In this document: piece after piece, positions 1-63,953 of the stretch
How positions within the stretch are numbered: the stretch's first letter is position 1
Layout of the letters: each line of letters begins with the position of its first letter
IMG/VR virus record: IMGVR_UViG_3300030329_001933
Location: 1-63,953 of that record
Direction: 5' to 3' (one strand)
DNA from: a virus
Taxonomy: Duplodnaviria; Caudoviricetes
Length of the DNA stretch: 63,953 nt
Position numbers and translations under genes: made by a program
Notes under the pieces: model-generated
The model's input: the letters and a program-made list of their open reading frames with translations, nothing else
What the model was told of the DNA's origin: nothing
Database searches by the model: none

Positions 1-99
1 CCTTATAGTAGAAATATATAGACCTAATAAAGATATTAACGAAGACTTAATGGTTTACTACGAGGTAGGAGATAAGTACCCTATTATAAACGCTGGTGA
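1..99. repeat. Terminal overlap, copy 1 (identical to 63855-63953); circular assembly
   Basis: Exact 99-nt identity of both window ends, inside a continuous reading frame. Confidence 0.97.
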
Positions 100-2395
100 A
101 GCTAATAGGTCTCATTCTGGTGATGGTAACCAAACTAGTGATTACACGTTTAATAAAGATTTAAACTTAGACCTTTCTGTTACTCCAGCTGTTATAAATA
201 TAACCTCAGGTGATATATACCTTAAGCCTAGAAATATGGCTACTAGTAACGATGGTGGAACATCTGAAACTTTCTTCCCTGAAGATTACTACCTAAACGA
301 TTTCCATAGGACTAATCACTACAGTAAGGGTAGAATAAACGTTATTAATAATAACGCTGCTGAGAGACATTTAGAGGCATCTGTTTATTACTCAGAGACG
401 TACTCTAGTACAGCCTCTATAAATGGTTTATCTAGCTTTAACTTAGCTAACGTACCTTACTTTGATTATAACAAAAACTTCGGTTCTATACAGTCTTTAA
501 TGATGAAGGATGATGACCTACTTATATTCCACGAGAATAAGGTTGGTAGAGTTCTAGTTCAGAAAGACATACTAAGAACAGCCTCTGGAGAGGGTATGGT
601 TTCTTTATCTAATAATATTATAGATAACTACGTGTCCCTTTACTCAGGTGAGTACGGATGTTGTTTACAACCTGAGAGTATTGTCAAGTTTGGAAACAGG
701 TTCTACTTTGTTGATATTAAAAGAGGTGCTGTTTTAAGGTTATCTGCTGATGGTTTAACAGTAATCTCAGACCAAGGTATGAGAGATTACTTTAGAGACC
801 TTGGTGAGATGTACGTTATAAACGACCCTGAAGGGCAAAAAGAATACAGCTTTAGTATTGTCGCTGGATACGACCCTAAGTACGATGAGTATATAGTTAC
901 CTTCCCTGATGTTTACGAAAAAGATGATGATGGTAGATGGAGTGGTGAGAGAACCTTGTGGGATTCTAACTACAGTATCTATAAGAATATGGATAATAGA
1001 AGCACTAAAGTTTTTGAATCTAAAACTGTTGCGTTTAACGAGAGGGTAAATAGATGGACATCTTTCTACACCTTCTATCCAGAGTACTATGGTAGAGTGG
1101 GTAGACAGTTTATAGGGTTTAAAAATGGTAGGTTATGGAAGCATAACATGACTGATAGAGGGTATCAGAATATTCATACTGGTTTAGGTGACTGGGAATC
1201 CAAGTTCAATTATATATATGGAACGCAATACGGTTCTACAATACAATTCCCTTTTAATGCTGAGCCTTCATCTGTAAAGACATACAACGCTATATCTTTA
1301 GAGAGTGATGTCAAGCTATTTACATCCATGCACTCTAATATAGGTCAAACAATTACAGGGCCGTATATGACAGATGGCTATGATCAAACTATAAATACAG
1401 AGATAGGTTACAGAAAGGTTGAAGGTGTTTTACAAAATGATATTCAAGAGGTAGGTGAAGGTCAGTTTGTGGGGTCGACAGCTATAATTAAAGGAGAAGG
1501 AACAAAGTTCTTTGAAGACGTTAAAAAGGGTGATGCTGTTAGGATTTGGGGTGTAAACTCTAACGGTAATAAAACATGGGTTAATAGAATAATAAAAAGC
1601 GTAATTTCAAATAATATTTTACTCCTTAATGAACATGTTGATTTAGATGTTGAAAATTTCTATATGGAGGTTATCGACTATAAAACAAAAGAGGGTATTC
1701 AATACACTCACATTCCTTTTGTTAGTTCTGATATAGATTTAGGTAGGAACCCTACGTCTTACACCCTCTTAGAAGAGGGTTATGGAGATGGTTCTGAGTT
1801 CCATGGCATAGGTCCAGTAGATCACTCTAGTTCTGACGTTATGACCTCAGATACTGAGGTTAGCTCTGGTAATCTTGGTAGCTTTCTTGGAGCCTCTATA
1901 AATGAAAAAATTAATCCAAAAAGGATTAAACCAAGCTTAATGATTGTTGGTGCTGAGTATGCTTTATATGATATTGGAGATTCTGATGCTAGTATCTTGG
2001 GTGAATTTGGTGTTAATGCTATAGGCGATGTGTTTACGTATACTAAAGAGGTTAGCTTTAGTGGGGAACAAGATAATGAGATTAGTGTTATATCAACAGG
2101 CTACAAGTTGTACCTTCAAAAAGAAGATGGAAGTATTGAATTTTTAGGATACGTTTGGGGTGCTGGAGATAATGTACGTTTTGTGAAGGCTGATTCTTAC
2201 ACTCCTCCTGCACAAATTAAAGGGTTCTTATTTGTAGTTAAAAATGGAACTGTAGAAGGAGAAAAGATGAAGGGTCAGTATATGATGACAACATTAAGTA
2301 CTGGGGAATTAGGGTCACAACGTTTATCAAAATATAAGTTTAACTTATACGCTGCTAACGCTGACGTAGACAAGAGTGAGCTTAGCAACAAATAA
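2..2395 (+). CDS. C-terminal part of giant tail stabilisation/muzzle protein (continues from 55636 across the junction)
   Basis: ATG at 50 corresponds to 63904, in frame with ATG 55636. Beta-propeller-type segments (FGSIQSL, YSGEYGCCLQPESIV, YFVDIKRGAVLRLSADGLTVIS, GYDPKYDEY, WTSFYTFYPE) resemble P22 gp10/crAss muzzle-like proteins. Confidence 0.8.
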   Translation, partial: LIVEIYRPNKDINEDLMVYYEVGDKYPIINAGEANRSHSGDGNQTSDYTFNKDLNLDLSVTPAVINITSGDIYLKPRNMATSNDGGTSETFFPEDYYLNDFHRTNHYSKGRINVINNNAAERHLEASVYYSETYSSTASINGLSSFNLANVPYFDYNKNFGSIQSLMMKDDDLLIFHENKVGRVLVQKDILRTASGEGMVSLSNNIIDNYVSLYSGEYGCCLQPESIVKFGNRFYFVDIKRGAVLRLSADGLTVISDQGMRDYFRDLGEMYVINDPEGQKEYSFSIVAGYDPKYDEYIVTFPDVYEKDDDGRWSGERTLWDSNYSIYKNMDNRSTKVFESKTVAFNERVNRWTSFYTFYPEYYGRVGRQFIGFKNGRLWKHNMTDRGYQNIHTGLGDWESKFNYIYGTQYGSTIQFPFNAEPSSVKTYNAISLESDVKLFTSMHSNIGQTITGPYMTDGYDQTINTEIGYRKVEGVLQNDIQEVGEGQFVGSTAIIKGEGTKFFEDVKKGDAVRIWGVNSNGNKTWVNRIIKSVISNNILLLNEHVDLDVENFYMEVIDYKTKEGIQYTHIPFVSSDIDLGRNPTSYTLLEEGYGDGSEFHGIGPVDHSSSDVMTSDTEVSSGNLGSFLGASINEKINPKRIKPSLMIVGAEYALYDIGDSDASILGEFGVNAIGDVFTYTKEVSFSGEQDNEISVISTGYKLYLQKEDGSIEFLGYVWGAGDNVRFVKADSYTPPAQIKGFLFVVKNGTVEGEKMKGQYMMTTLSTGELGSQRLSKYKFNLYAANADVDKSELSNK

Positions 2396-2410
2396 TAAGA
2401 AAAAAATTAG

Positions 2411-2418
2411 TACATTTG
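2411..2418 (+). promoter_or_regulatory. Bacteroidota sigma-70 -7 element (TACATTTG) for cargo-protein operon
   Basis: Matches TAnnTTTG in the intergenic gap 15 nt before ATG 2434. Confidence 0.7.
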
Positions 2419-2433
2419 TAAAAATTCAATAAT

Positions 2434-3591
2434 ATGGCACGAAGAGTGAAACCTAAGATAAAGTATAAGAAAAATAAAAAAACCCCTAAAGCTTTTGTTG
2501 GAGCTACCATGGCAGCCTTAGGTGCAGCTAAAATGATTACTGGAGCTATACAAAAAAGAAGAGCTAAGAAAGCTGAAGCAGCTTTTGATAAAAGTAGGTT
2601 AGAAACTCAGGTTAGTAAAGCCACTAAAGAAATGGCTGACGAACCTATAGACCAAGGCTACATAGAGAACATACAACAACAACAAGCCTCTGATAGGGCC
2701 TCTGCTATGGGTGCTTTATCTAAAGACCCTAGAAATATATTACCAGGAGTAATGGGCTTAGAGGGTCAAAAGAGGAAGGAAGATATAGCTTTATTAAAAT
2801 TACAGCAAGACGCTAAAACTGAAGCTATGAGTAACCTAGCTAAAGAGCAGCAGGCTGTAGATAAAAGAAAGGCTGAGATTGCAGAACAAGAGCTTGCAGG
2901 TATTGTGGGTGAGAAAGCTGCAGGGCAACAAAACTTGTTTGGCGGTGCTGAAGATGTTGTTAGTGGATTTGGAGCTATGGCTAAAAAAGGTGCTAAGATA
3001 GATGCTGAAGATGGTGGAGTAACTCCAGGAGAGTTTAGCCACGATGAAAACCCTATTGATATGGTTCAAGATGGAGAGAAGATTGGTGAGGCTACAGGTG
3101 GTGAGCTAATCCTTCCTCCTGATGATGTTGAAGAAATTAGATCAGCTCTTAGTAGTGGAGATAAGAATATTGCTTTTCAACTTATGGAGGATTTAGTTGC
3201 CAAGTATGATAAGAACGTTATAGGTGACGATGAAGACCCTGAAGCTCAAGAAGGGGCTAAGGTTCAGGAACCTACTGTACCACCTTTAGATAGCGATAGA
3301 GCTAATGAGATTGTTAAGGTTATGAAGGAGAACGCTACGCAGGTTAGAAACGTTGGAGAACTTCCTTTTGATGAAGACCCTACAAACCCAGCAGGTTTAG
3401 TTAACTACATAGGAGGGAAACTTTCATTTGATATAGACTCAACTAACGTAGCTGAGATTGACTTTATCAAGAACTACAGAGAGCATTTAATTAAAGAAAA
3501 AGGTAGAGCTGACTCACCTGAAATGAAGCATGGAGGCTATCTAGCAAAGGTTAAAGCTAGAATAGGGTCGTACATGAAATCAAAATACTAA
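2434..3591 (+). CDS. Putative internal virion (ejected cargo) protein 1
   Basis: 385 aa; basic N-terminus, Gly/Ala hydrophobic stretch, Q/A-rich helices, SHDENPID...EATGGE motif; follows muzzle gene. Confidence 0.6.
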   Translation: MARRVKPKIKYKKNKKTPKAFVGATMAALGAAKMITGAIQKRRAKKAEAAFDKSRLETQVSKATKEMADEPIDQGYIENIQQQQASDRASAMGALSKDPRNILPGVMGLEGQKRKEDIALLKLQQDAKTEAMSNLAKEQQAVDKRKAEIAEQELAGIVGEKAAGQQNLFGGAEDVVSGFGAMAKKGAKIDAEDGGVTPGEFSHDENPIDMVQDGEKIGEATGGELILPPDDVEEIRSALSSGDKNIAFQLMEDLVAKYDKNVIGDDEDPEAQEGAKVQEPTVPPLDSDRANEIVKVMKENATQVRNVGELPFDEDPTNPAGLVNYIGGKLSFDIDSTNVAEIDFIKNYREHLIKEKGRADSPEMKHGGYLAKVKARIGSYMKSKY

Positions 3592-3594
3592 AAC

Positions 3595-5025
3595 ATGGCT
3601 GGAGAAGGTTTATTTTTCACAGGGCAGGTTCTTAAAAACAATCGTGATCTTTTAAAGGAAGAGAATGCTAGGCAAAAACTTGCCCTGCAAAGAGAGCAAC
3701 TTGAACTTCAAAAACAAGCTGCCGCAGACAAGAGAAGAGCTGATAGAGAGAAAGGGAAGAAGGATTTAGCTCAGACTTTTTCTATAGAAGATATTAATGC
3801 CGACTACGTTCCATTTATAAATAACTCTATATCAGACTATAAGGGTTTTGTCTCTGATAACTATCAAGCTATACAGGATGGTGATAGCGAAGTCCTTAGA
3901 CAGAAAAGAGAGATGGAGAGGGACCTTACAAACAATACAGCCCTTTTAAAGCAAAGATCTACAAGTCTTCAAAACTACAGAACAACAGTAGACGAAGGTG
4001 AGGATTTAATAAACTTTAATGTAGATGATGATGGTAATTACATGCACGAAAATTATCATCAACAGTTTTTAGATGGTCTATCCCAAGGGCTTGATATTTC
4101 AGAACTTAATAAGCAGTATAACATAGATTCAAAAATGACTGTTGAAGGCAAGTGGGAAGACCCTTCTATGCTTTTAATTAAAGGTGTCATAAATAAGCCT
4201 ACAGGTTTTTACGTTAACGAAAAAACAGGGGAAGAGTTTAATATAGTGTCTGGTAAACAAAAGGACGAATCTAGACAAGAAATTGCTAGAGGGTTAACTA
4301 TTAGTGATAACCTTAGTTGGGATAACCTAGACTACAGAAGAATATATAACAGGAAAAGAGTTAGAGTTTCTGACGGAACTACAGTTAATGCTCAAGAAGC
4401 TTTTTTCGCAGAGTCTTATCAGGGTGGTGGAAATACTAATCCATCTCCAGAACTACTTGCTAAGCTAGACCCGTCTAATGAAAATTTATTTGATAGAAAG
4501 GTTGCTGATGAGTACGCAAACTACTTGGCAGGTAAGATAACTGAAGAAGGATTTAAAAACGCTCCATCAGTTAGTAAAGGAATACCTTCTAAGGGTAAAG
4601 GAAAAGGTGATAAGTCAGTGGATACCTCTTTTTATTACGGTCAATCTAAGAACGTTTTACCATTTGGTGATGTCCAGGTTAAGAGTGATGAAGGGTTCTA
4701 TGACGAGTCCGCAACAGGTAAGGTTTCTATAGGTCCTGAAAGCTTACTTCCAGGTCAGGCTGGATTATCTGAGGAGTTTAATAAAGAGTTTCAAAGCTTA
4801 GTTGGTAGTGGAGATCAGCGTACAGTACCTGCTAATGTTATAGGTGTTTACGTAACCTCTAACAATGTCCCTGTTGCTAAAGTTCAATTGGAGGGAGGTA
4901 ACCAACAAGTCTTGGTTCCTTTATCTAATTTAAGTAACTTCGCAGAGAAGCTAAAGGGTAGAGCAGGAGAAATATACAGTATGTCTAAGCAATCTGCAGT
5001 AGCGATAGATACATCAAAATATTAA
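3595..5025 (+). CDS. Putative internal virion (ejected cargo) protein 2
   Basis: 476 aa, N-terminal coiled coil, position between cargo genes. Confidence 0.55.
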   Translation: MAGEGLFFTGQVLKNNRDLLKEENARQKLALQREQLELQKQAAADKRRADREKGKKDLAQTFSIEDINADYVPFINNSISDYKGFVSDNYQAIQDGDSEVLRQKREMERDLTNNTALLKQRSTSLQNYRTTVDEGEDLINFNVDDDGNYMHENYHQQFLDGLSQGLDISELNKQYNIDSKMTVEGKWEDPSMLLIKGVINKPTGFYVNEKTGEEFNIVSGKQKDESRQEIARGLTISDNLSWDNLDYRRIYNRKRVRVSDGTTVNAQEAFFAESYQGGGNTNPSPELLAKLDPSNENLFDRKVADEYANYLAGKITEEGFKNAPSVSKGIPSKGKGKGDKSVDTSFYYGQSKNVLPFGDVQVKSDEGFYDESATGKVSIGPESLLPGQAGLSEEFNKEFQSLVGSGDQRTVPANVIGVYVTSNNVPVAKVQLEGGNQQVLVPLSNLSNFAEKLKGRAGEIYSMSKQSAVAIDTSKY

Positions 5026-5035
5026 GAAACGAATA

Positions 5036-8000
5036 ATGAACGAAGAAGCATTAAAAGATGCCTACAGCTTGTTTACACAATCAGGCTACAGCGGCTCACA
5101 AGATGAGTTTTACACTTTATTATCTGACAACGCTGAAGCGTTTGCAGACTCTTATGCTTTATTTAAAGGATCTGGATATAAGGGGTCTGAAGATAATTAC
5201 AAAGAGTTATTAGGCTTAAAAAAAAAAGATTCTTCAGCATTACAAGATGCGGCTGCTCAGATGGCTTCAGGGGATACTCCATCAACATCGGATCTTTCTC
5301 AGTCTTCTTTGGAACAAGACGTTCAAGCTAGTTTAGAGGAAAGATTATCTGGGTTTAGAGACCTTCCTGAACAGGAGCAATTAAATGCTGTAAATAACGA
5401 AGCTAAAAAACCTTTCTACGAGGCTCAAGGTATTGACTACCAAGAGATGCTTAACTTTCAATCTGTACTTGACAATCAAAAGCAAGAAAAGCAGGAAGAA
5501 GAAGAGGTTAGCGAAGAGTCTAGCTTCCTATCAAATCTATACGACAAAATAACAAGTACCGAAGATTTAGAGCAGGATATGTTTACTACAGACGTAGACC
5601 TGGCTAATCAATATTTTGCTGACAACAGAGATAAAATGAGGTCAGCTAAAGCTCAATACTCTAGAGCTAGATTTGACGATATACTTAAAACGTCAAAGGA
5701 TAACCAAGAATTTGCTAAAAGAATAGAAGACGCAGACATTGACACCAATGATCTTGCAATGCCAGAACTAAATATTGATGGTCAATCTAAATCCTTTAAC
5801 GAGTGGTTAGACTATTGGATGGAGGGTGACAATGTTGAGGATCAGCAAAAAGCTATTAAAGAGCAGGAGGAGTATGATAACGCTATAAAAGAAGGTATGA
5901 GTGCCGAAGAGGCTTCTGAAAAGTTCCTCAAAACTCAGGTTCCTGATATATCTATTAATGTTCCCAAAGAGTCTGACCCCAATTACAAAGCGTTAAAGTA
6001 TGCTGACGATCTAATGAACAGACAATTAGGTTCTGGTAGTAGCAGAACCTTTGATGCTTTTGAAGGTCTTTTAGCTACTACTGTTGATTTAGGAGCAGGA
6101 TTATTAGAACAAGTTGAGAAAGTTGGGGCACTTTCTGCGTCTGCTCAGTCAGGTAGCACTATGCCTTGGGATTTGTATATGATGAAGGGTGGTCACTTTG
6201 CTAACAAGGTTAGGGATTACGCAAACGATATAAGAGAAAACACAAGAATACCTGAAGAGGGTTCTATATCTGAGGCTATATTAAATGGTAACGTTGAAGA
6301 TGCTGTGTACCAAACAGCAAGTGGCGTAGCTAATGCTATCCCTTTTACTGTTGCTGTGGCTTTAGCCGCACCTGTCGCAGGGCCTACTGGGGCTTTAGTT
6401 CTTGGTGGTGCGTCAGCAGCAGGTATGAAGTCTTTAGAGCTCAAAGAGAGGAGAAGAGTTGGTATAGAAGAGGGTACTAAAGATGCTGATATAAAGAATT
6501 GGCAAATACTTGTTAGTGAAACCGTTACAGGTGTAGCGGAAGGGTTTTTTGAGAGGTATACTCAAAGAATATTGCGAGCTGCTAAACTTGCAGGAGCCAA
6601 TAAAAATGTAGTATTTGAAAGTTACATAGAGGGTATAAAAAAGTCTATTAAACAAGAGGTTCCTAGTGAGGTGGCTACAGAGTTATCTACTTACTTTACA
6701 GATGTTGGGCTTGAGTTAGAAGAATTTGACTCAGGAGAGTTTGCAATTAGAGTAGTAGACACAAGTATTATATCATCCTTATTCGGTGGTAGTACTTATG
6801 TTTCAACCAGAGGTGCTACATCTATGGTTAATAAACTAAATATAATCAACGACAACACCTCTGTAATCTTTACTAACGAGAAAGGTGAGACAAAGGAAGT
6901 GTCTAGAGGTGAAGCTATAAACTTTGCTAAAGACCCAGAGATAGCTCAACAGATTAGAGATGGTAAGCTTAAGGTTGACTACTCTATGAATGACGCAGCT
7001 AAACAAGCTATAGAAGATTTAGTTTATGGATACACTGCCCCTGATGCTCAACAAGCTAGAGCTGAGATGTTCGAGAAGGAGAAGGTTGTATCTAATCTAT
7101 CTAGAAAAATTAATAAAGCTAAAGAAGAAGGTACTGAAATATCTAACGAGGATGTTTCTAACCTAGCTCAAGCTTTATCTGAGATGGAATCTGAAGGCAA
7201 GAAGTCTAAGTATAACGTTACTAAAAGCACTAAGGCTGCTAGAAGCGAGGCTAACAAAGTCCTTAAAGATAATAACATAGAGATAGTAGATGCTGTAAAC
7301 TCTCAAAATACATCTATATCTAACGTTACAGAAACTGTAGAGGCTACAAAGATAGACAATCAAAAGCAGTACGACTCTGTTAAGAAACAGTTAAAGGATG
7401 GTAAAGGAAAGCCAACTATAGTTCAGTCTCAAAATCAAAGTGGTGTTAGGATTGACGGAGAGGTGTCTCAAACTTCAGATATAACTCAAGGTGAGTTTAA
7501 AAATGCTTCTGTAGCTAAGAATGCTATGAAGGAGTTCGAGGCTAAGAGAGATGCTGCTAAGAGAGGGGAGATGATTGAAAGCGAATTGTTTCCTGCTAAC
7601 AATAAGTTGTTTACAAACACCAAGAAAGAAACCCTTGACGAAATACCTCAAGAGGTTATAGATAATAACGATTACCACATACTAACTTCAGAAAAAGAAG
7701 GTTTAACAGAGCAAGAAAGAGCCTCTAGAATGGAGGAGCTTAAATCTATGCTAGATGAGGCTGACGCAACTTATTATACCGTTCAGGGTGTTTATAACGG
7801 GGTTGCTGAAGAAAGCCTTGTGGTAACAGGAATAGATAACGCTACCGCTTTAAATATAGGTAATCAGTTCCAACAAGAGTCTATTTTCTCGTCTAAGGAT
7901 GGGTTAATGTTTGGTGATGGTAGTGTAGTTCCTTTAGATGGTGATGTATCAAAGGGTCCAGACGCTAGGAAAAGAGACGCTCTAACTATAATGAATGTTG

Positions 8001-11000
8001 GGGGTAGAAAATCCTCTATACATACAGGTCTTAACTGGGGTAATATGAGTTACGGTAAAAACTTTAACTCAGATAACATTCACAGGTTAGACGAGAGCGA
8101 TCCTAATTATGATAGTGAACTGTTCCAGGGATTAACTGACAGTAGAAAGAGAGCTTTAGGTTTTGCTTTTAAATTACTTAACTCTATTGGTGGCCTTAAC
8201 GTTACTATTGTTAGAAATAGTAAAGCTATGGAAGGTCAGCTTGAAGCTTTAGGTTACGACACAGCAAACAGAAACGCATCTTTCTTTAGGGGTGCTGACA
8301 AAACTATATACGTAAACCTTGAAACTGTTCGTGGCAATACTTTATTCCACGAGATAGTTCACCCAATGGTTGACTTTATTAAGAAGACTGATCCTGAGTT
8401 ATATAAGAGAATAGAGGGAGAGGTTTCTCAAGGTAAGGTTAAGAGAAGAGTGTTAAAGAATGGTCGTAAGGTAAAAGGATCTTACCTTCAGTGGGCTGAA
8501 GAAAACTACGCTGACTTATCTAAAGAAGGTCAAATAGAAGAGGCTTTTGCTGAGATGATGGGTGATGCTGCTTATGGTCACTTTAATAAGAGTCAATCTA
8601 CACTTAATAGAATTTTAGATATTGTTAGAGCTATGTTAGGTAAGCTTAACATAACTACTAATAAAGAAAACCCAGCAGCTATAAACCTAGATGAGATGTC
8701 TTTATCTGACATGAGAAAAAACTTAGCTGGTGCTTTAGTTGATGGTAGAAAGATTAACGTTGGGGGAATTGAATTTGAAGTTGGAGAGGTGAAGGTTGAT
8801 AAAGATAAGGTTAACAACTCAATTAGAACTCAGGTAGATAAATCAGAGCCTAACTCTGATCTTGGTGTTGTAAACGTAAACATACCAGACAACGTTCAAA
8901 CTCAAGAGATACGATTCCAAACTCCTGAATACTATCCAAACTTTGATATATCAAAAGTCAAAAGAGGTAGTATAAAAGAGTTTAATGGTCAGAAGGCTTT
9001 ACTTATGTTGACTGATAGATCGGCATCTGGTATGGTTGTATCTCCAACGGGTGTTAAGCATGAATTTGACGGAGGGGTGTTTTACCCTTACCAAGAAGAT
9101 ACAGGTGTTTGGGCATTCTCAGATAAGTCTGCAGCAACTAGAATGATTAACGCAGCAAAGGAGAGTGATGGTTTAGTATTCTTAACGGCTATGGCTCCAG
9201 GTTCTATTGATGGTAGCGTTAACATGTTTGATTACGTTATGAAAGAACTTGATCAAGCTATAAAAGATAAGAGAGCTACTAAGAAAGAGGTTCTAGACTT
9301 CCTTAATAAGAAGATGACTATAAAGTCTTTTGACTCTAAAGTTAAAGGTGAAGGGATAAAAACAGCTAAAGTTAAATCTGTAAAAGAGTTTAGTAATTTA
9401 GTTTTATCTATGCCTCAAGCTTTTGGTGTTAGGAAAGATATAATAAGGAAGTCTATCCAGAGTAAGATATTTGAGAAGTGGGGCGTACCTTCTATGCAGG
9501 AAATGTATGATGTTGTAAATCAAGATATTGTAAAAAACCTTAAGGGTAACCCTATAGTGTCTGCTATTAGGATAGATACAGAGGCTGGATATGTAGATTC
9601 TAGAACTGACGAAAGTATTAAAGATCACCCTACCTACCCATACGTTGTTAAAGGAGAGCCCTTAATGATATTTGACGAATCTATTGACGCTTCAGAAGTT
9701 TGGGATGAGCTCAACTTAGCTGATAAGTTTTTAATAGATTCTAAGACAGGAGAAAAACTAAGTGAAGGTACAACTCAAGCTAGAAGACAAAGAAAGATTG
9801 AGATGGCTAGACCTGTTGTTGAGATTAGAATGCAGGCTGCTGAAGTAGCAGAAGAATATGTAAATGACTTAGATCAGAAAATTAAATCTACGAGAAACTC
9901 TAAAGAATTACAAAGACTATTAGATATTAAATCTGGTTTAGCTTTTAGGTCTGGAGATTTAACAACTAAGGCTGAATATAAATTTAAAATGAGACCAGGC
10001 AGGAGCACTGGGCACTTTGGAACAGGTTTTTATTTTTTCAGCGACCTTAATAGAGCTAAGGCTTATGATGACAGAAGAGTTTCTGTTATTAACTTAAATA
10101 ATTATAATTTAGCTCCTGGTACTATTGAGCTGCACGATGCTCTTAAATTTATAAACAATACATCTTACAGCTATGACTATAATAAATACACTGTAGATAG
10201 ACAACACCTTGGTCGTATAGCTTCTATTGTAGGAGTTGAACTACCTATTGGTAAAGATTTAAATCCTTACAAAGAACTTTTTGCCCCTAAAGGTGCTAAA
10301 GCTTATGCTGAAAAGTATAATGCTTTAGTAGCAGAGTTTGGTGAGGATCTTGTTAATGAAAATTATTATAAATATATAGACTTTGAACAAAAAAGATATA
10401 GTAACGTTAATCAACTGGTTAACGATATTAACTCAAAGTTAAACGATTCAAATAATATTGATAGTCCTTCGACTCTTGTAATGAAGGCCTTAGGTTTTGA
10501 AGGTATAGATTCTAGGTACAATAAAGATACTGACAACTCAATCTATGGTACTGTAGTTTATGATATAAAATCTGATCAAATAGGTGGTATTAGAATGCAG
10601 GCTCCTCAAGTAGAAGAAGTGCAGTGGCAAAAATCTAAGATAGGTAGAGGTGATTTAGCTATCACTAATAGAAGAGAAGAGGTTAGAGAGGCTGCGCAGG
10701 ATTATTTCGATGGTAAGATAAACCAGGAGGAGTATCTGGAGATCGTTCAAGAGAATAGCCCTATTAAGCCTATAACCCAATTTATAGACCCTGCAAGCCT
10801 ACAAGATATTAAAACTGCTGTAGGATCGAAGATCGAAGGTAGATTAGACGTTCCTATAGAAGAGGGAACTAAGGTTGGTTTACGATTAGATATTCCTGCT
10901 TACACAAATAAAAATATATGGGCTATTACCGTACACGAAGATGGCAGAGGTAAAGCTATGTCTTATACAAATGTTGCTAGAATAAACAACGTTGAGTTTA

Positions 11001-14000
11001 TATCTAGTCCTAAAGTTGCTTTAGGTATAGCTAGAGGAAGATTAAGTAAGTCTACCATTGCTAGAATGCTAGGTAGCTGGAGTCCTATTGAGGGGGCTGA
11101 CGCTAAATCTAGAGGTGAGAACGCTAAACAGATTGTAGCTAATGTAATGAACGATCCTTCTTGGGTGCAAGTTGGTATGAATCCATTTAGACACTCTTAC
11201 TTTTACGATAGATTAGATGGTATGCCAGTTGTAAGTGCAGAGCAGGTTATTCAGATTGGTGGGTTAGTTTACGCTAAGAACGCTGAGAAGACTACTCCTT
11301 TTGATGAGAGATTTGAAGACGCAAGAACAGGATTAAGATTCCAAGCTCCTACATACGATATGGAGTACACACCTAACGCTTTAGTATCTTTAGCTATGTT
11401 ATCTGATAACAACAGACAACCAGAACAGTGGGTTAAGGAGATAGGTAAAGGACTTAAGGGTGCTTCAAGGGATGTTGACACCATGGGATTACTAGACCTC
11501 CTTAAAGCTTATAAAAAGGACGCTAAGGTTAAGAGTATCCCTAAAGAAATGGTAGAGAGAATTATCGCTACCAATATGGCTCAGATAGAGACTAACATCT
11601 TAGATAAATGGTTAGTCCAGTATCCTGGAGCTGCTCTTCCTGGAGGTAAAAACTACAGAGAGTTCCTTATAAATGACAAATCTCCTGAGGATATATTTAC
11701 TGCTGGTCATTATTTTGGATTACCCTACGCATCGAAAAACCTTATAGCTTCTGCTAGGGTAGATGATAGAGTTGGTCCTAATGGGGAGAAGATTCTATTT
11801 GTTCAAGAGATACAATCTGATTGGGTTCAAGGAACTAATAAAGGTGACTTCAAGACTAAGGATGAGATTGCACAATTAGAGCGTGAAAAAGATGATTTAA
11901 TCGGAAAAAACGATATTCTAAAAAACGAAATAAGGTTTATTACAAATAAGTATTATAGAGAGTTTTTTAAAAACTTACCTGATGGAAAAATAAAAAGTGC
12001 TTTTCAAGAGCTCTATGAAGAAAATAATAAAGAAGATTTAATTAGCAGAAAATTGGGCTCAAAAGCGTCAGAGATAGCACCTATTCTTGTATCTCTTAAA
12101 TCAGAGTACGATAAATTAGATAAAGAGCGAGATAGTAATATTGATAGATTTCAAGACATAAAAAGTAGTTTAAAGAGTCTTAAACCCTACCTCCCTTGGA
12201 ATCAAACAGACCTATGGGTTGGTTTAACTATTAGAAAGTTAATCAATCAAGCCTCTAAAGAGGGGTACGATCAGATAGCCTTTGTTAATGGAGAGCAATC
12301 TGATATTATTCAAGGACATAGTGATGGTAGAACAGCAGAGTTCTATAACAAGATCGTTCCTAAAAATATCAACAACGAACTTAAGAGGTTAGTTAAAGGG
12401 ATGAAGTATGGGGTTGAAAGTATAATAGATATTTCTGACTTCCAGTCACTTAAACCTGATGCCTTCTTAGAATCTAGAAGATATTCACATACCTTATTCT
12501 TATCTCCGTTAGGACCAACTACTGGAGATACTGACGTTCACACGTTTGATTTTGACGCTTTAAAACCTTACAAACCCAAGTTAAATGTTTTTAACAGCGA
12601 AGACGGAAATACATATATAAGAACTGAGTTTACAGATCCTAATACTGAAGAGTTATTTGAAAAAACTTACAATAAATTTGATGAGGGTGGAAAAGATATG
12701 TCTGACATGCATTTTTACAATTTGACAAGTGCTATTCTATTTAAGTCTATTAACGAAAGGTTTACTTTACCTAAAAAAGAATACCCTAACGCAGTAATAA
12801 ACCTAACCCCAGAGCTTAAAGCTGCCACTGATAAGGTTGGTCCACTTAGGTTTCAAGTAGCTGGAGAGAGAGCCTCTTTAAGTGAAAAGATACAGGATAA
12901 CTTGATTATTGCTAACGAGATGGAGGAGCTTAATCAAGATGATAAACTATTTATTAAAAGAGCTACAGGTTGGGAAAGAGGTGCAGATGGCAAGTGGAGA
13001 TACGAGCTAGAACCTATTAAATTTAGAGAGGACATAATATCTTTAAGTGATGGTAAGCCAGATTTTACAAAGTTTAAGCGAACAACTAAAGAACAAGAGG
13101 ATGATTGGCTTGGACCTTTCGAGGGTGATTACGTTGCAAAATTAAAAGATATAATTGACGCTAAAGACTTATTTGAAGCTTACGGAGAAAAGAAAAAGAA
13201 TCCTAACGAGAAGTCTTTTATTGGATTTTACAAAGCTGTACCTGACTTAAATGTTTTCCTTAGACCTGGCAGGTCAGAGGGTGGTTCTTATATGCCTTTA
13301 AATCAAGCAATCACAGTAGAATATACCAAGAATACTAGTAAGAAAGAAATTCTTGGAACTATAGCTCACGAAGTGCAACACCATATACAAAAGATAGAAG
13401 GTTTTAGTAAGGGTCAAACATTTACGAAACAATACTACAAAGGTAAGCCAACTAAATCTTACTTAGAGTATTTTAGAAGTGCAGGAGAGGTTGAGGCTAG
13501 AAACGTAGAGACTAGGCTATCTATGGATCCTGTTCGTAGAAGAAACACCTTACTATCTTTAACTGAAGATGTTGCAAGGGAGGATCAGATAAGACTTCAA
13601 GCCCCTCAAGAGGAAGGAGAGGCTAACGTGTACACTTCAGGTTTAGCTACTATAGCTTGGGATGTATCTAAGTTTGTTGTAGATAAAGATTATCAACTTG
13701 GTACCTACCTGTCTAACATAAAGAATAAAGAGCTTAGGTATGACGCTAGGATGTCTGACCTTATATTTAGATCTCATGGTGAACACACTAATCAGGAGAT
13801 AAAAGAAATTATGGTTAGAAGTAAGGGTGAAGTTAACGCTGAACTCTTAAAGACAAGTATGATCGTAGAAGAGGTTAAGGCAGCTAACAAAGAGGCTAAC
13901 TTATCTAGGGAAGAGGTTGATAGACTTCTACATAACCTTGAAGAGGTTAAGGCTATGGAAGATTCAGACCTTAAGGTTGCTCTAATAAAGATGAGAGAGC

Positions 14001-16309
14001 ATATTGATTCCCTAAGTAGAACCCTTATAAGAGAAGGGCTCGTTAATGGTAAAACTCAGTTTACTATAGACGAAAACCTTGGTGTTTACGTAAACAGATC
14101 GTACAAGCAATTTGAGGTTGAAGGATGGAAGCAGACTGATAACGATATTATTAGAAAAGCTAAGTCTTTCCTTTACGCAGAGATTAAAGCTCAAAACGAA
14201 AAAGATGTTGAAGCAGGTCGTAAAGAGCCTATGACTGACAAAGATATAACAGCTAAGGTTAATGCTGAGTATAAAAAACTTATATCTAAAGAAGGTTTCC
14301 GTTACGCTTCTGGTAAGTCAACTCAAAGCGATAACCTAACTATGGTTCAATCTATCTTCAAAAGAAGAAAGAATGTTCCTGTTGAAATAAGAGATCTTTG
14401 GGGAGAGATAGATAACCCTTACTACAACTACGTTACAAGCGTAAACCAAATATCTAGAACTATAGCTGCTCAAAGAATGTTTAGAGAGCTTAACTTTATT
14501 GGTGAAGGTAAGTTTATATCTAAGGACGCTACAGATTTTGCTGACAACGAGTTGTTAGGTGCTAAGTATGGCGATCTTGAAGGTATGTACGTAGATAACG
14601 AAATGTACGCAGTACTTAATAAGTCAGTTGAAAATCTAAACAACCCTGAGTGGTTGAACCTGTACTTAACAGCTGTACTCTTTAATAAGAAAATGAAGAC
14701 TGTATGGAATATAGGTACTCACGCTAAAAACATTATAGGTAACACCTCTTTTGCTACCATGAATGGTCACATAGGTTTTAATGGTGATATGTATAAAAAC
14801 ATTTCAACATCACTAAAAGCTTTTAAATCTATGAAGGAGGGTGAGTTTGCAGATCTTTACAGTGAACTTACTAGACTTGGTGTTGTATCTTCGTCTGCTT
14901 CTTTACAAGAGATTAGAGAGATAGCTAACGATATACAAATGTCTAAGTTCGATCTTACTGAGTATCTAGATGAGAATAGAGGTCCTATAAGTAAGAGAAT
15001 GGCTAAGACATCCAGGTTCTTCAAAGAGGGTGTAAAAGGCTTAGATAATATGTTAACAAAAGCCTACCAAGCTGAGGATGATATGTTTAAGATATTTGGA
15101 TTCTTATCTGAAAAGCAGAGGTATATTAAAGCTGGTATAGATCCTGTAACAGCTAAAGACATGGCTGCTAGAAACATAATAAACCTTTACCCTAACTACA
15201 ACGAGATACCAGGATTTATAAGAAAGCTAGGTAGATCTCCTGTAGTAGGATCATTCGTTGCTTTCCAGGCTGAAGCTGTTCGTAACACTAAGAACGCTGT
15301 TAAACTTGGATTTGAAGAGCTTGGTAGTAGTAACCCTAAAATAAGAAAGATAGGTGCTACTAGAGTCGCAGGTACTATATCTGTATTTGCCCTTATAGAG
15401 AGTCTTCAAATGGCTACCATACAAGCCCTTGGCGGGGCACTTGGTTTTACAGGTGGAGACGAAGAGGAGTTAGAGGATAGAGCTATTAGGCTTTTGCTCC
15501 CTGAATGGGACTCTACAGGTAAACTAGCGACAGTCGAAAGAGGCCGATTAGATAGTAGACAGGTAGAAGGTCAATCTGAACCTGATAAGTATTTTGACTA
15601 CGTAAATCTATCTAATACCTCTGGTGTTGGTTATATTAAAGATATTATGAGACTCGCTTTTACAGATATAGATTCTGAATTAGGGAAAGAAGAGTTTGAT
15701 GATACAGTAATGAATATACTAGAAGATGTGTACAAACCTTTCTTGGGAGAGGAGATGACTTTAATAGCGTTTAGAGAGGCTATTGATAATAGAGGTAAAA
15801 AGGTTTACAACCCTACGGACTCTTGGTACGAAAAGCTTGGTAAGATTATGTTATACGCAGGTAAGAAAATACAGCCTGGTATCACCAAAACAGCTTACAG
15901 AAACATAGAGTCTAGATGGGATTCAGACTCAGAGCTAGTACCTGAATACGAAACTTTAGCTGTCCTTGGTCTTAGAGTATCTAGGATAAACGTCAACAAA
16001 GGTTTAGCTATTAAGAGTAGGTTCCTTGTTAATGATATGAACGATATAGTGGGTAAGGCTACTATGAGAAACAAGATGGACATAATAAATGCTTACACTC
16101 AAAATAGTAAGTTCAATGGGTTTATAGACGAGATGGCTGATCTTTATTCTACAGCTAGACTTAACCAGGTGGCAGGTATAGATATAGAAAACATCTTAAG
16201 AAAGTCGGGTATTAGCGAGAAAATGTTAGATATTGTTAGAACTAGGTACTACAACAATTACTCAGAAGATGTAATTAATGTTGATGAAACCTACGGATTT
16301 GACAAATAA
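5036..16309 (+). CDS. Giant polyvalent ejected protein (two zincin HExxH domains, ADP-ribosyltransferase-like, EIQSD domain, LPD23-like, helical C-terminus)
   Basis: 3757 aa; TLFHEIVH...EEAFAE, GHFGTGFYF...GFEGID, FVQEIQSDW, TGWERGADGKWRYE, HEVQHHIQKIEGF...GEVEARNV. Confidence 0.8.
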   Translation: MNEEALKDAYSLFTQSGYSGSQDEFYTLLSDNAEAFADSYALFKGSGYKGSEDNYKELLGLKKKDSSALQDAAAQMASGDTPSTSDLSQSSLEQDVQASLEERLSGFRDLPEQEQLNAVNNEAKKPFYEAQGIDYQEMLNFQSVLDNQKQEKQEEEEVSEESSFLSNLYDKITSTEDLEQDMFTTDVDLANQYFADNRDKMRSAKAQYSRARFDDILKTSKDNQEFAKRIEDADIDTNDLAMPELNIDGQSKSFNEWLDYWMEGDNVEDQQKAIKEQEEYDNAIKEGMSAEEASEKFLKTQVPDISINVPKESDPNYKALKYADDLMNRQLGSGSSRTFDAFEGLLATTVDLGAGLLEQVEKVGALSASAQSGSTMPWDLYMMKGGHFANKVRDYANDIRENTRIPEEGSISEAILNGNVEDAVYQTASGVANAIPFTVAVALAAPVAGPTGALVLGGASAAGMKSLELKERRRVGIEEGTKDADIKNWQILVSETVTGVAEGFFERYTQRILRAAKLAGANKNVVFESYIEGIKKSIKQEVPSEVATELSTYFTDVGLELEEFDSGEFAIRVVDTSIISSLFGGSTYVSTRGATSMVNKLNIINDNTSVIFTNEKGETKEVSRGEAINFAKDPEIAQQIRDGKLKVDYSMNDAAKQAIEDLVYGYTAPDAQQARAEMFEKEKVVSNLSRKINKAKEEGTEISNEDVSNLAQALSEMESEGKKSKYNVTKSTKAARSEANKVLKDNNIEIVDAVNSQNTSISNVTETVEATKIDNQKQYDSVKKQLKDGKGKPTIVQSQNQSGVRIDGEVSQTSDITQGEFKNASVAKNAMKEFEAKRDAAKRGEMIESELFPANNKLFTNTKKETLDEIPQEVIDNNDYHILTSEKEGLTEQERASRMEELKSMLDEADATYYTVQGVYNGVAEESLVVTGIDNATALNIGNQFQQESIFSSKDGLMFGDGSVVPLDGDVSKGPDARKRDALTIMNVGGRKSSIHTGLNWGNMSYGKNFNSDNIHRLDESDPNYDSELFQGLTDSRKRALGFAFKLLNSIGGLNVTIVRNSKAMEGQLEALGYDTANRNASFFRGADKTIYVNLETVRGNTLFHEIVHPMVDFIKKTDPELYKRIEGEVSQGKVKRRVLKNGRKVKGSYLQWAEENYADLSKEGQIEEAFAEMMGDAAYGHFNKSQSTLNRILDIVRAMLGKLNITTNKENPAAINLDEMSLSDMRKNLAGALVDGRKINVGGIEFEVGEVKVDKDKVNNSIRTQVDKSEPNSDLGVVNVNIPDNVQTQEIRFQTPEYYPNFDISKVKRGSIKEFNGQKALLMLTDRSASGMVVSPTGVKHEFDGGVFYPYQEDTGVWAFSDKSAATRMINAAKESDGLVFLTAMAPGSIDGSVNMFDYVMKELDQAIKDKRATKKEVLDFLNKKMTIKSFDSKVKGEGIKTAKVKSVKEFSNLVLSMPQAFGVRKDIIRKSIQSKIFEKWGVPSMQEMYDVVNQDIVKNLKGNPIVSAIRIDTEAGYVDSRTDESIKDHPTYPYVVKGEPLMIFDESIDASEVWDELNLADKFLIDSKTGEKLSEGTTQARRQRKIEMARPVVEIRMQAAEVAEEYVNDLDQKIKSTRNSKELQRLLDIKSGLAFRSGDLTTKAEYKFKMRPGRSTGHFGTGFYFFSDLNRAKAYDDRRVSVINLNNYNLAPGTIELHDALKFINNTSYSYDYNKYTVDRQHLGRIASIVGVELPIGKDLNPYKELFAPKGAKAYAEKYNALVAEFGEDLVNENYYKYIDFEQKRYSNVNQLVNDINSKLNDSNNIDSPSTLVMKALGFEGIDSRYNKDTDNSIYGTVVYDIKSDQIGGIRMQAPQVEEVQWQKSKIGRGDLAITNRREEVREAAQDYFDGKINQEEYLEIVQENSPIKPITQFIDPASLQDIKTAVGSKIEGRLDVPIEEGTKVGLRLDIPAYTNKNIWAITVHEDGRGKAMSYTNVARINNVEFISSPKVALGIARGRLSKSTIARMLGSWSPIEGADAKSRGENAKQIVANVMNDPSWVQVGMNPFRHSYFYDRLDGMPVVSAEQVIQIGGLVYAKNAEKTTPFDERFEDARTGLRFQAPTYDMEYTPNALVSLAMLSDNNRQPEQWVKEIGKGLKGASRDVDTMGLLDLLKAYKKDAKVKSIPKEMVERIIATNMAQIETNILDKWLVQYPGAALPGGKNYREFLINDKSPEDIFTAGHYFGLPYASKNLIASARVDDRVGPNGEKILFVQEIQSDWVQGTNKGDFKTKDEIAQLEREKDDLIGKNDILKNEIRFITNKYYREFFKNLPDGKIKSAFQELYEENNKEDLISRKLGSKASEIAPILVSLKSEYDKLDKERDSNIDRFQDIKSSLKSLKPYLPWNQTDLWVGLTIRKLINQASKEGYDQIAFVNGEQSDIIQGHSDGRTAEFYNKIVPKNINNELKRLVKGMKYGVESIIDISDFQSLKPDAFLESRRYSHTLFLSPLGPTTGDTDVHTFDFDALKPYKPKLNVFNSEDGNTYIRTEFTDPNTEELFEKTYNKFDEGGKDMSDMHFYNLTSAILFKSINERFTLPKKEYPNAVINLTPELKAATDKVGPLRFQVAGERASLSEKIQDNLIIANEMEELNQDDKLFIKRATGWERGADGKWRYELEPIKFREDIISLSDGKPDFTKFKRTTKEQEDDWLGPFEGDYVAKLKDIIDAKDLFEAYGEKKKNPNEKSFIGFYKAVPDLNVFLRPGRSEGGSYMPLNQAITVEYTKNTSKKEILGTIAHEVQHHIQKIEGFSKGQTFTKQYYKGKPTKSYLEYFRSAGEVEARNVETRLSMDPVRRRNTLLSLTEDVAREDQIRLQAPQEEGEANVYTSGLATIAWDVSKFVVDKDYQLGTYLSNIKNKELRYDARMSDLIFRSHGEHTNQEIKEIMVRSKGEVNAELLKTSMIVEEVKAANKEANLSREEVDRLLHNLEEVKAMEDSDLKVALIKMREHIDSLSRTLIREGLVNGKTQFTIDENLGVYVNRSYKQFEVEGWKQTDNDIIRKAKSFLYAEIKAQNEKDVEAGRKEPMTDKDITAKVNAEYKKLISKEGFRYASGKSTQSDNLTMVQSIFKRRKNVPVEIRDLWGEIDNPYYNYVTSVNQISRTIAAQRMFRELNFIGEGKFISKDATDFADNELLGAKYGDLEGMYVDNEMYAVLNKSVENLNNPEWLNLYLTAVLFNKKMKTVWNIGTHAKNIIGNTSFATMNGHIGFNGDMYKNISTSLKAFKSMKEGEFADLYSELTRLGVVSSSASLQEIREIANDIQMSKFDLTEYLDENRGPISKRMAKTSRFFKEGVKGLDNMLTKAYQAEDDMFKIFGFLSEKQRYIKAGIDPVTAKDMAARNIINLYPNYNEIPGFIRKLGRSPVVGSFVAFQAEAVRNTKNAVKLGFEELGSSNPKIRKIGATRVAGTISVFALIESLQMATIQALGGALGFTGGDEEELEDRAIRLLLPEWDSTGKLATVERGRLDSRQVEGQSEPDKYFDYVNLSNTSGVGYIKDIMRLAFTDIDSELGKEEFDDTVMNILEDVYKPFLGEEMTLIAFREAIDNRGKKVYNPTDSWYEKLGKIMLYAGKKIQPGITKTAYRNIESRWDSDSELVPEYETLAVLGLRVSRINVNKGLAIKSRFLVNDMNDIVGKATMRNKMDIINAYTQNSKFNGFIDEMADLYSTARLNQVAGIDIENILRKSGISEKMLDIVRTRYYNNYSEDVINVDETYGFDK

Positions 16310-16323
16310 TATTTATATATTTG
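16299..16323 (+). promoter_or_regulatory. Putative promoter (TTG...TATATTTG) just after the giant gene
   Basis: Perfect TAnnTTTG at 16316-16323; TTG only 14 nt upstream, shorter than canonical spacing. Confidence 0.55.
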
Positions 16324-16329
16324 TAATAT

Positions 16330-16405
16330 TTCAAAAGTCTTTCATAGTTTTTTGATTTTATTGGTTTATAGAAGGGAGGGGTAGTTTCCTCCCTTTATTT
16401 TTTTT
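16330..16405 (+). ncRNA. Candidate ~75-nt antisense sRNA
   Basis: Lies between a -7 element and an intrinsic terminator; body complementary to translation-start regions of minus-strand genes. Confidence 0.45.
16372..16405 (+). terminator. Intrinsic terminator
   Basis: AAGGGAGGGG-TAGT-TTCCTCCCTT followed by T-run. Confidence 0.85.
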
Positions 16406-16409
16406 AATT

Positions 16410-16541
16410 ATGGAGATAGGCATACAGTTAGTTCAGGGATTTATATTAGGGATCAGAACTTTCCCTCCAACAGATGTTATGCCATACAACGAGGTCCAAC
16501 TATTTGTCGGACCTGTTTGCTTTTACATTATTTGGGATTAG
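16410..16541 (+). CDS. Small hydrophobic hypothetical protein (43 aa, not in ORF track)
   Basis: MEIGIQLVQGFILGIRTFPPTDVMPYNEVQLFVGPVCFYIIWD*; fills gap up to convergent gene. Confidence 0.6.
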   Translation: MEIGIQLVQGFILGIRTFPPTDVMPYNEVQLFVGPVCFYIIWD

Positions 16542-16774
16542 GAGTCTATACCGTATGGGCATATACTATTAAAGAACATTTCATCTAACTCCTTTATCTT
16601 ATTAGCTATCTTAGCCCAGGACTTTTCTCCTTCCTCTCTAGATTTATTATCTAAAGTAGTTCCAGTTCCAAGGTTACTCCATATTTTAGAGTTATCGTGT
16701 AGAAGTTTATCTATCTTTTCTTTGACAGCTTTATTTGTGTAGTACGGACTAGTACCATCTTTTCTTTTTTTCAT
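16538..16774 (-). CDS. Hypothetical protein
   Basis: Track ORF 16538..16867 starts at TTG and overlaps another ORF; ATG 16774 (MKKRKDGTSPYY) preferred. Confidence 0.6.
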   Translation of the reverse strand: MKKRKDGTSPYYTNKAVKEKIDKLLHDNSKIWSNLGTGTTLDNKSREEGEKSWAKIANKIKELDEMFFNSICPYGIDS

Positions 16775-16832
16775 ACCACATTTACATTTGTTTTTACTTT
16801 TTCCATGTAAGGGCTTCTTGTTTGAGCAGTAT

Positions 16833-16988
16833 TTACGATCCACAAGCCTCGCAGTCTTCGTTATCAATAGAACAAGCTTCAGGTTGATCTTTATCTTCTA
16901 GGTCAACTATCCACGATTCAAACGTGTTTTGTGCTGCTTCTTCTGATTTTTTTAATGCGTCTCTTAACGCTTCGTCTCTTTCGTTCAT
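16833..16988 (-). CDS. 51-aa acidic protein ending in RNR-alpha-like C-terminal Cys tail (not in ORF track)
   Basis: MNERDEALRD...QPEACSIDNEDCEACGS*; ATGA overlap with upstream gene stop. Confidence 0.75.
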   Translation of the reverse strand: MNERDEALRDALKKSEEAAQNTFESWIVDLEDKDQPEACSIDNEDCEACGS

Positions 16989-17464
16989 TTCTTTTTTGTT
17001 TTTTTCTTGTTAAAAAACCCCCTGCCTAAGATGGTATCGACTGTAATATCGACCTCCTTTTGATTTGATGGGACATATACGTCTAATTTTTGATCGGTAT
17101 CATAAAGATACTTTAAAAACAGCTTGAATCGCATCTTAAATTCAGGGGTTCTTATTCCTTTAGTCTCTATGATAAAACCCTTCTCTAAATTAATAAAGTC
17201 TGGCGTGTAAGATATATTTCTTATATTGCCAAGCTTCTGCTTAAATGTGGTTTTACCTTTTGTTTTACCCTTATCCATAAGGAGACCCTCGAACTTGAAT
17301 TTCTCTACAAGCTCAAAGGTCTTTCCTTCATATTCATTGGGGATTTTTGCTTTTTTAAGGGCTCTGTAGCAGTAAAGCTCTAGTCCTGAGGCAAATGTTA
17401 TTCCATCTGCTGTATGCTTTTTAGCTCTCGTTATCTGCCTACCCTTTCTTCTCTTGAATCGCAT
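16985..17464 (-). CDS. PD-(D/E)xK endonuclease, T7 endonuclease I/DUF1064-like (resolvase candidate)
   Basis: FASGLE...YTPDF...IIETKG motif. Confidence 0.8.
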   Translation of the reverse strand: MRFKRRKGRQITRAKKHTADGITFASGLELYCYRALKKAKIPNEYEGKTFELVEKFKFEGLLMDKGKTKGKTTFKQKLGNIRNISYTPDFINLEKGFIIETKGIRTPEFKMRFKLFLKYLYDTDQKLDVYVPSNQKEVDITVDTILGRGFFNKKKTKKK

Positions 17465-17485
17465 CAAACTAAGGTAAGGAAAATA

Positions 17486-17758
17486 TTATTTCTTCCCTCT
17501 ATTTCTTGCACGATTTTTTGATTGGCTCTCTAAAACTGTACCTCCACCCTTGGTGTGAGATACATCTTTCTTATCACCCTTCTTACCCTTCTTTTTATTT
17601 AAAGCGTTAAGGAAGGCTCTATAAAGTTTCCTAGCTAAAGTAGCTCCATACTTTTTATTGTACTCATCCTTTTTCTTTTTAGATTCAGGATTTTCAGCGT
17701 AATGCTTAGAGCTCTTGCTTTTGCCGTTAATCTTTCCAGCTAATTTATTCCTTGCCAT
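17486..17758 (-). CDS. Small basic protein with degenerate HNH-like C-terminus
   Basis: Lys-rich; KDVSH...ESQSKNRARN. Confidence 0.55.
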   Translation of the reverse strand: MARNKLAGKINGKSKSSKHYAENPESKKKKDEYNKKYGATLARKLYRAFLNALNKKKGKKGDKKDVSHTKGGGTVLESQSKNRARNRGKK

Positions 17759-17789
17759 ATCAAACTATATTAAAGGTGCAAGATACGAA

Positions 17790-17981
17790 TTATTTCTTTT
17801 CCTTAGGTAGCTCTGGAATACCAAATATATACTTAGAAATCTTTCCAGCATTTTCTATAAGAGATTTGGCATTCTTACTTGTTGATAATGAGGAAGCTAA
17901 CTCAACCGCTCTAGCCCTCATCTCGCAGTCAAACTTTAAATATTTATACTGCTGTTCTTGATCTTTTTGAACTTTGTTCAT
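17790..17981 (-). CDS. Hypothetical protein
   Basis: 63-aa ORF, operon-packed. Confidence 0.6.
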   Translation of the reverse strand: MNKVQKDQEQQYKYLKFDCEMRARAVELASSLSTSKNAKSLIENAGKISKYIFGIPELPKEKK

Positions 17982-17983
17982 GT

Positions 17984-18427
17984 CTAAAATTTAATTATAG
18001 TTAGTAAATCTAAATCTATATAAAACAGGAGTTCCCTATCCCATATAGATCCTGGTCGTGGGTTTTTCATACCACCCCACTCAACTGTGGCTCTTGTTAT
18101 TTCGTGCATCCATATATAACCGATTCCATCTAAGAATCTCCAGGCTATACATAAAGGTAAATCTTTATGAAGGGCTTCCTTCTGACAATGCTGTATCTTT
18201 CTTACAGAAGTTCTAACCCTTTTTATATCCTTCATACTTAAAGACATTGTTTTTATCTCACACAAAGAGACAACCTTCATAGTCTTATTGTTTATAATCT
18301 CAGCGTCTACTGGTGCGTACTTACCTAACTGTTCAAAGGTTAGATCTTTACCTTCAAGGAGGATTCGGAGAGTCTCTGCCTCTCTTTCTCTATCCTCTTC
18401 GTTTTCAAATCGGGGTTCCAGTCTCAT
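17984..18427 (-). CDS. Putative PD-(D/E)xK nuclease
   Basis: E...PVD...CEIK pattern. Confidence 0.6.
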   Translation of the reverse strand: MRLEPRFENEEDREREAETLRILLEGKDLTFEQLGKYAPVDAEIINNKTMKVVSLCEIKTMSLSMKDIKRVRTSVRKIQHCQKEALHKDLPLCIAWRFLDGIGYIWMHEITRATVEWGGMKNPRPGSIWDRELLFYIDLDLLTIIKF

Positions 18428-18764
18428 CGTTGTTGTTTATATCGTACTTATAGTTGAACGGTGTCTCGTTTCCTTGGTAAGATTCAGCAGACTTTATTGT
18501 CTGATTCATCTTTCTATCCACCTCATCCATGTGTACCTGAAGGAGAATAAGGTAACCTGTAAGATCCATAAGATCGTTCTCACTCATGTAAGTTTCTTTA
18601 CTCTTAATACGATTAAGCTTGTCGTTTATACGAGCCTGGATAGCATACATAGGATCGACATTGAACAGAACTCCCTTATCAAATACTGAGTTCCCGTAGG
18701 ATTTGTTTTTTTCTATGAGAAGATCCCTGATCTCATCACACTTTTTTCTTATTTCGTCTTGCAT
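18405..18764 (-). CDS. DUF1599 / nucleotide-modification-associated domain protein (all-alpha NTP-PPase-like)
   Basis: KNKSYGNS...RINDKLNRI...DLMDLTGY. Confidence 0.75.
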   Translation of the reverse strand: MQDEIRKKCDEIRDLLIEKNKSYGNSVFDKGVLFNVDPMYAIQARINDKLNRIKSKETYMSENDLMDLTGYLILLQVHMDEVDRKMNQTIKSAESYQGNETPFNYKYDINNNDETGTPI

Positions 18765-19002
18765 TTTTCTTTACTTTAGATTCGATAGCCTTTTTCTTAG
18801 CGTTTTTGTACTTGCGTTTATTCGATACTTGATCTTCAGAAGCCTCTGTACTACTCTTAGGCTTACATTTCTTTTCTTCGCTACACTGAGTAACTCTGTT
18901 ATTATACCTTTCATTTTCTCTAACTTGTTTAGCGTAATTTATCATACTCCAAGCTATATAGAAGGATATTAAACAAACTACTATTAATACTGCTTTAATC
19001 AT
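18736..19002 (-). CDS. Membrane-anchored basic hypothetical protein
   Basis: N-terminal hydrophobic helix, Lys-rich tail. Confidence 0.55.
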   Translation of the reverse strand: MIKAVLIVVCLISFYIAWSMINYAKQVRENERYNNRVTQCSEEKKCKPKSSTEASEDQVSNKRKYKNAKKKAIESKVKKNARRNKKKV

Positions 19003-19064
19003 TTTTTTTAAAATTTAGTTAATATTACTTTTTTACACTTACTACATTTAAACTTTGCCATAAC

Positions 19065-19328
19065 TTAGTGAACATCATGTGACATACATATAAAATCATA
19101 ATCAGTTATTTGATCTATTTTTATTTGCACATCGTTAGTTGATTTATGTTTTATCTCAAGGCTTCTTATAAAGTACTTAACATTCTGTAATTTTTCAGGA
19201 TCTAACTCTGTTATACAGGTTCTATGAGAGGATTCTTTCCAGGTTTTAGCTGGCTTCTCCACTCCCTTTACAAATCTTACTGTCCTCCACCTGTAGTGAA
19301 CAGTTGCATGGTATATCTCTTTTCTCAT
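19065..19328 (-). CDS. Hypothetical protein
   Basis: 87-aa ORF in operon. Confidence 0.6.
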   Translation of the reverse strand: MRKEIYHATVHYRWRTVRFVKGVEKPAKTWKESSHRTCITELDPEKLQNVKYFIRSLEIKHKSTNDVQIKIDQITDYDFICMSHDVH

Positions 19329-19716
19329 TTAACAATATATTTATTATCTCATCTAACCTAGCACTATGAGATTCTTTATACCTCTTCATAACGTTAAGTA
19401 ATTTATTTCTTAAGATCATTGAGTCACTTTTATCCAAGCTATCTATCTCTAACTTATAATATCGAGACAGCTTATCAAATTTACTCTCATTTAAGAAAGT
19501 TTTATACATGTGGATTATACTGGCATGACTCATGTCAAACATTCTAGATGTCTCAGTCCAGTTTAAGCTGTATTTACTTCTCATATAGTAAACAGATAGC
19601 TTTCTAGCGTCAACTATGTTTCTCTTTCTACTCTTTTTTAATATACTACCCTTACTAACATGCGTTAGTTTGCTAGCAATATCTAAAGCTTCTTCAAAAA
19701 TATCCTTTATTGTCAT
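19246..19716 (-). CDS. DnaA C-terminal (domain IV)-like HTH protein
   Basis: ILKKSRKRNIVDARK...MFDMSHASIIH resembles DnaA domain IV. Confidence 0.7.
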   Translation of the reverse strand: MTIKDIFEEALDIASKLTHVSKGSILKKSRKRNIVDARKLSVYYMRSKYSLNWTETSRMFDMSHASIIHMYKTFLNESKFDKLSRYYKLEIDSLDKSDSMILRNKLLNVMKRYKESHSARLDEIINILLNEKRDIPCNCSLQVEDSKICKGSGEAS

Positions 19717-19799
19717 AATAAACTCTTTAAAATTTCTTTAATAAAATAATATGTAAACCCAAGTCCCAGCACTATATAAAATATATCAAAAAGAATCAT
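19713..19799 (-). CDS. 28-aa single-TM microprotein (not in ORF track)
   Basis: MILFDIFYIVLGLGFTYYFIKEILKSLL*; bridges the gap and overlaps the next start (ATGA). Confidence 0.5.
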   Translation of the reverse strand: MILFDIFYIVLGLGFTYYFIKEILKSLL

Positions 19800-21108
19800 T
19801 TGGCTCTGCTGTTATATATTTCTCACTATAATCCTGGGGATCTACAAACTTAGTGTACTCTTTCTTAAATTTTAAAGGTAGGGTTCCAGTACCTATGTTT
19901 CTACCTTTAGCAAATATAAGGTCTACTAAGCCCTCTGTTGATTGACCACTATCATCAGTAGTAATCCCATAGTATTCAGGTCTGTACACTAACATAACAA
20001 CATCAGATGCCTGTTCGATCTCACCACTCTCACGAAGGTCGGAGAGGCTAGGTCTACACCCATCTCTACGCTCTACACCTCTACTAAGCTGAGATAGAGC
20101 AACTATTGTGATGTTAAGTTCTTTAGCTAAGTTCTTAAGTTCACGAGCCACCAGGGCTACCTCTTGCTCTCTAGAATGACCACTACCCTTAACAAGTTGT
20201 AGGTAGTCTACTAGAACAAACTTAACCTCTTTAGTTATTACGTACTGCCGTATCTTATTTAATAGGTATCTAAGGGATGAGTCTTTACACTCGTCTATAA
20301 ATAAGCTGACACCTTCTAGTTTGCCTATAGCTTTATCTACTCTAGAAAGTTCACTACTCTCTAGTGCCCCCTTCATTATATACCTATTATTAACCTCACT
20401 CTCTAAGGATACTAACCTCTGAAGAAGCTGTGTATCCCCCATCTCGTAAGAGAATACTGCGGCAGGTATCCCTACCTTAGCACAGTTATAGCAGAACGCT
20501 AAACCAAGTGATGTTTTTCCCATAGATGATGCCCCACCAATAACAATAAAGTCAGTCTCTTGCCAGCCGCCAGTAAACTTATCTACAGATTGAAAACCCG
20601 TAGGCAGACCCACCATATTTTCAGAAGACATCCTTCTCTGTATATCGTCATGTAATACCTTTAATTGTTTTTTAATATCAGGTATATCACTACCTCTAAT
20701 CTCAGAGATAGACTTCATCTGTTCCTCTACAAACTCTATAACGTCAAATAGATCACCTCCATTATCAATCTTCTTTGTAGTTAATTCTGCTAATTTTTTC
20801 AGCCTTATCTTCTTATCTTCCTGAGATAGATATAAAACTATGTTTTTGGTCAGGTAGGCATAGTGATCAGATGACATACACTCAGCCACCCTTAGATCGA
20901 CTAATGGATCTTTAATAGCAGAGGATATGACAATCATGTCAGCTTTATCTCCCTTGTCTAATTTACCTGATACAACCCTATATATTTTTCTATTTAAAGG
21001 ATCAGAAAATATATCCTCAGACATAAGGCTATGACAGTCATAGTAATCCCTTGGATGAGATATAATCTTACCGATAAGCCTCTTCTCCATCTCCATATTA
21101 TCTTTCAT
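19786..21108 (-). CDS. dnaB: Replicative DNA helicase DnaB
   Basis: GLPTGF, Walker A GASSMGKT, FSYEM, VDYLQL, LSQLSRGVE, SDLRESGEIEQASD, AKGRN. Confidence 0.96.
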   Translation of the reverse strand: MKDNMEMEKRLIGKIISHPRDYYDCHSLMSEDIFSDPLNRKIYRVVSGKLDKGDKADMIVISSAIKDPLVDLRVAECMSSDHYAYLTKNIVLYLSQEDKKIRLKKLAELTTKKIDNGGDLFDVIEFVEEQMKSISEIRGSDIPDIKKQLKVLHDDIQRRMSSENMVGLPTGFQSVDKFTGGWQETDFIVIGGASSMGKTSLGLAFCYNCAKVGIPAAVFSYEMGDTQLLQRLVSLESEVNNRYIMKGALESSELSRVDKAIGKLEGVSLFIDECKDSSLRYLLNKIRQYVITKEVKFVLVDYLQLVKGSGHSREQEVALVARELKNLAKELNITIVALSQLSRGVERRDGCRPSLSDLRESGEIEQASDVVMLVYRPEYYGITTDDSGQSTEGLVDLIFAKGRNIGTGTLPLKFKKEYTKFVDPQDYSEKYITAEPNDSF

Positions 21109-21592
21109 CTGAAATGTATTTAGGTTTAACGTATCGGTTAGTTTTCTTTTTATCTAAATTGACTTCATCCTCCCAACCCCTAGCGTTAAGCCAAGTTCTA
21201 GGAAATTTTCTGTAAGTTCTGTCAGGTGTTGAATCAACGTAAGCCTTCACTCCTTTTATAGCTTTACCCATTTGAGTTAAGGTTAAGTTCATAAATGTCT
21301 TCCTTGTGTTAGGCTTATCTTTCTTGTAGTCGTATAAATTCCAAAACATTTCAAATGCTTTTTCTTTTCTTTGCTTTTCAGTCTTAGGTTTAACATCTCC
21401 AGTAAGCCTTAAATCCATAGTGTTAAAGTGATTAACAATATTGTTAAACACACAACTGGATTCTATCTCGTTGTTATAAACAGATTGGTGAACATTTGAT
21501 GAGGTATGAAAGTTAATAGAGCGACCATCAACCTCAATAAATTCTACTTTATCTATGTTAATAATGTCTGTATCCGACACTCTATATTTCAT
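21098..21592 (-). CDS. Putative replication initiator / helicase loader
   Basis: FEMFWNLY...YRKFPRTWLNARGWEDE typical of phage replication-initiator C-termini; directly upstream of dnaB. Confidence 0.65.
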   Translation of the reverse strand: MKYRVSDTDIINIDKVEFIEVDGRSINFHTSSNVHQSVYNNEIESSCVFNNIVNHFNTMDLRLTGDVKPKTEKQRKEKAFEMFWNLYDYKKDKPNTRKTFMNLTLTQMGKAIKGVKAYVDSTPDRTYRKFPRTWLNARGWEDEVNLDKKKTNRYVKPKYISDER

Positions 21593-21618
21593 AATTTTTA
21601 GTTTATTGGTTGGTAGTT

Positions 21619-21695
21619 AAAAAGAGAGGGGCACACAACTTGTAGTCTTATTGGTATTGTTGATCCACATTCCTCTAGTTGTGATAGACCCCCTC
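21619..21695 (-). terminator. Terminator-like hairpin with ~36-nt loop
   Basis: GAGGGG/CCCCUC and CACAACU/AGUUGUG stems followed by UCUUUUU. Confidence 0.55.
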
Positions 21696-21700
21696 AATCT

Positions 21701-21970
21701 TTAGAACGGTAAGTCGTCAGCTACTGGCTCAGCCTTCTTAGCTTCAGGCTTAAAGGTATTCACCTCAACGTAGTGAGTCTTACCATAATCATTGGTTTCT
21801 TTCATCTTAGCTACCTTTAGCTTGATGAATTTTTCACCATTGTACTCGAACATGTGTTCGGTTGCCTCCTTACCTAACTTAGTTAAGTTTAAAGAGAACT
21901 CTACCATGTCTCCATCAAATTTCTCTACTCCGTTTCCTACGTAGATTCTGTCAGTTGTCTTGTTGCTCAT
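21701..21970 (-). CDS. Single-stranded DNA-binding protein
   Basis: Small beta-rich protein with acidic DDLPF tail, in recombination operon. Confidence 0.75.
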   Translation of the reverse strand: MSNKTTDRIYVGNGVEKFDGDMVEFSLNLTKLGKEATEHMFEYNGEKFIKLKVAKMKETNDYGKTHYVEVNTFKPEAKKAEPVADDLPF

Positions 21971-21974
21971 AGTT

Positions 21975-22172
21975 TTAAGCTTTTGTAAAATAATTAACTA
22001 GTGCCTCCCTTTCTGTTACGTGAATTAACTTAGATATTTTTCTAACGTGCTTAATTCTAAACTCGTCAGGTTTATCTAAGTATTTATCTAGGGTAGGTCG
22101 GCTTAACCCTAATCTTTCAGCTAACCAAATTTTACTAATCTGATTCTCTGTTAGTTTTTCTTTTAGTGTCAT
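21975..22172 (-). CDS. Cro/XRE-like HTH regulator
   Basis: ISKIWLAERLGLSRPTLDKYL. Confidence 0.8.
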   Translation of the reverse strand: MTLKEKLTENQISKIWLAERLGLSRPTLDKYLDKPDEFRIKHVRKISKLIHVTEREALVNYFTKA

Positions 22173-22936
22173 AAGGTTTCCATTATTAAGTGTTCGTCTA
22201 CGGACTCCTCATTATCTATAAAGAACCTCTTATAAAGCCCTAAAAGATATTTATACTCTTGTCTACCTCTCTCTATAAACTCATCGCCAGCATAGAAGAT
22301 CGACACGTTATAAGGTCTTTCTTTCTCTTGAGTTATAAATATAAACTCATCACAGCCAAAGCCATCCATATAGAAAGCTGATTGTCTGTCGTATCCATAC
22401 TTCTTGCAAGAGTTAGAGAAACCATAAAAGCTTCCATCTGCCGTAGTCTTAAGGTCTATAAGTACAGATCCGTTCCTATAATCAGCCTTACCTTTACAAA
22501 ATACGTCAGTATCCTCATCCTTCCAAGCGTTAGCTATTTCCCTTTTACCTTCCTTCTGTAGTAGGTCGTTAACCTCGTTATGAGAGAATAAAACATCTTG
22601 CATATACATAATCTTATCGTACTCTTTCTGTAAGATTATGGTAGTAGCATCAGGGTTGTTAGCCTTAAACTCCTTATAACCTTTAGTAGCCCTTGTAGAT
22701 GAGTCGAATACTAAAACCTTATTATTAAAATCGTTAGGTTCTAACATAGCTACATGATAAGCCCTTCCAAAGATCATGGGTAAGGTCTCTTTATTGAGTT
22801 CAGGATGATCCCTCATCATTCTGTAAGTTCTAACGTCCTGCTTTATTAACCCTAACTGCGAGTTTGTAACAAACTCGTAGTCAGAGTAATAAAAGGAGTC
22901 ATCGACCAACTTACTTATAAAGCTGTCTAAACTCAT
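22169..22936 (-). CDS. RecE/exonuclease VIII-like PD-(D/E)xK exonuclease (DUF3799-like)
   Basis: FGRAYHVAMLEP, CKGKAD, IDLKTT, YGYDRQSAFY. Confidence 0.85.
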   Translation of the reverse strand: MSLDSFISKLVDDSFYYSDYEFVTNSQLGLIKQDVRTYRMMRDHPELNKETLPMIFGRAYHVAMLEPNDFNNKVLVFDSSTRATKGYKEFKANNPDATTIILQKEYDKIMYMQDVLFSHNEVNDLLQKEGKREIANAWKDEDTDVFCKGKADYRNGSVLIDLKTTADGSFYGFSNSCKKYGYDRQSAFYMDGFGCDEFIFITQEKERPYNVSIFYAGDEFIERGRQEYKYLLGLYKRFFIDNEESVDEHLIMETL

Positions 22937-23505
22937 TATACTAGGGTTTTAGATATTTTAAGGACTTTATTAAGGTTGTCTTGTTGTGTCTTAGTCATGG
23001 TGTATCCACCCATTTTTTGCTCAACAACACTACCCTTACCATCCTCAATAGCCTTCATCATACTCTTATATTGAGAGTCTGTTAGCTTAGGTTTAGATGT
23101 AGCTTTCTTAGTGTTAGGGCTAGTTCCCTTAACTGCCATATTGCCATCATCATCATCTCCAGTAACTACACCTACGAATGATGCTAAAGCATATCTTCTT
23201 GCATAGGATATTGCAGAGCCTACGCCATGCGCATCTTCTTTTGCAGGTATGTAGCATGTTGATGCTAAATATTCTCCACTAGAATGTGATAGGATTGTTG
23301 TTACTCCACCTACATCTGTAGGCATCTGAATGATAGCTAACTCGTTGTCTGCTAGTAATTTACGAACAGAGTCCCATACTGATCCAAGATCGGCATAGCT
23401 TGACTTGAAGAAAGGATTTTTTGAGTTTTCTTTAGCGGGTCTTAGTTGAGACTGCACTTTCGATAAGGCAAGGGTTAGCTTGCCAATTGTTTCTGACTTT
23501 TCCAT
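22936..23505 (-). CDS. erf: ERF-family single-strand annealing protein
   Basis: KNPFFKSSYADL, TILSHSSGE, GSAISYARRYAL, DDDDG. Confidence 0.92.
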   Translation of the reverse strand: MEKSETIGKLTLALSKVQSQLRPAKENSKNPFFKSSYADLGSVWDSVRKLLADNELAIIQMPTDVGGVTTILSHSSGEYLASTCYIPAKEDAHGVGSAISYARRYALASFVGVVTGDDDDGNMAVKGTSPNTKKATSKPKLTDSQYKSMMKAIEDGKGSVVEQKMGGYTMTKTQQDNLNKVLKISKTLV

Positions 23506-23540
23506 AGTTTTTGGTCTTTAAATTTAATTAACTTGTGATG

Positions 23541-23572
23541 CAAATATAGTGAATTTTTTTTACAATTCACTA
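23541..23572 (-). promoter_or_regulatory. Promoter (-7 TATATTTG) with overlapping inverted repeat (operator candidate)
   Basis: caaatata at 23541-23548; TAGTGAATT-N8-AATTCACTA at 23547-23572. Confidence 0.7.
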
Positions 23573-23579
23573 AGGTTTT

Positions 23580-23942
23580 TTAGATAATTCCTAAAATATT
23601 ATAGGATAAACCTTCAGGTATTATCTTGTCTAGACTTTCAGCCATACCTTCCATAACGTTTTCTATATCGTCATTCTGATTAACTACCATAAGGATGCTA
23701 ATACCATCTTCTGAAGGCATCATTAAGGTGTGGCAAAGAAGGTTATGTCTCCCTATATCAACTTGCGTTACTGCTAAGCTATCTGTCTGAGGGAAATACA
23801 TATAGTTCACACCATTTATTTTTAAGGCTACCTCTAGCTTTTTCATATACGGGTGCTTATTAGGTTTTATTCTATTGTCTAGCCTATGATTTATACCCGA
23901 CTCTCTAAGTAACTCCTCAATCATTTCTCTTTCGTATTGCAT
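23580..23942 (-). CDS. Hypothetical protein
   Basis: 120-aa ORF, early region. Confidence 0.65.
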   Translation of the reverse strand: MQYEREMIEELLRESGINHRLDNRIKPNKHPYMKKLEVALKINGVNYMYFPQTDSLAVTQVDIGRHNLLCHTLMMPSEDGISILMVVNQNDDIENVMEGMAESLDKIIPEGLSYNILGII

Positions 23943-24243
23943 GGGCTTTGTGGATAAATTCTACTAAAGATAAGTCTTTTTGTAGTAATTCCTCAAAATC
24001 CTCTGTTCTAAAATGCCTATCCATATACTCTATTGTTGAGTATATTTTATTTCTATTAATTGTTGCACTCTTAGTGAATATGCCTTGATTTTTATATCTC
24101 TTAGATATTAACACCATATCTTTATATATAGGTTGTATATACTTCTTGTTAACCTTAGCATATAGAGTATACTTGTAGCAAGGATCTTTTTCCCCCCTCA
24201 TCCATATCTGATCAACATCAATCGTCTTCACTTGATTACTCAT
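23917..24243 (-). CDS. Hypothetical protein
   Basis: 108-aa ORF, packed. Confidence 0.65.
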   Translation of the reverse strand: MSNQVKTIDVDQIWMRGEKDPCYKYTLYAKVNKKYIQPIYKDMVLISKRYKNQGIFTKSATINRNKIYSTIEYMDRHFRTEDFEELLQKDLSLVEFIHKAHAIRKRND

Positions 24244-24457
24244 CTTCTTTAAATTTATCTAGTTCTACTTCTAGCTCTGTTATAATGCTTCTATACATTT
24301 CTCTATCTAGGTCTATAGTTAACTCTAGGTCTTTAATTTTCTTCTCCATAGCTTCTATTCTAACTCTTTGAAATTCTTCTACATCCATAATTAGTTTCTT
24401 TACTTTATTAATATTTCCTTGATGTACCCATTGGTGTTTTGTGAAATCCACTATCAT
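24236..24457 (-). CDS. Hypothetical coiled-coil protein
   Basis: 73-aa ORF. Confidence 0.65.
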   Translation of the reverse strand: MIVDFTKHQWVHQGNINKVKKLIMDVEEFQRVRIEAMEKKIKDLELTIDLDREMYRSIITELEVELDKFKEDE

Positions 24458-24461
24458 CCCT

Positions 24462-24653
24462 TTAAAGTTTAGTATATGAAAGGACTTGAAATTCTCCTAT
24501 CGGATCTTCAAGGGTAAATGATTCTATCTCATCCTCGTTTTCAAATGTGTAGAAGATAGTATCATCATCTACAGATGCTGGACTTGTAGAGACAATCTTT
24601 GTTTCGGTGTAAAGATCGTCCCACCATTTTATTTCCACTTCGTATAGTGCCAT
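24462..24653 (-). CDS. Hypothetical acidic protein
   Basis: 63-aa ORF. Confidence 0.65.
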   Translation of the reverse strand: MALYEVEIKWWDDLYTETKIVSTSPASVDDDTIFYTFENEDEIESFTLEDPIGEFQVLSYTKL

Positions 24654-24654
24654 A

Positions 24655-24900
24655 TTAATTATCGTTTATTAGTTCGTTATTACTATGTATGTTTAAGGTG
24701 TTGATAAGCATTGTTTCCACCCAATCATACTGCTCGTTATAAAAGTCTTGAGCATCCTCCTGAAACATCATTACATGCTCTTGACCAACCTCTGATGAGG
24801 GTGCGTAAGTATCCTCTCCAAATCTCTGTATGGTAATCTGCGTTGCTATCTCATCTATAAATTCCATATAGCGTGAGTTATCTATAAATATCTTAGCCAT
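24655..24900 (-). CDS. Hypothetical protein
   Basis: 81-aa ORF. Confidence 0.65.
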   Translation of the reverse strand: MAKIFIDNSRYMEFIDEIATQITIQRFGEDTYAPSSEVGQEHVMMFQEDAQDFYNEQYDWVETMLINTLNIHSNNELINDN

Positions 24901-25295
24901 TATAAATGTCCCCCATAGTTTTCGTTATTAACATCGTACCTTGTTTCTCTATTTGCTTCAGGCTCATTCATATTAGGTACTTCCTCAACCCCTGTTCCAT
25001 ATTCAAGTTCAGCATGATTAAACTCATTATCTAAGGCTTGTTCCCAAGCATCATTACCCCATAGCCACTCATCAGTATCTTCTAGCGGTATATCTTTAGG
25101 TATTTCAATTGTTATCTTAGCTACCTTATGATATACTCTGCGTTCAGTTATTGTAACGCTACGCATACCGAAATGCTTTATATCATTAGTTAGTAAGGCT
25201 CTGTTAAGTTCAGCCATATCTTTAACGTGCTTTTCGATAGGTCTGTTTCGATTGTATTGGTCAATCAAAAATTGTTGGTGTTCTTTACTTCTCAT
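24900..25295 (-). CDS. Hypothetical protein
   Basis: 131-aa ORF ending YGGHL. Confidence 0.65.
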   Translation of the reverse strand: MRSKEHQQFLIDQYNRNRPIEKHVKDMAELNRALLTNDIKHFGMRSVTITERRVYHKVAKITIEIPKDIPLEDTDEWLWGNDAWEQALDNEFNHAELEYGTGVEEVPNMNEPEANRETRYDVNNENYGGHL

Positions 25296-25311
25296 TGTTT
25301 TAAATTTAAGG

Positions 25312-25713
25312 TTATTGTAATTCTACAACCATATTAATATTAAATATCTCGTAGTAGTCTCCTACCTCTGAATGTATAGCGTTGTCCTCTCCTACACATA
25401 CCATAGTTCTACCACCCTCTCCATTATTGTCATCACAACAATCGTAGATTTTATCCATTATAAAAGAGGTTACTGCATCTACATCCTTGTACCCCTCGTA
25501 CCATTTGAGGTGTCCACCATAATAGATGACAAACTTTGTTGTCTCCTCGATCATCTCATTATTATCGTTATACTTATTCCACCTCTGTGTGTAATCCTCT
25601 TTAGTAAAGGCAGGGTAATCTCCCTCAAGTAAATCGTGTTCGTTCATAATAGCATCTAACTCTACTTCATCTTTTTTTGGTACTGCTATATGTACCTCGC
25701 TTCTGTATCCCAT
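25312..25713 (-). CDS. Hypothetical phage early protein (MGYRS...KWY...GED type)
   Basis: 133-aa ORF. Confidence 0.7.
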   Translation of the reverse strand: MGYRSEVHIAVPKKDEVELDAIMNEHDLLEGDYPAFTKEDYTQRWNKYNDNNEMIEETTKFVIYYGGHLKWYEGYKDVDAVTSFIMDKIYDCCDDNNGEGGRTMVCVGEDNAIHSEVGDYYEIFNINMVVELQ

Positions 25714-25718
25714 AATTT

Positions 25719-26084
25719 TTAATTGTTTGGTGTATTTAATTCATCATCTTCGCAATAGTGTTCTAATACATCCCCATTATCATCAAGGTTATCGTAAGAA
25801 CATTTATCGCAAGTCTTATATTCTGTATTGTTTTGGTTATAATCTTTAATAAATTCTACCACCCTATCGTAAACTACCTCTATATTGCAAGTTAGTAGTG
25901 CATCGTTTATAAAATAATGCTGACCATCTGTATTTTCATCTGAGGTTAAGCATTTTTCGGCTACTGGCATAAGCCAATCCCAAGAGGTGTGGTATTTTAA
26001 TTGACCATACTCTTCGATAGCACAATCAATATCAACTTCATCAACCCCCATAAATTCTGCTATAAGTTTATTTGTCTTTTCCAT
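25719..26084 (-). CDS. Hypothetical protein, NKLIAEFM/YHTSWDWL family paralog 1
   Basis: Shared motifs with 26280-26606. Confidence 0.7.
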   Translation of the reverse strand: MEKTNKLIAEFMGVDEVDIDCAIEEYGQLKYHTSWDWLMPVAEKCLTSDENTDGQHYFINDALLTCNIEVVYDRVVEFIKDYNQNNTEYKTCDKCSYDNLDDNGDVLEHYCEDDELNTPNN

Positions 26085-26244
26085 TTTTAGTTGTATTTGT
26101 TACGTGTTTAGTTGTATTTTCTTTCTTATAGATAGAGTATCTATACTGCTCATCAGCCATTCTTCGAGCCATTTGTTTCTCGATACTGATACCTTCCATT
26201 ATTCCCTCTCTCATAGAGGTAAATAGTTCTTTCATCTTTCCCAT
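26068..26244 (-). CDS. Hypothetical 58-aa protein (not in ORF track)
   Basis: MGKMKELFTSMREG...KNGKDK*; AAAAACT-ATG context. Confidence 0.6.
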   Translation of the reverse strand: MGKMKELFTSMREGIMEGISIEKQMARRMADEQYRYSIYKKENTTKHVTNTTKNGKDK

Positions 26245-26279
26245 AGTTTTTAATTGTTTTGATTTTTAATAAATTCTAC

Positions 26280-26606
26280 TTAAAAAGTAGTTACAATAGG
26301 TTTTCTTTCGTACCACTTTATAAACTCAATAATGTTGTTATAAGTCCCAAGCAAGTCTAAAGTAAAAAATGTAAAGTTTATATTATCTATAAGCCTTTGT
26401 TTTCCTATTTCACGATTTTTATCAACCTCTGTTGTTCTACATTTTTTTATTACTGGTATAAGCCAATCCCAAGAGGTGTGATATTCTAATGATTTAGTTG
26501 GCGTAACTAATACACCTATTGGTGCTTTCTCTACCATCAATGAATCATCATTAGGGATATAATAAGTCATCTCCATAAATTCTGCTATTAGTTTGTTATC
26601 TTTCAT
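26280..26606 (-). CDS. Hypothetical protein, NKLIAEFM/YHTSWDWL family paralog 2
   Basis: ATG 26606 (MKDNKLIAEFM) preferred over upstream TTG. Confidence 0.7.
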   Translation of the reverse strand: MKDNKLIAEFMEMTYYIPNDDSLMVEKAPIGVLVTPTKSLEYHTSWDWLIPVIKKCRTTEVDKNREIGKQRLIDNINFTFFTLDLLGTYNNIIEFIKWYERKPIVTTF

Positions 26607-26610
26607 AGTG

Positions 26611-26823
26611 TTAGTCTCTTGAGTTATCAATTATTTTCTGTTCCATATCGTTTATAGATGCAGTATCTAGAAAGTCATACAGAAAGTCTGTAATGTCTAT
26701 TGCTTGAGCAGACTTGTTGCAATGGTAAGTGATATTAGAAATCTCTAAGTCTTCCTCTGTAATGTAGGCATCCACTACTACCTCGTAGTTCTCCCTATAA
26801 ATAAGTGTTGTTGATGTGTTCAT
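26611..26823 (-). CDS. Hypothetical protein
   Basis: 70-aa ORF. Confidence 0.65.
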   Translation of the reverse strand: MNTSTTLIYRENYEVVVDAYITEEDLEISNITYHCNKSAQAIDITDFLYDFLDTASINDMEQKIIDNSRD

Positions 26824-26828
26824 AGTTT

Positions 26829-26981
26829 TTAGTTTTCTTCAGCGTTATTAAAGTCCCGCACAATTTCGATCGGAACTCTATATAGTATCTCTGTCTTGGG
26901 GTCTATCCACATCTCAAACTCTATCCCATCCCCCATATCGTACCATTCTAGTCGGTGTATAATTTCATCAGTTATTTCCAT
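26829..26981 (-). CDS. Hypothetical 50-aa protein (not in ORF track)
   Basis: MEITDEIIHRLEW...VPIEIVRDFNNAEEN*; fills gap. Confidence 0.6.
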   Translation of the reverse strand: MEITDEIIHRLEWYDMGDGIEFEMWIDPKTEILYRVPIEIVRDFNNAEEN

Positions 26982-27171
26982 CTTCGTTATTTAATTCATT
27001 TTTAATTCTACTTAATTTATTGTTTAGTTTTATAATCATACTTCTGTATACTTCATCATCTTCTTTTATTTCTTCATTATGCAAGTTCTGTTGTATAATC
27101 ATTTGTAGATACAAAACTTCATCTATATTTAAATAGTTGTAATCTTCCATAGTTTCTTTAGTTATCTTCAT
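26968..27171 (-). CDS. Hypothetical protein
   Basis: 67-aa ORF. Confidence 0.6.
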   Translation of the reverse strand: MKITKETMEDYNYLNIDEVLYLQMIIQQNLHNEEIKEDDEVYRSMIIKLNNKLSRIKNELNNEDGNN

Positions 27172-27376
27172 CTTCGTTTTGGTCTATTAGTTCTTGTATA
27201 TCTTCTATGTCGTGATTATCAGTAATCTCTTTACATAGTTTTATTAAGTAGATTAATGATTCTTTCTCGTCTGCACTCATATCTTGAATCTCCTCATAGA
27301 TATTGTTTAACGCTTCGTTGCAGTCTAATAAATCTTCAAGAGTATTCTCAAATCTGCAGTAGTTCATGTTTGCCAT
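27158..27376 (-). CDS. Hypothetical phage protein (MxNMxYCRFENT family)
   Basis: MANMNYCRFENTLEDLLDC. Confidence 0.7.
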   Translation of the reverse strand: MANMNYCRFENTLEDLLDCNEALNNIYEEIQDMSADEKESLIYLIKLCKEITDNHDIEDIQELIDQNEDEDN

Positions 27377-27390
27377 AATGTTTAGTTTTT

Positions 27391-27672
27391 TTATTGGTTA
27401 GTTGATTTCTTTTTAAATACTACTCTACCCATTGTCGCACCATAGAATAGTGGCATAAAGGTTTCGTGTTCTGTTTTACAATTAGGACAGATACCATCTT
27501 GTGTATCCATAAATTCCCCTACGTGAACGTGATGCCCACACTGACCTCTACACTCGCTTATCCAATTATAAAAGCTATCTGCATAAGCATCTTGTTTTTC
27601 TACTTCAGTCATAAAATCTAAATCTGCTTTTGTACGACTTGTCTCGTTCCAAATTCTTGTTCTCTTTTCCAT
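27391..27672 (-). CDS. Putative zinc-ribbon protein
   Basis: CRGQC...CPNC. Confidence 0.6.
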   Translation of the reverse strand: MEKRTRIWNETSRTKADLDFMTEVEKQDAYADSFYNWISECRGQCGHHVHVGEFMDTQDGICPNCKTEHETFMPLFYGATMGRVVFKKKSTNQ

Positions 27673-27826
27673 CTTTAATTTCTTTTAGCGGTTTTCTATT
27701 GTTATTTTTTTTAAATTCCTTGACTTTATAAAATATTTCTTGTAACTTCGCCTTCCTATGTAATAGCAGTTCGATTACATAATCCTCTTTTAAATTTTTA
27801 AATAATCTCTCTGCGATAAACAACAT
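27605..27826 (-). CDS. Hypothetical protein
   Basis: ORF overlapping next gene by 68 nt. Confidence 0.4.
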   Translation of the reverse strand: MLFIAERLFKNLKEDYVIELLLHRKAKLQEIFYKVKEFKKNNNRKPLKEIKDGKENKNLERDKSYKSRFRFYD

Positions 27827-35899: not shown

Positions 35900-38277
35900 G
35901 AAAACTATTTTACTTACTAGTATTTATTACTATTAACGCATTCCCTCAAGACAGTTTATTTGTAGATTGCAATGGGACACCATCTCCTGAAAATTGGGTG
36001 GGTGATGGATACTGCGATGACGGTTCTTATTCTTGGAATGGGAACCTTATTTTTTTTGATTGCGAAGAGTTTAATTATGATGGAGGCGACTGTGAAGCAC
36101 CTTTAGAGGAGGGTGTGTATGGTTGTACAGACCCCGAAGCAGTTAACTATAACCCTTTAGCAGAGATAGATAATGGTGGTTGTGCTAACGTAGCTTGCGA
36201 TGACGGAGAAGCTAAAATGCTTTTTGAAATCACATTAGACCAATACCCTAGTGAAACAGGGTGGATACTTACAGATATATCTAACGGTCAACCTATAGCT
36301 AGCGTGACAGCAGGCGAGTACTCTTACGAACAATCAAACACTACAATACCTTATCAGTTCTGTGTTCCTGAAACAGGTGTTGAACTTATATTAAGCGATA
36401 CATACGGTGACGGTATAGCTGGTTCGTTGTGGGGAGGAACAGATGGTAACTTTGTTATACTAGCTGATTTAGAGCCTTGTGGTAGTCCTGATGTTATTTG
36501 GGAACTTCCCGATCCTAATTTTGGAAGTGCCGCTTATTCTGGTCCTATATGGATAGAGCACTGTGATATACCTATCGTTTATGGATGCACAGATAATAGC
36601 TATTTAGAGTTTAATCCTTCTGCTCAAGTTGATGATGGTAGCTGTGAGAATCTACACACGCTAGGTTGTTTAAACTGGACATCATTTAATTATAATCCAG
36701 AGGCTACGTTAAACGAAATAATCCCTACTTGTGATTATACCTTGACAATAGGAGATGCTGCAGCTGATGGCTGGGGAGAATCCTATTTAGTTGTTACGCA
36801 AGAAGACAGTATTGTAGGAATATATACTATGGGTCCTGGGTATTACTACCAAGAGTTTAGTATACAGTTAGAAACAGATAAAGCTGTCAACGTATATTAT
36901 TTTGAAGTTGGAGGTTTACAGCAACCACAAGCAGAGGTTGAGTTTCAAACAATGCATAATTCTTTTGAATTAATAAATGCAGATGATATTATAACCTTAC
37001 AAGGTGGAGTCTTTCCCTTTTCAAACAATGGTAACGGTGCTTTACAACCATTTGAACCACCATTCTGGCACGTATACAGTGCTATGCCTTACTGTGGAGA
37101 CTATTGTATTCCATCAGTATATGGTTGTTTAATTGAAGAATCTTTGAATTATAACCCTGAAGCTAATACATCTGACGATAGCTGTATAGAAATTATAGAA
37201 GGTTGTACTTCACCTTTTGCGTTTAACTATGATGATATTGCTAATACTGATGACGGTAGTTGTGTAGCTGTAATAGTAGGTTGCATGGATAACCTAGCTT
37301 GGAACTACAACGTAGACGCAAATACAGCAGACGAGTCTTGCTTATACTTTGGTTGTACTGACGAGCTAGCTCTTAACTACGATAGTACCGCTAATGTAAA
37401 TAACGATAACTGTATATATCCTATTCCAGGGTGTACAGATCCTTTTGCTTTTAATTTTGAGGTAGATGCTAACGTTAATGACGGTAGTTGCATCCCCGTT
37501 GTAATAGGATGCATGGACCCATCAATGTATAACTATAATGAACAAGCAAATACAGAAAGCGATAACTGTATTCCTTTTATATTTGGCTGTACTGATCCAA
37601 CTGCATTTAACTACGACCCCGTAGCCAATACAGATAACGAATCATGTATCCCAGTAACACCTGGTTGCACTGATCCAAACGCTTTTAATTATAACGCAGA
37701 AGCTAACACAGAAGACTTTTCTTGTATTGACATAGTTTATGGATGTACAGATTCAACTTCTTTTAATTACGACCCTTTAGCTAACACAGATAACGAAAGC
37801 TGTATAGATGTTTTAGAAGGTTGCATGGATCCTTTGGCGTTTAATTATGACGCTATATATAATACAGATGATGGAAGTTGTTTATATGATGCGGGGTGTG
37901 TAGGAGATCCTGGAGATCCTTTCTGGTTAAACGACACGTGTTATGCCTGGGTAATAATGGTGGATCCTTATTGCTGTAATAACGAGTGGGATATTAAATG
38001 TCAAGAGTTATACTGGAGCTGTTCAGAGGATAGCGATCTCAATACGGAGGAGTTATTAGAGAATAACGCTATAATTATATACCCTAACCCTACAGAGAAT
38101 ATCTTAAATATCTCTAGTAGAGAAAACGTAAAGGTTAACTTGTTTGACCTTTTAGGGAACTTAATTTTATCTACAACAGAGAGCAAAATAAATATATCTC
38201 AACTATCTAATGGAACATATATATTAAATATAGAGTACAGAGGTGAGGTTATTAATAAGAAAATAATCAAGCAATGA
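35896..38277 (+). CDS. Secreted Cys-repeat protein with T9SS type A C-terminal sorting domain
   Basis: Signal peptide MRKLFYLLVFITINA from ATG 35896; LNR-like WVGDGYCDD...YDGGDC; 13 GCxD...C repeats; IYPNP...FDLLG...LSNGTYILNI...KKIIKQ. Confidence 0.88.
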   Translation: MRKLFYLLVFITINAFPQDSLFVDCNGTPSPENWVGDGYCDDGSYSWNGNLIFFDCEEFNYDGGDCEAPLEEGVYGCTDPEAVNYNPLAEIDNGGCANVACDDGEAKMLFEITLDQYPSETGWILTDISNGQPIASVTAGEYSYEQSNTTIPYQFCVPETGVELILSDTYGDGIAGSLWGGTDGNFVILADLEPCGSPDVIWELPDPNFGSAAYSGPIWIEHCDIPIVYGCTDNSYLEFNPSAQVDDGSCENLHTLGCLNWTSFNYNPEATLNEIIPTCDYTLTIGDAAADGWGESYLVVTQEDSIVGIYTMGPGYYYQEFSIQLETDKAVNVYYFEVGGLQQPQAEVEFQTMHNSFELINADDIITLQGGVFPFSNNGNGALQPFEPPFWHVYSAMPYCGDYCIPSVYGCLIEESLNYNPEANTSDDSCIEIIEGCTSPFAFNYDDIANTDDGSCVAVIVGCMDNLAWNYNVDANTADESCLYFGCTDELALNYDSTANVNNDNCIYPIPGCTDPFAFNFEVDANVNDGSCIPVVIGCMDPSMYNYNEQANTESDNCIPFIFGCTDPTAFNYDPVANTDNESCIPVTPGCTDPNAFNYNAEANTEDFSCIDIVYGCTDSTSFNYDPLANTDNESCIDVLEGCMDPLAFNYDAIYNTDDGSCLYDAGCVGDPGDPFWLNDTCYAWVIMVDPYCCNNEWDIKCQELYWSCSEDSDLNTEELLENNAIIIYPNPTENILNISSRENVKVNLFDLLGNLILSTTESKINISQLSNGTYILNIEYRGEVINKKIIKQ
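37123..37881 (+). repeat. Ten tandem ~75-78-nt coding repeats (GCTDPxAFNYxxxANTDxxSC)
   Basis: Visible in protein and DNA. Confidence 0.9.
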
Positions 38278-39308
38278 AAAGGATACTATTAATATTATTG
38301 CTAATTCCTTTTTTAGGAAACGCACAAGGCGTTAAAAGTATATTTAAGTACTCTACATTTTACGCAGCAGTAAATGGTGGTACATCCTTATCTGACGATC
38401 AGGTTTGGTCTGTAACGTCAGGTACTTTAGATGAAGAAGTTATAGAGACACCGTTTGATTATACTTTCTCTCTAGGTATTAGAAAGATAAAAAGATTTGG
38501 ATACGAGAATAGAGCGAATACATTCTACAACGGTACTGAGAACTCGTACTCAGACGCAGCAACATTAGGTCGGTTGGACGGCTTTGAATATTTATTTGAG
38601 GCTGACTTCGTGAGACGGTTGGGCGTTAACTATGTAAACCAAAATCACTTTATAAGATATGTTGCAGATAGCTGGGTAGCTAAGGTAGCATACCTTGAGG
38701 ATGGATTCGCTGATATTAAATACTTTGAAGCGTCACAAAGATATAGGTTAAAAGTAAGGGATGGCAAGTTATCTTTAAACTGGGGGGCCGTTCAAAGGCT
38801 TGCCGAACCTTACGGATTTAATCCTTTAGAGGATTGGGTTCTAGATAACGGAACCCTGCATTATACTTATTTAGCCCTTCAAGAAGGGTATTCTATATCC
38901 TTAGATGGTGAGTATTTCTCTCCAGAAGGAGACCTCGTAGCAAACAGTCAAGCTGTATGGGAGGAGGTTGTTATACCACAAGTTATAAATAATTATGTAG
39001 AAAAACAAAGAAATGCTTTATCAAACATTGTAGAGTATTCTTTTGTAATGGGATTAGACTATTATCATTTTACAAAAGATTTCTGGTTTCACACTTGGGG
39101 AAATGTTATGCCGTACCATATAGACACTGATAATTTATACTCTTACCATAAGTTTAATAATGGTCAATGGATGGATTATTCTGTTGGTTTAATTTATGGT
39201 TACAGATTTAATAAAAGTTTTGGTATATTTGTGGAGGGTAAGTACAATAAGTACTGGAATAGAAAGTGGCACAACTTTAGTGTTGGTCTTAATTACGTAA
39301 TATTTTAA
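38274..39308 (+). CDS. Putative outer-membrane beta-barrel protein
   Basis: Signal peptide, aromatic alternating strands, C-terminal beta-signal VGLNYVIF. Confidence 0.75.
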   Translation: MKRILLILLLIPFLGNAQGVKSIFKYSTFYAAVNGGTSLSDDQVWSVTSGTLDEEVIETPFDYTFSLGIRKIKRFGYENRANTFYNGTENSYSDAATLGRLDGFEYLFEADFVRRLGVNYVNQNHFIRYVADSWVAKVAYLEDGFADIKYFEASQRYRLKVRDGKLSLNWGAVQRLAEPYGFNPLEDWVLDNGTLHYTYLALQEGYSISLDGEYFSPEGDLVANSQAVWEEVVIPQVINNYVEKQRNALSNIVEYSFVMGLDYYHFTKDFWFHTWGNVMPYHIDTDNLYSYHKFNNGQWMDYSVGLIYGYRFNKSFGIFVEGKYNKYWNRKWHNFSVGLNYVIF

Positions 39309-39310
39309 AG

Positions 39311-39595
39311 ATGGCAAAAGAATTAAATGAAGATACTACTCTAAAGCTAAGTATAAAAACCCTAGCTGGTATAGCTGTATTAATATTTACTTTAGTTGGT
39401 ATGTGGTTTACTCTACAGGCAGATATAACAGAGGCAAAGGAGTTACCAATGCCTCCAGATCCAGAGATTACTCGAATGGAGTATGATATGAAAGATCAAT
39501 TGATTCGTCAAACTATTATGACTACTCAAGATGATGTTAAAGAAATAAAAACACAAATGCTGAGGATGGAGGATAAGATTGATCAACTAAAATAA
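39311..39595 (+). CDS. Single-TM protein with C-terminal coiled coil
   Basis: TLAGIAVLIFTLVGMWF then Pro-rich linker and heptads. Confidence 0.65.
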   Translation: MAKELNEDTTLKLSIKTLAGIAVLIFTLVGMWFTLQADITEAKELPMPPDPEITRMEYDMKDQLIRQTIMTTQDDVKEIKTQMLRMEDKIDQLK

Positions 39596-39599
39596 TCTT

Positions 39600-39935
39600 A
39601 TGAAAAAGTTATTATTCTTACTTCTTATCTCTACTACCGCTATATCTCAAGATTTTCCAGATGGATTAGTCGTTGTAGAGTTTAACGCTAGCTTTAATAA
39701 GTCCAACGAAGTAGAGTGGTTATCTAAGCTTACAGATTGTGAAACGCAAAGAATAGATATAACTGCAGACGCAAGGTGGTCAAAAGAATATAAGATTGTA
39801 GTTGTACCTACACTAGTTGTTTTTAATAACAACGAAGAATCAAAAAGATTTCAAGCAAACATTATGATGACTATGGAGGCTACCAGGAAAGAGGTCCAAG
39901 AGTCTCTTGATGAAATAATAATGGAAGCTTTTTAA
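39600..39935 (+). CDS. Exported thioredoxin-fold protein lacking CxxC
   Basis: Signal peptide; VVEFNASF...YKIVVVPTLVVF. Confidence 0.65.
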   Translation: MKKLLFLLLISTTAISQDFPDGLVVVEFNASFNKSNEVEWLSKLTDCETQRIDITADARWSKEYKIVVVPTLVVFNNNEESKRFQANIMMTMEATRKEVQESLDEIIMEAF

Positions 39936-39973
39936 ATTAAGTAAATCAAGTTAAATCTAAATAAATTAAAGTC

Positions 39974-40498
39974 ATGAAAAAAGAAAGTTTAAGTAAAGTA
40001 CAGGTAATTGTTTTATGTTTGGCAGTTGTATTTTTATTCATTGTTAGTATAAGTAAGGCTAACGCACAAACAACCTCTACATTTATAAAATGTTTAGACG
40101 GCAACGATCCTGAAGAGGTTTCGTGGAAAATCGCAAAATGTAGTGGGGAAGTATTAGTTGAAGGCGGAGCTTCATTTATGGCGAGTATGAGTTTACCTGA
40201 AAATTATCGGGTAGTAATGGAAGATAGTTATGGAGACGGATGGAGTGATAGTTTTTTATTTATAGGTGATGAGGTCTATGACTTTTACCCTAAGAAAGGT
40301 TTAGTTAAAAACAATAAATATAAAGAGGTAAATGTAGGTTGCTCTAATTCAGATCTTAAAAAGCCTATCTATTACTTGGAAGATTTGAGTTTTAACCCTA
40401 CAATGTTTTATAATCAGTTAGGGAATAGAGTATACAGTAAACCAGATACAGGGTGGTATGTAGCATCTGACGGTATTATAACAAAATTAATAGATTAA
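39974..40498 (+). CDS. Exported protein with DSYGDGW motif
   Basis: Signal/TM N-terminus; MEDSYGDGW shared with domains of the T9SS cargo; CTD-like FYNQLGNRV end. Confidence 0.6.
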   Translation: MKKESLSKVQVIVLCLAVVFLFIVSISKANAQTTSTFIKCLDGNDPEEVSWKIAKCSGEVLVEGGASFMASMSLPENYRVVMEDSYGDGWSDSFLFIGDEVYDFYPKKGLVKNNKYKEVNVGCSNSDLKKPIYYLEDLSFNPTMFYNQLGNRVYSKPDTGWYVASDGIITKLID

Positions 40499-40499
40499 A

Positions 40500-40967
40500 A
40501 TGAGATTAAGTAAGAATTTTGTATTATCAGAAATAACTCGAAGTAATACAGCGAAAAGATTAGGTATAAGTAATGAGCCAACAAAGAAACATTTGGAGAG
40601 CATGCAAAGGCTTATATCTAATCTTATACAACCTATGCGTAACGAGCTTGGCCCTATTCGGATCACTAGTGGTTATCGCAGCCCGCAACTTAATCGTTCA
40701 ATTGGTGGGAGTAATAAAAGCCAACATTGTAAAGGTGAAGCTTTAGACCTCCAGTTTTGGAAGGATGGCCAGATGTGTAATAAAGAAATTTATTACTGGA
40801 TTTTAAAGTCTGGCTTAGAGTTCGATCAAATGATTAACGAGTTTGATTTTTCTTGGATACACGTATCCCTTAAGGAAAATGAGAATAGAAAAGACGTTTT
40901 AGAAGCTTATAAGGATGAAGATGGAGATACTAAGTATAGGTTTGCTCCAGATATAGCTACAATATAG
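40500..40967 (+). CDS. Endolysin, peptidase M15 family
   Basis: LSKNF, ITSGYRS, SQHCKGEALD, WIHVS. Confidence 0.9.
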   Translation: MRLSKNFVLSEITRSNTAKRLGISNEPTKKHLESMQRLISNLIQPMRNELGPIRITSGYRSPQLNRSIGGSNKSQHCKGEALDLQFWKDGQMCNKEIYYWILKSGLEFDQMINEFDFSWIHVSLKENENRKDVLEAYKDEDGDTKYRFAPDIATI

Positions 40968-41353
40968 TGAGTAAGTTATTAGACATATTAGGTGGTGGAG
41001 TTGTAAAACAAGTCGGAGATGTTTTAGATAGTCTAACAACATCTAAGGATGAAAAGATGGCCGCTAAAAGAGCTATGGAAGAAATCCTAATGAAGGCAGA
41101 AAGCCAAGCTCAAGAGCAAGTTACAAGACGTTGGGAGGCTGATATGAAGTCAGATAACTGGCTTAGTAAAAACATTAGACCTCTAATATGTATATTTTTA
41201 ACTGCAATTTTTGTAGTTTTGTCAGTATTTGACGGGAATGTAGGAGGTTTTGTGATTCAAGAGAGTTATATTCCTATTTATCAAACGTTATTAATAACAG
41301 TATATGGGGCTTACTTCGCAGGTAGGTCTATAGAGAAAATAAAGAAAAAGTAA
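40967..41353 (+). CDS. Holin (3TM, GTA-holin-like)
   Basis: RWEADMKSDNWLSKNIRP...YFAGRSIEK; follows endolysin. Confidence 0.8.
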   Translation: MSKLLDILGGGVVKQVGDVLDSLTTSKDEKMAAKRAMEEILMKAESQAQEQVTRRWEADMKSDNWLSKNIRPLICIFLTAIFVVLSVFDGNVGGFVIQESYIPIYQTLLITVYGAYFAGRSIEKIKKK

Positions 41354-41354
41354 A

Positions 41355-42911
41355 ATGGGTTCATTAAAAGGTAAATCTATATCGAAGACATATCAAAATA
41401 TACTTCAAACAAGTTCTGAAGTATTAGATTCAAATCTTAAAGGTGTTGAAACAGGTAAGGGTGGTTCTACTGCTATGAATCTTTCAACAGATAGAGCTGA
41501 GTTTTTAAAAGTAGGTATTGGTACAGGTGGTACTCAACCTGATGGTTTACTTCACGTAATGTCAGTTAGTGCTGGATCTGTAACCGCTAGTTCTTTTGCT
41601 AATCAGTTGATATTAGAAAACTCTGGAGACTCAGGTTTATCTATACTGTCGGGATCTTCAGCTTCAGGTAATATTTACTTTGGAGATGCAAGTGATAACG
41701 ATGTTGGTAGAATATTTTATGATCACGCTAACGACTCTATGAGCTTTGCAACCTCAGGGTCAGAGGTTATGAAATTAGATAAAGGGGGTAACCTTAACAT
41801 TAGTGGTACTCTGTCTCAGTCTGATGATAGATTTGAGCTTATAGAAATGTTTGAAAAGCTTCCTAGTTTAGGGGCAACAGATGCTGTTATAACTCAATCA
41901 TCTAGTGCTACAACAGCTGTAACTTTAAACTCTAAGTATGGTATTATTACTATGCAAGCTGTAGATTTAGCTGCAACAGACACTGTAGAGTTTACCTTCA
42001 ATAATGATTTTATATACGGAACAACATCTCAAGTTTTAGTTAACTTACAGGACGGGGGGACTATAGCTGATAACGCTATGATAAATATCCTTGTTCATGA
42101 TGTTGCTGATGGATCTTGCAAGATACGTCTTGGTACTAATGGTACTGACGTTGCTTCTCAAACTTTTAAGTTATTTTTTATAATAGATCCATATATAACC
42201 CCTAATCAAAACTTTGTTTTAGGTGGTACTGATACTGGAGGGGTTCAGGCATCTGATAATACTGGTAGACACACGTCTTTTGCTGGAATAAAACTAGTTA
42301 CAGGAGCCACAGATAATGATAAGACTATACTAACCCCAAGAGATGCTACTACTGAAATGCCAGGAGGGTATGACTCTTCAGCTTGGGCTTCTGTAGGGTT
42401 CGGGACAGAAAATAAAATAGAATTTTCTGCAGCTGTATCTACGGCAGCTTCAATAGCTGATGCTTCAATATGGGCTGGGGTAAAGTTAACTGAGACTGGG
42501 ACCTATATTACAGATGCAAATCAGGCTTACTTTTTGTACGCCTCAAACGATGATCTAGGAACTATAACTACAAACGCTAACCTACATTTTGTTTATAGTG
42601 TTGGGGGAGCGGATTACATAACAGATTTAGGTATAGCGGTTGCTGTTAATACAGTATATAGATTACGTATTGTTTTTGACGAGAATAGAAAGATTAGTGT
42701 TTTTGTAAACAACGTTCAGTATGGTTTAAATAATACGGTTATTAATGCAACAACTCCTGGGGGTGTAACTCAGGCTGTTAGAACAGAGAAGTCATTAGCT
42801 ATGACGGATGATATAGACCTGTTACCTTTTATAGGTGTCCAGACACACACAACAGCAACTAAAGGTATACAGATTGGATATGTTAAAATGTCAAGAGATT
42901 TATACGAGTAG
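41355..42911 (+). CDS. Putative tail fibre protein
   Basis: KVGIGT...LLHV, GNIYFGD...GRIFYDH fibre repeat; lectin-like C-terminus. Confidence 0.65.
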   Translation: MGSLKGKSISKTYQNILQTSSEVLDSNLKGVETGKGGSTAMNLSTDRAEFLKVGIGTGGTQPDGLLHVMSVSAGSVTASSFANQLILENSGDSGLSILSGSSASGNIYFGDASDNDVGRIFYDHANDSMSFATSGSEVMKLDKGGNLNISGTLSQSDDRFELIEMFEKLPSLGATDAVITQSSSATTAVTLNSKYGIITMQAVDLAATDTVEFTFNNDFIYGTTSQVLVNLQDGGTIADNAMINILVHDVADGSCKIRLGTNGTDVASQTFKLFFIIDPYITPNQNFVLGGTDTGGVQASDNTGRHTSFAGIKLVTGATDNDKTILTPRDATTEMPGGYDSSAWASVGFGTENKIEFSAAVSTAASIADASIWAGVKLTETGTYITDANQAYFLYASNDDLGTITTNANLHFVYSVGGADYITDLGIAVAVNTVYRLRIVFDENRKISVFVNNVQYGLNNTVINATTPGGVTQAVRTEKSLAMTDDIDLLPFIGVQTHTTATKGIQIGYVKMSRDLYE

Positions 42912-42928
42912 AAATTAAATTAAACTAA

Positions 42929-43207
42929 ATGGAAGCAATAAACCCTATTATAAGAAAGATAACAATAGGGGACTTAAAACAAGGTTTAACCTACCAGGTG
43001 GGTCAAACAATGTTGGGTGGTTCTCTAAAGGTTACAGCCATCATTCAAGATGAGGCAGCATGGTATAAGCATCAACAGGTAGTTTACGATGTATACGTAA
43101 AAAAAGAAACGGAAGAGTTTTCAAGACCTTGGAAAAGGTTTTTCTCTCAACCAACAGCTATAGAGTATAACACTTCGGTACTGGAAGAAGAGTACGAGGT
43201 TAAGTAA
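42929..43207 (+). CDS. Hypothetical protein
   Basis: 92 aa, IIRKITIG...YQVGQ. Confidence 0.7.
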   Translation: MEAINPIIRKITIGDLKQGLTYQVGQTMLGGSLKVTAIIQDEAAWYKHQQVVYDVYVKKETEEFSRPWKRFFSQPTAIEYNTSVLEEEYEVK

Positions 43208-43232
43208 AGGGTAAACGTAAATACAATCAAAG

Positions 43233-43802
43233 ATGAAGCCAATTAAAGATGTCTACTGGATAGAGGTAGAAAAAGAAACAGAAGATACTATAATGTTAAA
43301 CGGAAAAGAGTTGTATAGAGATACCTCTTATGACCCTATGAAGTTAGCGAGACAATATGGTACGGTGTATAAGACACCAATGCAAGACACTAAAGAGACG
43401 GGAATACAGGAGGGTGATAAGGTTTGGTTTCACCATTTTATAGCTACCGATACAAACCTTGTAAAACATGCTGATAAAGATAATATATATCAAGCCTTTG
43501 CAGAGCAGGTATATCTTATTAAGAGAGATGAAGAGTATATTCCTGTAGGGGTTTGGAACTTTATGGAGCAGGAGATGAAAGATCCAGAGCAGTCTGAATC
43601 TGGAATATTTTTAGAAACTTCAGCCTCTGAAGTAGAGCTTCATGGAAAGGCAGTTATTCTAAATGACTGGATGAAAGATCAAGGAGTTAGTGAGGGAGAT
43701 AGGGTAATGTGGAGTGAGAACTCTGAGTACGATATGGATATAGATGGAAAGAAACTTCTTCGTATGCGTAACTTTGATGTTTTAGCTGTCTATGAAGGGT
43801 AA
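43233..43802 (+). CDS. GroES-like co-chaperonin with two tandem GroES-like halves
   Basis: MKPIKD...G.V...IQEGDKVWF and IPVG...SESGIFL...VSEGDRVMW...IDGKKLLRMRNFDVLAV. Confidence 0.75.
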   Translation: MKPIKDVYWIEVEKETEDTIMLNGKELYRDTSYDPMKLARQYGTVYKTPMQDTKETGIQEGDKVWFHHFIATDTNLVKHADKDNIYQAFAEQVYLIKRDEEYIPVGVWNFMEQEMKDPEQSESGIFLETSASEVELHGKAVILNDWMKDQGVSEGDRVMWSENSEYDMDIDGKKLLRMRNFDVLAVYEG

Positions 43803-44079
43803 TAATAAAAATTATGCTTTAGAGACTTTAGAGAAGTTAATAGAAGCAAGTAAAGGGGCTGTAGATCTTCTTATAGAAGAGATAGGTAAACCTTTAATAG
43901 AAGAAGATGACGCTAAAAGAAGACAAGCTATAAAAGCAAAAAGAGAATGCTTTGAGGACTGTCAAGAAATTCTTTTAGGAATAAAAAACCTTGAGGATAG
44001 AATCAAGGAAGGAGAATCCTTAATAGAAGAGAAAAAAGATTTTAAAGGATCTTTTGCTGAACGGTATGCAAAAAAGTGA
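43792..44079 (+). CDS. Putative terminase small subunit
   Basis: Helical 95-aa protein directly upstream of terL. Confidence 0.45.
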   Translation: MKGNNKNYALETLEKLIEASKGAVDLLIEEIGKPLIEEDDAKRRQAIKAKRECFEDCQEILLGIKNLEDRIKEGESLIEEKKDFKGSFAERYAKK

Positions 44080-46147
44080 TAAGATATATCTTACCGAAGG
44101 TAGTGAGGGAGAGGTCTTAGAGTTTGATAACTTAAAGATAGTTCTACCTAAAAAACCTAGATATAAGAAGGATATATTATATCACAACCTACCTAAGAAA
44201 CAACAAAGGTGGACTAGAGAGGATATACCAAAGGGGTTAACTAGAGAGAATGCTACAGATTATGTAGACTATATAGAAGAGGAATTTAGACGTAGAGAGG
44301 AAGGTTTGTGGTTTTACAACAACGGAGTCCCTACGTATATTACTGGATCTCATTATATGTTTATCCAGTGGAGTAAAATAGACGTTGGTTTTCCTGATTA
44401 CAGGGATGCCAACAGAACGTTCTTTATTTTTTGGGAAGCGTGTAAAAACGACAAGAACTCTTACGGGATGTGTTTCCTTAAGAACAGACGTAGTGGTTTT
44501 TCATATATGGCTAGTAGTGAGATAGTTAACTTAGCTACTCAGGTTTACGATAGTAATTTTGGATTATTATCTAAAACAGGAGCTGATGCTAAGACTATGT
44601 TTACTGACAAGGTAGTCCGTATATACAGAAACTACCCGTTCTTTTTTCAACCTATACAAGACGGTTCTAGTAATCCTCGTGTAGAGCTCGCATTTAGGGA
44701 GCCTGCTAAAAAGATTACAAAGAATCAGAAACATATAGAAAAGTCTGAGGCTTTAAACTCTATAATAGATTGGAAGAATACTGCTGATAATAGTTATGAT
44801 GGAATGAAGCTTAAACTTCTAGTTCATGATGAAGCTGGTAAGTGGACAGGTCAAAACTCTATTAAGAAGAATTGGGGTGTAACCCAAACCTGTTTACTAC
44901 TAGGTAGAAAGGTTGTAGGTAAGTGTATGATGGGATCTACTGCTAACAAGCAGCAGGATGGTGGTGCAGAGTTTAAAGATATATTCTACGATTCTGATAT
45001 GGGAGAGAAAGATCTTAACGGTAGGACTAAAAGTGGTTTATATAAATTATTTATTCCTGCTTACGATAATCTAGAGGGCTTTATTGATGAGTATGGTTAT
45101 AGTGTTATAGATACTCCAGATAAGCCAGTAATGGGTATTGATGAAATGGTTATTGATACTGGAGCTAGAGATTATATTCAGAATAGAAGAGAGGCTTTAA
45201 AGAACGATACAACAGCGTTATCAGAGTTTAAGCGTCAGTTTCCATTTACTGTAGAAGAGGCTTTTAGAAATGACACACAAAGTTGTATATTTGATGTCGA
45301 AAGAATCTATCAACAGATGGATTACAACGAGGTTAATAGCACTCCTACAACAAGGGGTGAGTTTGTTTGGAAGAATGGCGTACAGGATAGCGAGGTTATG
45401 TGGATACCTCACAGAAAGGGTAAGTGGGAGATTACTTGGGTTCCAGAGGCTCAAAACCAAAATATTGTTTCCTCTAGGTATAATAAAAAATTTCCTGGAA
45501 GGTCAAACGATTTGGTTGCAGGTTGTGACCCTTATGATCATGACACCACTACTGATGGTAGGAGATCTGATGCTGCTGCTCATGTTTTTCATAAGTTTAG
45601 TATGTCAAGTGATGCGTCTATGCAGTTTGTATGTGAGTACATTAATAGACCACCTAAGGCAGAAATATTTTACGAAGACATGATTAAGATGTGTGTGTTC
45701 TATGGTTGTCAGATATTAGTGGAGAATAATAAGGTCGGGATACTAAAGTACTTTGAAAATAGAGGATACTACGAGTACCTTATGGATAGACCAGACATGA
45801 CTCACACAGAGTGGAGTAGAGGAAAGCAAAAGACTAAGGGTATACCTGGATCAGGTGCTGCAGTAATTAATGCTCAAGCAGAGGCTATAGCTACTTATAT
45901 ATATGACCATGTCGGTTATAACGCAGATACAGGAGAGATAGGAAGATGTTTTTTTAACACGCTACTAGATGATTGGAGCAGATTTGAGATAGATAATAGA
46001 ACAAAGTACGATGCTAGTATATCGTCATCATTGGCTTTACTAGCGTCACAAAAGTATATAAAACCAAAAAAAGAATTAAAGGTATCATCCCCTTTAGTTA
46101 AAAGATATAGTAATAAGGGAATGTTTAGCAAACAGATAAAGACATGA
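44066..46147 (+). CDS. terL: Terminase large subunit
   Basis: KNRRSGFS Walker A, LLVHDEAGK Walker B, GST, GCDPYD and ENNK nuclease motifs. Confidence 0.93.
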   Translation: MQKSDKIYLTEGSEGEVLEFDNLKIVLPKKPRYKKDILYHNLPKKQQRWTREDIPKGLTRENATDYVDYIEEEFRRREEGLWFYNNGVPTYITGSHYMFIQWSKIDVGFPDYRDANRTFFIFWEACKNDKNSYGMCFLKNRRSGFSYMASSEIVNLATQVYDSNFGLLSKTGADAKTMFTDKVVRIYRNYPFFFQPIQDGSSNPRVELAFREPAKKITKNQKHIEKSEALNSIIDWKNTADNSYDGMKLKLLVHDEAGKWTGQNSIKKNWGVTQTCLLLGRKVVGKCMMGSTANKQQDGGAEFKDIFYDSDMGEKDLNGRTKSGLYKLFIPAYDNLEGFIDEYGYSVIDTPDKPVMGIDEMVIDTGARDYIQNRREALKNDTTALSEFKRQFPFTVEEAFRNDTQSCIFDVERIYQQMDYNEVNSTPTTRGEFVWKNGVQDSEVMWIPHRKGKWEITWVPEAQNQNIVSSRYNKKFPGRSNDLVAGCDPYDHDTTTDGRRSDAAAHVFHKFSMSSDASMQFVCEYINRPPKAEIFYEDMIKMCVFYGCQILVENNKVGILKYFENRGYYEYLMDRPDMTHTEWSRGKQKTKGIPGSGAAVINAQAEAIATYIYDHVGYNADTGEIGRCFFNTLLDDWSRFEIDNRTKYDASISSSLALLASQKYIKPKKELKVSSPLVKRYSNKGMFSKQIKT

Positions 46148-48543
46148 TATTCAATAAACAAAAAGATAAGTTGAATGGTTACCCATCACCTTTGGCAACA
46201 AACGAGGAGAAGGCTACTAAAGAATACGGGCTTGAGTATTTCAAGACTATGTATTATGAGTGGCACAACAACGGTGACGTTTACTTTAGAGATCGTAAGA
46301 TGCGGTATAATCGTAATAGATCTTACGCTGAGGGTAACCAAGATGTAGGTAAGTATAAAGATTTACTTGACGTTCAGGGAGACTCTTCTTACCTTAATAT
46401 AGATTGGAGCCCTGTTTCCATTATCCCTAAGTTTGTTGACGTTATTGTTAATGGTATGGTTAACCAGGAGTATGATGTAAAAGCCAAATCTATAGATCCT
46501 ATTGCTGCCAACGAGAGGATGCAAAAGAAGAAGGAGATGTATGGTAATATGTTAACTAAAGATTTCTTAGAAGGACTTGAAGATGAGACTGGATTACCAT
46601 TAACCCCTAAAGGATTTGTTGCTGAAAGTTCTGAAGAGGTTGAGATGTTTATGGCACTTAACTACAAACAGAATGTTGAGATAGCTTTAGAGAAAGCTAT
46701 AGAGTATACCTTAGATGTTAATGATTATGACGAGGTAAAGCGACACATGATTCGTGACCTTGTTGTTTTAGGTTTATGTGCTGCTAAAACAGAAATGTCA
46801 AAAACAGAGGGTGTTAAAATAAGACACGTAGATCCTGTAAATCTTATCACTTCTTTCTCTGCTAAACCAGACTTTAAAAACATACGTCACGCAGGTGAGA
46901 TATACTCTATGACTATTGCTGATTTAAAGCAACAAGCTGGTGACGAGTTTAGTGAAGAGGATTATATTAAGATCGCTTCAGAGTATGCTGGGAAGAATAA
47001 CAACCCGTCCAACTATGGTACTCAAGCTTACTACGAGAATGGTAACGAGACTTATGACTATGATAAGTTTAGTGTTAATATATTAGACGCTGAGTTTATT
47101 ACAAGCCACTCTTTAAAATACGAGAAGAAAGATAATAAGTATGGTGGTTATTCTGTAAATAAAAAACCATCAAACTATAAGAAACCTAAAAAATCTAAAA
47201 CAAAAAGAGAGGACATAGGCTCTACAGTAAAGGTTATATATAAAGGAAAGTATATTGTGGGTACAGATTATGTCTTTAACTACGGCATGATGAAGGATAT
47301 GCCTAGACCTAAGTCTAACTTATCTGAAACAAGGTTGTCTTATATTATATATCAACCAAACCTTTACAAGATGAAGAGTCGTTCTTTAGTTGATAGAATG
47401 ATTCCTTTTGCTGACCAAATACAGTTAGCGCACCTTAAAATACAACACGTACTTGCTAAGGCTAGACCTAAGGGTGCAGCGTTTGAGATTGGCTCTTTAG
47501 AAAACGTTTCTAAAGGTGATGGTGGAACGTTTACCCCTATGGAGCTTCAAGAAATCTACGATCAAACTGGTAACATCTATTACAGACGTATAGATGATGA
47601 AGGTCAGATGACTGGAGCTATGCCTATACAGGAATTAGAGAATGGTATAGGTCGTGATTTCAACACCCTTATTGGAGTTTATAATCACAATATGCAGATG
47701 ATTCGTGACGTGACTGGTGTTAACGAAGCAAGAGATGCTTCTAAACCATCTAGTGAAGCTTTAGTTGGTGTTCAGAAATTATCTTTACTAGCGTCTAATA
47801 ACGCTACAAGAGATATTAACGATGCTTATCTTAATGTTACTAGAAGAGTGTCTCAAAGTGTTACTATACGTATGCAAGACTTAGTGAACTTTAAAGGTTT
47901 GCATAAGATGTATACTAACGTTATAGGGGATACTTCTATGCACTCTATAGATATGATGAAGAAGTTATCTATTCACGAGTTTGGTATTACACTCGATGTA
48001 GCCCCTAGTGAGGAAGAGAAGCAAATGATGGAGCAAAACATTCAGGTCTCTTTAGCTCAGAAAGAGCTTAGGCTTGAGGACGCTATTATGATTCGTTCTA
48101 TTAAGAACATTAAGATGGCTAACCAGATGTTAATCCTTCGTAGAACTAAGTATCAAAAAGAACAACAAGCTCAAGCTCAGCAAGCGTCAGAACAAAACGC
48201 TATGTTACAACAACAGTCAGCTCAACAGGCTGCGCAGCTTAAGCAGCAAGAGATGCAGGCAGAAATGCAGATAGAGCAGGCTCGTGTTCAAGCTAAAGCT
48301 CAGGCTGATATGGAGCTTAAGCAATTAGAGTTCCAATTAAAGGAGCAGTTTGAGCAGGCTCAACACCAAAGAAGACTTAGAGAAATAGAGCTTGGTAATC
48401 TTGGTAAAGAGGGTACTGCTAGTATTCAAGGAGAGGTTCGTAAAGCTGTTCAAGAGCAGTCTGCTATGAATCAATCTCAAATGATAGAGCAAAGAAAAGA
48501 TCGTAGAGGTCCTTTAGGTGAGGAACAAAATGTATCTCAATAG
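46144..48543 (+). CDS. Portal protein
   Basis: 799 aa after terL; IIPKFVDVIV, IRDVTGVNEARD, Q-rich barrel. Confidence 0.9.
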   Translation: MIFNKQKDKLNGYPSPLATNEEKATKEYGLEYFKTMYYEWHNNGDVYFRDRKMRYNRNRSYAEGNQDVGKYKDLLDVQGDSSYLNIDWSPVSIIPKFVDVIVNGMVNQEYDVKAKSIDPIAANERMQKKKEMYGNMLTKDFLEGLEDETGLPLTPKGFVAESSEEVEMFMALNYKQNVEIALEKAIEYTLDVNDYDEVKRHMIRDLVVLGLCAAKTEMSKTEGVKIRHVDPVNLITSFSAKPDFKNIRHAGEIYSMTIADLKQQAGDEFSEEDYIKIASEYAGKNNNPSNYGTQAYYENGNETYDYDKFSVNILDAEFITSHSLKYEKKDNKYGGYSVNKKPSNYKKPKKSKTKREDIGSTVKVIYKGKYIVGTDYVFNYGMMKDMPRPKSNLSETRLSYIIYQPNLYKMKSRSLVDRMIPFADQIQLAHLKIQHVLAKARPKGAAFEIGSLENVSKGDGGTFTPMELQEIYDQTGNIYYRRIDDEGQMTGAMPIQELENGIGRDFNTLIGVYNHNMQMIRDVTGVNEARDASKPSSEALVGVQKLSLLASNNATRDINDAYLNVTRRVSQSVTIRMQDLVNFKGLHKMYTNVIGDTSMHSIDMMKKLSIHEFGITLDVAPSEEEKQMMEQNIQVSLAQKELRLEDAIMIRSIKNIKMANQMLILRRTKYQKEQQAQAQQASEQNAMLQQQSAQQAAQLKQQEMQAEMQIEQARVQAKAQADMELKQLEFQLKEQFEQAQHQRRLREIELGNLGKEGTASIQGEVRKAVQEQSAMNQSQMIEQRKDRRGPLGEEQNVSQ

Positions 48544-48574
48544 TTTGACATTAATGTAAAAAAGTTTATATTTG
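48544..48574 (+). promoter_or_regulatory. Consensus promoter TTTG-N19-TATATTTG for scaffold/capsid operon
   Basis: Exact Bacteroidota -33/-7 consensus and spacing. Confidence 0.88.
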
Positions 48575-48603
48575 CGAAATTAACATAAATTAAATTTAAG
48601 ATA

Positions 48604-49695
48604 ATGGGAATAGAAGATCAATTTGCAAAAGCATTCGGTGGCGAAGTTGTCGGCACTGAAGCAGATAATAATAATACTGTTGATTTGACAACTGACCAAA
48701 ATCAGGAAGAGGTTCAACAGCAGGATCAATCTGCAACGCATGAGGAATCAAACGTTGTAGATTTGACGACAAATGAGAGTTCTTTAAATACTGAGGAAAC
48801 TACTAATGTTGACGAACCTCAAACTAGTCAACCAGAAGAGGGTCAAGGAATCAGTGATGAACAAGTTTTCAAATACCTTAGCGAGAAGCTTGGGCGAGAA
48901 TTAACATCTTATGATGATCTTAACACAACGAGTGAACAAACAGAAAGCAATGACTTTGCTAGCGAGCAGCTTCAAGTTATTAATGAGTATGTTAAAAACA
49001 CTGGTCGTACAGTTCAAGATTACCTAAACACTCAAACGGTTGATTTATCTAACGTGTCTGATGACGCTGTAATGAAGGAGTATCTTAAGCTAGAAAATCC
49101 AAGTTTAACTGAAGCTGAGTTAAATGACTACATTGCTGCAACATATAAAACAGACTCAGAGGAATATAGTTCTAGGGAGACCAACGCTGGTAAGGTTCAA
49201 CTTACTAAGGACGCTAAAACTGCTAGAGACTACTTTAATCAGATTAAAGAGGATTATGCTATGCCAATTAAGGCAGATGATCCTGGAGTATCTGAGGCAG
49301 AAAGAGGTGAATGGTTATCTCAAATGGAAGGGACAGTTAACGACCTAGAAGGTTTGTCTTTTTCTATGAATGACCAAGGTGAAGAGTTTGTTTATAATCT
49401 AGATGACGATGCTCGTCAGGAGATTAAAGGCTACAACTCTAACCTAGAAAACTTTTTCGATAAGTATGTTAATGAAAGTGGTGACTGGAACTTTGACGCT
49501 TTGAATACGGATATGTACATCTTAAACAATATAGACAAGATTGTTAGGGGTGTTGCTAATCAGTATAGAAGTAAAGGAACAGAAAGCGTAATTAACGAGA
49601 TTAAGAACCCTTCGTTTACACAAGATAAACAGGAGGCTCCTCAGAAGCAAAGAACTACTTTAGATATGCTCAGAAATGAGATATGGAATAAATAA
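48604..49695 (+). CDS. Putative capsid scaffolding protein
   Basis: Acidic, disordered N-terminus; between portal and capsid genes. Confidence 0.7.
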   Translation: MGIEDQFAKAFGGEVVGTEADNNNTVDLTTDQNQEEVQQQDQSATHEESNVVDLTTNESSLNTEETTNVDEPQTSQPEEGQGISDEQVFKYLSEKLGRELTSYDDLNTTSEQTESNDFASEQLQVINEYVKNTGRTVQDYLNTQTVDLSNVSDDAVMKEYLKLENPSLTEAELNDYIAATYKTDSEEYSSRETNAGKVQLTKDAKTARDYFNQIKEDYAMPIKADDPGVSEAERGEWLSQMEGTVNDLEGLSFSMNDQGEEFVYNLDDDARQEIKGYNSNLENFFDKYVNESGDWNFDALNTDMYILNNIDKIVRGVANQYRSKGTESVINEIKNPSFTQDKQEAPQKQRTTLDMLRNEIWNK

Positions 49696-49724
49696 AGTAA
49701 TTAAATTTTTAAAATTAAAACAAA

Positions 49725-51119
49725 ATGGCAACAGTTTCTAATGCGGCTACTCATTTAACTCCGTCAGCAGTTCGTCAAGCCACTTCATTTAACTACGTTA
49801 GTTCTACTGATTTAGTTAATAGCGGTACTTCGGCAAACTTAATTCACTCACGTGATGTAGATGAGCAGCTAATTAAACGATACGGTGATCAAGGGATCAC
49901 TGGACTCCTTGAATTACATGGAGCAAAAAAAGAGTGTACAAACAACTTGTTTGAGCACTACGAAGAAGATTTTATTCATAACGGGTTTACAGCAGATGTA
50001 GCTGCAGCTAGTGGTAATCAAGGTACTTTAACTATTAATAGTTCTGATGATACAGCTGCAGGTTATACAGCTTTACGTGTTGGTGATTTAATTCAAAACG
50101 CTGGAGGAAACATGTATTTAGTTCAGTCTAGAACTAATGATTTAACATGGATGGTTCAGTTGGTAGGTACAGCTGAGACAGCTACTTTAGCTTCTTCTGA
50201 GTTTGCAATTATAGGTAACGCTTGGGCTGAAGGTAAAGCACAACCAGATGGATTAACACCAAGAGTTCACCACTACCAAAATTACACTCAGATTATTAAA
50301 GAAACATTTGAAGTTACAGGTTCTGAAGCTACAAATATTACTTACCTAAAGGTTAACTCTCCAGAGCATGGTTCTGGCTACTTGTGGTACTTAAAAGGTG
50401 AGGCTGATACTTACAAGCGATTCCAAGACTACTGTGAATTAGCTTGTGTTCTTGGACCTAACGGTGCAGGATCTGAAACAGTGGATACTGGAAATGGTGG
50501 TGATAGAGTTTATTTAACTGAAGGTCTTTTACCGTTTATTGAAAACAAAGGTCAATCTATGGATCTTGGTTCTTCTGCAATTACAATGGCTGACTTTGAT
50601 GCTGCTGTTAAGTCTTTAGATAAATACAGAGGTGCAAAAGAAATGGCTCTTTACGCTGGTATTAACTTATCTTTAGATATTGATGACTTATTAGCTGCAC
50701 AAGGAGCTTACGCTGCTGGTGGTGCTAACTATGGTACTTTCGCTAATAACAAAGATATGGCGTTGAATTTAGGTTTCAACTCGTTCTCTCGTGGTGGTTA
50801 CACTTTCCACAAGAAAACTTACGACCTATTTAATCACCCAGCTTTATTAGGTGCAGATGGCTTTAACTATAATGGTTATGGTATGTGTATTCCTATGGAT
50901 AGCTCTAAGGATGCTCGTTCTGGTGAGAAAATTCCTGCTTTACGTATGCGTTACAAAGCTGCGAATGGTTACTCTCGTGAGATGGAGCACTGGTTAACTG
51001 GTTCTGCTGTCCTACAAAACAAAACTAATCAAACAGATACGTTACAGTGTAACTACCGATCTGAGCGTGGTTTTGAAGGATTTGCTCCTAACCGTTTCTT
51101 ATTGTTCAAGAAATCATAA
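49725..51119 (+). CDS. Major capsid protein
   Basis: 464 aa; NYTQIIKETFEVTGS, GYLWYLK, GFNSFSRGGYTFHK; biased codons; followed by terminator. Confidence 0.88.
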   Translation: MATVSNAATHLTPSAVRQATSFNYVSSTDLVNSGTSANLIHSRDVDEQLIKRYGDQGITGLLELHGAKKECTNNLFEHYEEDFIHNGFTADVAAASGNQGTLTINSSDDTAAGYTALRVGDLIQNAGGNMYLVQSRTNDLTWMVQLVGTAETATLASSEFAIIGNAWAEGKAQPDGLTPRVHHYQNYTQIIKETFEVTGSEATNITYLKVNSPEHGSGYLWYLKGEADTYKRFQDYCELACVLGPNGAGSETVDTGNGGDRVYLTEGLLPFIENKGQSMDLGSSAITMADFDAAVKSLDKYRGAKEMALYAGINLSLDIDDLLAAQGAYAAGGANYGTFANNKDMALNLGFNSFSRGGYTFHKKTYDLFNHPALLGADGFNYNGYGMCIPMDSSKDARSGEKIPALRMRYKAANGYSREMEHWLTGSAVLQNKTNQTDTLQCNYRSERGFEGFAPNRFLLFKKS

Positions 51120-51134
51120 TTAATATAGATAGAT

Positions 51135-51167
51135 GGAGGGGAGAAGGTCTTCCCTCCTAAATCTTTT
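51135..51167 (+). terminator. Intrinsic terminator-like hairpin
   Basis: GGAGGGGAG...CTTCCCTCC then weak T-run. Confidence 0.6.
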
Positions 51168-51181
51168 AAAACTTTTTAATT

Positions 51182-51838
51182 ATGACAAAAGAAAAATATG
51201 TTTACTTTAACTCAACTGCTGCAGCAACTGCAGCTATTGGAGAATTAACTTTTACTGCTGTTGATAAAAGTGCTAAGGGTAATTTAGTTTCTGTAGCTAT
51301 ACCAGAAAGCGGTACTGAAAGTCAAGTAACAGTTACTGTTTCAGGTAACGATATTACTTGTGCTATTGGTACTTCTAATGATATGGGTGGAGATGATGTA
51401 GTGACTGCTGTTGAGGCAAGTGCTGCAGCTTCTGCTTTAGTTGGGGTTGCTACTAGTGGTACTACGCATATAACATCTGCTGTTTCACAAACCTATTTAT
51501 CAGGTGGTGAAGCATCTGTATGTTTTCCTTTAAGTTCTTTTTGTGGTATGCAACCAACAGGAGACAGTGATTTAACTCTTTACTTTAAATCTATGAAAAA
51601 CCATGATGGTCATGACATAGGTGCTAATGGTATTGTAGTGTCCGACTCTGTTGTTTTGACTTTAGCTTCTGCTAATACTCATAGAGATGCTATGCAGGCT
51701 ATATGTGAAAGATTTAATTCTGCTCAAGCTGGATACGGAGATATTGTAATAGGTGATGATAAAAGTGGAGACACTGAGTATTTATCTAGTTTAATATCTG
51801 CAGTAGGTACAATAACTATAGCGGCTGCTAATTCTTAA
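51182..51838 (+). CDS. Putative auxiliary capsid protein, paralog A (with inserted domain)
   Basis: Shares CFPLS, LYFKSM, SDSVVL, GDD..DTEY, GTI with next two genes. Confidence 0.65.
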   Translation: MTKEKYVYFNSTAAATAAIGELTFTAVDKSAKGNLVSVAIPESGTESQVTVTVSGNDITCAIGTSNDMGGDDVVTAVEASAAASALVGVATSGTTHITSAVSQTYLSGGEASVCFPLSSFCGMQPTGDSDLTLYFKSMKNHDGHDIGANGIVVSDSVVLTLASANTHRDAMQAICERFNSAQAGYGDIVIGDDKSGDTEYLSSLISAVGTITIAAANS

Positions 51839-51849
51839 AATATAAAGAC

Positions 51850-52233
51850 ATGAACGAAAAATATTTATACTTTAGAACTCAAGCCACTATTGGTGATGAT
51901 GATGGAACAGGTGAATCATGCTGTTTCCCGTTATCTGCTTTGGTAGGTATGCAACCAACAGCTGACAGCTCTTTAACATTATACTTTAAGTCGATGCTTA
52001 ATCGTGATGGTATGGATGTAGGATCTAATGCTGTTGTTGTTTCAGATTCGGTAGTCTTAACTTTAGCTACAGCTAACACTCATAGAGAAACTATGGAAGC
52101 TTTATGTGAAAAGTTTTTATCTCCGAAAGATGGTATGATTGTAGTTGGTGATGATTTATCAACTGATACGGAATACTTCTCCACTTTAATTAATGGAGTA
52201 GGTACGATAGCTGTAGCAGCTGCTAACTCTTAA
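51850..52233 (+). CDS. Putative auxiliary capsid protein, paralog B
   Basis: Paralogous motifs. Confidence 0.65.
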   Translation: MNEKYLYFRTQATIGDDDGTGESCCFPLSALVGMQPTADSSLTLYFKSMLNRDGMDVGSNAVVVSDSVVLTLATANTHRETMEALCEKFLSPKDGMIVVGDDLSTDTEYFSTLINGVGTIAVAAANS

Positions 52234-52244
52234 AATAAAATAAA

Positions 52245-52649
52245 ATGAACGAACTATATTTATATTTTAGAACTCAGGCTACCATTGCTGATGATGACGA
52301 TGCGGCACAATCTTGTTGTTTCCCATTATCTTCTTTAGCTGGTTATCAAGCAGGAAGTGCTTCTGGTACAAACACTGTAACATTATACTTTAAGTCAATG
52401 CTTAATTATGACGGTGCAGACCAGGCAACTGACGCTGTAACAATATCAGATTCTGTTGTGCTTAATTTATCTTCATCTGCAACACAAAGAGAGTTTAGAA
52501 AGCAATTTATTGCTACTATTAATAATGCTAAGGCAAAAATTAATAAAAACTTTTTAGTGATCGGTGATGATTTATCAACTGATACGGAATACTTTTCTAA
52601 TTTATTATCTAACGTGGGTACAATTACTGTAGCTGCAGTTCATAGTTAA
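52245..52649 (+). CDS. Putative auxiliary capsid protein, paralog C
   Basis: Paralogous motifs. Confidence 0.65.
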   Translation: MNELYLYFRTQATIADDDDAAQSCCFPLSSLAGYQAGSASGTNTVTLYFKSMLNYDGADQATDAVTISDSVVLNLSSSATQREFRKQFIATINNAKAKINKNFLVIGDDLSTDTEYFSNLLSNVGTITVAAVHS

Positions 52650-52673
52650 TAGATAGAGATTATAACTAATACT

Positions 52674-52698
52674 GGAAGGGGCTAGTCCCCTTCCTTTT
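52674..52698 (+). terminator. Intrinsic terminator
   Basis: GGAAGGGG-CTAGT-CCCCTTCC-TTTT. Confidence 0.88.
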
Positions 52699-52732
52699 AT
52701 AAACTTTAAGTTAATTTTAGAAAATAATTATT

Positions 52733-53611
52733 ATGACACCAACAAAAACTCGTAAGGCTGTTACGCCTCCTACAACTACTAAGGTAGAAGCTAAAGCTCC
52801 CGTAGTAGAAAAAAAATTCACTCCTCGATTTACTGCAGGACCCAAAGAGGTTAAACCATCTGTTTACGAACTTCTGAAGGGCTCTAAAAGAAAAAATGGT
52901 ATGATGCAATACCCTGTAGTTTATATGATAAAATCAGAGGATATTATATTTGACCCTATAAAAGGAGAAAATAGAAAGATCAGGTACATTCCTGGAGAGA
53001 CATCCATATACGCTGATGAGCAATCTAAAAACGCTAAAATGAGAGAGCCTATTGCTTTTAATAAAGGGTTTTTATATGTAGACCATACAAACCCCACCCT
53101 TAAAAAATACTTAGACCATTGTAACGCTAATGTAAATAATCCTCATAGGATGAAGAATAAAACAGCATCATTTGGTTTAAGAGATAATGAAAGGAATGCT
53201 AAGCAAGAAATAGAAAAAGTGGCTACGTCTATGGAAGCTGTACAAGCTGCTCTTAAAATGCCTCTAAATGAGCTTATAGGGTACGCTAAGGTATTAGGTG
53301 TTAACACTAACAAAAGTACTGATGAGATTCGTTGGGATATGAAGGTTCAAGCAGAAAAGAATCCTACAACTTTCTTAGCAGGTATGAATGATCCTCGTAC
53401 AGAGATGAAGCAACTTTTATTAATGGCTGAGGAATCAGGTATTATCTCTATGAAGAAAACAGGTGTAACTTGGGTATCTTCAGGTAATACTATTTGTGTC
53501 CCTGCAATTGGAGTTAAGCCTATCGAAAGAATGGTAGACTTTTGCTCTGAAGGTGAGGGAGAGCAGATATACTCTGAGATAGAGCGTAGGCTCAAAGCGA
53601 TTAATGGATAA
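52733..53611 (+). CDS. Conserved virion-module protein of unknown function
   Basis: 292 aa; RKIRY...SIYADEQ; located between capsid and ring genes. Confidence 0.65.
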   Translation: MTPTKTRKAVTPPTTTKVEAKAPVVEKKFTPRFTAGPKEVKPSVYELLKGSKRKNGMMQYPVVYMIKSEDIIFDPIKGENRKIRYIPGETSIYADEQSKNAKMREPIAFNKGFLYVDHTNPTLKKYLDHCNANVNNPHRMKNKTASFGLRDNERNAKQEIEKVATSMEAVQAALKMPLNELIGYAKVLGVNTNKSTDEIRWDMKVQAEKNPTTFLAGMNDPRTEMKQLLLMAEESGIISMKKTGVTWVSSGNTICVPAIGVKPIERMVDFCSEGEGEQIYSEIERRLKAING

Positions 53612-53633
53612 TGTATTAATGTAATATATATAT

Positions 53634-53662
53634 AAAGGGGGACTTAACGGTCCTCCTTTTTT
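53634..53662 (+). terminator. Intrinsic terminator
   Basis: AAAGGGGGAC-TTAACG-GTCCTCCTTT-TTT. Confidence 0.85.
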
Positions 53663-53681
53663 ATTATATCAATTTATTTTG

Positions 53682-53689
53682 TACTTTTG
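53682..53689 (+). promoter_or_regulatory. -7 element TACTTTTG for tail operon
   Basis: TAnnTTTG after terminator, 22 nt before ATG 53712. Confidence 0.65.
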
Positions 53690-53711
53690 CTAGGGAATAA
53701 AATATAGAATA

Positions 53712-54443
53712 ATGACGATTGATGAAGTATATAGATTAGTACAAACCTTTGCTAATAAAGAACAGCGAGGTTTTATCACCCCATCTGAGTTTAACTTATT
53801 AGCAAAACAAGCAGAGATAGAGTTGTACAACAAAAGACTCTCTATAATAACGGAAAAGTCTCAACCTAAAAAGATTGAAGGGTATTACAATGAAAGTTTA
53901 TCTCCTGAACTTGCAGAACAAGATATATCAGGGTTTCTAAAGACAGATCCTATAACGTTATCTCTTGCTGATATACCTGACGCTGGGGCTGATAAACAAA
54001 TTAACGCAGATTACATTAAGTCAATTCATTTAATGCCTAGTAGGGAAAACAATATAAGAACTAACATTCCTGTGGAAATAGTTTCTCAAGATAATATTAA
54101 TCAAATTAGAAGAAGTAACCTAGCTGCACCATCCTTTGAGTACCCTATAGCTTTAATATCTCAGTATAGTACTAATGTCTCATCAAAAAAACTATCTATT
54201 TTTCCTGACACTATAACAAAGATTAGAGTATGGAGGTATTACTATGAAAACAATCCTACTTGGGGATATGTTACGATAGCTGGAAAACCAGTTTATGATG
54301 CCTCTAGTTCAAATCAGTTTACAATATCACCAAGATGTCATGGGGAGATAGTTATTAAAATATTAGAGTATTTAGGTGTTACTATTAGAGAGGCAGATGT
54401 TGTTCAATATTCTACAAATAAAGAAGTTAAAGCAGATAGTTAA
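53712..54443 (+). CDS. Tail tubular/ring (head-tail adaptor) protein
   Basis: IDEVYRLV...NKEQRGFITPSEFN...P.WGY...ILEYLGVTIRE. Confidence 0.7.
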   Translation: MTIDEVYRLVQTFANKEQRGFITPSEFNLLAKQAEIELYNKRLSIITEKSQPKKIEGYYNESLSPELAEQDISGFLKTDPITLSLADIPDAGADKQINADYIKSIHLMPSRENNIRTNIPVEIVSQDNINQIRRSNLAAPSFEYPIALISQYSTNVSSKKLSIFPDTITKIRVWRYYYENNPTWGYVTIAGKPVYDASSSNQFTISPRCHGEIVIKILEYLGVTIREADVVQYSTNKEVKADS

Positions 54444-54445
54444 TT

Positions 54446-55633
54446 ATGGCAGTAGATTACACAAATATAGACGAGGTTGTAAATGACTTTCAGTTAATGA
54501 TAGATGATACCTCTTACGATAAGGAGGCACAAATTTATCAGTTAAGGTTGCTAGCACTACAAGGTTTAAGAGAGCTTACGTTTGATGTTGAGCAGGTTAT
54601 TAAAACAACAGTTAAAAGTATAAATAATTCAATAGCTTTTCCTTTACCAGATGATTACGTTAAGTTATTAAGAGTGGGATATAAGAATGACGATGGAGAT
54701 TTTGTATCGTTAGGGTATAGTTCTAATGTATCTTTAGATGCTTCTATAGAGTCTCAAGTTGGAACTAGCTCTTATGACGAGAATAACCCTTACTACCACA
54801 CAGATATAGGTAAGAAGTTTGGTGTAGGTGGTGGTAAAAACTCTTTAGGGTATTACAGGCTAAATAGAAACGATAACTCTATTAGTTTTTCTTCAGATGT
54901 TGAGGGTAAAGATGTCTTTATAGAGTATATATCTGATGGTATATCTAAACCTCAATATAGAGATCACGTTATTAAGCTTAAATTTAATAGTGCTGTGGCA
55001 GATAGTGGTGGTGTTATTGATGGCTCTGTGCTAAGAATACCTTTGTCTTCATCAAACACTCAAGCATACACCTTTATAACTGGAAATACAAAAACTAATA
55101 CTAATATAATATTTACTGTAGGTGATTCTTCTGGGGAAATTGCCAAGAAATTTGCTGACGTTATAAACCATGGGTATCCAGAAAACAACACAAGCCCTCT
55201 TAACTCTGACTTAAAAGCTTCACAAGTAGGAAACGAGGTTCATTTAGTTTATTCTAACCTTACATCAAATCTTGTAAATATTAATCATACTGTTTTTGAA
55301 GAAAACCATGATGGTTCTCAAATGGTTGGTTATGAGGCTGGTGTTACAGCAGGGGTTTCTTCAAGACCTTTAGATTCTGCAATAGAATTGGTTCAAAGAG
55401 TAAACGTATCTGAAGTACCTAGGGTTCATAAGTTTTGTGAAGAGGCTTTACGGTGTTACATGTACTATAAATACATTCAAAGAAAAAGAGGTATCCCTGC
55501 TAACGAGAAGCAGATGGCTAAAAGATCATACTACAACGAGAAAAGATTGGCTAGAGCTAGAATGATGAACTTCAATAAAGAGGCTGCTATGCAAGTTTCT
55601 AGAAAAGCATTTAAGCAATCTCCTAAAATATAA
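54446..55633 (+). CDS. Tail ring protein 2 with internal insertion
   Basis: GLRELTFDV, LPDDYV, EYISDG...VHKFCEEAL, RLARAR. Confidence 0.7.
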   Translation: MAVDYTNIDEVVNDFQLMIDDTSYDKEAQIYQLRLLALQGLRELTFDVEQVIKTTVKSINNSIAFPLPDDYVKLLRVGYKNDDGDFVSLGYSSNVSLDASIESQVGTSSYDENNPYYHTDIGKKFGVGGGKNSLGYYRLNRNDNSISFSSDVEGKDVFIEYISDGISKPQYRDHVIKLKFNSAVADSGGVIDGSVLRIPLSSSNTQAYTFITGNTKTNTNIIFTVGDSSGEIAKKFADVINHGYPENNTSPLNSDLKASQVGNEVHLVYSNLTSNLVNINHTVFEENHDGSQMVGYEAGVTAGVSSRPLDSAIELVQRVNVSEVPRVHKFCEEALRCYMYYKYIQRKRGIPANEKQMAKRSYYNEKRLARARMMNFNKEAAMQVSRKAFKQSPKI

Positions 55634-55635
55634 TA

Positions 55636-58600
55636 ATGGCACAAGATAAGAGAGTATTCACAGGGGGAATGGATAAGGATTCTGATCCTCGCCTGATAAA
55701 AAATGGTGATTACAGACACGCAGAAAACATTAGGAATGTTGCGTCATCTGATGGTACCTCAGGCTCTGTAGAAAATATAGAAGGAACTAAGGAGGTTACA
55801 CATAACTTCCCAGGAGAGGATGTGAATATTATAACTACTCATGATGAAGGCGGGTTTATAGATGATGTAGAGCCAGCCTCTGTAGTGTACAAACAAAAAA
55901 TTATTCTTACTGGTAGAGAGGTAGAGGGGTATAAGTACAACTTTACTATAATAAATCATGTTGATAGTAACGGTACTTTAGCAACAGAGGGTATTGACCT
56001 TAGTTGGGATGGTAACGCAGACGGGACAAAGACTACAGAGTATTTATACGGTAAGTTTGGTCCAAATGGATCTCTTAGTGAGAATATAACTATTATAAAT
56101 AAAGGTACAGGAGACCTTAGTACGGCTCACGTAAATCAAGAAACCTTATTATTTTCTAGTGGGTCCCCTTCGATGAGTGCTGGGGGGTTTATCCTTGAAA
56201 TTGAAATCGTTGCTGACAACCCAGGTATAGACTTCGAGTTAAACTTTGTTAGCTCGTATAGTGCTGAAACTAATCAGTTATGGTCTTCGACTATAAATAA
56301 CCAACACCCTAACGGTCATCTTTTCATTCAGAATAATGGTGCTATGGTTTTAAGCTCTGCTTACGACTTTGGTGTAACTGAATCTGTTAATACTTTAACT
56401 AGTGACGATGGCTCTCCTATAGGTGATTTCCCAAATCAGATTGAAGGGGTAACTCAAGTGCTGTTAGAGTTTGAAGGTGTAGAGCCTACAACTGCAACAG
56501 ATGTTACTGGAACTACTATATTCTCTTATAACGAGAACGCAGATGGTACGTATAATGTTTTGCCTTTTGTAGAGATAGGGGCTGGACTATTTGGCTCAGG
56601 GGATGACTACGAGTTTGACGCTTCTCAAAACAATCTTGCAGAGGCTTTAGTCGACAAGTTTACAAACTTTGAGTCTCCTGTTTTAGAAACTAGTATAGGC
56701 CGACAAATCTTACTTAAATCAGGTCGTAACATTATAACTGGATTTAACAAAAGTACTAAGCTTAATGGTAATATTAGCTCTCAAAGTAGAAATGCAGCAA
56801 GTGCTAGTTCTGACGATTACTACTTACTAAATAGTTACGTTTCTACTGCTGACTTATTACCTAATATAGGTCCAGAGGTGACACTAGAAAATAATGCTTA
56901 TACTATAACTGGACAAAGTGTACAAGCAGATGATAATTTCTTTTTCCCAGCAAACATAGTTGGTGGTAAATACTACAGAATTGAAGGGACTCTTACCACA
57001 ATGGTAGCCTCTAACAGTATAAAATTTGTAGCTGGTAATGAAAAGAGCCAAATTTTCTCTACATCATCAGAAGCTATATCATTTACCTTTAAAGCTGAAG
57101 CTACTCTCTCAGGGTTTAGTTTTACGGTTAAAAACTCTTTTGCTACAGATACTGATCAGATAGTAATAACGGGTCTTACAATATCGGAATATCAAGAACC
57201 TAATAGTAAGTTACAAGTGTTGATACAGGGTAGCTCTAGGTTTGATTTCAATCTTTGTTTTGGGGTTAGTGAAGAACAGGTTAAGCAAAACTTAGATAGC
57301 GGAATCCATCCAGAAATATCTCTACCTGAATATATAGAAGGGATAGCGGCTAGAATAATAACCTATACCTCTACAGGTACTGGGTACGCTGATTTGACTG
57401 ATACACAACAGCTTCTTTTACTTATACAAGAGCTGGAAGCTGAAATAAAGGATTTGCAAGATCAAATTACCAACCTACAGCTTGATCACCAAACTGAACT
57501 TGACTTATTAAATGCTCAATTAGCTGCAAACTCTGAAGAAGCTGCCGCTACTATAGCTGCTCTAGAGGCTGAGATTGATAGTTTAAGCTCTCAGCTTTTT
57601 GACCTTCAGGATTCATATACCCTTATAAGTGGTCAAATTCAGGATGCAATTGCTGCGTCTGAAGCACTTACTGCTGATCTTGACGCTGCTGAAGCTTTAG
57701 TTGCTAGTTTAGAGGCTGAACTTGCTGCTGCTGAAGCTGATGCTACTACAGACGATTTAACTATTCAAAGTTTACAGACTCAACTTGCTCTTGCTGAAGC
57801 TGCCGCTGAAGAAGCTGCTGCTACTGCTGATACAACTATAGCTGATTTATATAATCAAATTCAAGATTTAGAGGATGATATTACATCCTTACAAGCCGAT
57901 GTAGATGGTGCTGTAGGTGCCGACTTAATAACTAATGGTGACTTTACTGATGTTACTACATTAAGTTTAATTGCTGGATCTTCAGGATGGAGGTCTCACT
58001 CAGATGCCTCACAAGATTCTGTAACTATAACTGATAACGGTGAGTTGTCTTTGGCAAGACCAGCATCTCCAGTTTCTGGAGAGGTTACAGGGGCTTATGC
58101 TAGAAACTCTGATGGTACATCAGACAATATAGTAGAGTCTGGTAAATTCTACAGGTTATCTTTTTATATTGCATCTATTACTGATAAGTTTGATGAACCA
58201 TCAACTGCCACAATATCTTATCATACTGGAGGCACATATATTGATTTGGGAGAATTTTCTTCTGGACAAAGTGTTGTAGAATACTACCAAGCAGCAGGTA
58301 CAATCCTTGTTATAAAGAATAATAGTAGTGCACAGACCGTACTTATAGATAACGTAGTCTTAGAACAGATAAGTTTTGCGACTATACAAGACTTTATAGA
58401 TTTAGAGAATCAGTTATATACCACTCAAAATCTTTTAAGTACTTCCGACACAAATCTTAATACTGCCCTTCAGGAGGTTACAGATCTTAATATAGACTGG
58501 GCTGACGCTTATAATGGTATTATAAATCAGCTCAACCCACTTTTAAGTTCTGCATCAGATACACTTTCTACACTAGAAAATGCAGATCTTGTTCAGGATA

Positions 58601-61600
58601 CTTTAACTGATAATCTTAATGCGATTACAGAACAATTAGGTGACGCAATAATAAATACGGGAGCTTTAGCTGCCAATATAGGCTCTACCTATTTTGACGA
58701 GTTAAGTATATCTGCAAATATATCTACTTTAAATGATGTGTTAAGTATTTTTGCAATACAAATTGATGGTATAACAAATACTTTACCTAATGATATAGAG
58801 AGCGTATCATCAACTACTTTAAATGATGCTGTGATTACATTAGATATCCAAGTTGACTACGCTATAACCTCTTTAAACGATGCAATATCTGCTAATAATG
58901 TTACTATTTCTGAATTAGAGAGTGACCTTGCCTCTGCTAACGATGCACTTGCTGTTGCTGAAGCTGCTACTGATGAAGCTAATACTGCTCTTACTACTGC
59001 ACAGGCTGCTTTAGATGCTGCAATTGCTGCTGGTATAGCTGACACTGATGCTCTAGAGGCTGAAGTTGTTGCTGCTGAAGCTGCTCAAGCTACTGCTGAA
59101 GCTGCTCAAGCTGCTGCCGAAGATGCTCAAGCTGCTGCTGAAGCTGCTCAAGCTGATACACAGGCTTTATTAGATGCTGCTCTAGCCCTTAACGATGCTT
59201 TAGTCGCACAAGTTGAAGTTTTAAACTCCACTATTGATACCTTACTGCAGGCAGTTAACTACGGATCAGAGAATATAACTAATGGAGGTTTCACAGAGGG
59301 GACAGACCATAAAGATGGTTGGAGTAACGATAGTGCTTGGACCGTTATAGATGGGGCCCTTTGTAGACCTTCAAATCCAGCCAACAGTTACACCCTTCTT
59401 CAGGTCCCCATTAACTTACCTGCAGGAGATTACGTTTTCTCAATAGATGTTGCACAGCACCCAGAAGAAAATATTTTACAAGGAAATATAAATCCTAAAG
59501 TCGCACAAGGAACTGACTTTTCAACAGAAGTAGAGTTAACCGATAATCCTATATCTACCTCAGGAACTCATATAACAACCCTTACTATTCCTGATGATGG
59601 TATTGATCGTAATTATTTCTGGTTTTTCACATCAAACGATTTTGTTGGGTCTATAGATAATGTCTCTCTTAGGTCTTATACTATTAGTAGTGGTACAGTA
59701 ACTCAAGAGCAGCTTGATGATTTACAGGCTGAATTAAATGAATTAGCAGCTACAAACACTCAAATTTCTAGTGACTTATATAATCTTCAAACTGAAAACG
59801 AGGCTTTAACTACTGAAAATAATGCCTTAGCAGCAGATGTAATTCTTCTTTGGAGCTATATGGATCAATTAGTTGTCAGTGTAAACAACTCTTTAGATCT
59901 TCAGCCGATGATTCTAGGTGATTTAACAGCCCAATCAGGTCTTGTAGATCAAGATTTTATTAACACCATAGTAGCTGCTTTTGAAACTACAATATTAGGC
60001 TTAAACAATACTATTGATGGCCTTAACACCACTATAGATAACCTTGAGGAGGAGTTATATGGTCCTGATCAAACGGCTAACCCTAGTAATGATGTATATA
60101 GGTTTACGATTGTTGGTAATATTCCTAGTTACCATACTGGAAATACATCCCAAGCTGCTGCAAATAATTTTCAGAACTCTCAAGGTGCTTATTGGGGATA
60201 TTGTTTAAGGGCGTTAGCTGTTTGTGGTATTACTAGTGATCACCCTACTGAAAGGTATTATAACCGTTACCACGTTAGCAATTCTGATGAAGATAGGGCA
60301 GGTATATTTTCGTTTAGCCTTGCTATACCTGGTGGTCCTTCTGGTAGTACCCCCGATGGTAACCCTATGCATTCTTCGACTAAAGGTTTTCCTGGGGCCT
60401 GGAGTCTTATAAATGGGTACAGTAGTACTCATCTAGATAATGTTATAGATCCCCGCTTTGCTATAGAAGTTCTTGGTAATAATAGTGTTATAATCACTAG
60501 AGAAACTCCAGAGGGGTATACAGAGTCGTATAAAATATCATTCCTTACAGGTAATGACCTCATGCTTACCAATACTAGTGCAGCTGATGATGAAGATAAT
60601 ACTGAAACCCCAAATAATAAATCTAGTAATGAGATTGGAAAGGCTGGGGGCTTATTAAACCCAGAGAATATAAGTGATTGGTTAGCAGCACAAACATTTA
60701 CCCATGCAGGGGAGGGTGTTACAACAGATATAACTAATGGTATTCAGGTACAGGTAGAGGTTCTTTCTGGTAGTCTTTCAGGGTTGTATTTAGACTCTGC
60801 TTACGAATCTAAGATATGGCATAGCGGAAGTGGATTAGGTGGCGGTGTTGTTATGGGCCCTGGACAACCTTATACTAATTTTCAATATACTTTAGCCGAC
60901 TTTAGCTTACCTGCTCACACGACTAGTGATTTAACGGCTAATCACCTTTACCCTGTTAAGGATGACGGATACCTTGTAGATTTTAGGTTAGATTGTTTTG
61001 TTGAGTTTTTTGCGGGGGGTACTCGATCTGCAGGCGATGAAGCATCAGAAGGAGAAGGGTCAAGATCTTATACAGGTGCCGCTAGAAGAATGTTCCAAAG
61101 CTTTACTACGGGGACTACATCTACCTCACCTATAGATTCCTCAGAGTTTGGTTGGAAGTGTATAGGCTCTTACGAGGATAAGCCTAAAGATTGCGTGTAT
61201 TATTTTATACATAGTGAGGCTGTAGAGGGTATAAAAAAGGACTGTATACTAGAGTATAACTTAATAAGAAACACTGTAGAGACTGTATACCAAGATGGTA
61301 GACCGTCAACAACAGGTAACCCTAACAATATCTTAAACTTTAGTGACAGATACCTGATAACTGGTGTTAACAAGGTTGATGACATTCTTTATTGGACTGA
61401 TGGTCTCAACAGACCTAGAAAAATAAACGTAGAGCTAGCAAAGCAAAACGAAAAAAACATCAAGAACGCTACATCGTTCCAAGATATACTATATAGAAAC
61501 AATCAAAGTAGTGTATTTATAGGGGTATCTGACAACCATGGGTTTGAGGTTGGTGACCACATATATACTCAGATTAATCAAAATAACACTTTACCTGGGG

Positions 61601-63953
61601 TAGAAGGTAATAATGGGTACACCAGAGTTACAGGTGTTATACCTAAGTTAAATGATGGTGTAACATTAAAAGTGACCGAAAATAGCCCTACTGTTGCAGT
61701 TTACGATTCTGAGGGTAACCTTACTGATGACTTTGGAGATTTGTCTGCTGGTCAGTTTATAGGGATTGAAGAGATGGTGTCTGGTGTATCAACAGACTTC
61801 CCTTACTACTACGAGGTAGAGTCTGTAAGTGGTTCTACAATTACTTTAACCACTCCGTATGGTCAGACAACAACGGAAGAGGCCCCATACGCTTACCCTC
61901 TTCAAAACCAAGATAATGCAAATGTAGGAGGGTTGATAACTGAGTGTCCTTGGGCTGGCTCTTTCTCTGCTTTACCAGGGAAAATACTTCACGCTAACCC
62001 TGAAGGAGCCTACTCTCCTTTAGTTAGTTTTGGAGATACTATAGAGAAGGCTAAGTACTTAGATGTTGTTAAACATCAACCTACACATAAGCCTACAACG
62101 GTGTTGGCTGTAGATGATAGTTTTGCTACAAATAATATCCTTGATAACGTGTTCCAGTTTAAGTACAGGTACCTACACGCTGATGAGGAGATGACATCCT
62201 ATAGCCCTATATCAGATGTATTTATTGACCCTGACTTTGCTTTAAACGCAGTAGTTAGTGCTAGTAATTACTCTAGTATGGCTAACAAGATTAGTATTAC
62301 GTATGATGACGCAACTCCTGACGTAGACACTATAGAGATTGTAGCTAGAAAGGGTAACGATGGAGAGTTCTTCCTTGTAGACACCCTTCAGAATAACTTT
62401 ATAAAATACCTTAAAAAACTAAAGAACGAGGTTATATCTAACAGTGAGTATGACTACACTGATTTAGACTCTACTTTATCCTTCTACAATAACGGTACGT
62501 ATCCTTTTGTAGATAAGGTAGACTCTAACAAGTTGTATGACGCTGTACCTAAAAAAGCTAAGTCTCAAACTATTCTATCGAATAATAGGTTGGCTTATGG
62601 TAATATTGTAGAGGGATATGATAACACTAAGATGGTGGCTTCCTCTAAGTTTACAAACGATGGAGCTGTAACTTTAACGTCTGAAAATGTTTCTATACCT
62701 GTTTTATCTGGGTGGTTAGATGATATAAGTAATTATTTTGATTTCAGTATAGGACAAAGTGTTGCAAGTCAGTTTACAATATCTGGAGGCGGTGGATACA
62801 CTAGACATACCATTAAATTTGACTTATCTAATTTATCTCTAAATTCTGATATAAATCAACAGGTAATGATAAACTACTCTTGGAACTTTAACAAGGGAGG
62901 GGTAGATAGAAATGGTTCGTACTCTACTGGTCCTGTGGATATTACTGGCTTTACAAATATAGATCAGGTAGGTTTACTTCTTCAAACCTATATAGGTGAT
63001 GACTTTGATAGCGTTGTATTTACTGGTAATAGTGGAAGTGCAATTTCTACTAATTACAATAGTAGCACGAAGGTTTTAAGAATTAGGTTTGATTATGGTC
63101 CTAATACTGGCTTAACTTATAATTTAGATAACGGAACGTTTAATCATACAAATAGCTCTAAATTCACACAGGGTGATGGTGGTTTATCATCCTTCAAAAC
63201 AGGTGCTTTCCACAACTTTGGTGTGGCCTACTTTGACGAGACAAACAGATGTTCTTTTGTCAACGTTGCTCCTGATTATAAAACCATAGATAGTGTTAAT
63301 TATAATGGTACAAGACCTTATAACCCTTTCTATACAGAAAATGGAGGTCCTGATTTAAGCACATCATCTAGTGTTAATATTAGTATATACAATAAACCTC
63401 CTGTTTGGGCAACACACTACCAGATGTATTACACAGGTAATACTACGGTGGATGAGTTTATACAGATGACGGTTGTAAACGCTATACCTGGTACTGGTAA
63501 TGATAAGCAGGTATATTTAAGCCTTCAATCCCTTAAGGGAGAAGAGTGGAGTTACAACGAGTCTAACAACTCTCAGTTAGAGTATAACTTTGTTAAGGGT
63601 GATAGGATTCGGTTTATAAGTCTTGACTCTGATAATGGTAGACGAAAGTTTACAGAGTATGTAGACTTAGAGATTGCAGGTGACGATCTTTACGTAGGCG
63701 AAGATGGGGAGCCAATTGAGGTAACAGATCCTACAACAGGCTTCTACATTAGAATAAACGACCCTGTTAACAGTGCGGTTAACACAGAGAGTGGCACTGT
63801 AGACTTGTCACACTCTGGGTTGTCAAGCGGTACAGATGGTACTGGTTATGAGAACCTTATAGTAGAAATATATAGACCTAATAAAGATATTAACGAAGAC
63901 TTAATGGTTTACTACGAGGTAGGAGATAAGTACCCTATTATAAACGCTGGTGA
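55636..63953 (+). CDS. Giant tail stabilisation/muzzle protein, 5' part (~3537 aa in total, ends at 2395)
   Basis: MAQDKRVFTGGMDKDSDPRLIKNGDYRHAENIR...; track reports no stop in this frame; later CIGSYED, LYWTDGLNRPRKIN, FQFKYRY, YDAVPKKAKSQ...NRLAYGN, FGVAYFDETNR. Confidence 0.85.
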   Translation, partial: MAQDKRVFTGGMDKDSDPRLIKNGDYRHAENIRNVASSDGTSGSVENIEGTKEVTHNFPGEDVNIITTHDEGGFIDDVEPASVVYKQKIILTGREVEGYKYNFTIINHVDSNGTLATEGIDLSWDGNADGTKTTEYLYGKFGPNGSLSENITIINKGTGDLSTAHVNQETLLFSSGSPSMSAGGFILEIEIVADNPGIDFELNFVSSYSAETNQLWSSTINNQHPNGHLFIQNNGAMVLSSAYDFGVTESVNTLTSDDGSPIGDFPNQIEGVTQVLLEFEGVEPTTATDVTGTTIFSYNENADGTYNVLPFVEIGAGLFGSGDDYEFDASQNNLAEALVDKFTNFESPVLETSIGRQILLKSGRNIITGFNKSTKLNGNISSQSRNAASASSDDYYLLNSYVSTADLLPNIGPEVTLENNAYTITGQSVQADDNFFFPANIVGGKYYRIEGTLTTMVASNSIKFVAGNEKSQIFSTSSEAISFTFKAEATLSGFSFTVKNSFATDTDQIVITGLTISEYQEPNSKLQVLIQGSSRFDFNLCFGVSEEQVKQNLDSGIHPEISLPEYIEGIAARIITYTSTGTGYADLTDTQQLLLLIQELEAEIKDLQDQITNLQLDHQTELDLLNAQLAANSEEAAATIAALEAEIDSLSSQLFDLQDSYTLISGQIQDAIAASEALTADLDAAEALVASLEAELAAAEADATTDDLTIQSLQTQLALAEAAAEEAAATADTTIADLYNQIQDLEDDITSLQADVDGAVGADLITNGDFTDVTTLSLIAGSSGWRSHSDASQDSVTITDNGELSLARPASPVSGEVTGAYARNSDGTSDNIVESGKFYRLSFYIASITDKFDEPSTATISYHTGGTYIDLGEFSSGQSVVEYYQAAGTILVIKNNSSAQTVLIDNVVLEQISFATIQDFIDLENQLYTTQNLLSTSDTNLNTALQEVTDLNIDWADAYNGIINQLNPLLSSASDTLSTLENADLVQDTLTDNLNAITEQLGDAIINTGALAANIGSTYFDELSISANISTLNDVLSIFAIQIDGITNTLPNDIESVSSTTLNDAVITLDIQVDYAITSLNDAISANNVTISELESDLASANDALAVAEAATDEANTALTTAQAALDAAIAAGIADTDALEAEVVAAEAAQATAEAAQAAAEDAQAAAEAAQADTQALLDAALALNDALVAQVEVLNSTIDTLLQAVNYGSENITNGGFTEGTDHKDGWSNDSAWTVIDGALCRPSNPANSYTLLQVPINLPAGDYVFSIDVAQHPEENILQGNINPKVAQGTDFSTEVELTDNPISTSGTHITTLTIPDDGIDRNYFWFFTSNDFVGSIDNVSLRSYTISSGTVTQEQLDDLQAELNELAATNTQISSDLYNLQTENEALTTENNALAADVILLWSYMDQLVVSVNNSLDLQPMILGDLTAQSGLVDQDFINTIVAAFETTILGLNNTIDGLNTTIDNLEEELYGPDQTANPSNDVYRFTIVGNIPSYHTGNTSQAAANNFQNSQGAYWGYCLRALAVCGITSDHPTERYYNRYHVSNSDEDRAGIFSFSLAIPGGPSGSTPDGNPMHSSTKGFPGAWSLINGYSSTHLDNVIDPRFAIEVLGNNSVIITRETPEGYTESYKISFLTGNDLMLTNTSAADDEDNTETPNNKSSNEIGKAGGLLNPENISDWLAAQTFTHAGEGVTTDITNGIQVQVEVLSGSLSGLYLDSAYESKIWHSGSGLGGGVVMGPGQPYTNFQYTLADFSLPAHTTSDLTANHLYPVKDDGYLVDFRLDCFVEFFAGGTRSAGDEASEGEGSRSYTGAARRMFQSFTTGTTSTSPIDSSEFGWKCIGSYEDKPKDCVYYFIHSEAVEGIKKDCILEYNLIRNTVETVYQDGRPSTTGNPNNILNFSDRYLITGVNKVDDILYWTDGLNRPRKINVELAKQNEKNIKNATSFQDILYRNNQSSVFIGVSDNHGFEVGDHIYTQINQNNTLPGVEGNNGYTRVTGVIPKLNDGVTLKVTENSPTVAVYDSEGNLTDDFGDLSAGQFIGIEEMVSGVSTDFPYYYEVESVSGSTITLTTPYGQTTTEEAPYAYPLQNQDNANVGGLITECPWAGSFSALPGKILHANPEGAYSPLVSFGDTIEKAKYLDVVKHQPTHKPTTVLAVDDSFATNNILDNVFQFKYRYLHADEEMTSYSPISDVFIDPDFALNAVVSASNYSSMANKISITYDDATPDVDTIEIVARKGNDGEFFLVDTLQNNFIKYLKKLKNEVISNSEYDYTDLDSTLSFYNNGTYPFVDKVDSNKLYDAVPKKAKSQTILSNNRLAYGNIVEGYDNTKMVASSKFTNDGAVTLTSENVSIPVLSGWLDDISNYFDFSIGQSVASQFTISGGGGYTRHTIKFDLSNLSLNSDINQQVMINYSWNFNKGGVDRNGSYSTGPVDITGFTNIDQVGLLLQTYIGDDFDSVVFTGNSGSAISTNYNSSTKVLRIRFDYGPNTGLTYNLDNGTFNHTNSSKFTQGDGGLSSFKTGAFHNFGVAYFDETNRCSFVNVAPDYKTIDSVNYNGTRPYNPFYTENGGPDLSTSSSVNISIYNKPPVWATHYQMYYTGNTTVDEFIQMTVVNAIPGTGNDKQVYLSLQSLKGEEWSYNESNNSQLEYNFVKGDRIRFISLDSDNGRRKFTEYVDLEIAGDDLYVGEDGEPIEVTDPTTGFYIRINDPVNSAVNTESGTVDLSHSGLSSGTDGTGYENLIVEIYRPNKDINEDLMVYYEVGDKYPIINAG
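59071..59154 (+). repeat. Four tandem 21-nt coding repeats (heptad AAEAAQA)
   Basis: gctgctgaagctgctcaagct x4 with few substitutions. Confidence 0.9.
63855..63953. repeat. Terminal overlap, copy 2
   Basis: Identical to 1-99. Confidence 0.97.

Follow-up and report, generated by a model that had tools for sequence, protein, structure and literature searches.

Junction peptides at the borders of exchangeable cassettes in a giant, probable cargo protein of a marine crAss-like phage

Introduction

The idea that giant phage proteins are processed into individual enzymes is an old one, and processing of polyvalent proteins by zincins was predicted by Iyer, Burroughs, Anand, de Souza and Aravind in 2017 (PMC5512222). 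Where along such a protein the cuts would fall is the question raised by a giant ORF in the viral genome analyzed here (the window, that is the whole stretch of 63,953 nucleotides of IMG/VR record IMGVR_UViG_3300030329_001933), and its junction peptides offer exact places for testing that idea. A first-pass annotation had described the product of this ORF as an ejected protein carrying an array of effector cassettes, delimited by short linkers that would serve as a cleavage site, an unfolding signal or a recombination joint.

Results and discussion

A giant ORF at the place of virion cargo genes

The window reads as a complete circular genome of 64 kb, in which the giant ORF forms a single open frame of 3,757 aa (Table 1). 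Upstream of it, and on its strand, are terminase, portal, capsid, ring-like and muzzle genes. The muzzle gene is recognized by Pfam crAss_MUZ (1.7e-14) and stops at 2395; two ORFs come between it and the giant ORF. Encoded with virion and packaging genes and directly downstream of the muzzle gene, as is Crassvirales cargo, the giant ORF sits where crAss-like phages keep their virion cargo genes, in line with the first-pass annotation's view of an ejected protein. Several unrelated globular domains share this one very long polypeptide, and the cassettes are found independently and in other orders among relatives of the protein. The layout comprises a conserved N-core, five exchangeable cassettes and a conserved C-domain, the last being 24% identical to proteins annotated as "virion structural protein" in Cellulophaga phages phi19:3, phi18:3 and phi13:2. 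We infer that the giant ORF probably encodes a polyvalent cargo protein of the phage type, which a marine crAss-like phage infecting Bacteroidota would pack into its virion and inject.

In PhicrAss001, the cargo proteins gp45, gp46, gp47, gp49 and gp50 are large and have been proposed to be kept within capsid and tail and ejected ahead of the DNA (Bayfield et al. 2023, PMC10172136). The gene block downstream of a muzzle gene and the large products are common to both phages. In contrast to PhicrAss001, the genome measures 64 kb instead of about 100 kb and no RNA polymerase domain was recognized; furthermore, Pfam and PHROGs profiles assigned the giant ORF to no PhicrAss001 cargo family. The available text of PMC10172136 makes no mention of proteolysis, cleavage or a protease. 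Giant size, an LPD domain and a metallopeptidase domain are also shared with gp47 of phi24B, a polyvalent protein of 2,811 aa that mass spectrometry found in virions and that has been proposed to be an ejection protein (bioRxiv 10.64898/2026.04.10.717836). The two differ in phage lineage and domains, and the available text of that preprint reports neither processing of gp47 nor a junction motif in it.

Table 1. Coordinates of the giant ORF, its junctions and its modules in the window.
Feature	Coordinates (nt)	Strand	Remarks
Giant ORF, probable phage-type polyvalent cargo protein	5036..16309	+	LPD23 above Pfam cut-off; downstream of crAss muzzle gene
N-core, aa 1-1262	5036..8821	+	Common to all close relatives; BLASTP matches over about 1-1255; alignment A7
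Hydrophobic, membrane-segment-like stretch, aa 434-464	6335..6427	+	Read from sequence; sole run of at least 18 such residues in the protein
HEIVH zincin motif of N-core, aa 1105-1109	8348..8362	+	About 150-155 aa before junction 1; EEAFAEMMGD downstream
Junction 1, IRTQ-VD	8822..8833	+	Position conserved as [ISDP][RK]xQ (alignment A7); followed by a different module in P0027, P0029, P0044
Junction 2, IRFQ-TP	8909..8920	+	Conserved in relatives having module 1; no swap seen
Module 1, 301 aa, unannotated	8921..9823	+	Cassette family of 14; no Pfam family above cut-off
Junction 3, IRMQ-AA	9824..9835	+	Abuts C-domain in P0016-P0019 and L014; abuts module 4 in P0004 and L015
Module 2, 251 aa, putative "ART-like"	9836..10588	+	Cassette family of 6
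Junction 4, IRMQ-AP	10589..10600	+	Many BLASTP matches begin at aa 1852
Module 3, 244 aa, RLDIPAY domain	10601..11332	+	Cassette family of 23; weakly like Pfam Phage_L5_gp82
Junction 5, LRFQ-AP	11333..11344	+	Many BLASTP matches begin at aa 2100; head APTYDMEYTPN behind at least 6 different tails
Module 4, 500 aa, EIQSD domain, unannotated	11345..12844	+	Cassette family of 40
Junction 6, LRFQ-VA	12845..12856	+	Tail KAATDKVGP-LRFQ joined to at least 7 different heads
Module 5, 244 aa, LPD23 then zincin	12857..13588	+	HEVQH at nt 13367-13381, GEVEARN, ETEDVAREDQ tail
Junction 7, IRLQ-AP	13589..13600	+	This motif type before C-domain head in 29/29 distinct contexts
C-domain, about 900 aa, conserved	13601..16309	+	Has relatives among virion structural proteins from Cellulophaga phages

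Seven copies of a short motif lie between the modules

All seven [IL]R[FMLT]Q linkers reported by the first-pass annotation were recovered in place, at aa 1263, 1292, 1597, 1852, 2100, 2604 and 2852, within the central 42% of the giant protein. Residue shuffles gave a mean of 0.17 copies (sd 0.41) and none of 5,000 reached seven. A looser pattern, [ILVM]R.Q, found the same seven sites and no extra one in the giant protein. We also scanned the window in six frames (stop-free stretches of at least 60 aa) with the wider pattern [ILVM]R[FMLTIVYW]Q, which yielded nine matches, seven of them the junctions. The eighth is an IRMQD in the portal gene at 47866, a single copy close to chance expectation, and the ninth belongs to a stop-free run of 60 aa at 33083, inside annotated ORF 32862-34013 and on the other strand. 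The motif was absent from the capsid and scaffold proteins in the six-frame scan. A similar peptide containing Lys, LKTQVP (aa 298; nt 5927), was considered as an eighth junction and dropped because it is not conserved in relatives.

The pieces between motifs measure 305, 255, 248, 504 and 248 aa, with a 29-aa leader between sites 1 and 2, in agreement with the five modules of about 240-500 aa first described. The statement that several linkers are followed by AP holds at three sites (aa 1852, 2100 and 2852), but the others are followed by VD, TP, AA or VA. The anti-defence or host-takeover roles that the first-pass annotation suggested for the modules are putative, as are most of its labels, and three modules are without a known fold. 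For module 2, the search for an ART gave no Pfam family at E ≤ 0.05, and the best BLASTP piece (E 0.99) fell within the ART-PolyVal domain of protein P0119. Module 3 scored 16.8 bits against Phage_L5_gp82, a Pfam family of unknown function with a cut-off of 27, its homologues P0142 and P0159 reaching 33.5 and 33.8 bits; no PDB sequence relative of the module was found. Module 4 received no annotation from Pfam, PDB or Atlas. Mosaic breakpoints occur inside it (near aa 2189/2195 and 2458-2475), so that not every breakpoint coincides with a junction. The reading of module 5 as LPD23 plus zincin was confirmed, as Pfam LPD23 covers aa 2607-2659 (30.3 bits, cut-off 27) and HEVQH is followed by GEVEARN. 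Foldseek on the model of this module returned weak rows (E 0.13 to 1.5), nearly all of them zincin peptidases.

Cassette exchange maps to the junctions

Module gain, loss and exchange in relatives map to the linkers at six of the seven sites. This comparison had been named in advance by the first-pass annotation, and its plug-and-play view of the region is upheld. Between one and four motif copies are present in 45 of the 47 closest relatives (P0002-P0048), the other two having FKAQ-AP and LKFQ-AP at equivalent joints. In P0016 and L014, aa 1-1607 are fused directly to 2852-3750; in P0004 and L015, module 1 directly adjoins module 4; and in L126, module 2 directly adjoins the C-domain. P0002 shares aa 1852-2104 at 91% identity and 2604-2856 at 89%, with flanks at 35-36%. 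Furthermore, 1,143 of 5,892 BLASTP match starts fell within -5 to +8 of a motif, about 20 times the mean of 55 (maximum 136) in 200 random placements, while 81% of the starts lie away from motifs. Match ends behaved alike (1,014 of 5,488 near a motif versus a mean of 67 in random placements).

The 113 inter-motif segments of 64 proteins group into 13 cassette families, and 115 junction contexts were covered by a test of linkage. When the upstream module was the same and the downstream module different (293 pairs), agreement was 0.86 at P4 and 0.94 at P2 versus 0.59 at P1' and 0.46 at P2'. Conversely, with the same downstream and a different upstream module (408 pairs), agreement was 0.34 at P4 and 0.32 at P2 versus 0.75 at P1' and 0.94 at P2'. 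The residues before the Gln go with the upstream module and the A/V-P goes with the downstream module.

The giant protein resembles the polyvalent proteins of Iyer et al. (PMC5512222) in its many unrelated domains, its LPD and HExxH zincins, its virion-gene setting and its presumed delivery with DNA. Unlike these, its borders bear a defined peptide, to which cassette exchange maps. Linker, boundary or inter-domain features go unmentioned in the main text of PMC5512222, where "junction" refers to Holliday junctions only.

Selection acts on the peptide

Across 55 distinct DNA contexts of the motif, Gln is encoded by CAA at a frequency of 0.69 against a gene background of 0.64, and Arg by AGA and AGG at 0.65 and 0.33 against 0.72 and 0.18. 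Except for Pro, where CCT is in mild excess, codon choice equals the gene-wide background; therefore, selection bears on the peptide and not on the DNA. This result disfavors the recombination joint, one of the roles first suggested for the linker. We consider it very unlikely that the motif is a short stretch of shared DNA where cassettes swap, with the peptide as a by-product. Cassette exchange does map to the motif, genes for an ERF-type annealing protein and an exonuclease are present in this phage (22169-23505), and the copies at 9824 and 10589 are identical in 17 of 18 bases. However, 12-18 bases are short for homologous exchange, and the window's seven copies differ among themselves at synonymous sites, keeping amino-acid classes while bases vary. 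The motif DNA could aid cassette exchange as a side effect.

Every cassette border carries a junction peptide (hydrophobic-[R/K]-x-Gln, then [A/V]-Pro) held by selection on the protein, and cassettes swap between phages exactly at this peptide.

Junctions as putative cleavage sites

A recurrent site motif at module borders is what a polyprotein would present, and among the roles first suggested for the linker, a putative cleavage site is the best reading. The junction peptide would most likely be an endoprotease recognition site, and a 420-kDa precursor would be cut there, in the capsid or following ejection, into N-core, single cassettes and C-domain. The invariant Gln would adjoin the scissile bond, as F/M-Q or Q-A/V. 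The most likely cutter would be a built-in zincin, namely the N-core HEIVH domain, present in all relatives, the LPD23-zincin cassette, or both. We hold this reading, a polyvalent cargo protein with endoprotease sites at its junctions that is most likely cut by its own zincin, with about even confidence.

HExxH with a downstream Glu is found twice, as HEIVH/EEAFAEM in the N-core (alignment A7) and as HEVQH/GEVEARN in module 5 (alignment A8). All 48 family proteins have an HExxH about 150 aa before junction 1, and the first His of the N-core motif is kept in 24 of 25 locus rows of A7. In the second zincin, HExxH, E and ETEDVAREDQ are invariant in 34 sequences.

An unrecognized phage protease or a Gln-preferring host protease might cut the junctions instead, which we rate as unlikely. 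The N-core zincin is degenerate in L036 (QEIIH) and P0080 (HDIVH), both of which still keep junction motifs, the LPD23-zincin cassette is missing from most family members by Pfam, and Pfam, PHROGs and NCBIfam leave roughly two thirds of the ORFs in the window without a family. In RNA-virus polyproteins, moreover, 3C-like and potyviral NIa proteases cleave behind a Gln in comparable contexts; a small residue follows, and the site is lineage-specific and matched to the protease. On the other hand, a scan of the window's ORFs for protease families (Pfam, PHROGs, NCBIfam) found no separate gene but an M15 endolysin in what appears to be a complete circular genome, and the protein encoded between the portal and capsid genes is acidic and resembles a scaffold, not a protease. 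The motif is also confined to the giant protein, whereas head-maturation proteases usually process capsid or scaffold too, and lineages with variant motifs have widely differing hosts. The resemblance to RNA-virus polyproteins would be one of logic only (short Gln sites between modules, lineage variants), as the candidate cutters here are zincins and no chymotrypsin-fold protease was recognized in the window.

The T4 prohead cleavage rule is Leu-x-Glu. In T4 and in giant phages such as SPN3US, a prohead protease cuts internal head proteins at short motifs (PMC10052503). Packaging for ejection and short consensus cut motifs would be shared with these proteins, cutting being a proposal here. In contrast, no prohead protease family was found in the ORFs scanned, the motif does not occur in capsid or scaffold, and the motif classes differ.

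It also seems improbable to us that the peptide stays uncut and acts as a signal marking the seam where each module begins, as an unfolding or threading handle for the tail channel or as a strand docking modules to the portal or DNA. PhicrAss001 cargo has been proposed to cross the tail partly unfolded (PMC10172136), and Iyer et al. (PMC5512222) state that the virion RNA polymerase of N4, a polyvalent protein bearing a zincin, is packaged without being cut. In the model of module 5 (mean pLDDT 69), junction 7 is helical, forming the end of the last helix and not a free linker; junction 6 is coil with a pLDDT under 50. Low confidence also surrounds junction 4 in the model of aa 1585-2110, and is uninformative since that whole model has a mean pLDDT of 47; module 2 was modeled too poorly for a fold search. 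However, a seam signal would not account for the abrupt change in linkage between P2 and P1', nor for the Pro found two residues after the motif Gln in 52 of 84 contexts. It also leaves unexplained that all copies change jointly from lineage to lineage, a pattern matching the protease/site pairs of viral polyproteins.

Junction peptides in other lineages

Other phage lineages have recurring junction peptides of their own: IKFQK, V[KR]FS[KLR] (VKFSK), KFSL[KR], IRYR and TRQQ. Our literature search found no analogous junction peptides described in print for giant phage proteins. P0098 and P0099 contain 6-8 copies of [KR]FS (PKFSLK, TKFSLR, IRFSLA), where about 2 would be expected, and Pfam domains begin shortly after such a copy in both (four of five domains after 5-15 aa in P0098, six of seven after 3-44 aa in P0099).

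The same 4-mer stands on both sides of the LPD23-zincin module in five of 31 lineages, versus 0.2% of 912 cross-lineage pairs; 25 of the 31 have no matching 4-mer on the two sides. Among 95 further proteins, the 4-mer preceding LPD23 recurs exactly in 18 copies against 1.8 expected, and 83 of the 95 are without an exact recurrence. Generalization of the junction peptide to other lineages is thus partial. Junctions 6 and 7 may belong to the LPD23-zincin module proper, as its conserved ends: across these 95 proteins, R occupies position 2 of the 4-mer ahead of LPD23 in 60, F/Y position 3 in 62 and Q/R position 4 in 68, and in other lineages ETEDVAREDQ is followed by a hydrophobic-x-hydrophobic tail.

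Going further than cleavage by a built-in zincin in this one protein, we tentatively consider it possible, if somewhat doubtful, that phage polyvalent cargo proteins are genuine polyproteins carrying a lineage-specific "cut-here" peptide matched to the built-in zincin. In that case the precursor would be cut at its lineage's own peptide after ejection, releasing a changeable set of enzymes, and a new cassette would become functional simply by insertion between two junction peptides. The x-R-F/Y-Q/R that precedes LPD23 in thousands of proteins would then represent the site at which the LPD23-zincin module ancestrally cleaved itself. A profile search with module 5 retrieved 13,270 representative proteins at E ≤ 0.001.

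The junction peptide is confined to one giant protein

The 3,757-aa window protein contains seven copies of the peptide [IL]R[FMLT]Q, at residues 1263, 1292, 1597, 1852, 2100, 2604 and 2852 (junctions 1 to 7), which correspond exactly to the nucleotide positions reported in the first-pass annotation. In shuffles, the motif occurred 0.17 times on average and none of 5,000 shuffles reached seven copies. A six-frame scan of the window with a wider pattern revealed two hits beyond the seven: IRMQD in the portal protein (47866, +), and a hit at 33083 in a 60-aa stop-free stretch lying on the opposite strand inside an annotated ORF. Since chance would yield about as many extra hits in a proteome this large, the motif is a property of the window protein alone, within its central 42%. 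As about one copy is expected in such a proteome, the portal copy is probably fortuitous. A Lys-containing look-alike in the N-terminal core (N-core, aa 1-1262), LKTQVP (aa 298, nt 5927, +), was dropped as a candidate site, being devoid of conservation in relatives.

Cassettes are exchanged at the junction peptides

A search using aa 1250-2900 as the query returned 184 proteins at E <= 0.001 out of 2,080 scored candidates, 120 of which were listed. Among these listed matches, the 47 closest relatives (P0002-P0048) have the N-core (~aa 1-1255) and the C-domain (~2852-3750) in common with the window protein, and share its middle only in parts. One to four copies of the motif were found in 45 of these 47 listed proteins, and the remaining two carry FKAQ|AP and LKFQ|AP at the same joints. 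Among the 72 more distant matches listed (P0049-P0120), 20 have between one and three hits to the pattern.

BLASTP matches to the window protein repeatedly begin at residues 1852, 2100, 2604 and 2852, and several relatives bring together parts that are distant in the window protein: residues 1-1607 are fused straight to 2852-3750 in P0016-P0019 and at the related locus L014, module 1 is fused to module 4 in P0004 and L015, and module 2 to the C-domain in L126. P0002 shares 91% identity over 1852-2104 and 89% over 2604-2856, versus only 35-36% in the N-core and C-domain. When 79 proteins were compared all against all, 1,143 of 5,892 match starts were located from -5 to +8 residues from a motif, compared to a random mean of 55 and a maximum of 136 in 200 trials. 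Likewise, 1,014 of 5,488 match ends fell near a motif (random mean, 67).

The same upstream tail, ...KAATDKVGP-LRFQ, precedes at least seven different heads, and the head APTYDMEYTPN... comes after at least six different tails. The head of the C-domain (...NVYTSGL) follows a motif of the junction type in all 29 distinct contexts, with more than 10 different upstream tails, a count that omits 31 sequences without a match to the head pattern. Cutting 64 family proteins at the motif produced 113 segments belonging to 13 cassette families, five of which are present in the window protein. A module swap, the check put forward in the first-pass annotation, was seen in some relative at six of the seven sites and not at the second (1292), where the preceding 29-aa piece always travels with module 1. 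No stand-alone cassette cleanly bounded by the motif was found among the shorter proteins searched; for P0122 and P0125, with starts 11-20 aa ahead of a junction, the gene calls may have been cut short.

The seam lies next to the conserved Gln

We compared 115 distinct junction contexts pairwise, with Gln as P1. In the 293 pairs sharing the upstream module and differing in the downstream module, residues agreed at frequencies of 0.86 at P4 and 0.94 at P2, and of 0.59 at P1' and 0.46 at P2'. In the 408 pairs with different upstream modules and the same downstream module, agreement was 0.34, 0.32, 0.75 and 0.94 at the same respective positions. Hence, I/L and F/M go with the upstream cassette, while A/V-Pro goes with the downstream cassette. 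This switch occurs around Gln, itself invariant by definition of the pattern, and places the seam at either F/M|Q or Q|A/V.

The junction could in principle be a DNA recombination joint, at which cassettes are exchanged because of the nucleotide sequence itself. This explanation is the least likely of those considered as the seven copies vary at synonymous sites (AGA, CGA and AGG for Arg, CAA and CAG for Gln, TTA and CTT for Leu), and codon use across 55 distinct family motif contexts does not depart from that of the gene as a whole, apart from slightly more CCT for Pro. These observations indicate that the peptide is conserved rather than a DNA site.

Two zincin motifs and the other domains of the window protein

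Judged by its sequence, the window protein displays the defining features of phage-type polyvalent proteins (Iyer et al. 2017). PHROGs and NCBIfam searches gave no family for it, and Pfam detected LPD23 above the cut-off (aa 2607-2659) and DUF3293 just under it. Module 5 combines LPD23 with a zincin on its C-terminal side. Alignment of 34 module 5 sequences, taken from unrelated viral contigs, shows little or no variation in ATGWERGxDGKWRYE, HExQHxIQxxEGF, GEVExxN and the tail ETEDVAREDQ. This tail ends the module and is followed by a hydrophobic-x-hydrophobic pattern in 34/34 aligned sequences (window 12857-13588; loci L045-L124). So conserved a terminus in a protease module suggests a tail that contacts the module's own active site.

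The structure model of module 5 had a mean pLDDT of 69 (80-92 in the core). Foldseek hits were all weak (E between 0.13 and 1.5) and, with few exceptions, were to zincin peptidases (M61, a putative Zn peptidase, lethal factor, PprI/IrrE, ArdC, PPEP and CapP), and the sole match of the module 5 profile against PDB sequences was IrrE (E 0.86). In the VIA-align fold search, a helical hairpin at residues 217-281 accounted for the hits (Z <= 6.0), which told nothing about the fold. A profile of module 5 matched 13,270 representative proteins at E <= 0.001, including many giants, some with up to eight copies. For instance, P0164, P0165 and P0166 are 5,800-7,200 aa long and carry five to eight LPD23-zincin modules per chain.

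The N-core has a zincin motif too: HEIVH (aa 1105), located about 155 residues ahead of the first junction and having EEAFAEMMGD downstream of it. HExxH occurs at this position in 48/48 family proteins and in 24/25 aligned loci. Comparison of the two zincins using hhalign gave a probability of 35% and covered only a strand and HExxH, too little to call them closely related, and the N-core profile found nothing meaningful among PDB sequences.

The other modules gave fewer clues. Module 2, labelled ART-like in the first-pass annotation, is at best a putative ART, and module 3 weakly resembles Phage_L5_gp82, a Pfam family of unknown function (16.8 bits here, 33.5 and 33.8 in homologues). Annotation searches found nothing for modules 1 and 4, profiles of modules 3 and 4 had no hits at E <= 1 against PDB sequences, and module 4 retrieved only unnamed viral clusters (0.84-0.85) from the ESM Atlas. 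A model of aa 1585-2110 (16 rows), which covers modules 2-3 and junctions 3-5, was of low quality (mean pLDDT 47). Distant relatives of the C-domain include Cellulophaga phage proteins annotated as virion structural. In Pseudoalteromonas phage vB_Pun_Y3, its homologue is a 1,027-aa ORF of its own located right after a 3,421-aa polyvalent ORF, so that the architecture fused in the window protein occurs here in naturally divided form. No recognisable junction peptide occurs at this split, nor does such a motif lie ahead of the C-domain part in gp129 of Cellulophaga phage phi19:3.

Predicted processing at the junction peptides

In 2017, the zincins of polyvalent proteins were predicted to process these proteins into single effectors (PMC5512222). 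The portion of that text available to us defines no processing site, and the idea was thus not directly testable until now. Full-text literature searches, together with look-ups in the main text of PMC5512222 and in PMC10172136, turned up no account of such junction motifs for polyvalent proteins. By these sources, polyvalent proteins and the idea of their processing are known in print, and the new elements are a defined junction peptide and the cassette exchange mapped to it.

Four features of the junctions, namely a short peptide at each border, invariant key residues, variants that change in concert across a lineage, and linkage that flips abruptly at Gln, form the same pattern as protease sites in viral polyproteins. 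An endoprotease would cut the giant protein at these peptides. Given this pattern, the built-in zincin, the confinement of the motif to the window protein and the lack of any other recognisable protease in the genome, we regard endoproteolytic processing at the junctions as a prediction for which the chances are evenly balanced. Should processing occur, the odds that the cut is made by either of the two built-in zincins fall somewhat short of even. Complex prediction with the N-core zincin (residues 31-263 of the N-core alignment) and a 40-aa peptide around junction 5 favours neither side (score 0.00, mark 0.32).

Several observations count against cleavage. In the model of module 5, a helix terminates at junction 7. 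Both junctions flanking that module (6 and 7) may be conserved ends of the LPD23-zincin module itself, and breakpoints unmarked by any motif exist inside module 4. Furthermore, the N-core zincin motif is degenerate in L036 (QEIIH) and P0080 (HDIVH, aa 1289), yet both kept junction peptides. The rival explanations are that the junction peptide is an uncut seam or a threading signal, or that it is cut by an unknown protease.

For the cleavage reading, the locus supplies seven exact candidate sites, key residues (basic P3, Gln and A/V-Pro), two candidate proteases and many natural variants, sufficient material for a clean cleavage assay. Were these sites cut, the sequence alone would reveal where cassettes begin and end, so that the effectors carried by thousands of giant phage proteins could be told apart; the LPD23-zincin module by itself occurs in 13,270 representative proteins. 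Cleavage would also explain how injected enzymes are freely swapped among phages.

Junction peptides in other lineages

Other peptides recur in more distant relatives. IKFQK occurs two or three times each in P0050, P0051, P0053, P0069, P0072 and P0074, and V[KR]FS[KLR] three or more times in P0052, P0054, P0055 and P0058. P0098 and P0099 contain six to eight copies of [KR]FS (PKFSLK, TKFSLR, EKFSLK, IRFSLA) versus about two expected; a Pfam domain starts 5-15 residues after a copy in four of five cases in P0098, and 3-44 residues after a copy in six of seven in P0099. The 'PLxRFG domain', a name given to F116-like giant proteins, was rejected as a repeated linker as that protein has a single PLSRFG.

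In some viral contigs, the same peptide flanks the LPD23-zincin module on both sides (IRYR, KIKAQ, PQTRQQ, TFFQ). Exact both-side peptides were found in 5 of 31 distinct lineages, versus 0.2% of 912 cross-lineage pairs. In 25 of the 31, nothing similar appears within 35 residues of the module. In 95 further proteins, the 4-mer preceding LPD23 has Arg at position 2 (60/95), Phe/Tyr at position 3 (62/95) and Gln/Arg at position 4 (68/95), and the window motif resembles this widespread peptide. Exact recurrences of the 4-mer elsewhere in the same protein numbered 18 versus 1.8 expected, with any recurrence in only 12 of the 95 proteins. As read from these sequences, several lineages do have a junction peptide of their own, which is not a universal feature.

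Genome and host setting

At 63,953 bases, the window appears to be a whole phage genome in circularly permuted form, because the ORF at its 3' end (55636-63951) runs without a stop into the ORF entering at its 5' end to form a single 3,570-aa frame.

Features of the phage genome surrounding the giant protein gene
Feature	Coordinates	Strand	Remarks
Muzzle-containing ORF, 3,570 aa	55636-63953 + 1-2395		
Two ORFs, 385 and 476 aa			between muzzle gene and window protein ORF; no family
Window protein ORF, 3,757 aa	5036-16309	+	third ORF downstream of muzzle gene
ERF-family annealing protein beside PDDEXK exonuclease	22169-23505	-	
189-aa ORF with Cpn10 (GroES-like) domain	43233-43802	+	just upstream of terminase
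Terminase	44054-46147		
Portal	46144-48543		
SU10-type capsid protein	49725-51119		

Virion proteins assigned to PHROG families common to crAss-like phages are also encoded, and the wrap-around ORF matches Pfam crAss_MUZ (Crassvirus muzzle protein, 1.7e-14). This ORF is about three times as long as the crAss_MUZ model (1,224 positions); the muzzle-family matches are confined to approximately its last third, and its first ~2,100 aa are without annotation. A virion RNA polymerase is expected in Crassvirales. Neither an RNA polymerase nor a DNA polymerase was recognised in this 64-kb crAss-like genome using Pfam and PHROGs, and the former may sit unseen in one of the two giant ORFs. One phage gene encodes a type IX secretion C-terminal domain, which points to a Bacteroidota host. 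A nucleotide search with the region of the window protein gave no match among isolated phages. In PhicrAss001, the position downstream of the muzzle gene is occupied by the cargo proteins gp45-gp50 (PMC10172136). Finally, the ERF/PDDEXK recombination module could drive cassette shuffling.
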